Shown: piece by piece, positions 1 to 64,000 of the stretch
How the letters are laid out: each line of letters opens with the position of its first letter
Position numbering within the stretch: the first letter of the stretch is position 1
DNA from: an uncultured Nitrospiraceae bacterium
GTDB taxonomy: Bacteria; Nitrospirota; Thermodesulfovibrionia; Thermodesulfovibrionales; UBA6898
DNA: 64,000 nt
Direction: 5' to 3'
NCBI GenBank assembly: GCA_963811165.1
Contig: CAWEQH010000010.1
Coordinates: forward strand, 864,001 to 928,000
Translations under genes and position numbers: made by a program
Notes under the pieces: generated by a model
Databases searched by the model: none
Seen by the model: only the letters and a program-made list of their open reading frames with translations
What the model was told of the DNA's origin: nothing

Positions 1-85
1 TTCCTCTTTGTCGTCGAGACATTCTCCGACCTTTTTGAGGAGTGCAAGTTTTTGAAAAGGACGGACTTCAGGAAAAACAAGGCGG

Positions 86-553
86 CTATTCGTTTTTCTC
101 TTTTTTGGCAAGGAAAAAAAACAAGATTAAGATAGCCACATAAGTGCTCAACACAAGCGTCTCTTTCCGGAAGTCCGAGGCGTGGACATCGGGAGACAGC
201 GCATTGAAATTGGTGACGCGGTTTATGACATTCAGACCTAGGATTGCGGCTATGCCGGCAACGAGAATCGCTTTGACCGCGTCGCGGTTCTTCTGGGGAT
301 CAGTAGATGCCATAAACAGGAAGGCCGACCAGCCGAACGACAAAAAAGAAATGATCCTGTCTTGGTATCCATAGGAGGGCAAGTCGTAATACACGAATAA
401 AAACGGGATCTTAATCCTTAGCATATGTGCAATTGCGATGGCCAGGAAATAGACCGCTCCGGCCAATAATAACCATCTAAGTATTGTCGTGTTCTTGCTC
501 ATGTTCCTTCCCAATCGACTACGCACAATTATACCATGGCAAAAAGGTGACAT
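86..553 (-). CDS. Small integral membrane protein (about 4 TM), hypothetical; last gene of the rSAM-MFS operon. True start may be MSKNTT at ~502
   Basis: Four hydrophobic stretches in the ORF; co-oriented 21 bp downstream of the MFS gene. Confidence 0.7.
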   Translation of the reverse strand: MSPFCHGIIVRSRLGRNMSKNTTILRWLLLAGAVYFLAIAIAHMLRIKIPFLFVYYDLPSYGYQDRIISFLSFGWSAFLFMASTDPQKNRDAVKAILVAGIAAILGLNVINRVTNFNALSPDVHASDFRKETLVLSTYVAILILFFFLAKKEKNE

Positions 554-574
554 GTTCAGGAAATAAGTATTGTT

Positions 575-1159
575 CTACAACTTTTCGTCTTCTGCCTGCA
601 AACCCTTGTCTTCTTTCAGGAACAAAAGCAAGGCGGTGGAAGACGCTATAGAAAACGAAGCAAGATAGAAAAGGTACTGAAGACCATAGACCTTCGCCAG
701 ATACCCTCCTAAGAGAAGACCCGCTGCTGAAGAGACACTCACGATCGCATTAAACTTTCCAACGGTCTTGCCCCTCTGCTGCTTTATCGTAAGATCACCC
801 AGCAGGGACGTGCTTACCGTCCCTACAATACCGTTTGTAACCCCCAATACGGCCTGCAGAAGGTATAGCTGATATTGTTCCTTAATCACCGTATAGAGAA
901 AAATTACCGTTGCATCAACAAAAGCTGTGGTGATAAGGAAGGGTTTCCTCCCTAAACGATCGGAGTAGCCGCCCGCAATATAGGTGGTACCCGCCTGGAG
1001 AAGCACCATTATGCTGAAGGCCAACCCGAGTCTTTCCATGCCGCCGCTGAGCTTTGCGACCTGAAGCACATAAAAGGGGCCGATGAAGCCTAATACAATG
1101 GCCCAGATAGAGCTCACACTTGTGAATATGCGGAGATTCCTTTCATTCGTCGTGATCAA
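575..1159 (-). CDS. MFS transporter, half-size (about 6 TM); candidate peptide exporter
   Basis: MFS motif A-like GGYSDRLGRK and QRGKTVG; start overlaps the rSAM stop (ATGA). Confidence 0.8.
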   Translation of the reverse strand: MITTNERNLRIFTSVSSIWAIVLGFIGPFYVLQVAKLSGGMERLGLAFSIMVLLQAGTTYIAGGYSDRLGRKPFLITTAFVDATVIFLYTVIKEQYQLYLLQAVLGVTNGIVGTVSTSLLGDLTIKQQRGKTVGKFNAIVSVSSAAGLLLGGYLAKVYGLQYLFYLASFSIASSTALLLFLKEDKGLQAEDEKL

Positions 1160-2457
1160 TCGCCGGTCTCCGGCATATACTTTATTTCCTGTTTGACAAG
1201 GGTCTCAAGCGTGGCATCGAGATAAGGCTTCCTGCAATCGATCTCGTGGATGTTTCCGTCTCTGAGGACCTTCATGAACCTGCACCCCCCAAAACAGAGC
1301 GGCAGGTATTCGCAGTCGAGGCACTGCTCGTTCTTCCAGATATCAAGGGCATGAGACCCCTCAATATCCACCATCCCATCCCTGAGATTACCGGCCTCAA
1401 AACCCTTCCATCCGATAAACCCGGGGCATTTATAGATCGTCCCGTCATAATTCACCACGACATCATTTGTCAGCCCTATCATACAAGGAGAGGGAAGGAT
1501 TTTAGGGGTCTTAAAGCCCCGCTTCAGGATCTCCTCTCTAAGAAAAAGGGTGGCCCTGAATATCCAGGGCTCGTTGATCGATTCGCTTCCGTCCCTGAAT
1601 TCCGGAAGTGCAAACCTCTTCCCCGGCTTTACGACAGGATCAAATTTGACGATGAGAAACTTCTCCGGCGAAAGACCCTCTGAGATGAGATAATCAAGGA
1701 GTTCGGGAAAACTCCTATAGTTTTCCTCGGTATAGTTGCCGCCGATCTGGATGCCCAGGATGTCATATACCTCTTTAATGTTCTTTACGATCGTTTCAAA
1801 GGTCCCGCTCCCGGATTTGAAGGGCCGGAAGGCGTTGTGGTTGTCCTTTGGACCATCGAGCGTTATCTTTGCGCTTTTCATCCCCAGGGCTGCAAGCTCC
1901 TTCGCTTTAGCCTGCGTCAACAGGGTCCCGTTTGTTACGAGATTGAAGGAGTACGTAAGCCCCCTACCCTCAGCTAATGATTTCATTGTCTCGGATACCC
2001 TTTTTATATCAGGAAAGCTAAGGAGGGGCTCGCCGCCGTAGAAGTCGACATGTACGTCTTTGCCCTGAGAGAGGGCATGTTTTTCGAGAAAATCTGCCAG
2101 AAGCCCCAGGGTCTCTGAGGACATATAGTGCTTCCCTTTCATGTTTCCTTCATAGCAATAGGTGCAGCGCAGGTTACAGTCGAGGTTCATAACCACCATG
2201 GCATTGAATCTTCTTGCACGTTTATTAATGTCATCGATGAGACCGAGCATCTCCTTTTTTTCCTCATCCCTGTCAGGGACCAAAAACCCGAGCTCAAAAA
2301 GAACCTCCTGATCGGACAGCTCCAGTTCTCCCTTTTCTATTTGCTCAAGCACAGCCTTAGGCAGGAGGATCGTCGATGTCCGCCTGGTGGAATAAAGAAC
2401 CAGGTAGTCCGGATCACCCTCATAAGTATATGTCTTAATATATCTGGATAATTGCAT
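1156..2457 (-). CDS. gptM: Radical SAM/SPASM peptide maturase, geopeptide maturase-like
   Basis: CNLRCTYC rSAM motif, FYGGEPLL, SPASM cysteines (CMIG..YKCPG..CLDCEYLPLCFGGC..C), N-terminal RRE-like region, adjacent CC-containing precursor. Confidence 0.85.
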   Translation of the reverse strand: MQLSRYIKTYTYEGDPDYLVLYSTRRTSTILLPKAVLEQIEKGELELSDQEVLFELGFLVPDRDEEKKEMLGLIDDINKRARRFNAMVVMNLDCNLRCTYCYEGNMKGKHYMSSETLGLLADFLEKHALSQGKDVHVDFYGGEPLLSFPDIKRVSETMKSLAEGRGLTYSFNLVTNGTLLTQAKAKELAALGMKSAKITLDGPKDNHNAFRPFKSGSGTFETIVKNIKEVYDILGIQIGGNYTEENYRSFPELLDYLISEGLSPEKFLIVKFDPVVKPGKRFALPEFRDGSESINEPWIFRATLFLREEILKRGFKTPKILPSPCMIGLTNDVVVNYDGTIYKCPGFIGWKGFEAGNLRDGMVDIEGSHALDIWKNEQCLDCEYLPLCFGGCRFMKVLRDGNIHEIDCRKPYLDATLETLVKQEIKYMPETGD

Positions 2458-2463
2458 AATCTT

Positions 2464-2492
2464 AAAAAAGAGAGGGGGAGTTGGCTCCCCCT
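2464..2492 (-). terminator. Intrinsic terminator/attenuator between precursor and maturase genes
   Basis: 8-bp stem AGGGGGAG/CTCCCCCT (2473-2492) followed on the minus strand by CTCTTTTTT. Confidence 0.7.
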
Positions 2493-2529
2493 AAAGATGC
2501 ATACGTCTCAAACAGCTGCGTTCGTACGA

Positions 2530-2631
2530 TCATCCACCTCTTAACGGCAAGAAGGCCCCGTAGCAACAGACACCTAATGGCCCAGCCGAATCCTTTACTC
2601 CCTTGCTTAGTACCACTATCGCCTTCTTCAT
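2530..2631 (-). CDS. 33-aa RiPP precursor, geopeptide-like: MKKAIVVLSKGVKDSAGPLGVCCYGAFLPLRGG
   Basis: Hand-translated; missing from the ORF track. RBS GAGGAGG upstream of ATG 2631, TGA at 2530-2532, directly upstream of the rSAM/SPASM gene, CC core motif. Confidence 0.85.
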   Translation of the reverse strand: MKKAIVVLSKGVKDSAGPLGVCCYGAFLPLRGG

Positions 2632-2696
2632 TTTTCTCGCCTCCTCTCATATGAACCAGAATGCCTCCAATGGAGGTTTATATCGGACAAATATAT

Positions 2697-4607
2697 CTAA
2701 ATCTTTAGCCGCAGGCCCGCCTCGACCCATCGCCTGGGATTCCTGAAGGCATCCACTAGATATTGGGAGCCGTTCAAGATATTGTGAGCTGTAAAGAAAA
2801 ACTCCGCGTTTCCTTTCCCAAAAGAAAGGACCTTCTTATCGAGGCTGAAATCCCATATCATAGAATTATAACTGGCGTTAGCTGAAGGATCTGCGTTCCA
2901 CCAGATATAATGGCCCTTAAGCAAAGCCCTGAAAGACTTGTTGTCATTGTAATGGATCCCCACGTCATAGGTATACCTGGGGACGTTCTGCAGCTCCTCC
3001 CCGGTATCTCTATCCGTAGCATCGGTAAAGGCAACACCGGCGGAAATGGAGACGTTATAGACCGGTACGGTTTTCAGCTCGAACTCGAAACCCTGTCTTC
3101 TCTGTTTTCCCTGGTTTACAGCCCTAAATGTCCCGTCACTCAAGGTCTCATCAAAAATTGCATCCGTAATTTCATGCCTGAACGCCGTGCCCTTCAACCA
3201 GAGGTATTTCAAAGCAGTCGATTCGATGCCGGCCTGCAGAGACCATACCTTCTCCATCCTTAGATCGGGGTTCGGCACAGAGAAGGTACCCGTGCCGAAG
3301 GTGGCTGAAAGCGGAGGGGTACTGAACCCTCTTGCTCCAATGGCCCTCAGCATCGTTTTTTCACCAAGATTATAGGTCACCCCCAGGCTCGGGCTCACGA
3401 AGCCGCCGTTGGTGGTCGTGTGGTCATATCTGATGCCCGGAGTGAAGGAGAACTTCTCGACGGTCATCGTGTCATTCACAAATACCGCCCATCTGCCGAG
3501 GCTCTGTTTTCCGGCGGTAATGTTATTCGACTCAAGCTCCCCGTAGTCATAGTCAAAACCCGAGACCACATCATGCATGCTGTTTCTCCATGTAAACTTG
3601 AGGCTCCCGCCGCTGCTCTTATCATCAAAGTTGCTGCCCGAAAGGGTTTCCCCGGTACTGAGGCTGTTATTGATGAGTTCGGCATGCTGACGCGAGGTCC
3701 TCAAAGATGCATTAAGGTCTGCGGTGTCGGTAAGAGAATAATTGAACGATAGTGTAGAAAAAAGATACTCGAAGTCATTGCCGAAGGAGATATCGAAGTC
3801 GGGAAACTCCCCCTCTCCCCTTGACCCCTTGTTATAGCCGAAGGTGAAGGCGACGTTTGCCTTCGAAGAGGCATCCCATTTTAATTTCGAGTAAATATTG
3901 TTCTCATAAAAAGGGGTATTGGGCCTTAACCCGTTTGAAACGAGATTTCCGCCATAGAGGTAATAGGAAAGACTCTCCGCCTTCCCGGAGACCTCAGCCC
4001 TGTAGTCTCCCGTATTCCTCTCGCCGTAAGATGCGGAAAGCATTCCTCCCGCCTTCCGTGATCCATCGCCACCCTTTGTGATGATGTGGATTATTCCGCC
4101 CAGCGACGAACCCCAGATAGAAGAAGCCGGACCCTTGATTATCTCGATCCTATCGATAATCTGGGCAGGGACAGCGGCAATGTCGGCGAAGCTGTCGGAG
4201 AGGTTATTGAGTGTTACATCATCGATAATCACGATTGCATGCCTGAATTCCGAACCCTGAATCCGGACTGAAGCACCACTTCCGGGACCGCCCCTTGAAT
4301 CGATCTGAACGCCGGTTATGTTTAAAAGGACATCGGCCAGCGTGTGAGCGTTCATCTCCTCGATATCGCCTGCAGTAATTACGGTGATGTTCTCGGCTAC
4401 ATGGGAGATGGGCTTGGGATGCCTCGTGGGGGTCACCACGAGGTCTCTCTCTTCGTAGAACATCTGGAGCGTATTGGTTTCATCTTCAGACTGCGCCCAG
4501 GCATCGGAGATGAATGAAACAGAAAAGGCGAAAAGACAGAGGGCCAATATTCTATTTATTAATTGGTCTCTGCTTATAAAGTCTGATATAGTATTTAAGA
4601 ATGGCAT
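2697..4607 (-). CDS. TonB-dependent outer-membrane receptor
   Basis: Signal peptide, VVTPTR TonB box region, plug motif IDRIEIIKGPASSIWG...GGIIHIITK, NPDLRMEK, C-terminal beta strand. Confidence 0.92.
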   Translation of the reverse strand: MPFLNTISDFISRDQLINRILALCLFAFSVSFISDAWAQSEDETNTLQMFYEERDLVVTPTRHPKPISHVAENITVITAGDIEEMNAHTLADVLLNITGVQIDSRGGPGSGASVRIQGSEFRHAIVIIDDVTLNNLSDSFADIAAVPAQIIDRIEIIKGPASSIWGSSLGGIIHIITKGGDGSRKAGGMLSASYGERNTGDYRAEVSGKAESLSYYLYGGNLVSNGLRPNTPFYENNIYSKLKWDASSKANVAFTFGYNKGSRGEGEFPDFDISFGNDFEYLFSTLSFNYSLTDTADLNASLRTSRQHAELINNSLSTGETLSGSNFDDKSSGGSLKFTWRNSMHDVVSGFDYDYGELESNNITAGKQSLGRWAVFVNDTMTVEKFSFTPGIRYDHTTTNGGFVSPSLGVTYNLGEKTMLRAIGARGFSTPPLSATFGTGTFSVPNPDLRMEKVWSLQAGIESTALKYLWLKGTAFRHEITDAIFDETLSDGTFRAVNQGKQRRQGFEFELKTVPVYNVSISAGVAFTDATDRDTGEELQNVPRYTYDVGIHYNDNKSFRALLKGHYIWWNADPSANASYNSMIWDFSLDKKVLSFGKGNAEFFFTAHNILNGSQYLVDAFRNPRRWVEAGLRLKI

Positions 4608-4674
4608 AACTTATACCGATTAAGATAACTATATAAGAAATATTGCCTCTTGTCTAGAAGCGGGGGAATTTAAT

Positions 4675-5571
4675 TTGCATAGGTATTTCATACTGATATT
4701 GCTTCTCTTAATTCCTTTCGCTCGCGCCCATGCGGACCAAAAGAGCGCGCTCATCGTCCAAAGCACAAAGATAGCGCCGTACAACGAGGCGGCCGAGGGC
4801 TTCAAGAGCAGTTGTCAGTGCGCTACAAGGGAGTTGGTCCTTTCGGATGCTGAAGGGCTCAACTTATTCAGGGAAATCCGCTCCTCCCAGCCCGATGTCA
4901 TTCTCGCCCTCGGGTTCGACGCGCTCCTTAGGCTTAAAGCGATCAAAGATGTTCCCATCGTTTATGCGATGGTAGCAAACCCTGAGTCTTTACACTTGGC
5001 GGACGCCAACATTAAGGGTGTCAGCATGAATATCGCGCCTGAAAAGCAGTTGTCCCTGCTCCGGGAAGCCTTCCCCGGCCTCCGCAAGGTAGGGCTTCTC
5101 TACAACCCTCTCAAATCCGGAGACTTCGTCGAAAAAGCAGTTGCTTCATCTAAAAATATGTCGGTAAGGATCATTGCAAAGGAGGTCCATCATCCCAAGG
5201 ATGTTCCTCTGAAAATTGATAGCCTCAAGGACAAAATAGACGTGTTCTGGATGATACCCGACTCAACGGTTTTCTCTCCTGAGACCGTAGAATATCTCTT
5301 CCTTTTTTCCTTTGAGAACAAGATACCTGTCTTGACCTTTTCGGAGAAATACCTGTCAATGGGCGCAGTAATATCTGTAAATATAGATGCAAGAGATATC
5401 GGGCGGCAGGCCGGAGAAATGGCAGCGAAGATCTTGTCAGGGGCCAATGTTAAGGATATCCCTAGTGTTGACGCGAGGAAAGCCAACGTCATGGTAAATC
5501 TGATAACGGCAAAAAAAATAGGAAGGCCCCTCAGCAATGAGACCCTTCTCAGGAGGAAGGTAATCAACTGA
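4675..5571 (+). CDS. Periplasmic ABC-type substrate-binding protein (ABC_sub_bind-like) with no permease partner
   Basis: Signal peptide; KVGLLYNP, DVFWMIPDSTV, IGRQAGEMA, VNLITAKKIG. Confidence 0.85.
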   Translation: MHRYFILILLLLIPFARAHADQKSALIVQSTKIAPYNEAAEGFKSSCQCATRELVLSDAEGLNLFREIRSSQPDVILALGFDALLRLKAIKDVPIVYAMVANPESLHLADANIKGVSMNIAPEKQLSLLREAFPGLRKVGLLYNPLKSGDFVEKAVASSKNMSVRIIAKEVHHPKDVPLKIDSLKDKIDVFWMIPDSTVFSPETVEYLFLFSFENKIPVLTFSEKYLSMGAVISVNIDARDIGRQAGEMAAKILSGANVKDIPSVDARKANVMVNLITAKKIGRPLSNETLLRRKVIN

Positions 5572-5572
5572 G

Positions 5573-7576
5573 ATGAAGGCTAAATTAGTCGGCGCTTTGA
5601 GAAAAATGGGCCAGAGTTTCGGCACAAAGGTATTTCTAAGGTTGACTATTCTCATTTTAGTCATCACAACCGGTTTCACCGCTTTTTTTCTTTATGAACA
5701 AACCAGGACCCTCAAACAAGGTATCAGAAACGAGGGTGAGCTGTTTGCGCAGCTTGTTGCACAAAGCCTGAGACTTAGTATCTTCTCCGAAAGCACGGCG
5801 CTCATGGAAGACGTCCTCAAAACATATCTCGAAAATAAAAAGGTCATGTCGGTCACGGCCTTTAACTCCGAAGGGAAAATTCTTATCAAGAAATATGGAC
5901 CTCTCGGTCCCTCTTCGATACATCCGCCCCCGGATGAATATCAGGTCGCACAGGTCCTCAAAGGGCTGAGAGAGACCCATGCGCAGTTTTACTACAGGGA
6001 TTTACCGAACACGTTCGAGATCTGGACTCCCGTGCTTTCGGGGCTTTCCTACGCCAACGAGGAGTCCATGTTTTTTGCCGAGGCCAATCCCGATGTGAAA
6101 CGCATAATAGGCTACGTCAGGATAGTTTTGGACAAGAGCATGCTGAACAGGCAGCAATCACTGCTTTTGGTAAAGGGGATAGGTATATGTCTGGTCCTTC
6201 TTACCTTCATCCCGGCTGTCTTCTATTTCATGGTAAAAAAAGTGACGAAGCCGCTCAACAAGCTTACCGAAAGCGTGCGTGCCATAGAAGAAGGGGCGGC
6301 AGTGGAACCCCTCCCGATCGAGACGAACGACGAAATAGGAAAGCTCGCCCTTGCCTTCAATGAAATGGCGGATTCACTCAAAAGAAAAGAGACGGAAAAG
6401 CAACAATTGGAGGGACAGCTGAGGCAGGCACAGAAAATGGAAGCGATCGGAACTCTCTCGGGTGGAATCGCCCATGACTTTAATAATATCCTGTCGGCTA
6501 TAGGCGGGTTTGGCCATCTTATAGGGATGGGGGTCCAGCATGACGACCGATTAAAGTCCTATGTGGGGCGAATAATGTATTCCGTAGAAAAAGGGGCCAC
6601 GCTTACTCACAGCCTGCTGGCTTTCAGCAGAAAACAGCTGATCAAAGTTCAGCCGGTAAAGATTAATGACGTCGTCTTATCAGCGGAGAAAATTCTTATG
6701 CGGTTGATCGGCGAGGATATAGAATTCAGGACGCGCCTTATCAACAAGGATTTGGTCATTATGGCAGATACGGGTCTGTTAGATCAGGTGCTTATGAACC
6801 TCACCACAAATGCACGGGATGCGATGCCCGGCGGAGGAATTCTCACCATAGCAGTTGAATATGTCGAATTTGAAGAGCAGACCGGCATAAAAAAGCCGGG
6901 GCGTTACGCCCTCTTGTCCGTCTCTGATACCGGTGAGGGGATAAACGAGGAAAACAAGAAACGGATATTTGATCCTTTCTTTACGACGAAGGAAGTCGGA
7001 AAAGGCACCGGTCTCGGCCTCGCTATGGCATATGGGATAGTCAAGCAGCATGAGGGCTACATCGAGGTCGAAAGCGAGGTTGGGAAAGGGACTACCTTCT
7101 ATATATATTTACCCATATATGAAAGACTCGTTGAGGAGAAAGTGCCGCATGAAGGAAGAAACTTTTCAGAGCAGCGACAGCGACCCCGGAGTGGTGAAAC
7201 CGTTCTTCTCGCAGAGGATGACGAAGACGTCAGAGGCCTTTCAAGGCGCATCCTCGAGATGGATGGATATACCGTGATAGAGGCACGGGACGGAGAGGAA
7301 GCGGTCTCCGAGTTTATCAAGAATAAGGATAAGATACACTTCCTCCTTTTTGATTTAGTGATGCCTAAGAAAAACGGATACCGGGCTTACGAAGAAATCA
7401 GACAAGTGAACCCCGACATTAAAGCCCTCTTTATAAGCGGTTACTCGGCAAACATTATATATGAAAAAAAAATCCTCCAAGAAGCCATAAATTACGTGTC
7501 AAAGCCTATTTTGCCGGACATTCTTCTGAAAGAGGTCAGAAAAGTGCTCGACGGCGGGCAATCAGATTTGCGATAG
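5573..7576 (+). CDS. Hybrid sensor histidine kinase (TM-periplasmic-HAMP-HisKA-HATPase-REC)
   Basis: DEIGKLALAFNEM HAMP, GGIAHDFNNIL H-box, FFTTKEVGKGTGLGL, C-terminal receiver domain. Confidence 0.93.
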   Translation: MKAKLVGALRKMGQSFGTKVFLRLTILILVITTGFTAFFLYEQTRTLKQGIRNEGELFAQLVAQSLRLSIFSESTALMEDVLKTYLENKKVMSVTAFNSEGKILIKKYGPLGPSSIHPPPDEYQVAQVLKGLRETHAQFYYRDLPNTFEIWTPVLSGLSYANEESMFFAEANPDVKRIIGYVRIVLDKSMLNRQQSLLLVKGIGICLVLLTFIPAVFYFMVKKVTKPLNKLTESVRAIEEGAAVEPLPIETNDEIGKLALAFNEMADSLKRKETEKQQLEGQLRQAQKMEAIGTLSGGIAHDFNNILSAIGGFGHLIGMGVQHDDRLKSYVGRIMYSVEKGATLTHSLLAFSRKQLIKVQPVKINDVVLSAEKILMRLIGEDIEFRTRLINKDLVIMADTGLLDQVLMNLTTNARDAMPGGGILTIAVEYVEFEEQTGIKKPGRYALLSVSDTGEGINEENKKRIFDPFFTTKEVGKGTGLGLAMAYGIVKQHEGYIEVESEVGKGTTFYIYLPIYERLVEEKVPHEGRNFSEQRQRPRSGETVLLAEDDEDVRGLSRRILEMDGYTVIEARDGEEAVSEFIKNKDKIHFLLFDLVMPKKNGYRAYEEIRQVNPDIKALFISGYSANIIYEKKILQEAINYVSKPILPDILLKEVRKVLDGGQSDLR

Positions 7577-7679
7577 CTATTTTTTTTTAGGGGGGGTTGT
7601 CAATACTACAAAATAATTCTTGGTGACGGTTTAAAAAGATCTTTTCAGCAACTAACTCCCTGATATTCAGAAAAGGCAA

Positions 7680-7770
7680 TGGCGGAGAGATAGGGATTCG
7701 AACCCTAGGTGCGGGATTAGCGCACACACGATTTCCAGTCGTGCACCTTCGGCCACTCGGTCATCTCTCC
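7680..7770 (-). tRNA. tRNA-Ser(GGA)
   Basis: Reverse complement GGAGAGATG...CACGA-CTGGAAA-TCGTG...long variable arm...GGTTCGAATCC...TCTCTCCGCCA with encoded CCA. Confidence 0.96.
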
Positions 7771-8036
7771 AAAGCCCTTAAAAGTGCAGAAAACCTACTG
7801 AAGAGTATAACATAACTTCCGACTGATATTTCAGGCAATTTTAATCATTTTCCTGCCAAATTCAACCGGGCAAGACATTTAAAGACGCTATTTAAATTAT
7901 CAAGACGAAATCGATCCAACCATCGGACAATGAAAGGTGATTCTCGCGCAGACAGCCTCTTCTCTAAATTGACAACTTTCACACAGAAGGAATCAGAATG
8001 ATAAACGTGCGAAGTTATTTCCGCATCATATGTCTT

Positions 8037-8070
8037 GAAAGGAGCGCAGACAAATCTCCGCGCTCCCTTT
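8037..8070 (-). terminator. Probable intrinsic terminator of the 8086-8454 gene
   Basis: GGAGCGC/GCGCTCC inverted repeat just past the stop. Confidence 0.5.
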
Positions 8071-8085
8071 AGTCCAGAGCAGTCA

Positions 8086-8454
8086 TCAGCAACGATTTAT
8101 TCCGGCCGCTCCAAGATCGATCTCATCCGCAATGTAGGAGCCGTCACCCCGATCAAAATAGGATACTGTCACCTCATCCCCTATCTTAAGGCTGGTAAAG
8201 GACTCGGACATGCTGCACTTCATCACCGCTCCGTTGTCATTCAGATTAAACGTAAGTTCATCATTCGGACCTGCCTGCACAGTTACAATTTTGTCGTGAT
8301 TGTCCAGGGCCACTATTTTTCCCGTGTAGCTGAATGGTGAGCTACCGCCACCTGAAAACGCAGCAGCTTGATATGCAAACGCCATAACAAATAGCGCGCT
8401 TACTACCATCACCAACATTATTGTTAAAGCTTTTTTATCTGACATTATTTTCAC
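8086..8454 (-). CDS. Small secreted protein with an OB-fold-like (DUF5666-like) domain
   Basis: Signal peptide; YTGKIVALD...SLKIGDEVTVSY pattern. Confidence 0.7.
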   Translation of the reverse strand: MKIMSDKKALTIMLVMVVSALFVMAFAYQAAAFSGGGSSPFSYTGKIVALDNHDKIVTVQAGPNDELTFNLNDNGAVMKCSMSESFTSLKIGDEVTVSYFDRGDGSYIADEIDLGAAGINRC

Positions 8455-8876
8455 CTCTTTTCGTCTTGCTCATCTTACCGACTAATAGCATCAATTCGAT
8501 ATATCACTTACCTCACCCATAATTTATTGCAGGTTGCATACTTTAGCAACAGAGCAACCATCTTCTTTGGGTTCAATCCCGGAAAGAATCTGGCCTATAA
8601 GCGCGGAAAACGTCTTTTCTTAGTAAGATTCTGCATTTTAACCGGTAAATTTCAATTATTTGCACTGAAAACTCTTCATGCTGATCTGCGTTTTCATCGA
8701 AGAATAAGGCGTTGTCCTTTAAGAATAAAAACGTTGGCATAATAATATCGTTTGACATGGCAGTAAGGAATCAGTTGAGAGACGGGTATTGGCAAGGGAG
8801 CTCCTAACTTAAAGCAAAATTGATTGGATGCACAGCGAAATACCGCCGGCATGTGGCATAATAATAAAAAGTCATA

Positions 8877-9476
8877 TTGCAGCATCCCGCTCAGAAGGCA
8901 TATGCGACAACGGGAGAGGACGGCATTGCACTGGAGACAAACGTGATTGGGATGAGAAGTTTTGAGGGATATCTTCCGGTAATTTTGCCGACAGTTCTCC
9001 TGGCCCTGCTCTTTAGTTTACTTTGCGGATGCTCAAACCGAAAAGTCATTCTCAAAACTGGCCAGGCAGCGCCGGTCTTTGTGCTCTCCGATATGAAGGG
9101 GAATAAGGTTAGGGTCCCCGAAGACATAAAAGGCAGGGTAGCCGTCATCCGTTTCTGGTCCGACTCCTGCAAGTCCTGCGCCGAAGAAATGCCCCAAATA
9201 GAAAAGGTGTACAAAAAGTACACGGACAAGGGGTTGGTCATCCTTGCAGTTAATATTGGACAGGACAGGGGTGAGGTAGCCAAATTCGTAAATGGCATCA
9301 ACATCTCATATACGGTTCTTCTTGACCCCGGCGTCGTTGTTACAATGCGTTACGGAGTGACTGTTCTGCCCACGACATTTATCATCGACAGGAATGGTAC
9401 GATAAGACAGAAGATCCTGGGCGAAATAGGTACAGAGACTTTTGAGAAGATGGTGCTGGAGCAATTAAAAAAATAA
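8877..9476 (+). CDS. TlpA/ResA-family thiol-disulfide oxidoreductase lipoprotein; true start likely ~8952
   Basis: GQAAPVFVL, FWSDSCKSCAEEMP (CxxC), YGVTVLPTTFIIDRNG. Confidence 0.88.
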   Translation: MQHPAQKAYATTGEDGIALETNVIGMRSFEGYLPVILPTVLLALLFSLLCGCSNRKVILKTGQAAPVFVLSDMKGNKVRVPEDIKGRVAVIRFWSDSCKSCAEEMPQIEKVYKKYTDKGLVILAVNIGQDRGEVAKFVNGINISYTVLLDPGVVVTMRYGVTVLPTTFIIDRNGTIRQKILGEIGTETFEKMVLEQLKK

Positions 9477-9494
9477 CAGGTCAAGGAGGTTTAT

Positions 9495-9600
9495 ATGTTT
9501 TCCAGGTACCTCATTGCAATAATTTGCCTTGTCGTCTTCGCAGTATCTCTAGTTGCCGCCGCAAGAAAGCCGGTTAAGCCGCAGGGTAAAAGCAATCAAA
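9495..9600 (+). pseudogene. Probable 5' remnant of a secreted-protein gene
   Basis: Strong RBS AAGGAGG and a clean signal peptide (MFSRYLIAIICLVVFAVSLVAAA-RKPVKP); the remainder does not look protein-like and overlaps an opposite-strand ORF. Confidence 0.35.
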
Positions 9601-9714
9601 AATATAAAATCCCAACTTTTCTCATTTTTCCTTCCTCCATTTTGGCATATACAGAATTCTTATCATGTTTCTGCCTCATTATCAAGAAACTTATTGCGCC
9701 TCTTTGGTCTTTTC

Positions 9715-9927
9715 TCAGGCGTTTTTCTTTCCCCTTGGAATCTCACAATTTAAGGAGTCGCCTCCGCAAATTACTCCTTCGGGAGTACCTGGAAGGTGCC
9801 TGGAGTCAGGATGTGTGCAGTACTCTTTTGCATCATCCGAAAATTTGATCCCGGCGGCGGTACTTCGCCGCGTCTCTTTTTTGTCAGCGAACGGTTTGAC
9901 TAAATGGTACTTGCAACCTGGGTTCAC
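9715..9927 (-). CDS. 70-aa hypothetical protein with 4 Cys
   Basis: AGGAGG RBS before GTG 9927; C..YCTHP..CGGD..CEI. Confidence 0.5.
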   Translation of the reverse strand: MNPGCKYHLVKPFADKKETRRSTAAGIKFSDDAKEYCTHPDSRHLPGTPEGVICGGDSLNCEIPRGKKNA

Positions 9928-10360
9928 GGTATTTCCTCCTTCCCGTATGCTTGCATTTTACAACAAAAGCAGTATTCGCCGCACCCGAGTAGGAGAAAAC
10001 GACATCTGTATTTTCCATTAGTCGACTATCATTTCAAAATTTCTTCACATTGACCCTGTAGGCTATTCAAAAAACAAAGGTGATAGACAGGGAGGCAAAA
10101 GAGGATGATGTTGTATGGCCTTATACTGTATATAGTCGTTGTAGCCATGCTGGTCTTCGGTATCAGATAGATTCAGGGTTCCACTACATCCTTAATGGAC
10201 TTCACGCCGTCTTCGCTGATAGTACTTTCAGCATCATAACGACGGCAAATACTAGACAGCCTCTCTCGATCCGTTACGGACGTGAAGCCGAAGGTTATTT
10301 TTTTTGAAACACGCGGTGCCTGCCTATGGAAGACAATGAAGAATCTGTTATAATTTTCAA

Positions 10361-11305
10361 ATGGGTAACATGCTAAAGGCAAGAATCCTTCTTGTTGAAG
10401 ACAGCGGGGCACAGGCAAAGATTACCACGGGAAGCCTTGAAAAGAACGGGTATGAGGTAATCTTGGCGCAAGACGGCGCGTCGGCAATAAAGGCTGTTAA
10501 GACTGCTTCTCCGCATATAGTTCTACTGGACCTTATCCTTCCTGATATGAATGGATTGACGGTATGCCGGTGGATAAAGGCGAACGACGACACAAAAGGC
10601 ATCCCCGTAATCATGCTTACCGCCAGGGGCACTATTGACGATAAGGTTTCGGGCATTGAGGCAGGAGCCGACGACTATCTTCCGAAGCCTTACGACGAAA
10701 CTGAGCTCAACATGAGAATTTATGCTGCATTAAGGACCACGGCGCTCAGGGATGAGTTAAGAGAGAAGAACCGACAGCTGAGCCAACTACTATCGAAGGT
10801 GGAAACCCTCTCCATTACAGATCCCCTGACAGGGCTTTTCAACAGAAGACATCTTGAGACGGTGATTGAGGCAGAATGGAAAAAGATAAAAAGATATGGA
10901 CAATCCATTACGTGCCTTTTAATGGACATAGACGATTTCAAGGCGGTCAACGATATATACGGCCACAGTGCAGGCGATTCGGTGCTGGTGGAGATTGCAC
11001 GAATACTGGAGAGGAATCACAGGGAAACAGATACTGTCGCGAGATGGGGCGGTGAGGAGTTTATCTCTATTCTTCCTCATGCGCCCCCCGATCTGGGAAT
11101 AATGGTCGCAGAAAGGATACTGGCAAAGGTTTCGGGCCACAAATTCGCGCAGATACGGGAGAGGCGTATAACTGTAAGCATCGGCCTTGCTTTTTCCGGT
11201 GCTTCCTCAAGTACATACGAAAAATTGTTCAAAGACGCCGACGATGCCCTGTATGAGGCAAAAAGGAAGGGCAAGAACAGAGTGGAAGTCGCCGTCATGA
11301 AATAG
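10361..11305 (+). CDS. Response-regulator diguanylate cyclase (REC-GGDEF, WspR/PleD-like)
   Basis: Receiver domain, TDPLTGLFNRR, DIDDFKAVND, RETD I-site, RWGGEEF. Confidence 0.94.
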   Translation: MGNMLKARILLVEDSGAQAKITTGSLEKNGYEVILAQDGASAIKAVKTASPHIVLLDLILPDMNGLTVCRWIKANDDTKGIPVIMLTARGTIDDKVSGIEAGADDYLPKPYDETELNMRIYAALRTTALRDELREKNRQLSQLLSKVETLSITDPLTGLFNRRHLETVIEAEWKKIKRYGQSITCLLMDIDDFKAVNDIYGHSAGDSVLVEIARILERNHRETDTVARWGGEEFISILPHAPPDLGIMVAERILAKVSGHKFAQIRERRITVSIGLAFSGASSSTYEKLFKDADDALYEAKRKGKNRVEVAVMK

Positions 11306-11560
11306 ATACCTCTTCGCAGCGCAGATAAGGAATGTTGAATGCCGAATTCTTCGCATATCTGCTTGCCTATAGGTCTGTCAACCTTCTTCTTTCGCCGCTT
11401 CAGGCATGGTTATCATGGCTCCACATCGGCAGTACTCTTATCCCCTCTGCCGCCTCCCTCGTAAACTGGGAGAGAGTAAGCCATAAAGATTGATTGAAAG
11501 TGGGTGCTGAGTATTATGTCGCAGGAATCAAATTTCGCAATGAACGCAGAGTCCGTGGAA

Positions 11561-12193
11561 TCAGATCTCCGGCCGCCATCTTTCAAAAAACTGGTCCATT
11601 GCAGATGTAGACCCTATGGGGATGTGGCCGTATAAAATAGATAACTGTTTTTTTGCCTCCGTTTTAGATATTTTATCGACGATCACCTTCCACATTGCCG
11701 ACACCAGCCCTGACCTGTCCGCGCCGGACTTGCAATGAATCAGTATCGGACGCGGCGCGGAATTGAAGATCTCAAGGAGCACTTGCACCTCTTTGGCGGT
11801 CAGCCCACGGGAGGCCGACAACGCCATATCGTAATGCACTATGCCGTGTTCCGAACTCACCTTCACCTCTTCGACGTACCAACCGCTATCCGGATTCTTT
11901 CCTCTTAAGTTTAGTATGCTCTTCAAGCGATACTTATGAATATAGTATTCAAGTTCGTCTCTATCCATTTGAGCAGACCTGTAAGCCTCGCCGGGCGTAA
12001 TAGGGTGAAAGTTACCTTGCTCTTCGATATATATATAAAAACTCCCTATCAAGATACATAAAAATGAGACAGATGCGATTATAAACTTACGTCGGGAAAA
12101 AATGGATTTTGTCGGGCCAGTTGCGCTTGAGAAGAATGAGAAAATAGGGCCGGGTTGCGAAGACATAAAACGCCCGATGACCTTTTTACTCAT
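11561..12193 (-). CDS. Protein-tyrosine/dual-specificity phosphatase family protein with an N-terminal membrane anchor
   Basis: HCKSGADRSG (CX5R), YRSAQ, ILNLRG. Confidence 0.88.
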   Translation of the reverse strand: MSKKVIGRFMSSQPGPIFSFFSSATGPTKSIFSRRKFIIASVSFLCILIGSFYIYIEEQGNFHPITPGEAYRSAQMDRDELEYYIHKYRLKSILNLRGKNPDSGWYVEEVKVSSEHGIVHYDMALSASRGLTAKEVQVLLEIFNSAPRPILIHCKSGADRSGLVSAMWKVIVDKISKTEAKKQLSILYGHIPIGSTSAMDQFFERWRPEI

Positions 12194-13439
12194 GACGCAG
12201 GGCGATAATCGGGTCGAGCTGAGTGGCCTTCCACGCCGGATAGAAGCCGAAAAAAATGCCTACGCCGATGGCAAATAGCGGAGAGATGATGAGCGCTTCA
12301 AGGGGAATGGATACCGACCATCCCAAGACGTACCCCAAAATGAAAGAGCCGACTACACCGACACAGACCCCAAAGAGACCGCCGAAAAGGCTTAGCATGA
12401 CGGCCTCTCCGAGAAACTGAATCTGTATGGCCCACGTTGTGGCCCCTATAGCGAGGCGCAAACCAATTTCTTTCGTTCGCTGGGTCACCGACACCAGCAT
12501 CACGTTCATGATCCCTATACCGCCAACAAGGAGTGAGATAGAGGCGACGCTGATAAGAAAAAACGCGAGCGTCCGGTTCGCGGCGATCTGGGCCTTAATC
12601 ACCTCTTCCGGATGACGTATATTGAAATCATCCCCCTCGCCCGGCCGGATGTGATGCCGTTCGCGAAGCAGCGCATTGATCCGGTCGATGGCCGGGTTAG
12701 CAGCGTCACGGGAGACAGCCGAAGTCATAATGTCGTCCAGCCATACGAAACCCGTGCCCCTCAGCTTCTTCTGTACCGTAGTATAGGGCATCAGGATAGT
12801 GTCGTCCTGGTCTTGTCCGGTAGTCGACTGTCCCTTCGGCGTCAACACGCCGATCACCTTGAATACTTGTTTGTTGATTCGAATGTCCCGGCCAACTGCC
12901 TCCCCCGCCCCAAAGAGCTGCTGACGCGCCGTTTGTCCAATCACGCTGACGTTTGCCGCACGCTTGACGTCTTCCGTCGTGAACAGATCCCCCTCCGCAA
13001 TATCCCAACTCCTGATAGCGAGGAATTCGGGAGTGACGCCACGGTAATGTGTTGTCCAATTACGGTTCCCAAAGGCAATGAGCACGGTCCCATCCACATT
13101 CGGGGAAACACTCTTGATGAGCGGCACACTCTTACTGATTGCTTCTACATCTCCCATGGTAAGGGAAGTCATTCCGTGGCTGCCGCTTCGCACCCCGTTT
13201 ACGTTGCGGGAACCGGCCTCGATCCATACGAGATTATCTCCTAAATTTTGGAGCTGCCGTTCGGCACGCTGCGAACCTGCTGTGCCGATGGCCACCACGC
13301 AAATTACTGCGGCAATGCCGATTGCGATCCCAATTGCCGACAGCGCGCTCCGCAGCTTGTTGCGGGAGAGGGCGCGGACGGCCTCACGACCGAAGAGACT
13401 TAGCGAGATGTCGATAATATTATTTGCGATGCCGGCCAT
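12186..13439 (-). CDS. MacB/FtsX-type ABC permease; no adjacent ATPase
   Basis: RNKLRSALSAIGIAIG, SLLVGGIGIMNVMLVSVTQRTKEIGLRLAIGA, GFYPAWKATQLDPIIALR. Confidence 0.92.
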   Translation of the reverse strand: MAGIANNIIDISLSLFGREAVRALSRNKLRSALSAIGIAIGIAAVICVVAIGTAGSQRAERQLQNLGDNLVWIEAGSRNVNGVRSGSHGMTSLTMGDVEAISKSVPLIKSVSPNVDGTVLIAFGNRNWTTHYRGVTPEFLAIRSWDIAEGDLFTTEDVKRAANVSVIGQTARQQLFGAGEAVGRDIRINKQVFKVIGVLTPKGQSTTGQDQDDTILMPYTTVQKKLRGTGFVWLDDIMTSAVSRDAANPAIDRINALLRERHHIRPGEGDDFNIRHPEEVIKAQIAANRTLAFFLISVASISLLVGGIGIMNVMLVSVTQRTKEIGLRLAIGATTWAIQIQFLGEAVMLSLFGGLFGVCVGVVGSFILGYVLGWSVSIPLEALIISPLFAIGVGIFFGFYPAWKATQLDPIIALRHE

Positions 13440-13448
13440 AAACGTGCA

Positions 13449-14096
13449 TTACTGCATATATTTTTCGAGTTTCTGGAGTACTTCAATATGGAGATGCTCG
13501 GTGGGTACTATCCGGAATTCTATCCAGTCGTTATCCTTCACGACCCTGTTCACCGGCATTGCAGCTGCAACAAAAAAGATGCCGAATTTGTTTTCAAGCT
13601 GCGGCTCCGCCGCATAAAGAAAATTCAGGAGCAGCCAGGCCTTCTGCTGCGCCTGTAAACTCATTACCCTGTTCATTTCCGGATCCTGCCCCAACGGGTA
13701 TCTAATGTTGACCATAATGAGACTGATATTTTTCCTGGTATCCTCATTACTCAGGGCGGAAAGAAACACGCGGCTTAATTTGTTAAGGGCAGCAGGGTCG
13801 GACCCCTTTGCATAATGGCTGCCTTCGAAGAACTGGGACTGGTCCACAAGGATAGAGCCGGCCCGGAATTTGACACCCTTGACATCATTTGTTCCAAATT
13901 CCCGTGACAACAGCTTGTTGATGCTCTGCGTGAACTTGATTTTAGGCTGAGAAATCGCCAGGGCCGGCTCCATGAACCGCTGGATCTTGACTGCCCGGTA
14001 ATAAAGGATTGCACTCAGGAGCAGCAGGCCTATCAGTGTCAAGCTTAGCATGGGACCGGGGGGAAGGATGAACTTTCTGAGAGAACCCTTATTCAT
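13449..14096 (-). CDS. Single-TM protein with a degenerate OmpA/MotB-like periplasmic domain (start MNKGSL)
   Basis: ATG 14096 overlaps the upstream TAA (TAATG). One TM helix, then GSILV..FF, ISLIMV..N..MS..QKA..LLNFL reminiscent of OmpA-C; fold is inferred. Confidence 0.6.
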   Translation of the reverse strand: MNKGSLRKFILPPGPMLSLTLIGLLLLSAILYYRAVKIQRFMEPALAISQPKIKFTQSINKLLSREFGTNDVKGVKFRAGSILVDQSQFFEGSHYAKGSDPAALNKLSRVFLSALSNEDTRKNISLIMVNIRYPLGQDPEMNRVMSLQAQQKAWLLLNFLYAAEPQLENKFGIFFVAAAMPVNRVVKDNDWIEFRIVPTEHLHIEVLQKLEKYMQ

Positions 14097-14986
14097 TATT
14101 GCAACGCATCGTCTAATAATTCCAGGTTCTTTGCCGCAACGTCGAAATCTCCTTCGGAAATCCCCGTGGGCTGGTGAATGGCCTGGTTTCTCAGCCTGAG
14201 CAGCTGATGAAACAGCCCCTTCCTGTAATTGCTGATGCGGTGTGTACGTTCCATTTCTTTCAGGCAATCCGAAAGGGAGGGAAAAGAGCACCCTATCATG
14301 ATGCTGGTAATAGACTTCAGCCGGTTTTCAAGGTAATGTCCAAGGAGGAGAGAGGCGACGACCTTTTCTCCGCTTCTATAGTATTCCCGTGCGTGCTCAA
14401 CGGAGATGCCGCCTTCAAAGATACGGATGTTCTCGCTGGATTCGGACTCACCGGGCGCAATGTGCTGTATCTTCTGATACACCTCCAGACACTTATCGAT
14501 CATGTTTTTCTCAAGATAGGACTCGGCAAGGAGAAACAGCTCCCGTATGCTGTCCGCACTCTCCCTTTGCCTGTATGCAAACGCATATGCACGCTTGAGG
14601 GCCTCGGTCTTGTCGTCCTTCTTATCGAGCACGTCGAAATGCCGCGCCCAGCGCTTTCCCTTTAACACATTGTCCTTCGTGAACCGGAAGAGTTGTTCTG
14701 AAACCTCGCTCTTGTTGAGCTTTCCACTTATGATGATGATGTTAAGGGTCGGGTGGTTCTCAAATATCTCGGGCAATGCATCAATGCCCTCATTCATCCT
14801 GTCAAATTCTATGTCCAGGGTCATAAGATCAAAGATCCTGGTCGTCAAGAGTTGTAACGCCAGTCTCACGCTGACAGCCTCGTGAAACCTCAGGTCGGGT
14901 TCCGAGGGACCAAGTGCCTTCGTGATTTCGAGTTTCAGGAGTTCCCTGTCTTCATAGTCGTCGTCGGCGATCAGAACACTAAACAT
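14096..14986 (-). CDS. Response regulator with REC + TPR-like helix + C-terminal HEPN/DUF4145-like domain
   Basis: IADDD..DLMTLD..SG receiver; C-terminal YLENRL...LRLRNQAIH (RX4H). Confidence 0.8.
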   Translation of the reverse strand: MFSVLIADDDYEDRELLKLEITKALGPSEPDLRFHEAVSVRLALQLLTTRIFDLMTLDIEFDRMNEGIDALPEIFENHPTLNIIIISGKLNKSEVSEQLFRFTKDNVLKGKRWARHFDVLDKKDDKTEALKRAYAFAYRQRESADSIRELFLLAESYLEKNMIDKCLEVYQKIQHIAPGESESSENIRIFEGGISVEHAREYYRSGEKVVASLLLGHYLENRLKSITSIMIGCSFPSLSDCLKEMERTHRISNYRKGLFHQLLRLRNQAIHQPTGISEGDFDVAAKNLELLDDALQ

Positions 14987-16019
14987 TCAGGGCCTCCTTA
15001 ATAAACGGCAGATTGATAATGATCTCGGTGCCCGCCCCGGGGGCGGTATATTCCTTCCCCACCCGGATCTTTCCCGCGTGAAGACCAACCACGTATTTCA
15101 CGTAATATAGTCCCTGCCCCCATCCTCCCCGGGCACCCTTGCCTTTATAGAAGCAGAGGTCCGCCTCGTGTTCGTCCATACCGGAACCCTCGTCACGGAA
15201 AGACAGGGAAAGATACTGTCGTCTCACGTCGGTGTCCAGCGAGCATGACAGGAATATGCGGGCGCGGGCCTGTTCGGGCTTTTTGTACTTTATGGAATTG
15301 TCGATAAGGTTTTCGAATACTGTTTTCAAGAGGGTTGGCGAAGCTGTGATCGCGGGCAGAGACACCTTGTCTTGAAAATGAAAATCCACCAGATCGCTGT
15401 ACTGGGCAACCAGGGATTCGAGCATTGCCCTCAGATCAACACTTGAAAACTCTATCAATGCCGATTCCCGCTCATCGGAGATCTTTTTAAAAATATCAAT
15501 GTCGGCAAACAATTTGTTCAGATTTTCATCGATCCGCACCCTTGACTCGATGGGGAGGTCAGGGAGGAAATCCAGGCGGCGCTTGATCCGGCCAAGATTA
15601 TTTTTGAATTCGTGTCCTATTGTCGCGGAGATGTAGCGGATGAATTCGTTCCGTTGGGCGATTTCCTGGTTCCTGATAAGAAGAAGTCGATTTTCGCGGG
15701 CCCTCCGCTGTTTCTGCTGATATACAAGAGTAAGGTAAACGCAGAGCATGGCGAAGGAGCCTGTCATTACCAGGAAGGCATAGTGCGACACCCTGTTGGA
15801 CGCATCGAGGTGGTCCTGCATTATAGTAAGGCGCCACTCTACGTCGGCATCCGGATGGACGGAAACAGGGGCTTTCCACGGCATGAGCCAGGGTTCGAAT
15901 CTGTCGAAGGGCTTCACGAAGCGATCCATGTACGCCATACCGAGGAGAAGCCAGACGACCACCGTCACCGTCAGCAGCGAAACGTACCTGACGGCCCTGA
16001 GAACTAAGGGTATCGACAT
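14979..16019 (-). CDS. Membrane sensor histidine kinase
   Basis: Two TMs, TIGHEFKN H-box, ENLIDNSIKY N-box, DEGSGM, GQGLY. Confidence 0.88.
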   Translation of the reverse strand: MSIPLVLRAVRYVSLLTVTVVVWLLLGMAYMDRFVKPFDRFEPWLMPWKAPVSVHPDADVEWRLTIMQDHLDASNRVSHYAFLVMTGSFAMLCVYLTLVYQQKQRRARENRLLLIRNQEIAQRNEFIRYISATIGHEFKNNLGRIKRRLDFLPDLPIESRVRIDENLNKLFADIDIFKKISDERESALIEFSSVDLRAMLESLVAQYSDLVDFHFQDKVSLPAITASPTLLKTVFENLIDNSIKYKKPEQARARIFLSCSLDTDVRRQYLSLSFRDEGSGMDEHEADLCFYKGKGARGGWGQGLYYVKYVVGLHAGKIRVGKEYTAPGAGTEIIINLPFIKEALNV

Positions 16020-16215
16020 AAATTATTGTAACCGGTTTGCAGGGAAACGTACAACAATTACCGTCGTCCCCCCTGCCGGCAATCCCTCTTCCATCGGGGG
16101 TCGCCCATTAAAAGGCACCGCCCTCTCTCATAGAATTTCCGCGTCAGGGAGAATGACGTCGAGAAAACAGAGATCAAAGAAACTAAAACCGGTTTATGGA
16201 AGGCGCTCTCTCCGC

Positions 16216-16497
16216 TTAACGCTTAAACTTTGAATATTCTTCTTCTTTGACTTTCTTAAAAAAGTCACAGTATACACAAGATTTGTATTTCTTGGCATAT
16301 GTCCCCTGCACATCCCCGTTGCAAAGAGTGCCGACAACAAACCAGCAGGCCCTCCCACCATTCGTGCCCCCGTGCAGCCTATCAAGATTTTCTGTAGTCG
16401 CAGCCGGGCAAACACCTAAGTCACTACTATGACTGCCTTCCGGTTGCCTTCCACATTTCTTGAATTCCCAGCAGTTAACTCTTTTGTTTCTTTTCAT
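16216..16497 (-). CDS. Two-CW domain protein (small, Cys-rich)
   Basis: NCWEFKKCGR..CPAA..GRACWFVVGTLC..CVYCDFF; start placed at MKRNKR 16497. Confidence 0.75.
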   Translation of the reverse strand: MKRNKRVNCWEFKKCGRQPEGSHSSDLGVCPAATTENLDRLHGGTNGGRACWFVVGTLCNGDVQGTYAKKYKSCVYCDFFKKVKEEEYSKFKR

Positions 16498-16742
16498 TTT
16501 GAAATCTTTTGTCTTCACTCTGCGTTTAGTATCACACGGAATCTTCTTGTGCGTCAATTAGTTAATTATTTTTAGTAGGAATTATATTATCTAGAAATTG
16601 ATATGAGAGAACAGGGTTGTTATATCTCTGTTCGCTCAAGGGCGAGGTGACTATCCAGCCTTATTTTTGCACAGATGCAAAAGGATTTGCGGGAATGCAT
16701 TGGGATTGGAGTGAGGAATCATTTAGAATCGGCGAGTTAGTA

Positions 16743-16759
16743 TTGGCATGGGGAATGCA
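16743..16759 (+). promoter_or_regulatory. Sigma54 -24/-12 promoter
   Basis: TTGGCATGGGGAATGCA (GG-N10-GC) upstream of the paired membrane-protein genes. Confidence 0.7.
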
Positions 16760-16797
16760 CTATATATTTGCAAGAACATAAGAAGGAGGACGGGAAG

Positions 16798-17118
16798 ATG
16801 AAAGACAAAGGATACGCAAAGAAACTGGCATACATGGGAGCAGGGTGCGGAGTAGTGCTGTTTGGAGTATTTGGGTTGCTTCCCGGGTCATTCCTTGGCG
16901 GGGTGATGGGACTTAATATCGCAGGGAAGCTGCTTGGAGTGCCTTTGGCCTCGGGTATCCTTTCGAGGCTGATAGTTGCGGCATCGATGGTAATAGGGGT
17001 GATGGTCTCTGGGATCATGTTCATCACCGCCAGTTCGATTGCGGGCTGGCTTATAGGGACGGTGCTGGATGCGATCACGGCAGAGAAGAAAGAAATGGCT
17101 GAAGTAGGGCATAAATAA
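16798..17118 (+). CDS. Small Gly-rich membrane protein, hypothetical
   Basis: AGGAGG RBS; GAGCGVVLFGVFGLLPGSFLGG; paralog of the next gene. Confidence 0.75.
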   Translation: MKDKGYAKKLAYMGAGCGVVLFGVFGLLPGSFLGGVMGLNIAGKLLGVPLASGILSRLIVAASMVIGVMVSGIMFITASSIAGWLIGTVLDAITAEKKEMAEVGHK

Positions 17119-17158
17119 TTATTGTCGGATAACAAATAAAAACCAAGGAGGAAGTGTC

Positions 17159-17494
17159 ATGAAAGAGGAAAGAAAAAGGACGATGAAGGTAGGGACGAAG
17201 ATCGGTGCGGCGTTGGGTGCGATAGTATTTCTGGTATTTGGGATAGTGCCGGGGTTTTATTTCGGCAGTTACGGGGCGCTGGTATTGATGAGCAGGCTTG
17301 CAGGCGGACCGGTAGAGCCCACGACAATCGTAAGAATGATCACCGTCGTGGGCGTTGCCCTGGGCATCTTCTGCGGCGCAGCTGCCAGCATCGTGCTGGG
17401 TTCGGTATTCGGCACAGCCCTCGCCTGGATAGTCGATGTGATCGGCAGCCTCGGCAAGGTCAAAGAGACCGAGGAACTGAAGGCACACAATTAA
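17159..17494 (+). CDS. Small Gly-rich membrane protein, paralog of the upstream gene
   Basis: AGGAGG RBS; GAALGAIVFLVFGIVPGFYFGS. Confidence 0.75.
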   Translation: MKEERKRTMKVGTKIGAALGAIVFLVFGIVPGFYFGSYGALVLMSRLAGGPVEPTTIVRMITVVGVALGIFCGAAASIVLGSVFGTALAWIVDVIGSLGKVKETEELKAHN

Positions 17495-17520
17495 TAGAAG
17501 TTTCCCGACCGACCGTGTAT

Positions 17521-17552
17521 AAGGCCCTTCCGGCAACGTGAAGGGCCTTCTT
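17521..17552 (+). terminator. Intrinsic terminator
   Basis: AAGGCCCTTC...GAAGGGCCTT inverted repeat. Confidence 0.65.
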
Positions 17553-17797
17553 ATGAATGCCCCTACGAGACCGGCTCGATAAAAAGCCTAACATTTCGGA
17601 AACCGGTGCGGAACAAAGTGTAACCTATAGCATGAAAAAAAGGATTCTGATCCTGCCGCTCTAGGGAACCTTTAGACGGCGATAACCTCGCCGCCTTCAT
17701 CCCTGCGCGCGATAGGGGAGCAGGTGATCTCGAAGATCATCTTTCTCTCGGCGGTGGCCGAGAATCCTCCGGATTTATCCGTAGCGGATGTCGATTA

Positions 17798-18115
17798 TTA
17801 TTCTTTCCGGTCAAGTGCGAAAACAAAGAAGTCCCTGCAAATCTGAAGTTTTTTCAGGTAGACCTTTCTCTCTGTTGCATCGAGTCTCTCAATAATCGGT
17901 TTCAATTTATCGGATCTGTCGATAAGGCCCCTCAATTCTTCCGTTGAATATGACATAGCATCCTGGGTCTTTGCACAGATATCCTCAAATTCGTTTTTCC
18001 AATCAGCCTCTGCATAGACTAACCCGCTTCTCAACAAATTTCCGGTAAAAGGAAAGATTGCCGACGTCACGATACCGCTCACCAGCGCTAAGACACAAAT
18101 TCCATATTTTTTCAT
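17798..18115 (-). CDS. Small secreted helical protein, hypothetical
   Basis: Signal-like N-terminus; DWKNEFEDICAKT...KVYLKKLQICRDFF. Confidence 0.7.
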   Translation of the reverse strand: MKKYGICVLALVSGIVTSAIFPFTGNLLRSGLVYAEADWKNEFEDICAKTQDAMSYSTEELRGLIDRSDKLKPIIERLDATERKVYLKKLQICRDFFVFALDRKE

Positions 18116-18194
18116 GGATCCCTTTCTCTAGTCCGGGTCTGCCTCCACAGCATATCTCGTTTGTATCTGATCCGCCAAAAAAAGCACCTGCTTA

Positions 18195-18994
18195 CTATTG
18201 TACCGGCTTTGTATGACATCTCTGACAGTCAAGCAGAGGAAATGCAACCGAGCCGTGACAGACGCCGCAATATTTACCATCAAAGATTTCGACCATGGAA
18301 TACTTCGTCATTCCCTTCTTAACGCCGACAAAGATCTCAGGATGACAGAGTTCACAACCACTCCATACCGTGTGTTTCTTGTGAGAAAAGACGATCTCGG
18401 GCATCCCGTTCACCTTTGCCGTGAGATTAAAATCTTTCTGTATCGCAAGGGGTTTCCTCTTGATCGACACCCCTTCAATAAAATCAACCAGGCTTACGCG
18501 TCCCTCGGCCTCAGTCTTCTCCCAATCGATCCCGTTTCCGAACCGTTCCTTCGGAAATTTTTCGGTGAATTTGGCAAACTCAAAGTCCCTTTTTACATGC
18601 ATCCCAAGCGAATGGCAACGATTGCATTGTTTATTGTCCTCATCAGACAATCTTCTTGAACACGCTTCAAACATCTTCTTATTATTGAAAATCATTTTCC
18701 CGTTGTGACATGTCCCGCAGTAATACCCCTTCATATTGTCGGCCGCCCTGATTCCCGTGCCCCCTGCCTTCATTGCGAAACCTATGTCAACATGACAAAG
18801 CCTGCAGGTAAAATTTGACCTGTGCAGCCAGTGGTCAAAGACAACAGCGGGAAGTTCCGCCTTGTCCGAATAATTGTTAATGATGACCTTCCCATAATCT
18901 TCCGGTTGGGGCCTCTTTTTTTCGTGCCGGTCGCACCCGCATTCAACCCGGTAAAAACAACCAATAACAAAAGCATGATAAATATCTTTTTCAT
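18195..18994 (-). pseudogene. Hexaheme c7-type (tandem triheme) cytochrome c, frameshifted in an A7 run at 18916-18922
   Basis: Signal peptide MKKIFIML.. (ATG 18994, RBS) is in a different frame from the six CxxCH (CRLCH, CGTCH, CNRCH, CELCH, CGVCH, CQRCH). One extra A restores GTKKKRPQPEDY. Confidence 0.75.
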
Positions 18995-19362
18995 CGGTTC
19001 TCCTCTCTTTCCGTATGCATCTCCATTCCTCACTTATTGTGAGAATAACTGCTTCAGCAGTTCCACTCCTTTCCATTACCATTATAAGTCATTTTTTTTT
19101 CTCCTGCCACCTTCTTTTCCTCCCTGATCCGCCGGGACCTGACGGATGAAGGTTCGTCTGCAAAGTCGCAAAATTGGCGCCATTCCAAACTTCTCTCCAT
19201 TCACAGCACACGTGCCCCTTGCCAGCGGCAGTGTGAATCTCGTTCCGAAACGAATAGTCGACCCGGCAATCTTATTTACTCGATAGGTGCTGTTTGACCC
19301 TCTCGCTCAATTTCACCGGTGTCGTCGTTATCTTAACCAAGAACTCATCCCGAATGTTTTCG

Positions 19363-20213
19363 CAGACAATATTTAAAAGAGTAAAATAATGCCATCTCTA
19401 AAGGCAGGCGGTTGCCCTCCTGCCTTTGTGAGACGCAGGATTAGGGGAACGATACAGACGCATTTGCATCTGCGATCGTAACCGGCTTGGTCGAATTCAG
19501 GACACCGTATTTGTACGCCTGAACCGAATACGTGCCGTTCGACATGGTCGTCGCTGTCATGTAGGTGCCACCCGCATTCGTGGTCCCCTGCGCAACAATC
19601 GTCCCGGACGAATTCTTCACGGTAATTGTCGCGCCGCTGACAACCGGACTCGTGGTTACAGCGATGCTGTACTTCGTTGTAGCCGTTCCGGAAGCTGCAA
19701 AGTCAACTCCACTTGCACTCGGTCCTACCGTTACGCTGCCCGATGCCTGCGGATTAAAGGTCACACCCGACTTGCTCGGAACAACCGTATAGGTACCGGG
19801 CTTCACATTCGTGAAGGAGTAAGTCCCAGTACCAGAAGTAGGAGTGTAGGTACTTCCGACAACGGTCGCCCCGCTCTTCAGACTGACAAGCACATTATTG
19901 ACATTCGGGGAAGCCCCGGTCACTGTGCCTGAGATCGTGAAGGTGCTGAGCGGACCGCTTGATGCAGTTGTGCTATTGCTGAGCCCACCCGCATCGGTTA
20001 CGCTCAAGGTGATGGGGTAAGTGCCTGCCGCCGTATAGGTGTGCGAGAAAGCTGCCCCCGCATTGCCCGTCGAGGAATAACCGTCACCCCAGGTTACCCT
20101 TATGGCGTTCGCCGGGAAGGCGGCGGCGTCTGTGGAAGCATCGGTGAGCGACACCGTCCAGGTATTTGCGGTCACGTTAAGGTTGCTGATTAGAGCAACG
20201 GGAGGCAGGTTTA
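19363..20213. repeat. Direct repeat of ~33537-34385: PKD/Ig-like tail coding region, terminator and downstream flank
   Basis: Long identical DNA stretches and a near-identical ~250-aa C-terminus ending VSFP in both proteins. Confidence 0.9.
19400..19427 (-). terminator. Intrinsic terminator
   Basis: AAAGGCAGG..CCTGCCTTT hairpin; duplicated at 33576-33603. Confidence 0.7.
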
Positions 20214-21333
20214 CCGGTAATGGGTTGGCAGTTGCCGAGCCGGAATATATGTGGTAATTTTGATCTCTTCCATTTAGTGTAACAACATAAGGCCCCTTAG
20301 ATGAATATACATGATCAGCGAGACAATCGGTGCTTCCAGTACCATCTCCAAAATCCCAGTTGCAGCTTACCGCATTACCCGGAGCGCCGGAAAATTCCAC
20401 CTCATAGGAGACCGGCCCGGCATACGGGTTAACTTGTACAAACGAATTTGGGTTTCCCCATGTAAATGGAGTCTGACCTCCTCCATGACACGATGTTGCG
20501 ACGCACGTGCCTCCCCCTGGATCATACGTGTACACAAAATTCACCGGACGGCCGTATGCAATGGTATTGGGGTTTGGCGCCACATCATATGTCCCGTTGG
20601 CATGTTTTGTGACGTCAAAAATGCTCCCGCCATCATGCGTCGTGGCGTAGTGGCACGTATCACAGCTCAGCGAGGCATGCTCAGTTAACAAATGGCTGTT
20701 GCTCTTTGGCTGATCTTGAGCGTATGAAGGTCTTCCATCAGTTGTACCGGCGCCGTGACATGCATTACATCCAATAGTTGTAAGAGTGTTCCATGCAGGA
20801 GAGGTGCCTGACGCAACAGTTCTTGGATCATTCAGTGGAGGAAGAGAACCGGAAGCACCGGTGTTTTGAGTACCCCCGGTGCCGTTGCTGTGACAATAAA
20901 TATTCGAGCATTTCATCGAACCGTTCTGAGTTATTGTCGTCCCGTTATTGCCGTTGTAAGTCCATGAAGGGTTAAGGGTTGTGCCATCATATATTGTACC
21001 AACTCCACTTCCGCCGTTTATGTTAAATCCCATTTGCAGCTTAGTGTTGCCGCATACAGGTGAGAATGGCATACCGTTAGAATGGCACTTATAACAAACA
21101 GGGCTTTCAGCTCCCCCAAATGTTGTGCCGGTATGCGCCAAGTGTGCTCCCGTGGTGAAACCCACTCCTGCAAGGCCGTCCGGACCGCCAAAAGTATTCA
21201 CAATAGGCGGGTTGCCATGACACTGGTTACACCCGCACTGAATATCAGCATAGGCGTAGGAAGATAACAACAGAAGACATACGATTGGTGCCAGAAAGAT
21301 GCCTTTTTTCATATCCTTTTTCTTCCCTTCCAT
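19441..21333 (-). CDS. Secreted multiheme cytochrome c (CxxxxCH/CxxCH type) with two PKD domains and carboxypeptidase-regulatory-like beta-sandwich tail
   Basis: CNQCH, CYKCH, CSNIYCH, CNACH, CDTCH, CVATSCH; WDFGDG and WGDG PKD motifs; YSFTNVKPGTYTV. Confidence 0.9.
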   Translation of the reverse strand: MEGKKKDMKKGIFLAPIVCLLLLSSYAYADIQCGCNQCHGNPPIVNTFGGPDGLAGVGFTTGAHLAHTGTTFGGAESPVCYKCHSNGMPFSPVCGNTKLQMGFNINGGSGVGTIYDGTTLNPSWTYNGNNGTTITQNGSMKCSNIYCHSNGTGGTQNTGASGSLPPLNDPRTVASGTSPAWNTLTTIGCNACHGAGTTDGRPSYAQDQPKSNSHLLTEHASLSCDTCHYATTHDGGSIFDVTKHANGTYDVAPNPNTIAYGRPVNFVYTYDPGGGTCVATSCHGGGQTPFTWGNPNSFVQVNPYAGPVSYEVEFSGAPGNAVSCNWDFGDGTGSTDCLADHVYSSKGPYVVTLNGRDQNYHIYSGSATANPLPVNLPPVALISNLNVTANTWTVSLTDASTDAAAFPANAIRVTWGDGYSSTGNAGAAFSHTYTAAGTYPITLSVTDAGGLSNSTTASSGPLSTFTISGTVTGASPNVNNVLVSLKSGATVVGSTYTPTSGTGTYSFTNVKPGTYTVVPSKSGVTFNPQASGSVTVGPSASGVDFAASGTATTKYSIAVTTSPVVSGATITVKNSSGTIVAQGTTNAGGTYMTATTMSNGTYSVQAYKYGVLNSTKPVTIADANASVSFP

Positions 21334-21375
21334 AGAGTCCCCCCAAATATTTATATAATTCTCCGTTATTTTCTT

Positions 21376-21392
21376 CGCAAGAAAAATGCCAA
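21376..21392 (-). promoter_or_regulatory. Sigma54 -24/-12 promoter
   Basis: TTGGCATTTTTCTTGCG on the minus strand, upstream of 21333. Confidence 0.7.
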
Positions 21393-21674
21393 GTCAAAAG
21401 AGAGACTTGTTTCTGAAGCAATCTCGATTTTTTACCGCGAATTGCGTGAGGCCGCAAAAAACTAAAGAGCCAAGCGGCAATTTTTGCCGCTTCCGGATTT
21501 TTTTTGGTAAAAATCTGTGTATTGGCGTTGATTTTGACCAAGATGCGGCGCCAGATCAAAGGGCCAACATGGAGAGAAGGTGACCTTAAATTGGCAGGCT
21601 ATAGGATCTTTTTGGGGCCTGCGGACCAAGTTTTTTCGCCTGACCTGAGCCAAGATCGGTACATCTAAAACCGC

Positions 21675-21710
21675 GTGACTAAAATAACCCTTTTTAGGGT
21701 GAGATAACCC
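21675..21710. promoter_or_regulatory. Enhancer-like double-box motif, copy 1 of 6
   Basis: GTGACTAAAATAACCC-TTTTTA-GGGTGAGATAACCC. Confidence 0.75.
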
Positions 21711-21939
21711 GAATAATCGGAAAGCAATGTCATCAACTTAAATTACATAAAATTGCATAGTTAATGTCTGTTTATAACTTTGAAGTACTTCTTCTTTTTG
21801 TTATTCCTGAAAAAGGTGAGAACCCAGTGATTTCAAGGGCCTTGGATTGCCAGGTCAAGATTGGGAGTGAAAGAAGCTGAGTTTATGCGCTGACTCCAGC
21901 AGGTAATATCCTGACCAACAATTGTGCAAATGCAAAGCC

Positions 21940-21955
21940 CGGCGCGATATTTGCT
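21940..21955 (+). promoter_or_regulatory. Sigma54 -24/-12 promoter
   Basis: CGGCGCGATATTTGCT (GG-N10-GC) upstream of 22023. Confidence 0.6.
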
Positions 21956-22022
21956 GTAATCTTGTTTAGCATAAAGAACGTTCTATGCATGCACTTTATT
22001 GTTTTACAATTTGGAGGGCAAT

Positions 22023-23907
22023 ATGGAAGGGAAAAAAGATATGAGAAAAGGCATCATTCTGTCATCAATCGTACTGTCTTCTGCTGTTATCCTCCTACGC
22101 CTACACTGCTGATTTTCAGTGCGGTTGTAACCAATGTCATGGCAACCCGCCTATTGTGAACACGTTCGGCGCCCCGAACGGTCTTTCAGGGGTGGGTTTC
22201 ACCGCGGGATCACATTTGGCACATACCCATGGAACGTTTGGCGCCGCGCAGAACAACGTCTGTTATGAGTGTCATTTCAACGGTATGCCGTTCACGTCCG
22301 TGTGCGGCAATACTCAGCTGCAAATGGGATTCAACATAAACGGCGGAAGTGGAGTCGGTACCATATATGACGGCAGCACAACCCTTAACTCTCCATGGAC
22401 TTACAACGGCAATAACGGGACGACAATAACTCAGAACGGTTCGATGAAATGCTCGAATATTTATTGCCACAGCAACGGCACCGGAGGCACGGCCAATATA
22501 AACGCTATTGGAGTGCCTCCACTGACCGATCCAAGACCGCTTACAGCCAACACGTCGCCGGGTTGGGGCGGAAGTTATCCGATGGTATGCAGCAACTGGA
22601 CCGGCCAATCCTGTTCTACTTCGGTGAGCTGTCACTTAGGCGGCTATATCATTGACCCGACGCAGACCTACAACAACTCATATCGGTCGTGCTACTACTG
22701 TCATGGACCGAACCCTCCGGGCAGCTTCACTAAACCCTCATATCCCTCAAGTCCTCACAAATGTTACGGCTGCCATAACTATCCTCCGACTTACGCACAG
22801 GACCAGCCAAAGTCCAACAGTCACTGGATCCATTCTTACTGGGCATCATGCAATGCCTGTCATTTCGCAACAACATCAGATGGAATGACTATAAAGGACC
22901 CCTCAAAACATGCTAACGGAGTGTATGATGTGGTTCCCGATACTTCTGCCCTTTATAATACGACCCCGGTGAATTTCAACTATGCATACGATATCGGGGG
23001 CGGGACCTGCAGTAATATTAGTTGCCATCAAGCAAGAGGTATAGGAACAATACAGCATTGGAGCGGCGTCTGGATAAACATCAATAGGGCATGGAATAGT
23101 GGGCCGGCATGTTACCAGATAGCATTTTCCAATGTGAACGCGTGGGGCGGCATGGCGCCATATACCTATTTCTGGGATTTCGGCGACGGCACCACCTCGA
23201 CCGATCAAAATCCCACCCACATCTACCCATCAGGAGGGACGCGTAACGGAACGGTTTATGCCAGGGATGCAAACAATCATCTGGGGGCCAGTGCCGTTTG
23301 GCCTACTGCCGAATCGGTCAATACTGCCGCGGTGGCGAACTTTGCGGTCTCTGTATACGGATGGACGGTTACGTTGACAGACTTGTCCTACGACACGGAT
23401 TACAATTCCTGCGGCCATTCGGGACCGGGGCAAATACAGATTATGTGGGGAGACATGTACGCAGGCTACCCGAGAACAACAGAGGCAATTAATTTGACCG
23501 ATCAGCCGTCGGGGAAAATTTATACCCATACATACTCCACAATGACTAACCTCCCTAATGCTCAGATATTCGATATTATCACCGATAATTCAAATGTTCA
23601 GTCACAGAAATATATGGGTGTAGCTATACCTACGACTTACACGGTCAGCGGCAGGGTGGCTAACGCCGCCGGAGCGGGTTTGCAAAATGCACTTGTTTAT
23701 TTGAGAAACATGGACGGAACAGCTCCCTCCTTCGGCACAATCGTCGTGTATACGGATGCAAATGGCTATTACACCATCAGCAATACGGCCGTAGACGGGA
23801 TCTGCTATGTGGTGAAACAACCTGTTATGTACGGTTATACCTTTACTCCGGGAGATCAGACTGTTTGCTCAGCCAGCAGCACGGTGAATTTCACAGCCGC
23901 GCCTTAG
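22023..23907 (+). pseudogene. Multiheme cytochrome c with PKD tail, paralog of 19441-21333; +1 frameshift (extra C at 22074) in the signal peptide
   Basis: Alignment with the paralog: ATC GTA TGT CTT versus ATC GTA C TGT CTT. Removing the C gives MRKGIILSSIVCLLLLSSYAYTADFQCGCNQCH in frame with the 22156 ORF. Five CxxCH, two CX4CH and one CX5CH; YFWDFGDG. Confidence 0.8.
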
Positions 23908-23928
23908 CTTCTATTCTTGTTTCTGAAG

Positions 23929-23973
23929 AATCCGGTACACACCCCCATACATAAAAGGGAAGTGTACCGGATT
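23929..23973. terminator. Hairpin between convergent genes (bidirectional terminator)
   Basis: AATCCGGTACAC...GTGTACCGGATT 12-bp stem. Confidence 0.6.
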
Positions 23974-24046
23974 TCCCCTACAAAACACGCTCCAATATGG
24001 GTTGACTATGTTTGAATATATTTTTAGGAACAGTCATTTCACAGAT

Positions 24047-25900
24047 TTATGGATACGACTTGTGATCATGATTCACTCCGTGGCATATAAGAGTACAGTT
24101 CCCGGAAAAAGTTCCTGTGTCAATAAACAGAGGGACATTATTGGGCGGAGTCTGACTTGGAGGAGAAACTATCCTGATATCAAAATTGATAAGATGTGTG
24201 TGATTTCCGGAAAGATGATTGTCCTGTATCCCGTGTGCATCATGGCAGGCGGAACATGGGGCTCCCGCAGCAAGATGACCGCTGTGGCCGCCCTTTTTCG
24301 TGAGAGTATTTTTCTTGAAGCTATCATCCCTTAAAATGCTGTCTCTGTTATGGCACCGGTAACAGAGTGCGTAATTCTGATACATCTCAGTAGTCCCGTC
24401 GGTTGTTTCATATTCATCCCGCAATATCGGAAAATATGCTGACCCGTGTGGCCCTCTGGACATCCCATTGTCGTCACTATGACAATCAGTGCAAAAGATA
24501 ATGCTCGATGTGGAAAGCGTAGGCGCTAACTGAGAGGGGATGCTCGGAACACTCGGGTTTCGTCCCGTTCCCTCAACGGAATGGTAGGACGGATTTATCA
24601 GATCGAAAGCCAATCTCTTGTTGGCAGTGTTCACGACTCTCGGGATAACGGTAACCTGGGGGGCTAAATCCGAATGACACTTGAAACAGATTTCATATTC
24701 ATATGTGGCATTATCGACACCGACTCTGTTCATGTCCAATCCGCTTACTTTTTCGAGTCTTCCGGAAACGTAAGGAGGCGCCGCTGTCCGGCCATTGGCG
24801 GCATGCGGGTTATGGCAATCTACGCATTCCACATGACGATTCGTGATCCATACAGGACGCTCCTTCGGGTCATGAATCGCCGTCGTAGCTTCCACAGGGT
24901 GTCTCGATATTTTCTGAAACTGTGCCTTTATGTTTTTAGTTGCGACGTTCCCGTCGTGGCAGAGATAGCAGTTTTTTTCTTCCTCCTGGAAGTACAATAA
25001 TCTTTGCGCCCCGCCCGCGGAATGAGAGGTATGGCAGCTTTCGCATCCCCATTCGGCGGCAGTAACCCATGTCGGCCATTTTTTCGGAGGCACAGGAAGG
25101 ATTCTTGCCAGGGGACGCACTGTTGCCGTGGTCTTGTGGGTCCCCATCTGCCACCCGTCGACGGCGCTATGGCATTTCGTGCAAAGAGCCGAGTAGCGAT
25201 TGTCCGCAACGAGAAATTTACCGGTAAGTTTCCCGTCGAGGTCAGGGGATTTATAGGCGTCCTCGTGGGCGTCATGACAGGTCGAGCACTCGATAAAACC
25301 GTTCCCGTAAAAGATGAGCCCAGCCGGCAAAGCCGGAAAAAGTCCGGCAAGCGGATTCAGGACCGAAGCATTATAAGAAAAGGAGAAGGGGTGGTCCCCG
25401 GATAAGATCGTGCCGAGATATGACGGTCCACCCATGCTGATTGTCCCTCTCATTGCAATCCCGGATTGAGGCCTTAGGACCTCGCCAAGCGCCACTGTAC
25501 CGTCATGGCAGCTAAGGCAAAGACGTGAAGGGCCTTTCGGCTGGGAAGGGTTGGCCGCGATTGTCGTGCTCGTATAGGGAACGTAGTTGATGGGTTTTAA
25601 CGGCTTGTTCCACAAAGGCGTTTTAGGGACCGCATTATGAGGCGTGTGACAGAAAATGCAGATCTCGGTTTCGGTGAGAGATTTGATCTCACCCGGCCCT
25701 GAAACGGATAAATTGTGTTTGGTATTCATTATGCCTTCCTTTGCAGCGGCGGCAAAATTCGGGAGAACGAGCAATATACAACTGGCCGTCAAAAAAAATA
25801 AAAAGACAGGCGAACATAGAGGTGCGTAAGACAAATATTGATATCTCATATGTTTTTTCAAGTCCCTAATCCAGTCCGTGGCCATCTTCAATAATCTCAA
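24047..25900 (-). CDS. Multiheme cytochrome c (11 CxxCH + 1 CX3CH) with an N-terminal OmcE-like tetraheme module; start uncertain (25849-25900)
   Basis: NTKHNLS..EICIFCHTPHNA..PLWN..LCLSCHDG..DHP..ECSTCHDAH..LCTKCH, followed by 7 more CxxCH and CTLICH. Confidence 0.9.
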   Translation of the reverse strand: MRLLKMATDWIRDLKKHMRYQYLSYAPLCSPVFLFFLTASCILLVLPNFAAAAKEGIMNTKHNLSVSGPGEIKSLTETEICIFCHTPHNAVPKTPLWNKPLKPINYVPYTSTTIAANPSQPKGPSRLCLSCHDGTVALGEVLRPQSGIAMRGTISMGGPSYLGTILSGDHPFSFSYNASVLNPLAGLFPALPAGLIFYGNGFIECSTCHDAHEDAYKSPDLDGKLTGKFLVADNRYSALCTKCHSAVDGWQMGTHKTTATVRPLARILPVPPKKWPTWVTAAEWGCESCHTSHSAGGAQRLLYFQEEEKNCYLCHDGNVATKNIKAQFQKISRHPVEATTAIHDPKERPVWITNRHVECVDCHNPHAANGRTAAPPYVSGRLEKVSGLDMNRVGVDNATYEYEICFKCHSDLAPQVTVIPRVVNTANKRLAFDLINPSYHSVEGTGRNPSVPSIPSQLAPTLSTSSIIFCTDCHSDDNGMSRGPHGSAYFPILRDEYETTDGTTEMYQNYALCYRCHNRDSILRDDSFKKNTLTKKGGHSGHLAAGAPCSACHDAHGIQDNHLSGNHTHLINFDIRIVSPPSQTPPNNVPLFIDTGTFSGNCTLICHGVNHDHKSYP

Positions 25901-26909
25901 AGATCTGTATCCTATGGTTGAACGTATCGCTCACATAGAGCTTGCCATCAGAGCCGATGGAAATCCCGGAGGGAAGCCAGAACTCAGCCTCACCCCAGCC
26001 CCTGCTTCCCACAGTCAAAAGAAATTCTCCCGCCCGGTTGAAGAGCTGAACATTATCGAAAAGAGTGTCCACGACATAGACAGTCCCTTTCTTGTCGACT
26101 GCGACACCCTTTGGCATTGAAAAATCACCCGATCCGTCACCGTGATGTCCGAAGGCAGACAAATAGGTCCCCGATGCATCAAAGATCTGGATCCTAAAAT
26201 TCAGCGTATCCGTTACGTAAATCTGTCCTGAGTAAGTCCAAACGATGTGTGTCGGATAATTGAATTCGCCCTTCCCATCGCCTCGCCGGCCGAATGAAAA
26301 GACCGCCTTCCCATTTCTGTCGAACGCATAAATCTTATTGGAGAGAGTATCGACTACATATAAAATCTTCCTATCGGAATTATACGCGAGACCCGTGGGT
26401 CTCTTCAACGTGTCCCCGTCCGCTTTTTCGATGGCAAAAAGATAATCGCCCTGATTATCAAACACGAATACTTTGCCGGCCGCCGAGTCCGATATGTACA
26501 ACCTTGATTCGTCGTCGAAAACAAGCCCCACAGGAGACCTGATGTCACTTTCCCCTGCCGTCAGGAGCTTTACATACCGTTTTTCAGAGGGAACATAAAG
26601 GTAGACACACCCAGGGGTCGCGATGGCGAGTCTCCCGACATGATCCGTAGTGACAGCTACAGGGCGCATGAGCTCGTCTTGGCCCAGACCAAAAAATACG
26701 CTTTTCGGAGAGACGCCAGTCTCTTTGAAACCCGTAATCGTGGCGACATGCCTAATTATCGGCTTTTCAGGCGGCTGCGGCCACAGGAACTCGGCACTTG
26801 AGGGCTTCTGTTGTATGACCCAATTAGTCGCGCACCCCAAAGCCGCAAAGGGAATGAGAATACACAATGTCCCCAGCATCTTTCGCGTTGTCCTATTATT
26901 TCCATTCAT
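25866..26909 (-). CDS. NHL-repeat beta-propeller lipoprotein
   Basis: ALGC lipobox; repeated F..P.G.AVD..G..YV.D..N.RIQIF. Confidence 0.9.
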   Translation of the reverse strand: MNGNNRTTRKMLGTLCILIPFAALGCATNWVIQQKPSSAEFLWPQPPEKPIIRHVATITGFKETGVSPKSVFFGLGQDELMRPVAVTTDHVGRLAIATPGCVYLYVPSEKRYVKLLTAGESDIRSPVGLVFDDESRLYISDSAAGKVFVFDNQGDYLFAIEKADGDTLKRPTGLAYNSDRKILYVVDTLSNKIYAFDRNGKAVFSFGRRGDGKGEFNYPTHIVWTYSGQIYVTDTLNFRIQIFDASGTYLSAFGHHGDGSGDFSMPKGVAVDKKGTVYVVDTLFDNVQLFNRAGEFLLTVGSRGWGEAEFWLPSGISIGSDGKLYVSDTFNHRIQIFEIIEDGHGLD

Positions 26910-26953
26910 GTTTTTATGCTATGCAAAAAACCTGCTATGTATGAGAGATTGGC

Positions 26954-27949
26954 TCACTGATTCCCTTCCATCGTTTTCACTATCTCGATCTTCGCGTCAT
27001 GTTTCAATTCAGTTTCCCATTCCCTGATCCTCTTCTGCCGCGCTTCGAATTTCAGTCTTGCCTCGAGAAGAGGCTGAGCTTCTTCAAAAGTATGCAGCTC
27101 CTCAGGCTCATATTGATCGAGTTTAATGATATGGAGGCCGTTGGACAATTTCAAAACGCCCGAAAGCTCGCCAACCTTGAGCTTCTTTGTCTCACTGTAG
27201 AGTTCAGGCTCTTTCTCTTTCTTAATCTGAAATTGCCTCACGATAAACGTGCCGTCCGGTGTGAGGGTATTTGGGTTTTTATCCTTGTCGTTTTCAATCC
27301 TGAGGAGGATATCCTCTGCCATCCTTATCGAATCCTTATCATCGGCCTTCAAAAAAATGACCACATCGCTGATAATAGCTTTTTCCGGCTTGTTAAACTT
27401 CTCTTTCGTCTTTTCGTATTCCTTTCTGACATCATCCTCCCTGACGACAATCCTCTCCTGCACCTCTTTATCGAACACGAGATCAAAAATCAGGCCCCTT
27501 TCGATCTGTGCGGCCAATTCCGCCTCGGTAAGCGCTTCCCGATCAAGGAAGTTCTTGTACTTTTCCTCACTCCCCAGGTTCTTCTTCAGTTTGGCGATTG
27601 CCTCTTCAATGCTCTTGTGTTCCACTTTCAGTCCCAAGACTTTCGCCTTCTGACATGCAAGTTCCTGTAATATCAGCAGATCGATCGCCCGCTGCCTTAT
27701 ATTGCCGGGCGAATGGAATTCCTTTGTTGCCTTCCCGCCAATTCGCCTCACCTCGGTAGCAACTGACTTCTCGGTAATAGGTACCCCGTTGACCTTCGCT
27801 ACGTTCTCATCCCCCGCCTTACCGTGTCCCGCGCCCTCCCCGGTCCGGCCCTCAGGCCCCTGCTTGACCTCTCCTATGGCAAAGGTCTGAAACGATATAC
27901 AGACAAATACCAGCGCCAATACTGCAACAACCCCCCAAGCTCTTTTCAT
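26954..27949 (-). CDS. SurA/PrsA-like periplasmic chaperone / peptidyl-prolyl isomerase
   Basis: VAKVNGVPIT, LKVGELSGVLKLSNGLHIIKL, TFEEA, ELKHDAKIEI; start MKRAWG 27949 with RBS. Confidence 0.85.
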   Translation of the reverse strand: MKRAWGVVAVLALVFVCISFQTFAIGEVKQGPEGRTGEGAGHGKAGDENVAKVNGVPITEKSVATEVRRIGGKATKEFHSPGNIRQRAIDLLILQELACQKAKVLGLKVEHKSIEEAIAKLKKNLGSEEKYKNFLDREALTEAELAAQIERGLIFDLVFDKEVQERIVVREDDVRKEYEKTKEKFNKPEKAIISDVVIFLKADDKDSIRMAEDILLRIENDKDKNPNTLTPDGTFIVRQFQIKKEKEPELYSETKKLKVGELSGVLKLSNGLHIIKLDQYEPEELHTFEEAQPLLEARLKFEARQKRIREWETELKHDAKIEIVKTMEGNQ

Positions 27950-28081
27950 GTGCATTCTCCATTTCATATTCATACTATTGCTGTATTTATTTTGCAGAAG
28001 GAACAGCCCTGAAAAAATCCGGGGAATTCCTCCACAATTCCGATGCATTGTTGTTTTTATTTTATTCTTTTTCATTTTCGT

Positions 28082-30136
28082 TCAAAAAAGTTTCCTCCTT
28101 ATATTAATGTAAAAATACGTATAATTTGCTTTCTCGTTGCCAAAGGTAGACCTCGTCTCTTTTCTGCTGATATCCGCGCCCATCTTGAGATCGAAGATCT
28201 TGGGTCTCCTCCAGATGACGGAACTGTTGAGCGAATATGTCGCTGAGGTAAATATGCCGCTTTGCTGCTCGTAGGTGCCGGCCAGAGAAAGAGTGATATT
28301 CCTGTGCGGGAAGCGTTTATCAAACCGTACAATTCCGGAGAAACTCCGTTCTCTGTTCGTGATATTTGCCGTTCCTTGCACCTGGCCGTATGAAGCAAGC
28401 GTAAAGTTGGCGCTCGCCGACAGTTTCGCGGTTTCAGTAATGTCCCGCTGCATATTTGCCAGGGCCCTGAACGTTTTGGAGGGATTCAGATTCGATTGAA
28501 AATTCTCATACTCCACCGAAAGAGAATACCAGGGTCTTTCGCTCGAGATGCCAAAGATATCATCGCTGCTCTTTTCAGGTCCTCCCGGGATAGAACCCGA
28601 GGTGATCGTCTGTGTCACTCCGATATGAGAAGAGTAAACACTGAGGAGCCTTTCAAAAAACTGGAGTCTCAGGGAATATCCGACGCTCGTCGACTCCAAC
28701 CCGAAGACGGCAGAGATAAGAGAATAAGAAACATTGAACTCGTACACAAACTGCGGATCAGGCCTTAACGCTTCGGCCGGGATCGCTATAATTTGTATCT
28801 GGACGGTGTTGCCGATTAATACGACTGTATAGTTGATATTTTGGACGAGGTCTATAACGACGTTGCCGGGATCGGACCTGACTGTAATGCTGATGGAAGA
28901 CAGGTCGATATTGGCGTTTTGGATCTTGAATTGTCCGAACAACGCGGCACTATGGACTTCGTTCACCGTGGAGGGCGCCCCTTTTCCGTCCACCGTCGAG
29001 AGGCCCAGGTTGACCGTCGCTATCATCTGCCCTTTGGGAATATTGTTCGTGTAGGTACTGTTGAAGAAATGAGAAACTGTCGTAAGGTCCCCGGTTGAGG
29101 ACGTATTCGTCAAATAATTGAAGCTATAGGCAGTGATCAGGCTCTCATAAAGCTTATGGGTGATGGTGGCACCCATCGAGTTGGTCGTCGAGCCTAACGA
29201 CGCGGATGGGCCTGCAGCGGCGTTCGACCCCACATCGTCCCTCATATAATGATAGGAAAGGTCCGCAGCGAAATTATAGGGAAGAATGACGCTCGCAAGT
29301 TCGTTCGCTGCGAGCCTCTTGTCGTTAAGGGCCGTCGATGACGCCGGATTCACTTGTTTGAGGTTGTCCGCATTGATATCGGAAGAGAGTCGAATTCTCC
29401 CTTTTAGGAGCGGCAGCTGGTTGCTGAAGGTAAAGTCGTCCTGGGTGCCATTTGTTGTCTGTAGCCCTCCAATCAGGTTTTCGGATGTCGTGTGGAAGTA
29501 AGTCCCCGAAAACGATGTCCAGCGGGGATGATAATTTGCGATTGCCCTGAGTGTGGAGGAGTCCGAGGTGACGGACTGAGATTCGGTGCTGGAGAGAGAA
29601 TAGTTGAGCACGACAAGGAAAGGCCTCTTTTTGTATTTGAACGTGACTCCTTCCTCGGTGCTTACCCCCTGGAACCCCGGCGTGGTGGTCCCGCGGATAT
29701 ATGGGTTGTGGCGCGAAGCGTTCAACTCAAGGGTGTTGGGATGCTCCGGCAAGACTACAGCCAACAGGTCATATTCCTCTGCAAGAGCAGTAGTCCACGA
29801 TCCATTCCCTGCGGAAGGTCCGGCGAAGCCGCTATCGGTCTTAAACATCTCATGGTTCAATCCAAGAGTCACGTCTGCAAGGAACTGGATAAATTGCGGA
29901 CGAAAAATGAACCCTGCAGTGCTGAGTTCGATCCTTTCCGTAAAAAAAATATCCGTGGTGTTCAGCCCTTGCGATGCTGAAGTATTCTTAAGCGAGTTGT
30001 AAAGGGCGCCGACTTGAAGCTCGCCCTCAACGCCGTACAGCCTCGGAACGAACTGGCGCATATCAGCAGGGGCAAACGAGGGAACTGCAAGAAATACCGT
30101 CAGCAGGAAGACAACGTATTTCAAGATCATTCTCAT
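28082..30136 (-). CDS. Large outer-membrane beta-barrel protein with an inserted extracellular domain
   Basis: Signal peptide, alternating amphipathic beta strands, C-terminal YINIRRKLF (BAM-type terminal Phe). Confidence 0.8.
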   Translation of the reverse strand: MRMILKYVVFLLTVFLAVPSFAPADMRQFVPRLYGVEGELQVGALYNSLKNTSASQGLNTTDIFFTERIELSTAGFIFRPQFIQFLADVTLGLNHEMFKTDSGFAGPSAGNGSWTTALAEEYDLLAVVLPEHPNTLELNASRHNPYIRGTTTPGFQGVSTEEGVTFKYKKRPFLVVLNYSLSSTESQSVTSDSSTLRAIANYHPRWTSFSGTYFHTTSENLIGGLQTTNGTQDDFTFSNQLPLLKGRIRLSSDINADNLKQVNPASSTALNDKRLAANELASVILPYNFAADLSYHYMRDDVGSNAAAGPSASLGSTTNSMGATITHKLYESLITAYSFNYLTNTSSTGDLTTVSHFFNSTYTNNIPKGQMIATVNLGLSTVDGKGAPSTVNEVHSAALFGQFKIQNANIDLSSISITVRSDPGNVVIDLVQNINYTVVLIGNTVQIQIIAIPAEALRPDPQFVYEFNVSYSLISAVFGLESTSVGYSLRLQFFERLLSVYSSHIGVTQTITSGSIPGGPEKSSDDIFGISSERPWYSLSVEYENFQSNLNPSKTFRALANMQRDITETAKLSASANFTLASYGQVQGTANITNRERSFSGIVRFDKRFPHRNITLSLAGTYEQQSGIFTSATYSLNSSVIWRRPKIFDLKMGADISRKETRSTFGNEKANYTYFYINIRRKLF

Positions 30137-30194
30137 CGCCGCTATATAGCTCGTGTATCACTTTTCTGTTCTCGAAACAATTACTGTCCTCATT

Positions 30195-30713
30195 TCATTT
30201 CAGCAAATACTGTTGATCGGAACTATGGGCGTTGTGGCATTCCGTGCACTCCGCTTCAACACCTGCATGCGCCCCATTTCGTTCGATCGCACGCTTTTCA
30301 TGACAAAAAAGGCAAAACTGCTTCGGATCCGAAGAGAGGAGAAAACCATAGGTCGATCCATGCGGCTCGTGGCATACCCTGCAGCCTCCGGATGCCACTG
30401 GACCGTGGATATATTTCTTTCTTATATTCAGGTCATGGCACTTAAGGCAAAGCTCCTCAAGCGGCAGGAGAAGCGCGTTTGTCCCCCTCTCGTGGCACGC
30501 GTTACAAAGCCCTGCGGCGTAAGGACCGTGCGGTCTAAAGCCGGCCCTCTCGGCCAGAGCCGGTCCCGCCGGCTTTCCCTTGGCTTCTACTTTCTTCTCC
30601 TTTTCCGGCGGCGGCACGCCCATAAAGAAAAAATTCAACACCTTATATCTGGTTGCCGGCTCGCATCCGCATACGAGGGCGGAAATTAATAAAGAAAGTA
30701 CAATCAGTCGCAA
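30195..30713 (-). CDS. Pentaheme cytochrome c lipoprotein (doubled CxxCH type)
   Basis: VCGC lipobox; CNACH, CLKCH, CRVCH, CLFCH, CTECH; HGPY/HGPV motifs. Confidence 0.88.
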   Translation of the reverse strand: MRLIVLSLLISALVCGCEPATRYKVLNFFFMGVPPPEKEKKVEAKGKPAGPALAERAGFRPHGPYAAGLCNACHERGTNALLLPLEELCLKCHDLNIRKKYIHGPVASGGCRVCHEPHGSTYGFLLSSDPKQFCLFCHEKRAIERNGAHAGVEAECTECHNAHSSDQQYLLK

Positions 30714-30819
30714 TTGGTAGATCCATCGTGAGGCAAAGACAAAGGGTTCATGAGGACCTCTTTGAAATAGGGCGATGAGATCCTTTGCCGGATGCTAAAT
30801 CTCCCAATTTCCCCCTTCC

Positions 30820-31989
30820 TTATTTCCCTTTCTTCTCCTCTGGTTTCTCGCGTTTTTCCATCTCCGGCAGCGACTTGAGTTCTTCTTTGAGCAGCTTCAT
30901 CGCCTCTTCATCTGAGGGATATTTTTTTCCCTTCTCTTTCCCGAACCCGAAGACCTGCACCATCCGGTCCCCAAACTGATTGACGACGAACACGAGGTAT
31001 TCGACCTCGAAATTCGGGTCCGCATACTGCTGAAAATACTTCACGTTCTTGTAATCAACCGCTACCTTGGCAGGCAGATAGAACTCGCCGGGTAATCTTC
31101 CGGCCTTTCCGAAATGGCCGAACCAAAACAGCAGTTGTCCCTCGCCGGTAAAGAGCTGGACATTGTCAAACGCGGCGTCTACCACATAGAGACGGTTCTC
31201 CCTGTCCGTCGCCAGACCCTTCGGCCGGGCGAAGTGGCCCGGGCTTTGCCCGGCTTGCCCATACGCGCCTCTATTATGGCCGTCCCTGTCGAACTTGACG
31301 ACCTGAAATCTCTCATCATCGGACACATAAAGCATTCCGTCTTTATCGAAGGTAATATCGGTAGGCAGCCCGAGACTTTCGGAAGGGTTCTCTTTGTCCT
31401 TGCCGATCCGTTTGAGCTCCCTACCCGTTTTTTTGTCGAGCACCCAGATTACACCGTTCTTTATGTCGGACACATAGAGCTTGTCTTCAAAAGGCACGGC
31501 ATCCACCGGTCTCCAAGTTCCAGGCTTGCCGAATGCCTTGACAAAGCGGTCATCGCGATCAAAAACAGCCACCTGCAGTCTTACCGTGTCCGTAACATAC
31601 TTATTGCCTTCTTCATCGATTTCGATATTTATGGGTTGCAGGAGTCTTCCAGGACCTGTAGCCCCCTCCATAGGAGAATACGTCTTCTTGTCCAGATCAA
31701 AGACAAAAACAGTGCTGTTTGAGTCGCACACATAGATTTTCCCATACCAGAGGGCCACACCATAAGGCTTATCCAGTCTCTTGCCGCTCTCCTTCTCTCC
31801 CGTAAGATAGGCTTCGAATCCGCTCTTTTCGCCCTCTATGTCCTTTTCTCCGGTAAAGTTGGCAAGCCACTGCAGACGCGGAAGCTCCGGGGGAGGTGGA
31901 TAGAACAGTTTGACTTGTACCTTCTCGGGTGCAGCGCATCCGCTTAAAATAATTACGCATACCGCCATCGTGAATAATTCTCGTCTCAT
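30820..31989 (-). CDS. NHL-repeat beta-propeller lipoprotein
   Basis: LSGC lipobox (start MRRELF 31989); FARPKGLATDRENRLYVVDAAFDNVQLF. Confidence 0.9.
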   Translation of the reverse strand: MRRELFTMAVCVIILSGCAAPEKVQVKLFYPPPPELPRLQWLANFTGEKDIEGEKSGFEAYLTGEKESGKRLDKPYGVALWYGKIYVCDSNSTVFVFDLDKKTYSPMEGATGPGRLLQPINIEIDEEGNKYVTDTVRLQVAVFDRDDRFVKAFGKPGTWRPVDAVPFEDKLYVSDIKNGVIWVLDKKTGRELKRIGKDKENPSESLGLPTDITFDKDGMLYVSDDERFQVVKFDRDGHNRGAYGQAGQSPGHFARPKGLATDRENRLYVVDAAFDNVQLFTGEGQLLFWFGHFGKAGRLPGEFYLPAKVAVDYKNVKYFQQYADPNFEVEYLVFVVNQFGDRMVQVFGFGKEKGKKYPSDEEAMKLLKEELKSLPEMEKREKPEEKKGK

Positions 31990-32221
31990 CTGTGTTCTCC
32001 CTGTTTCATCTGTGATGTAGAATGGTCTTTGAAAGTCCTGCATGTAAGAAATAAATGCGTTCGACACCAGACCGGATGTTCGTGTAGCAATCTCTATACA
32101 TATTGCCAGTGCTTATCTTACTATCTTTTTGATTGGAAGTAAATTTTTCGCCGGTCATCTTTTTATCTTCCCAACTCCTTGACTCCGTCATTTCATTATA
32201 TTTGGAGGTCAAACGATAATT

Positions 32222-32238
32222 AGCAAATAGCGTGCTAA
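32222..32238 (-). promoter_or_regulatory. Sigma54-like promoter with a non-canonical -24 element (TAGCAC)
   Basis: TTAGCACGCTATTTGCT; identical at 45029-45045 and 50096-50112. Confidence 0.55.
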
Positions 32239-32303
32239 GTTTCGCATCTGCGCAATTATGAGTGAGACTACTCCGGACCGCAGTGCGCATAAACTCAGAT
32301 TTT

Positions 32304-32371
32304 GTCACGCCGGGCTTGATCTGGAATCCGGGACCCTTGAAATCACCGTATTCCCGCCTTCGCAGGGATGA
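32304..32371. repeat. REP-like palindromic element within the duplicated promoter cassette (also ~45115-45188, ~49953-50026, degenerate ~21800-21860)
   Basis: GTCA.GCCGGGCTTGA...TTGAAATCAC..ATTCCCGCCTTCGCAGGGATGA resembles GTCATTCCCGCG-type REP sequences. Confidence 0.55.
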
Positions 32372-32483
32372 AGAAGTATTTCACGTAATACACAGATCCC
32401 TACTATATTAATTCAGTTAATCATCGACCTTCCAAAAAATTATTTGTCAGGCCGGACCTAATACATTGCTTTTCGATCAGCTG

Positions 32484-32519
32484 GGGTTATTTCACCCCAA
32501 AAAGGGTCATTTTAGTCAC
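32484..32519. promoter_or_regulatory. Enhancer-like double-box motif, copy 2
   Basis: GGGTTATTTCACCC-CAAAAA-GGGTCATTTTAGTCAC. Confidence 0.75.
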
Positions 32520-32586
32520 GCGGTTGATAGATGATCAATCCTGGCTTAGCTCATTTTGCCTGGACTTGAATTCGTTGGCAACCAAT

Positions 32587-32619
32587 AAGAGGGGGGAATG
32601 GTTCCCATTCCCCCCTCTT
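32587..32619 (-). terminator. Strong intrinsic terminator after the OmcE-like gene
   Basis: 15-bp stem AAGAGGGGGGAATGG/CCATTCCCCCCTCTT. Confidence 0.8.
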
Positions 32620-32636
32620 TCATTGCCTCGAGCAGA

Positions 32637-33446
32637 CTATAAGGTCGAGCACTTCTTGTGGCAGGTGCAGCAAAGATTACTCGATGTGTTTGAAACCCAG
32701 AGGAAGTAATCGCCGTCGTTCTTTGTGTTGTGAACGTCGTGGCAGGAACCGCACTCAACATTGCCGCCGTAAAGCGCGTCGTTGATCGTCATGCCGTGAG
32801 TGGACCCGATGAATGCAGTACCCGTCGGCTGGATCTCGTCATCGCCTCCAACTATCACTGCCTGATAACCGATTCCAACTGGATGATGGTTGCTCAAGTC
32901 GCCCCCCGCGCCGATCAAGATTCTACCGGTGGCTTTAAGATCACTTGCATTACCCCTAAGGTTGGAGTCGACAGACCCGTAAGCGCCGATCGCGATCGTG
33001 CCGTCATGGCAGCTCAGGCATAGCTTCGAAACTCCGCCCGGCTGTCCAATGACTTGGCCGTTTACTCCGGAATTCAGCTGATGCGCAATGCTGTCGGGGA
33101 TGTAGGGTTGACCGGGGTCGGTATTCTGATAGCCGGTAAAATTCGCCGTTGTTACCGCATGGTTCCAAAGAGGGTAGTAAGTCAGGCCTGCTGCTGCCGC
33201 GTCAGCCGGCTTTATCGTATGGTGCGGAGCGTGGCAGAATATGCAGATTTCATTGTATTGGTTGGGAGTGGCAGGCACCCAAAGGCCTTTTGTTCCCGGA
33301 CCTGTTGAACTGAGGTCGTGGGAAGTACCTTTAATGCCTGATCCAGGACCATTTGGGCCCATCGTCGCAGAGACGAGGGTAAATCCTAATAGAAGTATCC
33401 CCATCGCTATGAAAAGCGCTAAAACATGTTTTCTCATTTTCTTCAT
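32637..33446 (-). CDS. omcE: OmcE-like tetraheme cytochrome c, candidate nanowire subunit
   Basis: IKGTSHDLS..EICIFCHAPH..PLWNH..LCLSCHDG..DLSNHHPV..VECGSCHDVHN..FL..S.LCCTCHKK matches the Geobacter OmcE motif order. Confidence 0.8.
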   Translation of the reverse strand: MKKMRKHVLALFIAMGILLLGFTLVSATMGPNGPGSGIKGTSHDLSSTGPGTKGLWVPATPNQYNEICIFCHAPHHTIKPADAAAAGLTYYPLWNHAVTTANFTGYQNTDPGQPYIPDSIAHQLNSGVNGQVIGQPGGVSKLCLSCHDGTIAIGAYGSVDSNLRGNASDLKATGRILIGAGGDLSNHHPVGIGYQAVIVGGDDEIQPTGTAFIGSTHGMTINDALYGGNVECGSCHDVHNTKNDGDYFLWVSNTSSNLCCTCHKKCSTL

Positions 33447-33554
33447 TTCTCCTTATCCTTTTTTTGTCTGTTAAAAATAACCCTTTTTCGCCTATCTCTA
33501 TACCCCCGTATCTTTGATAGGCCATTTCTACTGATGGCAGACAATATTTTAGAG

Positions 33555-33570
33555 AGCAACTATTATGCCA
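33555..33570 (-). promoter_or_regulatory. Sigma54 -24/-12 promoter of the omcE-like gene
   Basis: TGGCATAATAGTTGCT (GG-N10-GC) immediately past the upstream terminator. Confidence 0.75.
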
Positions 33571-33575
33571 TCTCT

Positions 33576-33603
33576 AAAGGCAGGCGGTTGCCCGCCTGCC
33601 TTT
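33576..33603 (-). terminator. Intrinsic terminator of the giant cytochrome gene
   Basis: AAAGGCAGGCGG-TTGC-CCGCCTGCCTTT. Confidence 0.8.
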
Positions 33604-33616
33604 CTGAGAAGCAGAA

Positions 33617-36600
33617 TTACGGGAACGATACAGGTGTGTTCACACTTGATACCGCAACAGACTTAGTCGAATTCAGGACACCGTATTTGTACGCCTGAAC
33701 TGAATAAGTGCCGGCCGACAGGGTTGTCGCCGTCGTGTAAGCGCCACCTGCATTCGTGGTCCCCTGCGCAACAATCGTCCCGGACGAATTCTTCACGGTA
33801 ATTGTCGCGCCGCTGACAACCGGACTCGTGGTTACAGCGATGCTGTACTTCGTTGTAGCCGTTACCGAAGCCGCAAAGGCGGCTACAGTTGCACTCGGGC
33901 CTACCGATACGCTGCCTGATGCCGGTGTAAGGGTCACACCCGTCTTGAACGGAACAACGGTATAGGTACCGGGCTTCACATTCGTGAAGGTATAAGTCCC
34001 TGCACCAGAAACTGGAGTGTAGGTATTTGCGACAACGGTCGTCCCGCTCTTCAGACTGACAAGCATATTATTGACATTCGGGGAAGCCCCGGTCACTGTG
34101 CCTGTGATCGTGAAGGCAGTGAGCGCACCGCTCGATGCAGTAGCGCTGTTGCTTAGCCCACCCGCATCGGTTGCTCTCAACGTGATGGGGTAAGTGCCTG
34201 CCGCCGTATAGGTGTGCGAGAAAGCTGCCCCCGCATTGCCCGTCGAGGAATAACCGTCACCCCAGGTTACCCTGACAGCATTCGTCGGGAAGGCGGCGTC
34301 GTCTGTGGAAGCATCGGTAAACGACACTGTCCAGGTATTGGCATCCGTGGTCACGGTGCCGATTACAGCAACTGGAGGCTGGTTCACAGATACCGGCGCA
34401 ACCATATGGGACACGCTGGCCGAAAGGCCGGAATCTGCGTTAAGGGTAAGGGTTACGGTTCTCGGCGTGGCATCGCTATAAGTGCGAGAAGTAGTTATGC
34501 CCGTACCCGTCGTCGAATCACCGAAATCCCAACTATATGTGCAAGCTGCGCCGCTTGGACATGTAGACGTACCGGCATTGAAGTTGACTTTGTAGGCTAT
34601 CGTGGAATCGTCTGTCCAAGTGAAATTCGCTGCAGCAGCAACACCTGCAGTAGCAGGGTCCATTAGATGCGCCAGCTGGGTTGATGTGAAACCGAGCAGA
34701 TCGTTTGCGCTGATGTATGTCTTAACGTTGACACACTTGTCGGCAGATGTACCATCCTGTCCAACGCAATACCCTGTTCCTGTCATCCCGCACGGAACAT
34801 CAGGCCCCATAAACCCATAATTTGTAAGACATCTTGCTGCCTGGTCCCATCCTGCCGCATGAGCTGGGTTGTCAGGATTCTTCTCTGCAAAGATAGGCCA
34901 TGTTAAATCCAGCGGACCATTGCTCTGCAGCACGACCTTATTGTGTGTACGCGATTGTGCCCTTGTGTACATAAGGGAACCCAAACTGCCGAACGGATCT
35001 CGGCCAAACTGGAACAATGCCTCGCTGTCAGGAAGGCTACCCTGGCAATCGGCATTTACCGCGCAAGCCTGACCTGCCCTGAAACCGCCATTGTTACCTG
35101 CGCCAGTGGAAGCGCACGTATGGGGCCAAGGTGACCCCGGCAGTGGTGCACCTGTACACTGACCGGCAAACATCTGGCCAACCGGCATGTCAAAACCAAT
35201 CATACCGGCCGTCGGCGCAACAAATGTAGGACTCGGCATACAGTTGTTGACGTTCACAGGGAAACCTAAAGCATCAGCCTGACTCTTCATGCCGGCCATA
35301 GGATTACAGCCGTGTGAGGTGCCATCCTGCGTCTCCCTCAGGAAAAGGCCCTGAAGCCCTGCTATCCCGTCGTTAAAGCCCATCATGCCGGCGGTGCTGG
35401 CAGCATGGGTTGCATCGATGCCTGTATGCGGCATGCCCATCATCGCGTCAAAGCCCGCGTTCATTAATGCGGTGCATTGACCGATGGTGGTGATTCCCAT
35501 GCCAGACAACAGACTATTTGGTGAACATGCTGCATTAGGATCATTCAGATTGCCTGTCATCTGATTGAAATAATAACTGTCCGGTGTCAACGGGAACATG
35601 GAATCTAACATCCCTGCGGGGTTCGTCATCCCATGAAGCATCGACCCAAGCATATCCAGACCTGCTACGCCGTAAACGTTCTGTGTCGAACAACCTGAGC
35701 CGCCGCATGTGTTGGCTCCGCAGAACTCTTTGGCGCAGTCGAAGTCTGCGAACAGCGCCACAGGGTTCTTAATGAGATCGAATTTTCCGACAAAGAAAGC
35801 GCCGATCATCGGGACCATGTTGTCGATCTGATTGACATCACCGGCTGCGAATTGAGGAGTGGCCCTCTCCGTGTACGGCTGAAGGCCCTCGAAGAAGCCG
35901 ACAGAATACGGCGAATAGTTGGGATTTGGACCATTGGGCATTCCATGGGCGTCAAACGTGTAAGGCTGCGCGCTCGAGTGGCAGTTTAAGCAGCCGCCTC
36001 TTTCAGTCGCGCCCAGAGCCCACTCTTTCGGAGCTACGCCGTGGGTCTCATCAAAGGAGGCATGGAATATCTTTTCGAGCTTCAGTTGTTTACTGGAGTC
36101 GCTAGAGAACATCGTGGCACTCTTGGCCCTCATAGCGTTCCTCTTTGCTATGGTGTCCATTGCGAGATTGTCCGTAAGGACCCAGTTGTCAAACACAGGC
36201 GCCATAGAGCCGCCGTTGATACGGACGCCTTGCAATGATCCGTCCGCTATCGCTGCCGCCGCTACGTCGATAATGTCCCTCGCCATCGAAGGAGTTACAT
36301 TGGCCGCATTGCCAGGCCGGCAAGCGCCCGGGATGCCCGTTGCGCCCATGTTCATGTCCGGGTAGGTCGCATAGCCGGGACAGTCGGCGTCAGAGTTACA
36401 TGTCCACAAGACCTTGACGCCACTCTGACATGTCTTGATAGCGTTTGGTTCATTGTCGAGGTTAAAAATGGTTGTGTTATCGTTGTTGGCCGGGTCCTCA
36501 TTGGCTGCATCCACCCCGGTGTCATTGCCAGGAGAGTTCAGAACCAGCGGGTCACTCGTTGTGAGTCTCGACGTGGCCGAAGTGCCGAAGGTGCCGGGGG

Positions 36601-38704
36601 TCCAATTGTTGATCACGCTTATCCAGTTAGGAACTTCAATAGGCGTGACCGGGTAGATCTTCGTTTCGCCATACTTGTGGGCCCATTGATGGAGCTGCTT
36701 GGTAGAATCGCCGGAAGCGGTGACAAAGTCGTAACTGAAGTCGTATACGTTTCTGTTGCCGCCGGCCGCCTCTGTGCCTCGTTTAAATTTGCCCGCCGTG
36801 AAATCTCTGTACTTCAGTTTGAAAGGTTGAATATAGATTTCCGGTATATGGCAGGTCGTACATCCGATCTTGGCAAGATGTAACGCAGGGAAGCTGCTGT
36901 GTGTCGGGGTCGGAGGGAAAGGACTCACCGACTTAGGCGTGCCATCTGCATTAAAATATCTCGGATGGGTATTGTCGACGTGGCAGCTTTCGCACGAGAC
37001 AGTGCCGTCAATGTGGTTAGTGCCATAGGCGTCCTTGAGCGAGTCGCCCTGCGCGAAATTGTGGTCGATGCCCTGAATCACCTCCTGGGGATAGGCCACG
37101 CCGTGATCGGTCGCTGCGGGAATGGTCACCGCGCCGCCCTCAAGGATAGACGAGCCTAATCCATAATGGCAGGTTGCGCACTGCATGCCTGCCGCGTCAT
37201 GGACATCCTGATCAGGCATTTTCGCTTTGGTCACCAGGGGACCAAGTTGCGTTGTGTAAGTGTGATCTGTAATAGGCGTACCCGGCATAATGCCGAGACC
37301 GAACATTGCACTGAACATGCTCATACCCCATTTATCATTCGGGCCTGCGCCGGTCTTATCGCCTCTTTTGCCCATACCGGTCTTGCAGCCCAGTTCCATC
37401 CACCGCACAGGGTTCGAATTGTCGGCGGATAGGCTTCCCGGGTCGACGTCTAAAACAGTGCTTTTAGGGTTGATGATGAGGTAGATACCATACCCGTATC
37501 TCACCGGATTCAGCATGCCCGGGAGACCCGGTGTGTTGTCGTCACGTCCGTGACACACCGTACAGTTCTGGCTGTTCGGCGTGCCCTGGATCATGCCGGC
37601 CGAGATTGTTGACGGAACGCCGCTTATGCCGGTAATGTGCAGATGTCCGTCGGGAGCCATGGAAAGACTTGCTTTGGCTCCTATACCCAGCGAAGCGGCC
37701 AGGTTGAACTGTTGGTCCTGTATCGCCAGTGTTCTGTTGAACGAGTCGTATTTTGTGCCTGGCAGATACATGCCGGCGCCGTTTCTGCCCATCATATTGG
37801 GATCGGTCAGCGCAGGATCGGTACCATTAGGAGCCAACTGATATGCGCAGTAAGGATCGTTGATTGGTCCGAGCTGTACACCTGAACCTAACACGCTACG
37901 GCCTGCGCAGTCGATGGAATTAAGGAACGCACGACCGTTGCCCGATATGTTCGAACTATCATGCAGGTGGCAGAGGAGACAATCGACTTCTGCCTTGTTG
38001 GTACCGCTCATGTGGGTTGCGGTGATCCCGCCAATGGGATCATCGAGCGTCGGAGGTTTGAAATAATAGAAGTCGCCGCTTCCCTCCCCGGCCGAGCCAT
38101 AATCATTCCTGTCCCTGTCATATTCCAGCTGACCGCCACCGGCGTGACAGTGACCGCAGCTGAATGCCCAGTCCTGCATGCCGGTTTCCATCGATTTTGC
38201 TAATTGTGCTGGTGTATCAGAAGGTGAGCCCTTTGCCGCCAACTGGCGGTTTGAGGGTGGTCAATACTTGCCGTACATGCCCGCGGTGCTGGTGAAGAAC
38301 AGATCACCGAATTGGGCCCTGTACGCGTTGGTATAGGTTTCGTTACGTCCCTGATTCATGTGTTTTCCAACGGAAACACCATGCGCAAAGGACTTGGTCT
38401 GCGACGCTTCCCAGGTAACAGAAGAATCACTGCTTGCAAGCACACCCTGAACGTGCGTCGAATATTTATCTCCCGAGCCGTAGTCGTGGCCTGCAAAATC
38501 GATGATGTCACCTGATGAAATGTGGCATGCGCGGGCGCAGGTCGCCTTCGGGCTGTACGGCGTTGCGCTAGTCACCGGACTGCCGTTGGCCTGCAACAGC
38601 GGTACATCTCCGCCGGAATGGGCGGCCATTGCCACCGCGGAACCGGCGAAGAACAATATAGCAGAGAAAACTGCTATATATACTTGTAAACTAATTTTTT
38701 TCAT
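33617..38704 (-). CDS. Giant (~1695 aa) secreted selenocysteine-containing octaheme cytochrome c (OTR-like core, Cys/Met-rich insertions, PKD and beta-sandwich tail); predicted Sec148 at TGA 38261-38263
   Basis: ORFs 38261-38740 and 33617-38242 are in frame across one TGA (GMYGKY-U-PPSNRQLAAK) with a SECIS hairpin directly downstream. The signal peptide is only in the first ORF. Hemes: CARACH, CGHCH, CLLCH, CTVCH, CATCH, CESCH, CTTCH, CLNCH. Confidence 0.82.
38229..38257 (-). promoter_or_regulatory. Bacterial SECIS element
   Basis: UGA-CCA-CCCU-CAAA-CCGCC-AGUU-GGCGG-CAA-AGGG. Upper stem starts 11 nt after UGA, apical loop 16 nt after UGA with G at position 2 followed by U; lower stem CCCU/AGGG. 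Confidence 0.8.
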
Positions 38705-38937
38705 AAACTTCTCCTCTGTTTTAGATTCTTGTCGATGCAAGTAAAGGATGAAGGGGGGACTTTTGCGAGATTGTGAGTGGGGCTGTCAGGCGCATCCTCT
38801 AACAGAGAATCGCCGCCAGCATCTGCGGTAACATCGGTCACGGCATGGTAAGAGGCTGCCGTGGTTTCCCGAAGGCCCGCCACAAACACAAATGAGGACA
38901 AGACCATATTACCGAACTCTAATCTTAGGTTCTCCAC
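38701..38937 (-). CDS. 78-aa upstream ORF coupled (ATGA overlap) to the giant cytochrome; possibly a decayed copy of its N-terminus
   Basis: AGGAGG RBS before GTG 38937; weak similarity to the signal peptide and H..DV..A.G..P.SP start of the downstream protein. Confidence 0.35.
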   Translation of the reverse strand: MENLRLEFGNMVLSSFVFVAGLRETTAASYHAVTDVTADAGGDSLLEDAPDSPTHNLAKVPPSSFTCIDKNLKQRRSL

Positions 38938-39192
38938 AAATCCCTCCTAAAGGAATTGCTTCATTCTCACCGGAATCAGGCTTCTGGTCCCGACAATTCC
39001 GCCTTGTGAAACTTAAGTCAACAATATATTCAAGTTACGTCGGCTACCTCCTTGGTCCCATTTTTCACAAACATCTTTACGAATAGGTCCTCGTAAGATT
39101 TCTGACCTCGAAATAAAAAATCTGATTTTTCTCCTTCTCACCTCCTCCTTGAGTCTGCCATTAAATTTTGGGGGTACAATATCTTTATCCAT

Positions 39193-39209
39193 TACAATAG
39201 CCATGCCAA
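39193..39209 (-). promoter_or_regulatory. Sigma54-like promoter of the giant cytochrome (GG-N10-GT variant)
   Basis: TTGGCATGGCTATTGTA, ~125 bp from enhancer motif copy 3. Confidence 0.55.
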
Positions 39210-39331
39210 GTTGCATATCTTCGAATTTATGAAGTCCGGATGTTGATTAAGTATTTGATCCTGTTAACAATTCACTTTCATGAAATTATTTCTGAGGCCC
39301 GCATGCCGAATTGCCCCCCTCCGGACAACGA

Positions 39332-39368
39332 GGGTCATTTCACCCCAAAAAAGGGTTATTTTAGTCAC
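39332..39368. promoter_or_regulatory. Enhancer-like double-box motif, copy 3
   Basis: GGGTCATTTCACCC-CAAAAAA-GGGTTATTTTAGTCAC. Confidence 0.75.
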
Positions 39369-39375
39369 ACGGTTG

Positions 39376-39635
39376 GGTCCTATCGAAAAAAAGAGTTTTA
39401 CTAAAAAACTACGTTTTCGTGTTACAGCCAACAAAAGACGAGGAGGATTTGATGACCGGGCGAAACCCTTTCACGTGGCCTATTTTGAAGCGCAGATTCT
39501 GGTTTTATGTACGCCGGTATTTGAAATTTCTTTATGCTACCGGACCGTTAAGGAAAAGGTGATAGAGAGGGCTTTTGATAGATCATGCCATAATCTACCG
39601 GTGGGTACAGCATTATGCTCCTGAGATCAAAAAGA
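39376..39635 (+). mobile_element. IS6-family remnant (left end plus decayed transposase 5' part)
   Basis: Frameshifted MTGRNPF...YR...ER..IDHAIIYRWVQHYAPEIKK matches the IS6 Tnp N-terminus (DHSTIYRWVQ.YAPE); GGTCCTATCG IR-like end. Confidence 0.75.
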
Positions 39636-39730
39636 TAAACGGAGGTTCATTTCAAACGACGGTGGGATCGCGGCCGCCTACTGCTAACCTCATTTCAAAA
39701 AGCTCAAACAGTGCGGATTTTAGTCTCCTT

Positions 39731-40303
39731 TCATTCTTTCCACCGAAGTTCGTATGCAATCTCCCATGTGCCTGCCGATACCATGGACTTGCTTTTTGCC
39801 TGCATCGTCAAATCCCTGCCGCCGGCCATTTCAACGGCTTTTTTTGAGTATCCGAGACATGCGGGGGGCAGCCAGTCCAGAAATATTTCCGGCAGGGTGA
39901 ACTTCACTACCGCATGCCCTTTTTCGCTCAACGGCACTTCTACCTTCCCGGAATTAAAAAACTTGTCCCAAAGTATGGGGTAGTTCTTTATCACGAAGGA
40001 AGGGTTCGCAAAAGTAAAGAAGATCTTATATATTTTGTTCAGGCTTTGGTCGGCGATATACTCGTAAATGCAGGCGATCTCGGAGTCCTTAGCAGACTCT
40101 AGCTCCCTGGTGAGTACCGATATCATCTCCTTAAACGCGGTAAAAGGATATTCATGGTTAACGAGAATCCCGGCTTCCCAGCTTTCCTGAGATTCCTTTG
40201 ACAGCGATTCCATGATCCGTGCCCATACATCCCCTCCGTATTTAGCTTCTATGAAGCGTTTAGAATAGAGAAAGTTGACTCCTTTGGCTAACACCTGTTT
40301 CAT
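39731..40303 (-). CDS. ~190-aa cytoplasmic protein, H-NOX/V4R-like (DUF2378-like), paralog 1 of 4
   Basis: KGVNF..FI..KYG..W...YP...IYKIFF..ANPSFVIKNYP.LW.KFF.SG...GYSKKAVEMAGG...YELRW. Confidence 0.75.
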   Translation of the reverse strand: MKQVLAKGVNFLYSKRFIEAKYGGDVWARIMESLSKESQESWEAGILVNHEYPFTAFKEMISVLTRELESAKDSEIACIYEYIADQSLNKIYKIFFTFANPSFVIKNYPILWDKFFNSGKVEVPLSEKGHAVVKFTLPEIFLDWLPPACLGYSKKAVEMAGGRDLTMQAKSKSMVSAGTWEIAYELRWKE

Positions 40304-40624
40304 ATCCTGCCCTCCTTTAGAAATTGTCCGTTCCTCATCCTCACGCTGTCGCCGCCTATGTTCGTTAGTTGAACTGGATGGCAGATTTCAGTATTCTTCA
40401 TGCGGCGTATTTGGCCCAATATTTTTCCTGTGGAATAAGATGCCAACATTTTTGTAAAGAATAATATACCCAACCGCAAGGCTTGTCAATAACTGCAGAT
40501 TTTATATGGAAGCAAGGCAAAAAGGCCGAACGAGACAAATTCAGACAGCTACTTTCGTTAGAAGCGCCATCATACTTTCTTATATACTGCGTTCTCAGCG
40601 GAATACCTCATCATTATTCTCCTT

Positions 40625-41194
40625 TCATTCTTTCCACCAGAGTTCGTACGCAATCTCCCATGTGTCTTCCGATATCATGGACTTGCTTTTTGCCTGCATC
40701 GTCAAATCCCTGCCGCCGGCCATTTCAACGGCTTTTTTTGAGTATCCGAAGCATGCGGGGGGCAGCCAGTCCAGAAATATTTCCGGTAGTGTGAACTTCA
40801 CTACCGCATGCCCTTTTTCGCTCAACGGCACTTCCACTTTCCCGGAATTGAAAAACTTGTCCCAAAGCCTGGGGTAGTTCTTTATCACGAAGGAAGGGTT
40901 CGCAAAGGTAAAGAAGATTTTATATATTTTGTTCAGGCTTTGGTCGGCAATATACTCGTAAATGCTGGCTAGCTCGGAGTCCTTAGCCAACTTTAGTTCC
41001 CTGGTGAGTGCCGATATCATCTCCTTAAACGCGGCAAAAGGATATTCCTTGTAAACGAGAAGCCCGGCTTCCCAGATTTCCTGAGATTCCTTTGACAGCG
41101 ATTTCATGATCTGTGCCCATACAGCCTCTCCGTATTTAGATTCTATGAAGCGTTTAGAATAGAGAAAGTTGACTCCTTTTGCTGCCACCTCCAT
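40625..41194 (-). CDS. ~190-aa H-NOX/V4R-like protein, paralog 2 (tandem near-identical duplicate of paralog 1)
   Basis: Near-identical protein and DNA to 39731-40303. Confidence 0.75.
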   Translation of the reverse strand: MEVAAKGVNFLYSKRFIESKYGEAVWAQIMKSLSKESQEIWEAGLLVYKEYPFAAFKEMISALTRELKLAKDSELASIYEYIADQSLNKIYKIFFTFANPSFVIKNYPRLWDKFFNSGKVEVPLSEKGHAVVKFTLPEIFLDWLPPACFGYSKKAVEMAGGRDLTMQAKSKSMISEDTWEIAYELWWKE

Positions 41195-41437
41195 ATCGTG
41201 TCCTCCTTGATAAAACTATTCTTCCTGTCTGAAATTACCCGGGTCATTATCAAATCCTCTTCATTTAAGGTGTTTTTTTTGTTCGGTGTTGTACCCTTCG
41301 GCTCATGGTAACTAAACCTCAACATCCATGGCGGCGTACGCTATGTCCAAGGTCCTTTTGCTTGCGTTGTCCGCCCTCCTCTTTCTTGAGAGAACCCGAC
41401 AGTCCTATACCCATTTCTTCTGTTTCTTGATATTTTT

Positions 41438-42220
41438 TCAGTTGTTAGTCGCCCTTTCGGACACAATTTCTATTTTTGCGTCTTTCCTCAGTTCATTATT
41501 CCATTCTTCGCGCCTCTTTCTACTTTTCTCCGATTTGATTTTCCTCTCGAGAAATTCTCTTGTCTTTTCAAAAGACAACTGTCGCGGAGGATTGTCTTTC
41601 GTCATCAATGTAGCCTTCTCTTTTTCGTATGCGGCCCTGAGTGCCTCGTCATCTACTTTTATTTTTTCATATATCTCGATAGCGGTTATGCTTTCAAAGA
41701 GTCGGCTTCTTTCGATAATCTTCCTCAGATCATCTTCATTCACGTTGATCTGTTCAAGATATTTTTTATACGCCTCATCTGAACCAGCCTGCGCCTTCAT
41801 TTTACTTATCACATCCTCGACAGCTTCCGGTTTGATCCTTATGCCTTCGTTTATTGCCTTTTGAACAGCCAATTCTTTAAATATCAAGTTGTTCAATGCC
41901 TCTTTCTTTATTTTCGTTGTCAATTCCGGAGTGGTCGGCTGTCCATGCGCGACAAACTTCGGAGCGATCGCATTCATCTCTCTCACAAGAAAATACGTGG
42001 TTATCTCCGCTCCATTCACTCTGGCGACCACGATATTTTTTGATTCTTCGACCCCCTTTTTGATCTCATCCATCCGTTTTGCTTGCTCCGGAGTTATCTT
42101 TGGCCCCTCCTTCTTTATCGCATTCGTCGAGACACCCTCCCTTTTGGCGCAGGAAAAGCATGTGAAAAGCACCGCGAGGGCCATCGACATCCCTGCCACT
42201 GTCATGATTATCCTCTTCAT
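41438..42220 (-). CDS. SurA N-terminal domain lipoprotein (chaperone)
   Basis: FSC lipobox, VVARVNGAEIT, ALNNLIFKELAVQ, ELRKDAKIEI. Confidence 0.82.
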   Translation of the reverse strand: MKRIIMTVAGMSMALAVLFTCFSCAKREGVSTNAIKKEGPKITPEQAKRMDEIKKGVEESKNIVVARVNGAEITTYFLVREMNAIAPKFVAHGQPTTPELTTKIKKEALNNLIFKELAVQKAINEGIRIKPEAVEDVISKMKAQAGSDEAYKKYLEQINVNEDDLRKIIERSRLFESITAIEIYEKIKVDDEALRAAYEKEKATLMTKDNPPRQLSFEKTREFLERKIKSEKSRKRREEWNNELRKDAKIEIVSERATNN

Positions 42221-42228
42221 TTCATCTC

Positions 42229-43365
42229 CTATTCCTGTTTCCCGGCATCTTTTTCCATATTCTTATTATCGAGCAAAATCTCGATTTTTGCATTTTGTCT
42301 TAGTTCTCTTTCCCACTCTTCCCGTCTCTGGTCCTGGGCAGGAACAAGGAATTTAGGCTCTATTGCGCCCCTTGCTTCTTCAAACGTGGCTTGGTGCGAG
42401 GGCTCCTTTTTGACGACCTTTATGATATGAAAACCGTCCTTGTCTTTCATGATACCGCTCAGGTCGCCTACCTTCATGTCGGTCATGGCCTTATAGATCT
42501 CCGGATATTTTTCTTTTTTGATATTTATCTTTCTCACGATGAACGAACCATCCAGCACGAGTTTCCAGACATCGTTATCGTTCTTCATGATCGTTTTCAG
42601 TATCTGTTCGGCTTTTCCCCGTGTTGCCTCCTCATCCTTCCCCTGCAGAAAGAAAACGTCTTCGACAACAAAATTATCAGGCAGGATAAATTTTCCCTTC
42701 TCCTTTTCATACTCGTCATGAAGAAGCTTCTCGTCCACCTTGACCTTCCTGTAAACCTCTCTTGCGGTGATCAGTTCGTAACGCTGGCTTCTCTCTATAA
42801 TCTTCTTAAGGGCATCTTCGGTAAGACCGGCTTTATCAAGATAATCACGGTAGCCCTGCTCCGATCGCATGTTTTGCTTGACCTGGGCCACTACCTTCCC
42901 GATCGCCTCAGGCGCAGGATTTATGCCCTGCTTAACGGCCTCCTGCACAGCCAGTTCCTCAAATATCAGCCTGTCCAGTGCCTCCCTCTTTATCTTTGCG
43001 GTCGTTTCCGGCGTCACTGCCTCACCCTCTTTGACATATTTCGGTGCAACTCTGTTCATGGCGCGCGTAAGCATTAACATGTTAATGTCCGCGCCGTTCA
43101 CTCTGGCTACAATATTTTTTTTTGCTTCCTCCGCAGCTTTTCTTTCTCCTTCAACCTTCTTTGTCTCCTCTGCCTTTTGGGCTTCCGCTGCTCTTACCGA
43201 CTCTTCGTCCTTCTTTTCATCCTTGGGAGATTCTTTGATAACATCATGCCGCTCTGCTGCAGCAGCGCCATTGTCGATGCTGTTCCCACCGGCGTGTAAA
43301 CGGCCGGTTAAGCCAGGCACAACCATGATAATTGCAACCGCCAGAATAATAAGTGTTTTTCTCAT
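42229..43365 (-). CDS. SurA/PrsA-like chaperone / peptidyl-prolyl isomerase
   Basis: IVARVNGADI, MKVGDLSGIMKDKDGFHIIKV, TFEEAR; paralog of 26954-27949. Confidence 0.85.
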   Translation of the reverse strand: MRKTLIILAVAIIMVVPGLTGRLHAGGNSIDNGAAAAERHDVIKESPKDEKKDEESVRAAEAQKAEETKKVEGERKAAEEAKKNIVARVNGADINMLMLTRAMNRVAPKYVKEGEAVTPETTAKIKREALDRLIFEELAVQEAVKQGINPAPEAIGKVVAQVKQNMRSEQGYRDYLDKAGLTEDALKKIIERSQRYELITAREVYRKVKVDEKLLHDEYEKEKGKFILPDNFVVEDVFFLQGKDEEATRGKAEQILKTIMKNDNDVWKLVLDGSFIVRKINIKKEKYPEIYKAMTDMKVGDLSGIMKDKDGFHIIKVVKKEPSHQATFEEARGAIEPKFLVPAQDQRREEWERELRQNAKIEILLDNKNMEKDAGKQE

Positions 43366-43492
43366 CCTATCTCCATTCTCTCCTATGATTACCGGTTTTC
43401 AGCACATTATATGCTGCGTCTCACGAGTCTCGGACATCAATAGACTCTGATTAATACTGTTTTACGAAACACTGCGTCATCGGTATCTGGAA

Positions 43493-44065
43493 TTATTCTA
43501 CCCAATTCAGCTCATAGATGATCTCCCATGTGTTGTCGGACAATAAAGACTTGCTTACCTGATGAATCGTGAGGTCTTTGCCTCCGCCCATTTCTACGGC
43601 CTTCTTTGAATAACCGCGACATGCCGGTGAAAGCCAGTCCAAAAAAATCTCGGGAAGTGTGAACTTCACTATCGCGTGGCCTTTCTCGGTCACAGGAACT
43701 TCAACCTTTCCCGCATCGAAGAAACGGCTCCATAGCTTCGGATAATTTTTTATGACAAACGAAGGATTCGTCAGCTGAAAGAAAATCTTGTAAAGAACGT
43801 TCAGACTGTTTTCTGATATATATTCATAGAGGCGGGCGGTCTCAACCTCTTTCTGCATTCCCAATACCTTTGAAAGTGAAGTCACCACAGACTTGAAAGC
43901 CCCGAACGGATAGCTTGAAGTAAAAAGAGGCGTATCCCTCCAGATTGTGGCGACATCGGATGGAACAGAAGCAAGAAGCTGTTCCCATGCAGCTGCTCCA
44001 TATTCTTGAAGGATAAACTTTTTTGCAAAAACGAAATTCGGACCTTTTGCCATCACTTCCGCCAT
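43493..44065 (-). CDS. ~190-aa H-NOX/V4R-like protein, paralog 3
   Basis: KGPNFVFAKKFI..YG..W; LYKIFFQLTNPSFVIKNYP; GYSKKAVEMGGG. Confidence 0.75.
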   Translation of the reverse strand: MAEVMAKGPNFVFAKKFILQEYGAAAWEQLLASVPSDVATIWRDTPLFTSSYPFGAFKSVVTSLSKVLGMQKEVETARLYEYISENSLNVLYKIFFQLTNPSFVIKNYPKLWSRFFDAGKVEVPVTEKGHAIVKFTLPEIFLDWLSPACRGYSKKAVEMGGGKDLTIHQVSKSLLSDNTWEIIYELNWVE

Positions 44066-44275
44066 AGCTTTGTCTCCTTATCCCATTAAAAAATTAAATC
44101 ATATATGCTCTTTTAGAGTATTGGCGACTGTATAACTCTTATGTGTCGGACCCGAGGAAAAAGATCCGCTATATTATAATATGTGAGCCCGCCAGTACCA
44201 CCCGTTTCATAAAGTCCGAGGAGTCCAGGGACTGAAGGGCCCGTTTGCGCCCATAGTCCCCTTCCACGGTTCCGG

Positions 44276-44965
44276 CTAATTAATAAACTCCACATAGGAC
44301 GGGGGAGGGTCTGCCAATCCGACCTGGATATAGCGCCTGTCCATAGCCTGAGAGTTGTTCCGGCCTATGAGTTCTCCTTGCATGGCGATCGCGCGGTTGC
44401 CGGGGAGACGGAGGCGGACACATATTCTGCTTCCATCCTGCAAGTGTCTGTAATAATTATTGTCGGGAAGTATGAGCATCCCCCTCTCTGAAAGACCGAT
44501 CGACATGCCAGGACATCTGCACTCATTAAGACATCTGCAGTCATCAAAGGTGAGTGTCACTTCCATATGACGGCCCTCGGCATACCGGGCCTTAACGAGG
44601 TCAGGGTTAAGCATGCAGTTAAGCAGTTCGTTAAGCTCGTCTGTGGAAAACGGTTTCTCCAGGAGGTCGAAGGCGCCGAGGCGGAACGCCTTGCACCTGC
44701 TGTTTTCGGTAGAAGAGGCGGTCATCATCAATACTTCAGTAGAAGGCGAAGTCGACCTTATCATGGGGAGAACTTCCCACCCACTTATGTCAGGCAGGTT
44801 TATATCAAGGAGCACCGCATCAAAACGATCTTGGGACAGCTTCCCCATCGCCTCTTTGCCTGAAGCAACCGCCACGACGTAATACCGCCGCTTTGTAAGG
44901 AGTATTCTCAGCATATTAAGCAAGAGCTCATTGTCTTCAACGATCAAAATTTTGTTGGCGGCCAT
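44276..44965 (-). CDS. Response regulator, REC + degenerate PilZ-like domain (copy 1)
   Basis: ILIVEDN..LLDINLPD..EKPF; C-terminal RYAEGR..GLSERG. Confidence 0.8.
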   Translation of the reverse strand: MAANKILIVEDNELLLNMLRILLTKRRYYVVAVASGKEAMGKLSQDRFDAVLLDINLPDISGWEVLPMIRSTSPSTEVLMMTASSTENSRCKAFRLGAFDLLEKPFSTDELNELLNCMLNPDLVKARYAEGRHMEVTLTFDDCRCLNECRCPGMSIGLSERGMLILPDNNYYRHLQDGSRICVRLRLPGNRAIAMQGELIGRNNSQAMDRRYIQVGLADPPPSYVEFIN

Positions 44966-45028
44966 CTTTTTATCTTCCTGCCTCCTTAACTATGTAATTT
45001 TATTGTCTTCGGAGGACAAACGAGAAAT

Positions 45029-45045
45029 AGCAAATAGCGTGCTAA
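45029..45045 (-). promoter_or_regulatory. Sigma54-like promoter (TAGCAC variant)
   Basis: TTAGCACGCTATTTGCT. Confidence 0.55.
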
Positions 45046-45305
45046 GTTTAGAATTTGTGCAATTATACGGTTGGGATATTACCGGACTTGAGCCCGCGTA
45101 TAAACTCAGATTTTGTCGTACCCCGGCTTGACCGAGCAATCGGGGACCCTTGAAATCACTGGGATTCCCGCCTTTCGCAGGAATGGACAAAAGAGGAAGT
45201 ACTCCACGTGACACACATATCCAAATTATGTGATTCGCTATCATTATGACCTTTTGAAAAAATGATTTGTAAGGTCTGCTTAATTCGTTACTTCCTGATC
45301 ATCCG

Positions 45306-45341
45306 GGGTCATTTCACCCTAAAAAGGGTTATTTTAGTCAC
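45306..45341. promoter_or_regulatory. Enhancer-like double-box motif, copy 4
   Basis: GGGTCATTTCACCC-TAAAAA-GGGTTATTTTAGTCAC. Confidence 0.75.
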
Positions 45342-45611
45342 GGGGTTGAGAGGCGGATAAATCCCGTCAGAGATTCAGACGAAAAGCTCAGGCTGCCAAG
45401 CCCAAAGGACAGCCTTGTGGTATGCTGCCTCATTAGAGGTTCAAAGGAAACGGCAATGCTGTCAGTGTACGGTTTGGAAAAAGCGATAGAAGAACTGCAT
45501 GAAAAAGCCGGTAGTGTCCAGGACACTACCAAAAAGCAGCCCGGATCGCTCATGGGTCGAAAAGTAGGGTGATGAAGGAATCCATCCGGGACTACTGCTC
45601 GTAAATTGTGA

Positions 45612-47933
45612 TCAGAATGTTCGTTTCGGTGAGCGACCCTTTCCCTGCCCTAAATCCCGCCGTCCGGGGTCATCACTCTGCAGGTTCTCCCAGACTATTG
45701 TCAGCAACTCCTCCACATCAAGCGGTTTCGATATGAACTGAAGATTTTCATCAAGAATACCGGTTGCCGTGATGATGTCATCGGTATAACCGCTTATAAA
45801 AAGGGTTTTTATATCGGGTCTGTCGCTTTTTATAAACTCATGGACTTCGCTGCCGTTCTTCCCTGGCAATATGACATCTAAAATAAGCATATCGATAGAA
45901 TCTCTGTTTTCCTGGTATTTCCTGATCGCCTCTTCTCCATCCTCCGCCAGTATAACGGTATAACCTCTTTTAGTAAGCAGCTTCTGGAGAAATTGTCCCA
46001 CCAATACATCATCCTCTGCCACCAATAAAGTACCTTGCCCCGGAGTTATCGTCTTACGTTCCGAAGTCGTTGAGGGCATTTCAGAATCATGCACCTGGGA
46101 TACAGGAAAGAAAATCTTGAAGGTGGTGCCTTTATCCACTTCGCTTTCCACATCTATGTAACCGTTGTGCTGATGGACTATGCTATGGACGATAGTAAGT
46201 CCCAGTCCCGTACCCTTGCCGCTTCGCTTAGTGGAATAAAAAGGCTCAAAGATGTGGTCCATGGTCTTAACGTCCATTCCTGTTCCTGTATCACGCACAG
46301 AAAGCACCATATATGTTCCCGGCGTTACCGTGGAGTATTTGCCCGTATATGTCTCCTGCAGTTCGATAAGGCCCGTCTTGATATGGAGCTCACCGCCGAG
46401 GGGCATTGCGTCCTTTGCATTGGTGCAGAGGTTTATAATCATTTGCCCAATTTGATAGGGGTCCGCAAAGATGGGAATTCCGTCCTCGGCAAGAGAAATC
46501 TTCAATGCAATTTCTTCGGTAATAAGCGTCTTCAACATATCCGATATGGTGTTTATTATCTGACACACTTCCACATTTACCGGATTCATAATCTGTTTAC
46601 GTCCGAAAGTGAGAAGGTTGGACGTGAGGTTTTTCCCGAACTTGACAGCGAGAGATATCTGTTCGATACATTCCGCCGAATCCTTATCTTTGTCCCCGAG
46701 GTCATCGCTGAGAAGATGGGTGAACCCCCCTATTGCAGTAAGAACATTGTTGAAGTCATGGGCGATCCCGCCCGCGACTTGGCCAAGGGATTCCATCTTC
46801 CGGGATTGCAAAAGTTTATCTTCCAGCTTCTTTTTTTCCGTTATGTCCCTGTTACTTGCCCTTCTTCCGAGAAATTCTCCATTTACATAAATAGGTCCGC
46901 AAACATGGGACAACCACCTCACTTGTCCGTCCTTGGCAATGATGCGGAATTCCTTGTCCGGATGCAAAGGCTCCCGAAAATCGATGATGTCATTCTTATA
47001 GGCATCCCTGTCGTCAGGATGGATGATACTGTTAAGAAGATCGGGTTTTTCCATGAATTCACGCGGGCTGTATCCTGTTATTCGTTCGGAGGACGGAGAC
47101 ATGAAAACAAACTCGCCATCTTCCTTGATCCAGAAGTCGAAGTCATTGGCGAACTCCGACACAATGCGAAACTTCCTCTCGTTTTCCTCGATCGCCCGCT
47201 GATACCGCCGAAGCCCGCCGGAGAACAGCACAATCGTTCCGGTTCCGATCAGCCACAGTAAAAAATGGGTTATGAGAGTAATCCTGGTTGTCTTAGTCGC
47301 AGCTGAATAATAGGGCTGCATCGGCACGGCTATACTCATGGCGCCACGGATGTCTCCCACCCTATAGCCCTGTTGGCCGTGACATTTCACACAACCCTCA
47401 TATGTCATATAGGGCCAGATGACGCGCATATACGGAAGACCGTTTATCTCGGTAATTTGACTAAACTCTGTCTGACCCTTTTCAAATGCACTCAGGGCTT
47501 TTGTTTCCCATGCGTCAGGCGTATTTGCAGGGTTGAGAGGCTTCAAGCTGATCGTCCGGTTTATGGAGGCCAGCGGTGACTGGTTGCGGAGCAACTCGTA
47601 GGCTTGCTTTGTCATCTGAAAAGGGTTTATAAGCGTGAGCTTTGTACCGTCTGTCGTAACGACGTCTCTTTTAGGGGAAACGATATAAGGGTTCGGCCGG
47701 TCCTCATTCGTGACTTCTACATAGACGCCTCCGTGTGCGGTATTCCATCGTCTGTAAGCCAGGTTATGCTGAAAAATTGTCTGTGCCTCAATGCGCGCTC
47801 TCTCGAGCGTTTCTTCATGATTTTGATAAAAATTCAAAATCACCGAAGCGGCAACGAGAAGTGTCCAAAGAACCAGAAAAACGGCAAGATAGTTTTTCGT
47901 CCATATCCTCTCAATCAAGGCTCGGAGCTTCAC
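45612..47933 (-). CDS. Hybrid histidine kinase with a periplasmic c-heme sensor (DUF3365/Tll0287-like), PAS, HisKA-HATPase and REC
   Basis: RRWNTAHGGVYV..SLKPLNPANTPDAWE..CVKCH..GYRVGDIRGA; IIHPDDR PAS; GGIAHDFNN; receiver. Confidence 0.92.
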   Translation of the reverse strand: MKLRALIERIWTKNYLAVFLVLWTLLVAASVILNFYQNHEETLERARIEAQTIFQHNLAYRRWNTAHGGVYVEVTNEDRPNPYIVSPKRDVVTTDGTKLTLINPFQMTKQAYELLRNQSPLASINRTISLKPLNPANTPDAWETKALSAFEKGQTEFSQITEINGLPYMRVIWPYMTYEGCVKCHGQQGYRVGDIRGAMSIAVPMQPYYSAATKTTRITLITHFLLWLIGTGTIVLFSGGLRRYQRAIEENERKFRIVSEFANDFDFWIKEDGEFVFMSPSSERITGYSPREFMEKPDLLNSIIHPDDRDAYKNDIIDFREPLHPDKEFRIIAKDGQVRWLSHVCGPIYVNGEFLGRRASNRDITEKKKLEDKLLQSRKMESLGQVAGGIAHDFNNVLTAIGGFTHLLSDDLGDKDKDSAECIEQISLAVKFGKNLTSNLLTFGRKQIMNPVNVEVCQIINTISDMLKTLITEEIALKISLAEDGIPIFADPYQIGQMIINLCTNAKDAMPLGGELHIKTGLIELQETYTGKYSTVTPGTYMVLSVRDTGTGMDVKTMDHIFEPFYSTKRSGKGTGLGLTIVHSIVHQHNGYIDVESEVDKGTTFKIFFPVSQVHDSEMPSTTSERKTITPGQGTLLVAEDDVLVGQFLQKLLTKRGYTVILAEDGEEAIRKYQENRDSIDMLILDVILPGKNGSEVHEFIKSDRPDIKTLFISGYTDDIITATGILDENLQFISKPLDVEELLTIVWENLQSDDPGRRDLGQGKGRSPKRTF

Positions 47934-48088
47934 AGAAAATGTCCCTCCCGGATGGGTAAGACTATGGAATGCCAGAAATTCATGCTATGTAAGCTCTGTG
48001 ATAAAAATAATGCGCAGCCGAAGCGGACCAAGCCCGTCTTCTTCGATAAGGTCTAATGCCGGCATATCGAAGAAATCATATCGCGGTC

Positions 48089-49495
48089 TCATTCGTGCGT
48101 GTCCTTTTTCTCTCGAAGATGCGTCAGCCCCATCTTTTTGAGGCGGTACCGGAGAGTGTCCCTGCTGATGTCAAGTAGCCCCGCCGTCTTCCTCTGGTTG
48201 CCGTTGGTCAACGCAAAGGCCTCCTTAATTATGGCTTCTTCCATATCCTTGAGGGACGTGCTGTTCCGGTCCTTGTTCCCGCTTATTTCCACCGGTATCG
48301 CTTCACTCTTTCCGGGGAAAAGACCCTGTTGGACATCGCGGTCCGTGATCTCGTCTCCCTTTGACAAAATGACCATCCTCTCGATCAAATTCTTCAGTTC
48401 CCTCACATTGCCGGGCCATTCGTATTCCTGTAAACTCGTCATGGCCTTCGCGGACAAGCCCTTCGGCTTTAACCCGTATTTTTCACCACTCTCATCCAGA
48501 TAGTATTGAAGGAGCAAAGGTATATCGATTTTCCGCTCCCTTAGCGGAGGCATCTCGATCGTTGCGATATTGAGGCGGAAAAAGAGGTCAAGTCTGAATT
48601 TCTTGGCGTGTACAAGGTCCTGAAGATCCCTGTTTGTCGCGGCCAGTATCCTCACGTCGGCATGTATGTAATCAAGCCCTCCGATTCTCCGGAACCTTTT
48701 TTCTTCGATCAGAGTGAGGATTTTTGACTGCATCCCGTAAGGCATGTCGCCGATTTCATCAAGCAGCACCGTGCCGCCCTGAGCCATCTCAAAGAGCCCC
48801 TTCTTTGTTTCTTTCGCATCAGTGAATGCACCCTTTTTATAGCCGAAGAGCTCGCTTTCTATGAGATGGTCCGGTATGTTCGAGCAGCCAATCTCCACAA
48901 ACGGCATATTCCTACGGGAACTCATCTCGTGGATCCTCCTGCAGAGGAGATTCTTCCCCGTACCGCTCTCCCCGAGCACAAGGATCGTTACGTCGGACTT
49001 TGCCGCCAAACTGTCTGCGATCCTGATGACCTCTCTCATCGTGTCGCTCGCAAAGACACCATCGCCTATCCTGTTGTTCTTATCTATTGGTTGTTTTTCT
49101 TTCTTTAGGGTTCGTAGAACGTTAGTGATGCTGGCAAAATCGAGAGGTTTTTCAAGGAAATCATAGGCCCCCATCTTCATGGCCTCGACGGAGCTTTTTA
49201 TGTCGGCATACCCCGTGATCACGATAACCACGGTTTCGGGATTTACCTCTTTAATGGTTTTAAGGAGATCAATCCCGCTCGAATCGGGTAACCTGACATC
49301 CAGTACAACGATTCCCGGGGTCTCTTCTTCCAAGATTTTTAATGCGGAGGCGCCGGAACTTGCCGTCAAGACGGTAAATCCCTCTTTCTCGAAGAGCTTT
49401 TTCAGCGAAAGTCTAATCAGCGCTTCATCATCAACGATCAAACTTTTTTTCTGGATTATGGCGGAACTGGGTTTAGGGAATTTCTTCAGTTTCAC
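48089..49495 (-). CDS. NtrC-family sigma54-dependent response regulator (copy 1)
   Basis: REC, GESGTGK, ESELFG..GAFTDA, LDEIG, WPGNVREL, Fis-type HTH. Confidence 0.94.
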   Translation of the reverse strand: MKLKKFPKPSSAIIQKKSLIVDDEALIRLSLKKLFEKEGFTVLTASSGASALKILEEETPGIVVLDVRLPDSSGIDLLKTIKEVNPETVVIVITGYADIKSSVEAMKMGAYDFLEKPLDFASITNVLRTLKKEKQPIDKNNRIGDGVFASDTMREVIRIADSLAAKSDVTILVLGESGTGKNLLCRRIHEMSSRRNMPFVEIGCSNIPDHLIESELFGYKKGAFTDAKETKKGLFEMAQGGTVLLDEIGDMPYGMQSKILTLIEEKRFRRIGGLDYIHADVRILAATNRDLQDLVHAKKFRLDLFFRLNIATIEMPPLRERKIDIPLLLQYYLDESGEKYGLKPKGLSAKAMTSLQEYEWPGNVRELKNLIERMVILSKGDEITDRDVQQGLFPGKSEAIPVEISGNKDRNSTSLKDMEEAIIKEAFALTNGNQRKTAGLLDISRDTLRYRLKKMGLTHLREKKDTHE

Positions 49496-49799
49496 ATTAT
49501 CCTTTCCGCGGGTCTCTAATCTATGCCGCCGGACATACCCATAATCCTTCCATCTTCGTTTTCCGGTTTATCAGCGATATATATTCGTGCTCTAATGTTA
49601 CTATCATAATAAGAAATAAATCAATATTTCTAAACTATTTTTTCTAAGCTTCTTTGAAACCAATGGACAATAGATGACCGTACGAGTCTTTGATCGGTAT
49701 CCATAAAGTTCGAGCAGACAATGATGCTGTCTTTTGGAGCCCATGGCCCTAAGTTTTTTCACCTGAATCTAACCCAGGACTGATCCATCTATCACCCGT

Positions 49800-49835
49800 G
49801 TGACCAGAATAACCCTTTTTAGGGTGAAATGACCC
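49800..49835. promoter_or_regulatory. Enhancer-like double-box motif, copy 5
   Basis: GTGACCAGAATAACCC-TTTTTA-GGGTGAAATGACCC. Confidence 0.75.
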
Positions 49836-50095
49836 CGGATGATCAGGAAGTAACGAATTAAGCAGACCTTACAAATCATTTTTTTAAAAGGTCATAATGA
49901 TAGCGAATCACATAATTTGGATATGTGTGTCACGTGGAGTACTTCCTCTTTTGTCCATTCCTGCGAAAGACGGGAATCCCAGTGATTTCAAGGGTCCTCG
50001 ATTGCTCGGTCAAGCCGGGGTACGACAAAATCTGAGTTTATACGCGGGCTCAAGTCCGGTAATATCCCAACCGTATAATTGCACAAATTCTAAAC

Positions 50096-50112
50096 TTAGC
50101 ACGCTATTTGCT
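50096..50112 (+). promoter_or_regulatory. Sigma54-like promoter (TAGCAC variant)
   Basis: TTAGCACGCTATTTGCT. Confidence 0.55.
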
Positions 50113-50175
50113 ATTTCTCGTTTGTCCTCCGAAGACAATAAAATTACATAGTTAAGGAGGCAGGAAGATAAAAAG

Positions 50176-50934
50176 ATGGCCGCCAACAAAATTTTGATCG
50201 TTGAAGACAATGAGCTCTTGCTTAATATGCTGAGAATACTCCTTACAAAGCGGCGGTATTACGTCGTGGCGGTTGCTTCAGGCAAAGAGGCGATGGGGAA
50301 GCTGTCCCAAGATCGTTTTGATGCGGTGCTCCTTGATATAAACCTGCCTGACATAAGTGGGTGGGAAGTTCTCCCCATGATAAGGTCGACTTCGCCTTCT
50401 ACTGAAGTATTGATGATGACCGCCTCTTCTACCGAAAACAGCAGGTGCAAGGCGTTCCGCCTCGGCGCCTTCGACCTCCTGGAGAAACCGTTTTCCACAG
50501 ACGAGCTTAACGAACTGCTTAACTGCATGCTTAACCCTGACCTCGTTAAGGCCCGGTATGCCGAGGGCCGTCATATGGAAGTGACACTCACCTTTGATGA
50601 CTGCAGATGTCTTAATGAGTGCAGATGTCCTGGCATGTCGATCGGTCTTTCAGAGAGGGGGATGCTCATACTTCCCGACAATAATTATTACAGACACTTG
50701 CAGGATGGAAGCAGAATATGTGTCCGCCTCCGTCTCCCCGGCAACCGCGCGATCGCCATGCAAGGAGAACTCATAGGCCGGAACAACTCTCAGGCTATGG
50801 ACAGGCGCTATATCCAGGTCGGATTGGCAGACCCTCCCCCGTCCTATGTGGAGTTTATTAATTTACCGGCGCTGGGGAAGGGGACTATGGGCGCAAGCGG
50901 GCCCTTCAGTCCCTGGACTCCTCGGACTTTATGA
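50176..50934 (+). CDS. Response regulator, REC + PilZ-like (copy 2; stop TAG changed to TTA, adding 23 aa)
   Basis: First 229 aa identical to 44276-44965. Confidence 0.8.
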   Translation: MAANKILIVEDNELLLNMLRILLTKRRYYVVAVASGKEAMGKLSQDRFDAVLLDINLPDISGWEVLPMIRSTSPSTEVLMMTASSTENSRCKAFRLGAFDLLEKPFSTDELNELLNCMLNPDLVKARYAEGRHMEVTLTFDDCRCLNECRCPGMSIGLSERGMLILPDNNYYRHLQDGSRICVRLRLPGNRAIAMQGELIGRNNSQAMDRRYIQVGLADPPPSYVEFINLPALGKGTMGASGPFSPWTPRTL

Positions 50935-51067
50935 AACGGGTGGGCTCATAGTAACAAAGCGGATGGAGGCTTTAAGATTCGGGTTTATTCCTATAGCGGG
51001 ATGGGCAATAGATCATGCCCGACGGTTACGGCAGCATATTTGCTTTAATTTTTAAGGAGACAAAGCT

Positions 51068-51640
51068 ATGGCGGAAGTGATGGCAAAAGGTCCGAATTTC
51101 GTTTTTGCAAAAAAGTTTATCCTTCAAGAATACAAGGCGGACATATGGGTAAAACTTCTTGCTTCTGTTCCATCCGATGTCGCCACAATCTGGAGGGATA
51201 CACCTCTTGTTACTTCAAGCTATCCGTTCGGGGCTTTCAAATCTATGGTAACGTCACTGTCAAAGGTATCGGGAAGACAGGAAGAGGTTGAGACCGCCCG
51301 CCTCTATGAGTATATCGCAGAAAACAGTCTGAACGTTCTTTACAAGATTTTCTTTCAGCTGGCGAATCCTTCGTTTGTCATAAAAAATTATCCGATGTTA
51401 TGGAGCCGTTTCTTCGACGCAGGGAGGGTCAAAGTCCTTGTGGCCGGGAAAGGCCACGCGATAGTGAAGTTCACACTTCCCGAGATTTTTTTGGACTGGC
51501 TTTCACCGGCATGTCGCGGTTATTCAAAGAAGGCCGTAGAAATGGGCGGAGGCAAAGACCTGACGATTCATCAGGTAAGCAAGTCTTTATTGTCCGACAA
51601 CACATGGGAGATCATCTATGAGCTGAATTGGGTAGAATAA
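51068..51640 (+). CDS. ~190-aa H-NOX/V4R-like protein, paralog 4
   Basis: Highly similar to 43493-44065. Confidence 0.75.
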   Translation: MAEVMAKGPNFVFAKKFILQEYKADIWVKLLASVPSDVATIWRDTPLVTSSYPFGAFKSMVTSLSKVSGRQEEVETARLYEYIAENSLNVLYKIFFQLANPSFVIKNYPMLWSRFFDAGRVKVLVAGKGHAIVKFTLPEIFLDWLSPACRGYSKKAVEMGGGKDLTIHQVSKSLLSDNTWEIIYELNWVE

Positions 51641-51739
51641 TTCCAGATACCGATGACGCAGGGTTTCGTAAAAAAGCATTAATTAGAGTCGGAAAGTTGT
51701 GAGAGAGAAGCAGAATGGACATGCGCGACGGGACGATTT

Positions 51740-52126
51740 ATGACAGAACGTAATTTCAGGTTTATATTAGGGTTTTCCCTGATGGTATTTCTTTTTTTTG
51801 AGCTTCATGCGCTCATATACGCGTATATAGGACTGCTGATCTTTGAGGGTACCACCAATTTGCGTATCCCCATTTTGGTCTCACGTCTGAGATTCGGGAA
51901 GGACCGGCCTGACACTGAAGAAGAAACTTCCCGCGCATACAAACTAAATTTCGAGGCTGAACGGGGTTTCCGTTTTGTCATTGCAGGCACATTGATAATC
52001 ACTTCTGTGGTTTTTCATGAAGCCGCATGGTTTGTGCCGTGGCTGGTGGGGTTCGGACTTACAATGGCCGGGATTACAGGTATCTGTCCGGTCGCGATTT
52101 CCTTGCGCTGGGTTGGTTTCAGATAG
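51740..52126 (+). CDS. Small membrane protein, YgaP/DUF2892-like
   Basis: Internal two-fold repeat ER.FRF..G; C-terminal AGITGICP. Confidence 0.7.
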   Translation: MTERNFRFILGFSLMVFLFFELHALIYAYIGLLIFEGTTNLRIPILVSRLRFGKDRPDTEEETSRAYKLNFEAERGFRFVIAGTLIITSVVFHEAAWFVPWLVGFGLTMAGITGICPVAISLRWVGFR

Positions 52127-53751
52127 TGAAAAAAATAGCTGGCGTATCCGACGACTGGATAGAGAACTGGCAGGCCAGCATCGCAGTGAAGATCACCGCC
52201 GCAGTTTTATATGCCATTGTAACAGTCGGGGTCGCGATCACAGTAATTTCCCTGCATAACGTTAAAAAGAATCTTCAGGAAAACTATTCCGCAAACGCCG
52301 ACCGTATCGCCTATCAACTGGGAGGCTTAGTAGATTACAACCCCGGACTCTCACCGGGTGAGATTGAAAACAAGGCGCAGCAGCTTATGGCGGACTTTGA
52401 CCTGCAATCCATAGATATCACAATCGGGAGCAGGACGATCTCACTTGGCCGACGGGTTACGGATTCCTATGTTCTGGACAGAGCAGTAAACACATCTCCC
52501 AGCCATTCCCAGGACCGGATAATTCGCCTTAAAATCTGTTATCCCCCGCTTGTCAAAACCGTCACCCATCTCAGACACAGATGGTTTGCCATTACAGGAC
52601 TTGTCACTCTGGTTTCCGGGTTCTTACTTGTCTGGGTCATCAGGATATTCATTACCCGGCCCTTCACAACGTTGATTAACGCGACAAAAGCTGTTTCCGC
52701 GGGGAATATTGATGCGAGAATAGCGGTCAACAGAAAAGACGAATTCGGCTATCTTTCCATGTTCTTTAATCAAATGATGGACAAAATTCTCAGCGAACTT
52801 ACCGTGCGCAAACAGGCAGAGGAGTCTTTAAAGGAGAGAGAAGAACGTCTGATGACCGTGATGGATTCCGTACTGACAGGCATTATAATTATAGACGCGG
52901 AAACATTCAGGATTGATTATGTAAATCCGGCGGCGGTGGAAATGATAGGGACGCCGAAGGAGGAGATTATCGGGAAGTCATGCCGTGACTATATTTGCAT
53001 TAGCGACGGGGATTGCCCGATGGCCGATTACGGTAAGACCCTTGACCGGATGGACAGCGTTTTGAGGAAACCCGGAGGGCAGAGACTTCCGATACTTAAA
53101 AGTGTCACAACGGCAACGCTCAACGGAAGGTCACATATTATTGAAAGCATGATCGATATTACCGAACGCAAACGTGCAGAGGAGCAGATCACACATATGG
53201 CTTACTACGATCATCTCACGCAGCTGCCTAACCGCTTATTGTTCAAAGACCGTTTATATCAGGCAATCTCTCATGCTAAACGTAACGAGGGGAAAACAGC
53301 TGTTCTGTTTCTTGATCTGGATAATTTCAAACGGATAAATGATTCTCTCGGGCATAGGATTGGAGACCTGCTTTTGACTGAAGTTGCCGGGAGACTTGCT
53401 GCATGCACCCGGAAGACGGATACTATAACCCGTAATGTGGCTGGACCCTTTGGCATTACCGTAGCTCGGCTGGGAGGTGACGAATTCACTATCCTCCTTT
53501 CAGAGATAAAAGACCCTGCATCGGATATCAGGAAGTTTGTGCATCGTACTCGTAGAATGCTTGCTAGACCCTTTATGCTTGAGGGCCATAAGATTTTTAT
53601 AACCGTAAGCATAGGTATTTCTGTATATCCATACGACGGCGAGGACATTGAGAGCCTGATTAAGAACGCTGACATCGCCATGTATCATGCCAAAGAACGA
53701 GGCAAGAACAACTTCCATTTATATGGACAACATATGAATTCAGCCTCTTGA
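52126..53751 (+). CDS. Membrane diguanylate cyclase (TM-HAMP-PAS-GGDEF); probably truncated before an EAL domain
   Basis: GTG start overlaps the upstream TAG; RKDEFGYL HAMP, PAS, YDHLTQLPNR, RLGGDEF; ends right after GKNNFHLY..M. Confidence 0.85.
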   Translation: MKKIAGVSDDWIENWQASIAVKITAAVLYAIVTVGVAITVISLHNVKKNLQENYSANADRIAYQLGGLVDYNPGLSPGEIENKAQQLMADFDLQSIDITIGSRTISLGRRVTDSYVLDRAVNTSPSHSQDRIIRLKICYPPLVKTVTHLRHRWFAITGLVTLVSGFLLVWVIRIFITRPFTTLINATKAVSAGNIDARIAVNRKDEFGYLSMFFNQMMDKILSELTVRKQAEESLKEREERLMTVMDSVLTGIIIIDAETFRIDYVNPAAVEMIGTPKEEIIGKSCRDYICISDGDCPMADYGKTLDRMDSVLRKPGGQRLPILKSVTTATLNGRSHIIESMIDITERKRAEEQITHMAYYDHLTQLPNRLLFKDRLYQAISHAKRNEGKTAVLFLDLDNFKRINDSLGHRIGDLLLTEVAGRLAACTRKTDTITRNVAGPFGITVARLGGDEFTILLSEIKDPASDIRKFVHRTRRMLARPFMLEGHKIFITVSIGISVYPYDGEDIESLIKNADIAMYHAKERGKNNFHLYGQHMNSAS

Positions 53752-53772
53752 AAAGCTGAAAATAGAGACAGT

Positions 53773-54009
53773 TTGCGGCAGCAACAACAGAGACAGGAGC
53801 TAAGACATCAAAGGCAAGAGCAATATCAAAAGAGGCCTGAGGTTCAGCAACATCCTCAGCGGAGACAAGGGCAAAAAAGACAATACCAACAAAAACAACC
53901 CCGGGTTCGGCAACCTCTGAGACAAGAGCAAAAACCTCACGCACAGCAACTACAACACTCTCAGCCTCAAGGAAAACCTGAACGAGGAGATGAAGAACAT
54001 AGAAAGTAG
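53773..54009 (+). pseudogene. Gln/Arg-rich low-complexity 3' gene remnant
   Basis: QQQQRQELRHQRQEQYQKRPEVQQ..; no convincing start or RBS; abuts the truncated DGC. Confidence 0.4.
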
Positions 54010-54276
54010 GAGGACAAGAAGTTAAGAAATGTTGCCAGTTTAGCCCGGACCGTTTCAGAACCTTAATCTCGCCCGCGGGCAGCAGCATTTCTTCCGGTTC
54101 GTAAAGAGATTAAATCCTTTCATCTCCTTTCCCTCATTCTCTTCGAAGCCGGCACTTACCTCCATTTTTATAGAGCTTCAGCTCTTCATCCTTATTAATG
54201 ATGTGGTCTCCCAGTAGGTATAGACCACTTTGACGCGATAAAGGTCACATTTCGAAAAGTCCCCATCTTCCGTACC

Positions 54277-54312
54277 AGGGCATATCACCCAAACGAGGGT
54301 AATTTTAGTCAC
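54277..54312. promoter_or_regulatory. Enhancer-like double-box motif, copy 6 (degenerate), next to the NtrC copy 2 promoter
   Basis: AGGGCATATCACCC-AAACGA-GGGTAATTTTAGTCAC; TTGATT -35-like box at 54319. Confidence 0.6.
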
Positions 54313-54432
54313 CAGATATTGATTAATCAAATATTATAGTGTTAGGATATTTCGTCGCTGATATGCCGAAAACGAAGGGAAAAAATGGCTATGTCCGGCG
54401 GAATAAACATGAGACCTGGGGGAAAGGATAAT

Positions 54433-55818
54433 GTGAACCTGAAGAGGTCCATGCAGTCCCGCTACGCCACAATCCACAAAAAAAGTTTGATCGTCGACGA
54501 TGAGGCTATGATCAGACTGTTGCTGAAAAAGGTCTTCGAGAAAGAAGGGTTTTCCGTCGTTACGGCAAGTTCCGGCGCCTCCGCATTAAAAATCTTGGAA
54601 GAAGAGACCCCGGGAATAGTTGTACTGGATGTCAGGTTACCCGATTCCAACGGAATCGACCTCCTAAGGACCATTAAAGAAGTAAATCCCGAAACCATTG
54701 TCATCATGATCACAGGGTATGCCGACATAAAAAGCTCTGTCGAAGCTATGAAGATGGGGGCCTATGATTTTCTTGAAAAACCTCTGGATCTTGAGAATAT
54801 CGGCAACATGCTCTCGGCCCTCAAAAAAGAAAAACCACAGAAAGATAAGAACAGCAGTATGGGTGATTTTGTTTACGCGGGCGACACGATGAAAGAGGTC
54901 GTCAGGATTGTGGACAGTCTGGCGACAAAGTCCGACGTGACAGTCCTTGTGCTTGGGGAAAGCGGTACGGGGAAGAATCTCCTCTGCAGGAGGATCCACG
55001 AGATGAGTTCCCGTAGGAATATGCCGTTTGTAGAGATCGGCTGTTCGAACATCCCGGACCATCTTATGGAAAGCGAACTCTTCGGCTATAAGAAGGGGGC
55101 ATTCACTGATGCAAAGGAAACAAAAAAAGGGCTTTTTGAACTAGCCCTCGGCGGCACGGTGCTGCTTGATGAAATCGGCGACATGCCTTATCAGATGCAG
55201 TCGAAGATCCTCACTCTGATCGAAGAAAAAAGGTTCCGGAGAATAGGAGGACTCGATTACATGCATGCCGACGTGAGGATACTGGCCGCGACAAACAGGG
55301 ATCTTCAGGACCTTGTGCATGCCAAGAAATTCAGACTGGACCTTTTTTACCGGCTCAATGTCGCAACGATCGAGATACCCCCGCTAAGGGAGCGGGAAAA
55401 AGATATCCCTTTTCTCCTTCAATATTACCTTGATAAGAGCTACGAAAAATATGGGCTAAAGCCGAAGGGCTTGTCCGCGAAGGCCATGACGAGTTTACAG
55501 GAATACGAATGGCCCGGCAATGTGAGGGAGCTGAAGAATTTGATCGAGCGGGTGGTCATCTTATCAAAGGGAGACGAGATCACGGTCAACGATGTCCAAC
55601 CTTGTCTTTTTCCTGGAAAAAGGGGAACGGCACAACCCCAGATGGGGACGACCCTCAAGGCCATGGAAGAAGACTTGATCAAGGCGGCCTTTGAGCTGAC
55701 ACATGGCAACCAGAGGAAAACGGCGAACCTGCTCGACATCAGCAGGGACACCCTCCGGTACCGCCTCAAAAAAATGGGGCTGACTCAGCCGCGGGAAAAA
55801 AAAGCCCCGCACGAATGA
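54433..55818 (+). CDS. NtrC-family sigma54-dependent response regulator (copy 2)
   Basis: Close paralog of 48089-49495 (GAFTDA; near-identical HTH LLDISRDTLRYRLKK); GTG 54433 is the homologous start. Confidence 0.94.
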   Translation: MNLKRSMQSRYATIHKKSLIVDDEAMIRLLLKKVFEKEGFSVVTASSGASALKILEEETPGIVVLDVRLPDSNGIDLLRTIKEVNPETIVIMITGYADIKSSVEAMKMGAYDFLEKPLDLENIGNMLSALKKEKPQKDKNSSMGDFVYAGDTMKEVVRIVDSLATKSDVTVLVLGESGTGKNLLCRRIHEMSSRRNMPFVEIGCSNIPDHLMESELFGYKKGAFTDAKETKKGLFELALGGTVLLDEIGDMPYQMQSKILTLIEEKRFRRIGGLDYMHADVRILAATNRDLQDLVHAKKFRLDLFYRLNVATIEIPPLREREKDIPFLLQYYLDKSYEKYGLKPKGLSAKAMTSLQEYEWPGNVRELKNLIERVVILSKGDEITVNDVQPCLFPGKRGTAQPQMGTTLKAMEEDLIKAAFELTHGNQRKTANLLDISRDTLRYRLKKMGLTQPREKKAPHE

Positions 55819-55913
55819 GGCCGCGATGAAGCTGCAGGCCTTGATTTTCCTCATTCGCGGTTACACCGATGACATCTCAATTCGGCGGGCGGTATTTGGC
55901 GGGAAAATATGTG

Positions 55914-56168
55914 TTAAGTCCGGGCCTTCTTCGGTTTCAATGCATGGCACCTGAGACATTCGAATTTCGGCGGATGGGTCTTCTTTAACTCATTTTTCTT
56001 GCCCGGTCCATGACACTCCATGCAGGAAGAATTATCCCCTGCCGATTTATGCAAATCATCATCCGGGATGGGAGGATACGTCTTGCCGGGGAAAAGCAGC
56101 AGAAGTCCGACCACAATGGCAACGAAGACAATAAACCCTAATATGCCCTTCATAGCACATTTTACCAT
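55914..56168 (-). CDS. Small membrane-anchored diheme cytochrome c
   Basis: N-terminal TM; CMECH and CLRCH. Confidence 0.8.
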   Translation of the reverse strand: MVKCAMKGILGFIVFVAIVVGLLLLFPGKTYPPIPDDDLHKSAGDNSSCMECHGPGKKNELKKTHPPKFECLRCHALKPKKART

Positions 56169-56321
56169 TGGCTCTTTTAATTCCCAAACTTTTGCTATTG
56201 GGTCAGTCTCATGGCTGACACACTATCCTTACTAAATAAATCCAGCCGTTTATCACTTGTCTTTTATCGTCTCCTGTCTTACACTGAGAGAATAGTTCAT
56301 AGGTAACTCATCCGGAGTCAT

Positions 56322-56648
56322 ATGAAAAAGAAAAACAAAGGCCCTTTCGTCCCCGAGGAGAGGCATGAGACCGTCCGCCGGCAGATAATGTCAATCCTTA
56401 AGGAGGGGACTTTTTCTGCAAAAGATATTTCCGCCGAGGTGAGGATCCCGGAAAAAGAGGTTTACGGCCATCTCGAACATATCAGAAAGACGACGGACAA
56501 AAAAGAACGTCATATGACGATCACCCCTGCCGAGTGCGTCAAATGCGGCTTCGTCTTCGGTAAGAGAGAGAGGCTAAAGAAACCGGGAAAGTGTCCGGTC
56601 TGCAAAGGGGAACTGATCCGGGAACCGTTTTTTTCGATCAGAGACTAA
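56322..56648 (+). CDS. HTH + Zn-ribbon transcriptional regulator (COG3357-like)
   Basis: SAKDIS..EKEVYGHLEHI; PAECVKCGFVF..KPGKCPVCK. Confidence 0.82.
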   Translation: MKKKNKGPFVPEERHETVRRQIMSILKEGTFSAKDISAEVRIPEKEVYGHLEHIRKTTDKKERHMTITPAECVKCGFVFGKRERLKKPGKCPVCKGELIREPFFSIRD

Positions 56649-58582
56649 GTTTTCTTTTCGACAATTGGACCTGCTGCGGCCTTCTCCTTCGACCCCTTTA
56701 TGATTTTTTCGATCTCTTCCTTGTCGAGCATCTCTTCCCTGATGAGGGCCTCCGCCAGACTATCGAGGACATGCCTGTTACGAACAAGTATATCTTTAGA
56801 CTTCTCCTCAGCTTCAATAATAAACCTTTGAATCTCCTTGTCCATGAGCCAGGCCATTTCCTCGCTGTAGCGCTTCGGCATCGAGAGTTCACGCCCCAGA
56901 AAAGGATGTTCCTCCCCCCTTCCGAGATTCACGGGGCCGACCTTATCGCTCATCCCCCATTGGGCGACCATCTTTTCTGCCAGGGTAGTCGCTTCTTTCA
57001 GATCGCTCTGGGCGCCGCTGCTGACGTCGTTGAAGACAAGTTTTTCCGCATTCCTCCCCCCAAGGGCCACGCACAACCTGTTCATAAGATACGCCTTCGG
57101 ATAATAATGTCTATCTTCCTCAGGAAGGAGTTGTGTCACCCCCATCGCCACCCCCCTGGGGATGATACTAACTTTGTAGATGGGATCCGTGCCCGGCAGT
57201 TCCCATGCAACCAGGGTGTGGCCCGCCTCGTGATAGGCAGTTATCTTTTTTTCCGTGTCACTGATAGTCTCTTCCCTTTTGGACCCCATCAAGATGATGT
57301 CCATTGCCTCCTCAAAGTCGCTCATGTCGAGCGTGTCCTTATTTTTTCTCAGGGCGACAAGGGCGGCCTCGTTCGTAAGATTTTCGAGGTCCGCGCCGGT
57401 CATACCCGGCGTCCCCTTCGCTATGGTTTCGAGATCGACATTATCGGCAAGGGCCTTCCCCCTCACATGCACCTGGAGTATCGCCTTCCGCTCCTTCCAA
57501 CCGGGTCTGTCGATAACGATATGCCTGTCGAAACGCCCCGGCCGCAGAAGTGCCGGATCAAGAACGTCCGGCCTGTTGGTGGCGGCCATGACGATAACCT
57601 CGTCATGGGGGTCAAAACCGTCCATCTCGCTTAGGAGCTGATTCAAGGTCTGTTCCCTTTCATCGTGACCGCCGCCGAGCCCTGTGCCGCGCGTACGACC
57701 TACGGCATCGATCTCGTCTATAAAGATAATGCTCGGATGGGACGCCTTCGCCTTCTGGAACATGTCTCTCACGCGGGACGCCCCGACCCCTACAAACATT
57801 TCTATAAACTCCGAGGCGCTTATGCTGTAAAAAGGCACCCCTGCCTCACCTGCCGTGGCGCGGGCAAGAAGCGTCTTCCCTGTCCCCGGAGGTCCGATCA
57901 AGAGAACTCCTTTAGGTACTTTTGCTCCGATCTTCAAGTACCGGGAAGGGTCCTTCAGAAACTCGATCGTCTCCCTGAGTTCCTGCTTTACGTTTTCCAT
58001 ACCCGCGACGTCCTTGAAAGTCACCCCCGGCTTTTTCACATCAAACAACTTTGCCTTGCTCGCACCGAAGGTAAAGAGCCCACCCGGTCCGCCCTGTATC
58101 TGCTGTTGGGCGCGTCGCATAATCAGCATCCATACCCCGATAATCACTACCCAGGGAAGAAGCCCGATAATGAATTGCCAGAAGAGCGATTTTTCCCCCG
58201 CCGGTTCGACATTGATGACCACGTTCTTTTTTTCGAGTTCTGAGAGCAGGCCTTCGCCCTGAAAAGAAGGCAGGTTGGTCTGAAAATCCTTCACCGCCAG
58301 CGGTTTTTTCGCTCCGGGGAGGATGATATTCACTTCCTTGATGAACTCGCCGTTTACCTGCAGCTTCCTTATTGAAACGGATTTAATGTTGCCTGCGTTG
58401 AGTTGTTCGAAGAACTGACTGTAGCTTACCTCATACCGCTCCGGCCCCGTCGGTGTAAAATACTGAGTCCAGACAAATAGAATAATAAAGACGAGAATGG
58501 CAACAATGCTTGTCCTCCATTGGGGGCTTCTCAGCTTGTCGGCAACGTCCTCTTTTTTTGCAGGCCCTTCGTTTTCATCCAT
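56645..58582 (-). CDS. ftsH: ATP-dependent zinc metalloprotease FtsH
   Basis: Two TMs, [32 protein letters not shown]. Confidence 0.97.
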
Positions 58583-58753
58583 GGATCCATTGTATCATTT
58601 TCCCCTTAGATTACAAGGGGTATTAGCCTCTGCGACCACGTTGCCTCCTGTGTTTCTTATCCTTTTTTTCCCTTTGCAAAGGACTCCCAGAAGGGATAAA
58701 ATGAGATTAGGAGGTACGAAAAATCATCTTATTTTTAAGAAAGAAGGGATGGT

Positions 58754-59203
58754 ATGAAGAACGTAATCATTGCTGCGGATCTTGGACATTTCAGGGCCTA
58801 TCGTGTAACAAAAGACAAATGGGAAAGCCCGCGTGTGGAATTGATAGAGAGTTATGACTCCACCGAGGGTCACGGGAAGTTATCCGAAAAATACAGCGAC
58901 GCCAACGGGAGATTCGGACTGATGGGGGGCAAGAACGGCTCTGCCAGCGGTAACGGCGAGTCCCATAACGTAAAGCGGGAGGCGGAAAGGAGGGTGACGA
59001 GACTACTTGCGAAAGACATCAACACCCTAATAACCAGGGAAGGCGGCGGAAGATGGTACCTTGCCGCACCTGAAGAGATAAACAGGCAGATAGTGGAAAA
59101 CCTTGACCCTTTGGTAAAGGGCAAACTCTCGAAGAATTTAAGTGAAGATCTGACAAAGACAAAAAAGTCGGAAATCCTGAGTCACTTCGAGACCGTCACC
59201 TGA
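58754..59203 (+). CDS. Host-attachment (AtsE/baeRF-like) family protein
   Basis: IIAADLGHFRAY...WYLAAP...EDLTK pattern. Confidence 0.7.
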   Translation: MKNVIIAADLGHFRAYRVTKDKWESPRVELIESYDSTEGHGKLSEKYSDANGRFGLMGGKNGSASGNGESHNVKREAERRVTRLLAKDINTLITREGGGRWYLAAPEEINRQIVENLDPLVKGKLSKNLSEDLTKTKKSEILSHFETVT

Positions 59204-59204
59204 T

Positions 59205-60302
59205 ATGGTCATAGGGGTACCAAGGGAAATAAAGAAGGAAGAATACCGGGTCGGCATCATTCCTTCAGGGGTGAAAGAACTTAAGAGCGCAGGCCACACG
59301 GTCCTTGTGGAGGAGTGCGCCGGTATAGGGAGTGGGTTTTTAGACGACGAGTACCTTGACGCCGACGCTGACATCGTAGGAAAAAAGGTCCTATTCGAAA
59401 AATCCGATCTCATCGTAAAGGTTAAGGAACCGCTGCCTGCGGAGTATGACTTTTTCCGACCGGGACAGGTTGTTTTCACATATCTGCATCTCGCACCGAA
59501 CAGGGAACTTACCAAATTCCTCTTGCAAAGGGAGATAACGGCGATCGGATACGAGACCCTCGAAAAAGACGGCCGGCTTCCCCTTCTTTCCCCCATGAGT
59601 GAAATCGCCGGACGAATGGCGCCGATCATTGGTGCTTACTATCTTCAGATGATCTATGGAGGCTCCGGCGTCCTGGCCGGCGGTGTTGCGGGGGTACGGC
59701 CCGCCAAGGCATTGATACTCGGCGGTGGAGTGGTCGGGTCTAACGCGGCGCGGGTAAGCATCGGACTGGGAATGGAAACGGTTGTAATAAACAAGGGGGT
59801 CGAGAAACTCCAGAAACTGGACGAACTGTTCATGGGCAGGGTACACACCCTGCCCTTCACCATGCACGATGTCGCCGTGGAGATCAGGGACGCCGACATA
59901 GTAATAGGCGCGGTGCTCGTGCCTGGGGGCAGAACACCGGTTCTGATTTCAAGGGAGATGCTCGGGACTATGAAAAAAGGAGCGGTAATTGTTGACGTCT
60001 CGGTGGATCAGGGCGGATGTGCCGACACCTCAAGTCCGACTACTCACGACAAGCCGATATATTCCGTCGATGGAATTATTCACTATACTGTTGCCAATAT
60101 GCCCGGTGCCTATCCGAGGACATCGACCCTTGCTCTGACGAACGCAACGCTTCCTTACATCAAGACGATCTCAAATGCAGGGATTGAAAAAGCGATAAGT
60201 GAAGACCCGGCTATAAAAAGCAGTCTAAACACCCTTCGCGGGGAAATTGTCCACCAGGGCGTGGCAGAGGCCTTCCGGACATACTCATCAGACCATAAGT
60301 GA
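59205..60302 (+). CDS. ald: Alanine dehydrogenase
   Basis: IGVPREIKKEEYRV, KVKEP, YLHLA, PMSEIAGR, GGGVVG, VDQGGC, VANMPGAYPRTST. Confidence 0.96.
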   Translation: MVIGVPREIKKEEYRVGIIPSGVKELKSAGHTVLVEECAGIGSGFLDDEYLDADADIVGKKVLFEKSDLIVKVKEPLPAEYDFFRPGQVVFTYLHLAPNRELTKFLLQREITAIGYETLEKDGRLPLLSPMSEIAGRMAPIIGAYYLQMIYGGSGVLAGGVAGVRPAKALILGGGVVGSNAARVSIGLGMETVVINKGVEKLQKLDELFMGRVHTLPFTMHDVAVEIRDADIVIGAVLVPGGRTPVLISREMLGTMKKGAVIVDVSVDQGGCADTSSPTTHDKPIYSVDGIIHYTVANMPGAYPRTSTLALTNATLPYIKTISNAGIEKAISEDPAIKSSLNTLRGEIVHQGVAEAFRTYSSDHK

Positions 60303-60305
60303 AGG

Positions 60306-61439
60306 CTACTTCTCGGTTTCGACCCGTTTCAGTTCGGCCGTGACCCTCCCGATAGAGACCTTGGTCTCAACCTTAAGGGGCAGTCGATTTTCGTCATTTG
60401 AAAGCCAGATCCTTATATCACCCTTATTTTGGAAGAGACCATCCGACTTAAGAATGGGTTTCACAATAATGGCCTCTATCTCTCCTCTTTCAGCGAATTT
60501 GACCCTTTCCCTGCCGAGCACGTTGACCTCGGCGTTCAATACCTTGTTACTGTCGAAGATATCGATAAAGACCGTCTTATCAGGGTCAAGACCCTTCGTC
60601 CTAAGATAGTAAAAACCAGAGATCACGTCCCAAAAAGTACCGCCTGCGTCGAGATGCTCCTCCTTGATCCCTTTCAGATAATCGTAGTAAGTGATCCTCT
60701 TGCCGTCGGCGTCAAATATTGTTTCCTTGTCGCTTCTGTATCTGCCCTCGTGTTGCCTTATCCTGAAGCTAAAGGGCCTTCCTTCTACGACCCTGCTTTC
60801 AGCGAAATCTTCTACCTTGTAGATTGTGGATATGACAGGCGAGGAATGGACCCGGGAGGTGATCCTGATGATACCGCCCTCATTGACCGCTTCGAGGACC
60901 GCTTTCCCCACATATATGCCGAGCCAGAATATGTCGTAAGAAAACTTCTCCCTCTTAAAATTAATTATCTTGGGAGCCTGGCTGTGTTTAGGGGATTTCA
61001 CAGTCCATTCCGGCACAATATATTTAGCGACTTTAGCGGCATCTTCTATTCCCCTCCCGTCCGTGGGGTCTTCAAGCGCGGTCGCCTTTTTTTCATCACT
61101 AGGCGGTGTAGTTTCACGGGCCCTTTTCATGTCCGCATCTGCCGCGGCCCCGTCTTGGGCTGTCGTACCTTCTTCATTTTTTCCTTCGGGTCTTACGCCC
61201 TTTTTAGCGGATATGCGGGGAGGAGAATACACCCCTGAGTACTTTTCAGCCGCGCGACTCGCATAAGGTTTCGCCCGCGACTCCTCCAAAAGATCTGCAG
61301 AGAGACTTTTTTCGGAAGAAAGTCCGGCAATACCCATCACGCCGATTCCGGGGACAGAGACGATTGCTGCGGCATGAAGTATCCCCGAAATGACAAGCGA
61401 GACCAGCAAAGGGATAGAAATATTTCTGAAAATTCTCAC
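60306..61439 (-). CDS. DUF3108-domain protein
   Basis: EKFSYDIFWLGIYVG..DVISGFYYLR..IWLSNDENRLPLK. Confidence 0.8.
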   Translation of the reverse strand: MRIFRNISIPLLVSLVISGILHAAAIVSVPGIGVMGIAGLSSEKSLSADLLEESRAKPYASRAAEKYSGVYSPPRISAKKGVRPEGKNEEGTTAQDGAAADADMKRARETTPPSDEKKATALEDPTDGRGIEDAAKVAKYIVPEWTVKSPKHSQAPKIINFKREKFSYDIFWLGIYVGKAVLEAVNEGGIIRITSRVHSSPVISTIYKVEDFAESRVVEGRPFSFRIRQHEGRYRSDKETIFDADGKRITYYDYLKGIKEEHLDAGGTFWDVISGFYYLRTKGLDPDKTVFIDIFDSNKVLNAEVNVLGRERVKFAERGEIEAIIVKPILKSDGLFQNKGDIRIWLSNDENRLPLKVETKVSIGRVTAELKRVETEK

Positions 61440-61570
61440 ATGTATCCATTCGGACAGCTCAATAGTCCGCCTCTTTACCTTATGCTAAACAAAATAATCG
61501 TATTAATTCAAATGGTGGGCATAGACACAAGAGTGGGCGCAATTCATATATAGACTTCTCTGCAGGCAGT

Positions 61571-61709
61571 AAACATGCAGGAGTGTGGACTGCCTTTGAG
61601 CGGCTTCAATTACTCGTATTACCCGCCTTAAGCAAGGCGAGAAATTCCTCGGCGGCCCCGGTTTATTGGATCCGAGATGAGAGAGGAGACGGTCCACTCC
61701 TGCATGTTT
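61571..61709. other. ~140-nt structured element closed by a 15-bp perfect inverted repeat (candidate ncRNA or MITE)
   Basis: AAACATGCAGGAGTG (61571-61585) / CACTCCTGCATGTTT (61695-61709), with internal hairpins. Confidence 0.45.
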
Positions 61710-61751
61710 GGTTATTGCTAAGAATTCCGAATTGACAAATGAGGTATCAGA

Positions 61752-62837
61752 TCAGAGTCTCAGGACATCGCAGGCATTCGTAAAGATCGACTCATGGATT
61801 CCGAAGTCTTTCAGTACCCTGTAATGGATGTCAAGAAGGTTTCCCTGCCCGCTGATATGTTCCCGCAGTTCATTCGTATTGAGAGGTTCTTTCACAACGT
61901 CACTGTCCACTGCAGGCATCGGGAAATCGCTACCGTAAAGAAAGCGTTTAGGACTTATCCTTCCCTCTTCTATTTCCCTCTTGATTCTCTGGAGATATTC
62001 TATTTGGGAGGGTGCGCAACAGGCAGATATATCGGCATACAGGTCCCACTTTTTTTCTTCCGCCGTCCTAAGCATCTCAAGCAGACATTGCACACCTCCC
62101 CCGTTCCCGCCGGGTGACGCATAATGAGACACAATCACTTTGACGCCTATGTCGAGAGCGCTCTTCAGCTTTCTCGGATCGCTGTAGGTAATTGTCCTGA
62201 TGTCGGTCATGCGCGCCGAAGACATGCTGCCCGTGTGAAAGAGAAGCGGAATGCCTTCTTTCGCCAGACATACATAAAATGGTATGCACCTGTCATCCTC
62301 AGGGTTTATCTGCTGGTCGGAGGGAGACCACATGAAAAGCGCTGCACCCTCATCTATGCAGCGTTTCGAAACGGCCAACATAGCCGCCGCCTCGCGGTAG
62401 GGGTGCACAGAGGCTCCGAAAAGCACTTTTTTGTACGTCCTGGAAAGATCGATTATGTAATCGTTGGGGACCATAAGTTGCGTCTCCTGCGAAACGAATT
62501 TACCGTTTTTGTAAACACCGTCCATCGCGAGAAAAACCGCGTAATCGGTATTCTCGGAGCTATTGACAACTCCAAGAAGGTTTTCGATTATCTCCCCGTC
62601 GCTTAAGGCAGAGGTCTTAAGAGTCATGAGAATGGAGGAAAAAACGGGGCCGGAGACAAACTCCTGCGATGCGGTGACCCCCATTAAGGTATCACCTCTG
62701 CTCACGGCGTGCACATGGATATCGATGACCTTCCCCTCAAGCATACAATTCGTGCTCCTGAACCTCTCACTCCGCCCGAACACTTTATCGTTCATTCTTC
62801 CATTTCCTTCAAGGCCATCATTCACCACGAAAGCCAT
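61752..62837 (-). CDS. Amidohydrolase_2 family metal-dependent hydrolase
   Basis: IDIHVH, GASVHPY, FHTG, SHY, YGSDFP. Confidence 0.82.
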   Translation of the reverse strand: MAFVVNDGLEGNGRMNDKVFGRSERFRSTNCMLEGKVIDIHVHAVSRGDTLMGVTASQEFVSGPVFSSILMTLKTSALSDGEIIENLLGVVNSSENTDYAVFLAMDGVYKNGKFVSQETQLMVPNDYIIDLSRTYKKVLFGASVHPYREAAAMLAVSKRCIDEGAALFMWSPSDQQINPEDDRCIPFYVCLAKEGIPLLFHTGSMSSARMTDIRTITYSDPRKLKSALDIGVKVIVSHYASPGGNGGGVQCLLEMLRTAEEKKWDLYADISACCAPSQIEYLQRIKREIEEGRISPKRFLYGSDFPMPAVDSDVVKEPLNTNELREHISGQGNLLDIHYRVLKDFGIHESIFTNACDVLRL

Positions 62838-62848
62838 ACCATTTCTTA

Positions 62849-63115
62849 TTACTTATCGTCTATATCCTGATTGGCGGCTATGGAAACCGCCTGCATCCTG
62901 TTGATAACACCAAGCTTTCGCATGATATTATTAACGTGGTAATTTACTGTCCTTTCGCTTATTCGCAGGATCACTGATATGGCCCATGACGTCTTGCCTC
63001 GCCGGAGCCACATGAGGACTTCCCGCTCCCTTGGAGAAAGGGACTGTAAAGGATCCATGTCGGTTACGGTCTTCTTCCCCCTCATATCCCCGTTTGCCAT
63101 TTCCCCTATTGTCAT
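62849..63115 (-). CDS. Stand-alone LuxR-type HTH regulator
   Basis: LSPREREVLMW..GKTSW.IS.IL.ISERTVNYHVNNIMRKLGV.NR.QAV. Confidence 0.85.
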   Translation of the reverse strand: MTIGEMANGDMRGKKTVTDMDPLQSLSPREREVLMWLRRGKTSWAISVILRISERTVNYHVNNIMRKLGVINRMQAVSIAANQDIDDK

Positions 63116-63309
63116 CTCATCAAAATTTTATGGAAAGAGATACATTAATTCTTGCAAAGAGAAGGCCAGAAATGAGAAAGGCATAACACGCTGTTTTATA
63201 TGAAGTTATCTCCCCATGTCATGTCATGGGGCAGCTAAAGACCCTTATAAAAGTTTGTAGGATTATATGGAAAGTTATATAGTTTGGGAGAGAGAGTATC
63301 TGAGTGGGG

Positions 63310-64000
63310 CTACTTAATGCCGTATTCTTTTATCTTTGCAAAAAGGGTCGCATAGCTCAGGTCGAGCAAATCCGCGGCCTTGGTCTTGTTCCCTTCCGTC
63401 TTCGCAAGCGCCTGGATGATAATCCTTTTTTCAAGGTCCCTGACAGCCTCTTTAAGCGGCATGACGGAACACGCACTCTTCTCTCTTCCTTGATGACTCA
63501 TCAACACCTCTACGCATGTCTGGTCGATCACATCGCCTTCGGCAAGAAGGGTCGCCCTCCTTATGACGTTCTTGAGTTCCCTCAAATTGCCGGGCCACGA
63601 ATATTTCATGAGGACAGCGAGTGATCCCCCTTCGATCTCCCTGATCTGCTTGTTCAGTTCTATCCCGGCCTCGAAGGCGAATTTGCGCGCAAAAAAAGGA
63701 ATGTCCTCGACCCTCTCTCTAAGCGGCGGCAGCGTGATGAAGAATTCTCCCAAGCGGTAGAAAAGGTCCTCTCTGAACTCCTTCTTCTCTACACTTTCTT
63801 TCAAATCCTTGTTCGTCGCCGCGATAATACGGATATCCACGTCCACCGGGCTTGTGCTTCCCAGTGGGTAAATCCTTTTTTTCTCTATGACGCTCAGGAG
63901 TTTTCCCTGGACATGAGGCGACATGTTTTCTAACTCGTCTATGAATATCGTGCCGCCGTGGGCGGTCTCGAAATAACCGGCCTTGTCGCGGTCGGCGCCT
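63310..64000 (-). CDS. Sigma54-dependent Fis-family activator (partial; 5' end outside the window)
   Basis: GGTIFIDE, FREDLFYRL, WPGNLREL, Fis HTH. Confidence 0.92.
   Translation of the reverse strand, partial: GADRDKAGYFETAHGGTIFIDELENMSPHVQGKLLSVIEKKRIYPLGSTSPVDVDIRIIAATNKDLKESVEKKEFREDLFYRLGEFFITLPPLRERVEDIPFFARKFAFEAGIELNKQIREIEGGSLAVLMKYSWPGNLRELKNVIRRATLLAEGDVIDQTCVEVLMSHQGREKSACSVMPLKEAVRDLEKRIIIQALAKTEGNKTKAADLLDLSYATLFAKIKEYGIK

Follow-up and report, generated by a model that had tools for sequence, protein, structure and literature searches.

Nanowires of the tetraheme cytochrome OmcE are known from G. sulfurreducens (7tfs) and D. soudanensis (9yuq), and in the published gene cluster the tetraheme is joined by two further multiheme cytochromes, a large barrel and a pair of beta-propeller lipoproteins, with examples named in Nitrospirota (PMC13712944). 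The same study describes the secretion and capping of nanowires, and their coupling to chemistry, as open. Octaheme tetrathionate reductase (OTR; Shewanella 1sp3; TIGR04315) characteristically reduces tetrathionate, nitrite or hydroxylamine. Members of the family have a conserved lysine ligand at heme 2 (PMC11024163), and a review lists a GenBank-annotated selenoprotein within TIGR04315 (PMC13188914). MmcA of Methanosarcina (TIGR04314) is an archaeal, seven-heme relative of OTR encoded in an Rnf operon, which lacks the lysine ligand, has lost the heme-2 motif and serves extracellular electron transfer (PMC11024163). The polysulfide reductase MccSep/ExtKL (NF040886), with hosts in Desulfobacterota and Thermodesulfovibrionia, is a five-heme cytochrome c of ~49 kDa with a UGA-coded selenocysteine (Sec) at position 325 in its C-terminal domain, and provides an earlier example of Sec together with Cys at a heme; the protein is a periplasmic tetramer, yet has an Ig-like domain (PMC13510729).

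Here we describe a 64,000-nucleotide window of a Nitrospirota genome in which a cluster of the OmcE type stands beside a gene for a giant cytochrome that very likely contains Sec. The OmcE cluster is already published; the new part is the gene at 33617-38704. We found no literature on this seleno-octaheme family in a search that covered the main texts of mostly non-subscription papers; the tabulated homologs of PMC13510729 and of PMC13712944 could affect how new it is.

Locus and host

The eight genes from the giant cytochrome to the 12-heme cytochrome all lie on the minus strand (Table 1), and the order, common orientation and coordinates given by an earlier sequence-only reading of this DNA were reproduced, as were its two NHL lipoproteins, pentaheme cytochrome, SurA-like PPIase and 12-heme cytochrome, in which we count 11 CXXCH and one CX3CH motif. 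Its suggestion of a non-Geobacter lineage also agrees with our results, the host being likely a Thermodesulfovibrionales bacterium with dsr genes. Elsewhere in the genome, assembly frameshifts occur in dsrA, rpoB and a canonical OTR gene.

Table 1 Features of the window, with positions and strand
Feature	Position	Strand	Remarks
Giant seleno-octaheme cytochrome c (predicted)	33617..38704	-	signal peptide, probable OTR-fold core, Cys-rich middle domain, PKD-PKD-carboxypeptidase-regulatory-like tail
In-frame TGA	38261..38263	-	in G-K-Y-U-P-P-S-N-R-Q-L; residue 160 numbered from TTG 38740
SECIS-like hairpin	38236..38249	-	5-bp stem, AGUU loop; 16 nt 3' of UGA
OmcE-family tetraheme nanowire subunit	32637..33446	-	match to solved OmcE chains
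NHL beta-propeller lipoprotein 1	30820..31989	-	
Pentaheme lipoprotein cytochrome	30195..30713	-	
Putative outer-membrane beta-barrel (large protein)	28082..30136	-	assigned by place in published omcE cluster (PMC13712944)
SurA-like PPIase	26954..28075	-	
NHL beta-propeller lipoprotein 2	25866..26909	-	
12-heme cytochrome	24047..25900	-	11 CXXCH + CX3CH; N-terminal four-heme part OmcE-like
PKD-tailed CxxxxCH-type cytochrome	22156..23907	+	5' end apparently frameshifted
PKD-tailed CxxxxCH-type cytochrome	19441..21333	-	exact sigma-54 site at 21391-21377
Hexaheme c7-type cytochrome	18195..19082	-	candidate periplasmic carrier
Two further SurA-like chaperone genes	41438..43365	-	upstream of seleno gene
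Sigma-54 consensus, exact	33556..33570	-	5' of omcE
Sigma-54-like promoter	39194..39208	-	1 mismatch; ~490 nt 5' of seleno gene
Sigma-54-like site	32223..32237	-	before assembly genes
Tandem upstream element	39332..39368	-	candidate activator site, 5' of seleno gene
Tandem upstream element, second copy	32484..32519	-	5' of assembly genes
12-bp hairpin	33576..33603	-	between seleno gene and omcE; candidate terminator
14-bp hairpin	32588..32618	-	3' of omcE; candidate terminator, weak U-tract

The identification of the tetraheme as OmcE-like was borne out by matches to both solved filaments (9yuq, E 2e-18; 7tfs, E 4e-16). As in these, four CXXCH motifs are accompanied by four spare histidines, and the heme-ligating histidines, found in HDLS, PH, NHHP and VH, have aligned counterparts in both structures; three of them are invariant and one is kept at ≥90% in 25 homologs. 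The heme-free model of the subunit was too poor for use (pLDDT 40). The four-heme N-terminal part of the 12-heme cytochrome is 30% identical to OmcE. The 684-aa putative barrel has no Pfam or NCBIfam match and gave a weak porin lead (score 0.89); its gene is conserved at the barrel position across loci. The sequence-only reading had also pointed to similar companion genes at Geobacter omcE/omcS loci, and both additional multiheme cytochromes and both beta-propeller lipoproteins of the published cluster are present. We assign the genes at 24047-33446 to the published OmcE nanowire cluster with the addition of a SurA-like chaperone. The locus differs from that cluster in the SurA-like gene within it and the PKD-tailed giant 5' of omcE, and its filament is a predicted one; neither 'SurA' nor 'seleno' occurs in the main text of PMC13712944 (0 matches each).

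A very likely selenocysteine codon in the giant cytochrome

From its ATG at 38704 to its stop at 33617 the seleno gene encodes 1,695 aa and is interrupted by a single in-frame TGA, followed by a SECIS-like hairpin. The hairpin scores weakly by folding alone (z -2.0) and a loose hairpin pattern run genome-wide was unspecific; conservation is decisive. Among 97 sites with the surrounding motif in homologs, 84 have UGA and 10 a Cys codon, the remaining three being spurious matches with other codons. The loop AGTT is found in 84/84 UGA alleles vs 1/10 Cys alleles, the full stem is kept in 82 of the 84, with two compensatory stem changes, and the Leu codon of the motif is TTG in all 84 compared with 167/2,253 elsewhere. 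The bacterial SECIS consensus has a G in the apical loop. In a quick tree, Cys replaced Sec at least three times, and the host genome encodes a tRNA-Sec and a SelA scoring over cut-off. This alternation of UGA and Cys, together with the hairpin of the UGA alleles, upholds the earlier call of a Sec codon, and we consider it very likely that the UGA at 38263-38261 is read as selenocysteine.

The frameshifts in dsrA, rpoB and the canonical OTR gene could suggest that this UGA is instead a sequencing error, or a true stop that leaves the gene split or dead. This is highly improbable and is refuted by the comparative data: 84 distinct alleles share UGA and hairpin while 10 have Cys, the same letters recur in contigs from two other runs of one study, and the signal peptide, heme 1 and conserved His are all encoded 5' of the UGA. 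Among 77 database homologs, 73 begin just past the Sec site and four carry Cys there.

Predicted fold and active site

The seleno protein has seven CXXCH motifs and one CX3CH, ~25 non-heme Cys, and a tail of two PKD domains, at 34100-34642, and a carboxypeptidase-regulatory-like domain. Profile comparison related it to OTR at 99.3%, or via an intermediate family at 100% and 99.8%, and its structure model matched 1sp3 over 330 aligned residues (rmsd 4.7) with a Z of 7.7, a value in the ambiguous range of the comparison tool, the runner-up reaching 3.6. The protein scored 19.8 bits against TIGR04315, below the cut-off of 375, Foldseek with the model returned nothing at E 0.001 (E 0.057 obtained), and PDB sequence searches gave PKD-domain matches only or nothing significant. 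The profile and model comparisons agree with the OTR-like nature proposed from sequence, and support a core of OTR-like fold whose eight heme motifs follow the OTR order. The protein is ~four times longer than OTR and has large inserts, the Cys-rich domain and the PKD tail.

U160 occupies the aromatic-Cys position of the OTR motif N-N-F-C, before heme 2, in a region modelled at pLDDT <50. Among 33 family sequences, the basic residues R141, R165, K458 and R459 are kept in 97-100%, C452 in 91% and the heme-2 motif in all. Unlike OTR, the family lacks the G-K lysine ligand of heme 2, the eighth residue before Cys/Sec being other than Lys in a motif-based rather than structural alignment; a Lys two residues before Cys/Sec is Arg in 9/33 and missing from the intermediate family. 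Seven to eight spare histidines are conserved, which could make all eight hemes bis-His and would favour a carrier role. A catalytic role is in keeping with the invariant basic residues and with a costly Sec whose hairpin is fixed. In our preferred reading the seleno protein is likely an enzyme that cleaves S-S bonds.

With MccSep it shares a multiheme c-type character, UGA-coded Sec, a downstream hairpin, an Ig-like domain and hosts in Desulfobacterota and Thermodesulfovibrionia. We reject identity with MccSep on account of the eight hemes, the N-terminal Sec and the lack of an NF040886 match in the protein (E 0.01), that model also having no match over cut-off in the genome; MccSep is at most a parallel in chemistry.

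Composition suggests that the seleno protein is likely exported, its fraction of K+R+E (0.07) being close to that of OmcE (0.05), compared with 0.12-0.34 in periplasmic or lipoprotein neighbours. It has an ordinary signal peptide and no lipobox, and two type II secretins over cut-off in the genome offer an alternative exit. Domains of the Ig-like kind do not prove export, given their presence in periplasmic MccSep (PMC13510729).

Linkage to omcE and transcription units

Homologous loci were retrieved by an alignment-based contig scan, a single-protein scan of genome contigs having yielded nothing, and we counted 34 of 88 distinct seleno-gene loci, namely those with a motif match and at least 7 kb upstream. 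omcE occurs near the seleno gene in 23 of these, in two phyla, and is absent from 11; a SurA-like gene is present in 30, and in seven of the 11 without omcE. The seleno gene lies most often directly 5' of omcE, and omcE is on the opposite strand in 16/31 loci; gene orders differ between Nitrospirota and Desulfobulbia. Within the class, omcE was found in 125 of 301 genomes and the seleno gene in nine, seven of which have the two adjoining; the four same-genus genomes have no seleno gene, nor does one stand beside the host's second omcE cluster. The predicted gene linkage is conserved, holding in 23/34 loci, but is obligate in neither direction.

A PKD-tailed giant cytochrome was found 5' of the close omcE subtype in 11/13 loci having 3.5 kb of flank vs 0/20 distant omcE-like loci, as scored by a tail profile built partly from the proteins it then scored; Pfam PKD exceeded its cut-off in 5/7 non-Sec slot partners tested. 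Only three of the 11 giants are of the Sec type, and the cores of the others are unrelated to it. Within the window, the last 328 aa of the cytochrome at 19441..21333 are 70% identical to the tail of the seleno protein. Among complete seleno genes, scored with the same tail profile, omcE adjoins 21/29 with a PKD tail vs 0/5 with InlB repeats; genomes of the latter, which are incomplete, related and form one clade, gave no omcE match (0/5). These absences, with those from 11/34 loci, indicate that the seleno enzyme can occur without the wire. The 5' slot of omcE accepts several interchangeable cytochromes with PKD tails, and the seleno protein is among them.

Exact sigma-54 consensus sites number two in the window and 21 in the genome. 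One of them bears out the sigma-54 promoter claimed for omcE, and such a site precedes 15/25 related omcE genes vs 3.8% of random windows. The strong terminator claimed alongside it corresponds to the 14-bp hairpin 3' of omcE, but its U-tract is weak and the overall scan gave no excess (18 sites vs 17.0 in shuffles). The tandem upstream element has five copies in the genome and also lies 5' of six homologous seleno genes. We reject a single operon in view of the hairpins and separate promoter-like sites, and of opposite-strand omcE in 16/31 loci. Since the 12-bp hairpin also lies between omcE and the seleno gene, the genes appear to form three transcription units.

A proposed wire-plus-head system and its alternatives

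We propose that the locus encodes an OmcE cluster with an exchangeable, PKD-tailed seleno-OTR head, likely exported, which would cleave S-S bonds and exchange electrons with OmcE, and give this a probability of about 0.4. A sigma-54 activator would turn on three units jointly, namely the seleno gene, omcE alone at a high level, and the assembly genes. Hemes would be inserted in the periplasm, where SurA-like chaperones may maintain export competence, and the barrel with its lipoproteins could pass or anchor the cytochromes. The 12-heme protein, OmcE-like at its N-terminus, might be the starting point of the OmcE filament. The PKD-PKD tail could be an attachment device shared by several giant cytochromes of unrelated kinds, likely fixing the exported head to the cell surface or to the wire. 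At the invariant OTR Cys place, beside a presumed catalytic heme 2 and among conserved basic residues and Cys452, Sec would attack an anionic S-S substrate, e.g. polysulfide, as MccSep does on a different scaffold, and either reduction or oxidation of the substrate is possible.

The same gene could instead encode a periplasmic sulfur or selenium oxidoreductase, as OTR and MccSep are, placed beside omcE by a shared regulator, SurA-like chaperones and growth condition and having no physical link to the wire. The ordinary signal peptide without lipobox, the separate transcription units, the SurA-like gene in 7/11 omcE-less loci, the clade without omcE and the Ig-like domain of periplasmic MccSep (PMC13510729) fit this reading, which we nevertheless regard as unlikely in view of the unrelated, same-tailed giants that fill the same slot (11/13 vs 0/20), the OmcE-like composition and the ~25 non-heme Cys. 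Slightly less probable is an exported, surface-bound protein that is wired to a conduit of the pentaheme, barrel and 12-heme proteins, or secreted by type II, and makes no contact with an OmcE filament. Its extracellular-type composition, the two secretins over cut-off and the InlB repeats that replace the tail in the clade without omcE would suit such a protein, but the tail type tracks the presence of omcE and the seleno gene is most often directly 5' of it.

Catalysis itself may be questioned, since the same slot is filled by non-Sec giants with unrelated cores, the conserved His suffice for eight bis-His hemes, and MmcA is an OTR relative acting as a pure conduit (PMC11024163). The protein would then be a wire cap, branch or adhesin-like electron carrier in which Sec ligates a heme or tunes redox properties, and the PKD giants would be a set of alternative heads that make contact with minerals or partner cells. 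We judge this improbable because the heme-2 motif lost in MmcA is kept in 33/33 seleno-octaheme sequences, and because the invariant basic residues, costly Sec and fixed hairpin fit catalysis.

Implications

Extended beyond this locus, the proposed wire-plus-head system would make the omcE subtype a modular machine in uncultured Nitrospirota and Desulfobulbia, in which barrel, propellers and SurA export PKD-PKD-tailed giants and mount them on the filament, one such head, a selenoenzyme outside the cell, linking the chemistry of S-S bonds on solid sulfur or polysulfide with electron transfer over long distances; this wider proposal is speculative and we hold it with considerable doubt. The shared PKD tail on unrelated giants, tracking one omcE subtype, offers a testable handle on the secretion and capping of nanowires and on their link to chemistry. 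The seleno-octaheme cytochromes are a selenoprotein family hidden by gene callers, 73/77 database homologs being cut at the UGA with loss of the signal peptide, heme 1 and Sec, and their hosts include sulfur-cycling lineages whose elemental-sulfur enzymes are poorly known. If catalytic, the seleno-octaheme would represent a second, independent design of Sec plus heme beside MccSep.

Probable selenocysteine in the giant cytochrome

The in-frame UGA of the giant octaheme cytochrome very likely encodes selenocysteine (Sec). Among 77 database homologs, one of them the window's own cut product, 73 start just past the UGA site, and the remaining four read through it with Cys. A survey that drew its loci from metagenomes as well as from named and class genomes gave 97 distinct motif sites (84 TGA, 10 Cys, 3 spurious), with the loop AGTT in 84/84 TGA alleles versus 1/10 Cys alleles, the Leu codon TTG in 84/84 TGA alleles (background 167/2,253), and the full 5-bp stem kept in 82/84, two through changes on both sides. 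The Cys alleles need at least three changes on a quick tree. The host is likely a Thermodesulfovibrionales bacterium: its EF-Tu falls into one 90% cluster with a protein of that label, among the 15 of 34 members listed, and on the quick tree the seleno protein's nearest named relative is labelled likewise. The host genome encodes tRNA-Sec and selA, and the sole genome of ten tested that has no selA match, itself incomplete, carries a Cys allele. Contigs of two other runs from one study have the same letters across the UGA codon and no other letter.

Elsewhere in the window, the TGA at the 5′ end of a plus-strand cytochrome gene, found with a broken signal peptide relative to the paralog at 21333, is likely an indel and not Sec. 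The host dsrA is fragmented and is followed by dsrD-like and cobB-like genes; the breaks are probably assembly errors, because contig C8 has many indels, rpoB included.

Fold, family and active site

The seleno protein is a far member of the octaheme tetrathionate reductase (OTR) superfamily. Direct profile comparison with OTR gave a probability of 99.3%, and a link via an intermediate family of Bacteroidota, Ignavibacteria and Desulfobacteraceae gave 100% and 99.8%; the OTR family cut-off was missed (19.8 vs 375 required). The core model (pLDDT 64, pTM 0.72; unreliable around Sec) had OTR structure 1sp3 as its best match in both structure searches, with a Foldseek E of 0.057 and, in the second search, a Z of 7.7 (next match 3.6). 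All eight heme motifs, R141, R165, K458, R459, C452 (91%) and 7–8 spare His are conserved in 33 full cores, and the residue matching K458 in OTR presumably lines the distal pocket of heme 2. By motif alignment, Sec takes the place of the OTR N-N-F-C Cys (counted as Cys64 in the 1sp3 sequence), and the Lys found eight residues ahead of that Cys, which in OTR is the heme-2 ligand (PMC11024163), is not kept. Identity with MccSep was rejected; that enzyme has five hemes and Sec325 (PMC13510729, available part). A GenBank-annotated Sec form of TIGR04315 is listed in a review whose accessible portion does not mention a PKD cytochrome (PMC13188914).

The host also has a frameshift-split canonical OTR gene. 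Another OTR-like octaheme family, of shorter proteins, shows UGA at the corresponding position in L046, L062, L065, L193, L194 and L198 and Cys there in Bacteroidota and Ignavibacteria; as read from its sequences, it forms a further seleno group that had gone unrecognised. An additional Sec subfamily, with proteins of about 900–1,000 aa, often stands in tandem with the giant type and has an identical hairpin.

Gene neighbourhood and linkage to omcE

The co-oriented eight-gene run of the sequence-only reading (24047–38704, minus strand) stood when gene anatomy was checked, order included. Pfam placed two NHL propellers and one SurA-like PPIase in it, and assigned PKD and carboxypeptidase-regulatory-like domains to the tail of the giant. 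The tetraheme, read earlier as OmcE-like, matched both solved OmcE chains. Minimal omcE clusters, with Nitrospirota named among their hosts, encode OmcE with a large barrel and a pair each of multiheme cytochromes and beta-propeller lipoproteins (PMC13712944, available part); genes 24047–33446 are the same set, with the 684-aa gene as the putative barrel, plus one SurA-like gene. The omcE cluster itself is already known. The genome carries a further omcE cluster, which contains frameshifts, ends in a PKD-tailed cytochrome and lacks the seleno gene; it lies at the end of contig C8 and the start of contig C7, and the two contigs may join.

Conserved linkage between the seleno gene and omcE, as first proposed, is supported, but it is obligate in neither direction. 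Among the 34 of 88 distinct seleno loci with 7 kb or more upstream, a stand-alone omcE is present in 23, and a SurA-like gene in 30. Most omcE-bearing genomes lack the seleno gene, which occurs in 9 of 301 class genomes against 125 with an omcE-like match (some being the N-terminus of the 12-heme protein). omcE adjoins it in seven of those nine, and none of four same-genus genomes carries it. Relative to the seleno gene, omcE lies on the opposite strand in 16 of 31 loci and on the same strand in 15; it is mostly divergent and within 2 kb in Nitrospirota, and other PKD-tailed cytochromes stand between the two in Desulfobulbia.

By score, the omcE matches form two groups, one close (at least 138 bits) and one distant (below 95 bits), and 20 loci were fetched from each. 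A PKD-tailed giant cytochrome occupies the 5′ flank in 11 of the 13 close-group loci with 3.5 kb or more of that flank, and in 0/20 distant-group loci. Three of the 11 are of Sec type and eight have unrelated cores with 7–16 heme motifs (one in pieces). The PKD-tail profile was built partly from proteins it then scored; a Pfam check put PKD over cut-off in 5/7 non-Sec slot proteins. Complete PKD-tailed seleno genes adjoin omcE in 21/29 loci and those with InlB-like repeats in 0/5; five genomes of the InlB-repeat clade gave no omcE match, and four of five other genomes without adjacent omcE have one elsewhere. This contrast counts as one event at best, because it involves one clade of incomplete genomes. 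Within the window, two otherwise unrelated cytochromes share a tail that reads as a recent swap or conversion.

Regulation

An exact sigma-54 consensus lies upstream of omcE and fits the promoter ascribed to it. A second exact consensus precedes the gene at 21333, and one-mismatch sites precede the seleno and assembly genes. The motif stands before 15/25 related omcE genes (background 3.8%), and a looser form, searched over 600 nt, before 10/25 seleno genes. Hairpins lie on both flanks of omcE, and a tandem element (five copies in the genome, four within the window) precedes the seleno gene, the assembly genes and six homologous seleno genes. Given the separate sigma-54-like sites, these hairpins and the shared element, we read three transcription units, likely under one regulator. 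A duplicated upstream region and four paralogs amid two-component genes were also observed.

Coordinates of features (window positions unless a locus or contig is named)
Feature	Position	Strand	Remarks
Seleno-cytochrome	33617–38704	−	7 CXXCH + CX3CH
omcE (tetraheme)	32637–33446	−	4 heme motifs
Assembly genes	24047–31989	−	small lipoprotein, 5 heme motifs
684-aa gene	28082–30136	−	no Pfam or NCBIfam match
12-heme gene (last of run)	24047–25900	−	11 CXXCH + CX3CH
Shared tail	19441–21333; 33617–34600		last 328 aa 70% identical
TGA-bearing 5′ end of cytochrome gene	21985–22160	+	
Duplicated upstream region, ~330 nt	32000–32520; 44970–45340; 49800–50170		tandem element, palindromic hairpin, sigma-54-like site; precedes assembly genes and two response-regulator genes
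190-aa paralogs	39731–40303; 40625–41194; 43493–44065; 51068–51640		55–90% identical; one with weak heme-NO-binding match
Second omcE cluster	L001 19150–19926; L002 1–8443		host contigs C8 (end), C7 (start)
Canonical OTR gene	L211, L222 (C10:1068325–1069610)		host genome
Non-Sec giants beside omcE	L109 12637–16143; L121 5748–9593; L122 2703–8890; L124 11413–14106		no named family; PKD tails; 7–16 heme motifs
Shorter Sec subfamily	L043 14345–17416; L125 16986–20000; L127 11808–15072		

Discussion

For the seleno-octaheme family and the PKD-tail slot pattern, unlike for the omcE cluster, no published description was found in the main texts of the literature searched, and the available parts of preprints 10.64898/2026.05.27.727921 and 10.1101/2025.05.29.656830 do not mention them. 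Desulfurivibrionaceae, among the hosts of the seleno gene, use an OmcS-like cytochrome in sulfide oxidation coupled to iron oxide, according to the accessible part of PMC12545173, which mentions no Otr, PKD or seleno protein.

The K+R+E fraction is 0.07 in the seleno protein and 0.05 in OmcE, with 0.12–0.34 in other neighbours, and this OmcE-like composition suggests export, as do the numerous additional Cys and the pattern of tails. A periplasmic enzyme that shares its regulation with omcE is a rather unlikely reading, and an exported enzyme working off the filament is unlikely too. The predicted placement of Sec beside heme 2, the basic residues and the MccSep precedent point to catalysis, and a pure carrier seems improbable. 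Our preferred but tentative model, with a probability of roughly 0.4, is that the seleno protein would be exported and, with Sec near heme 2, may act, in either redox direction, as an S–S bond enzyme served by the putative OmcE wire.
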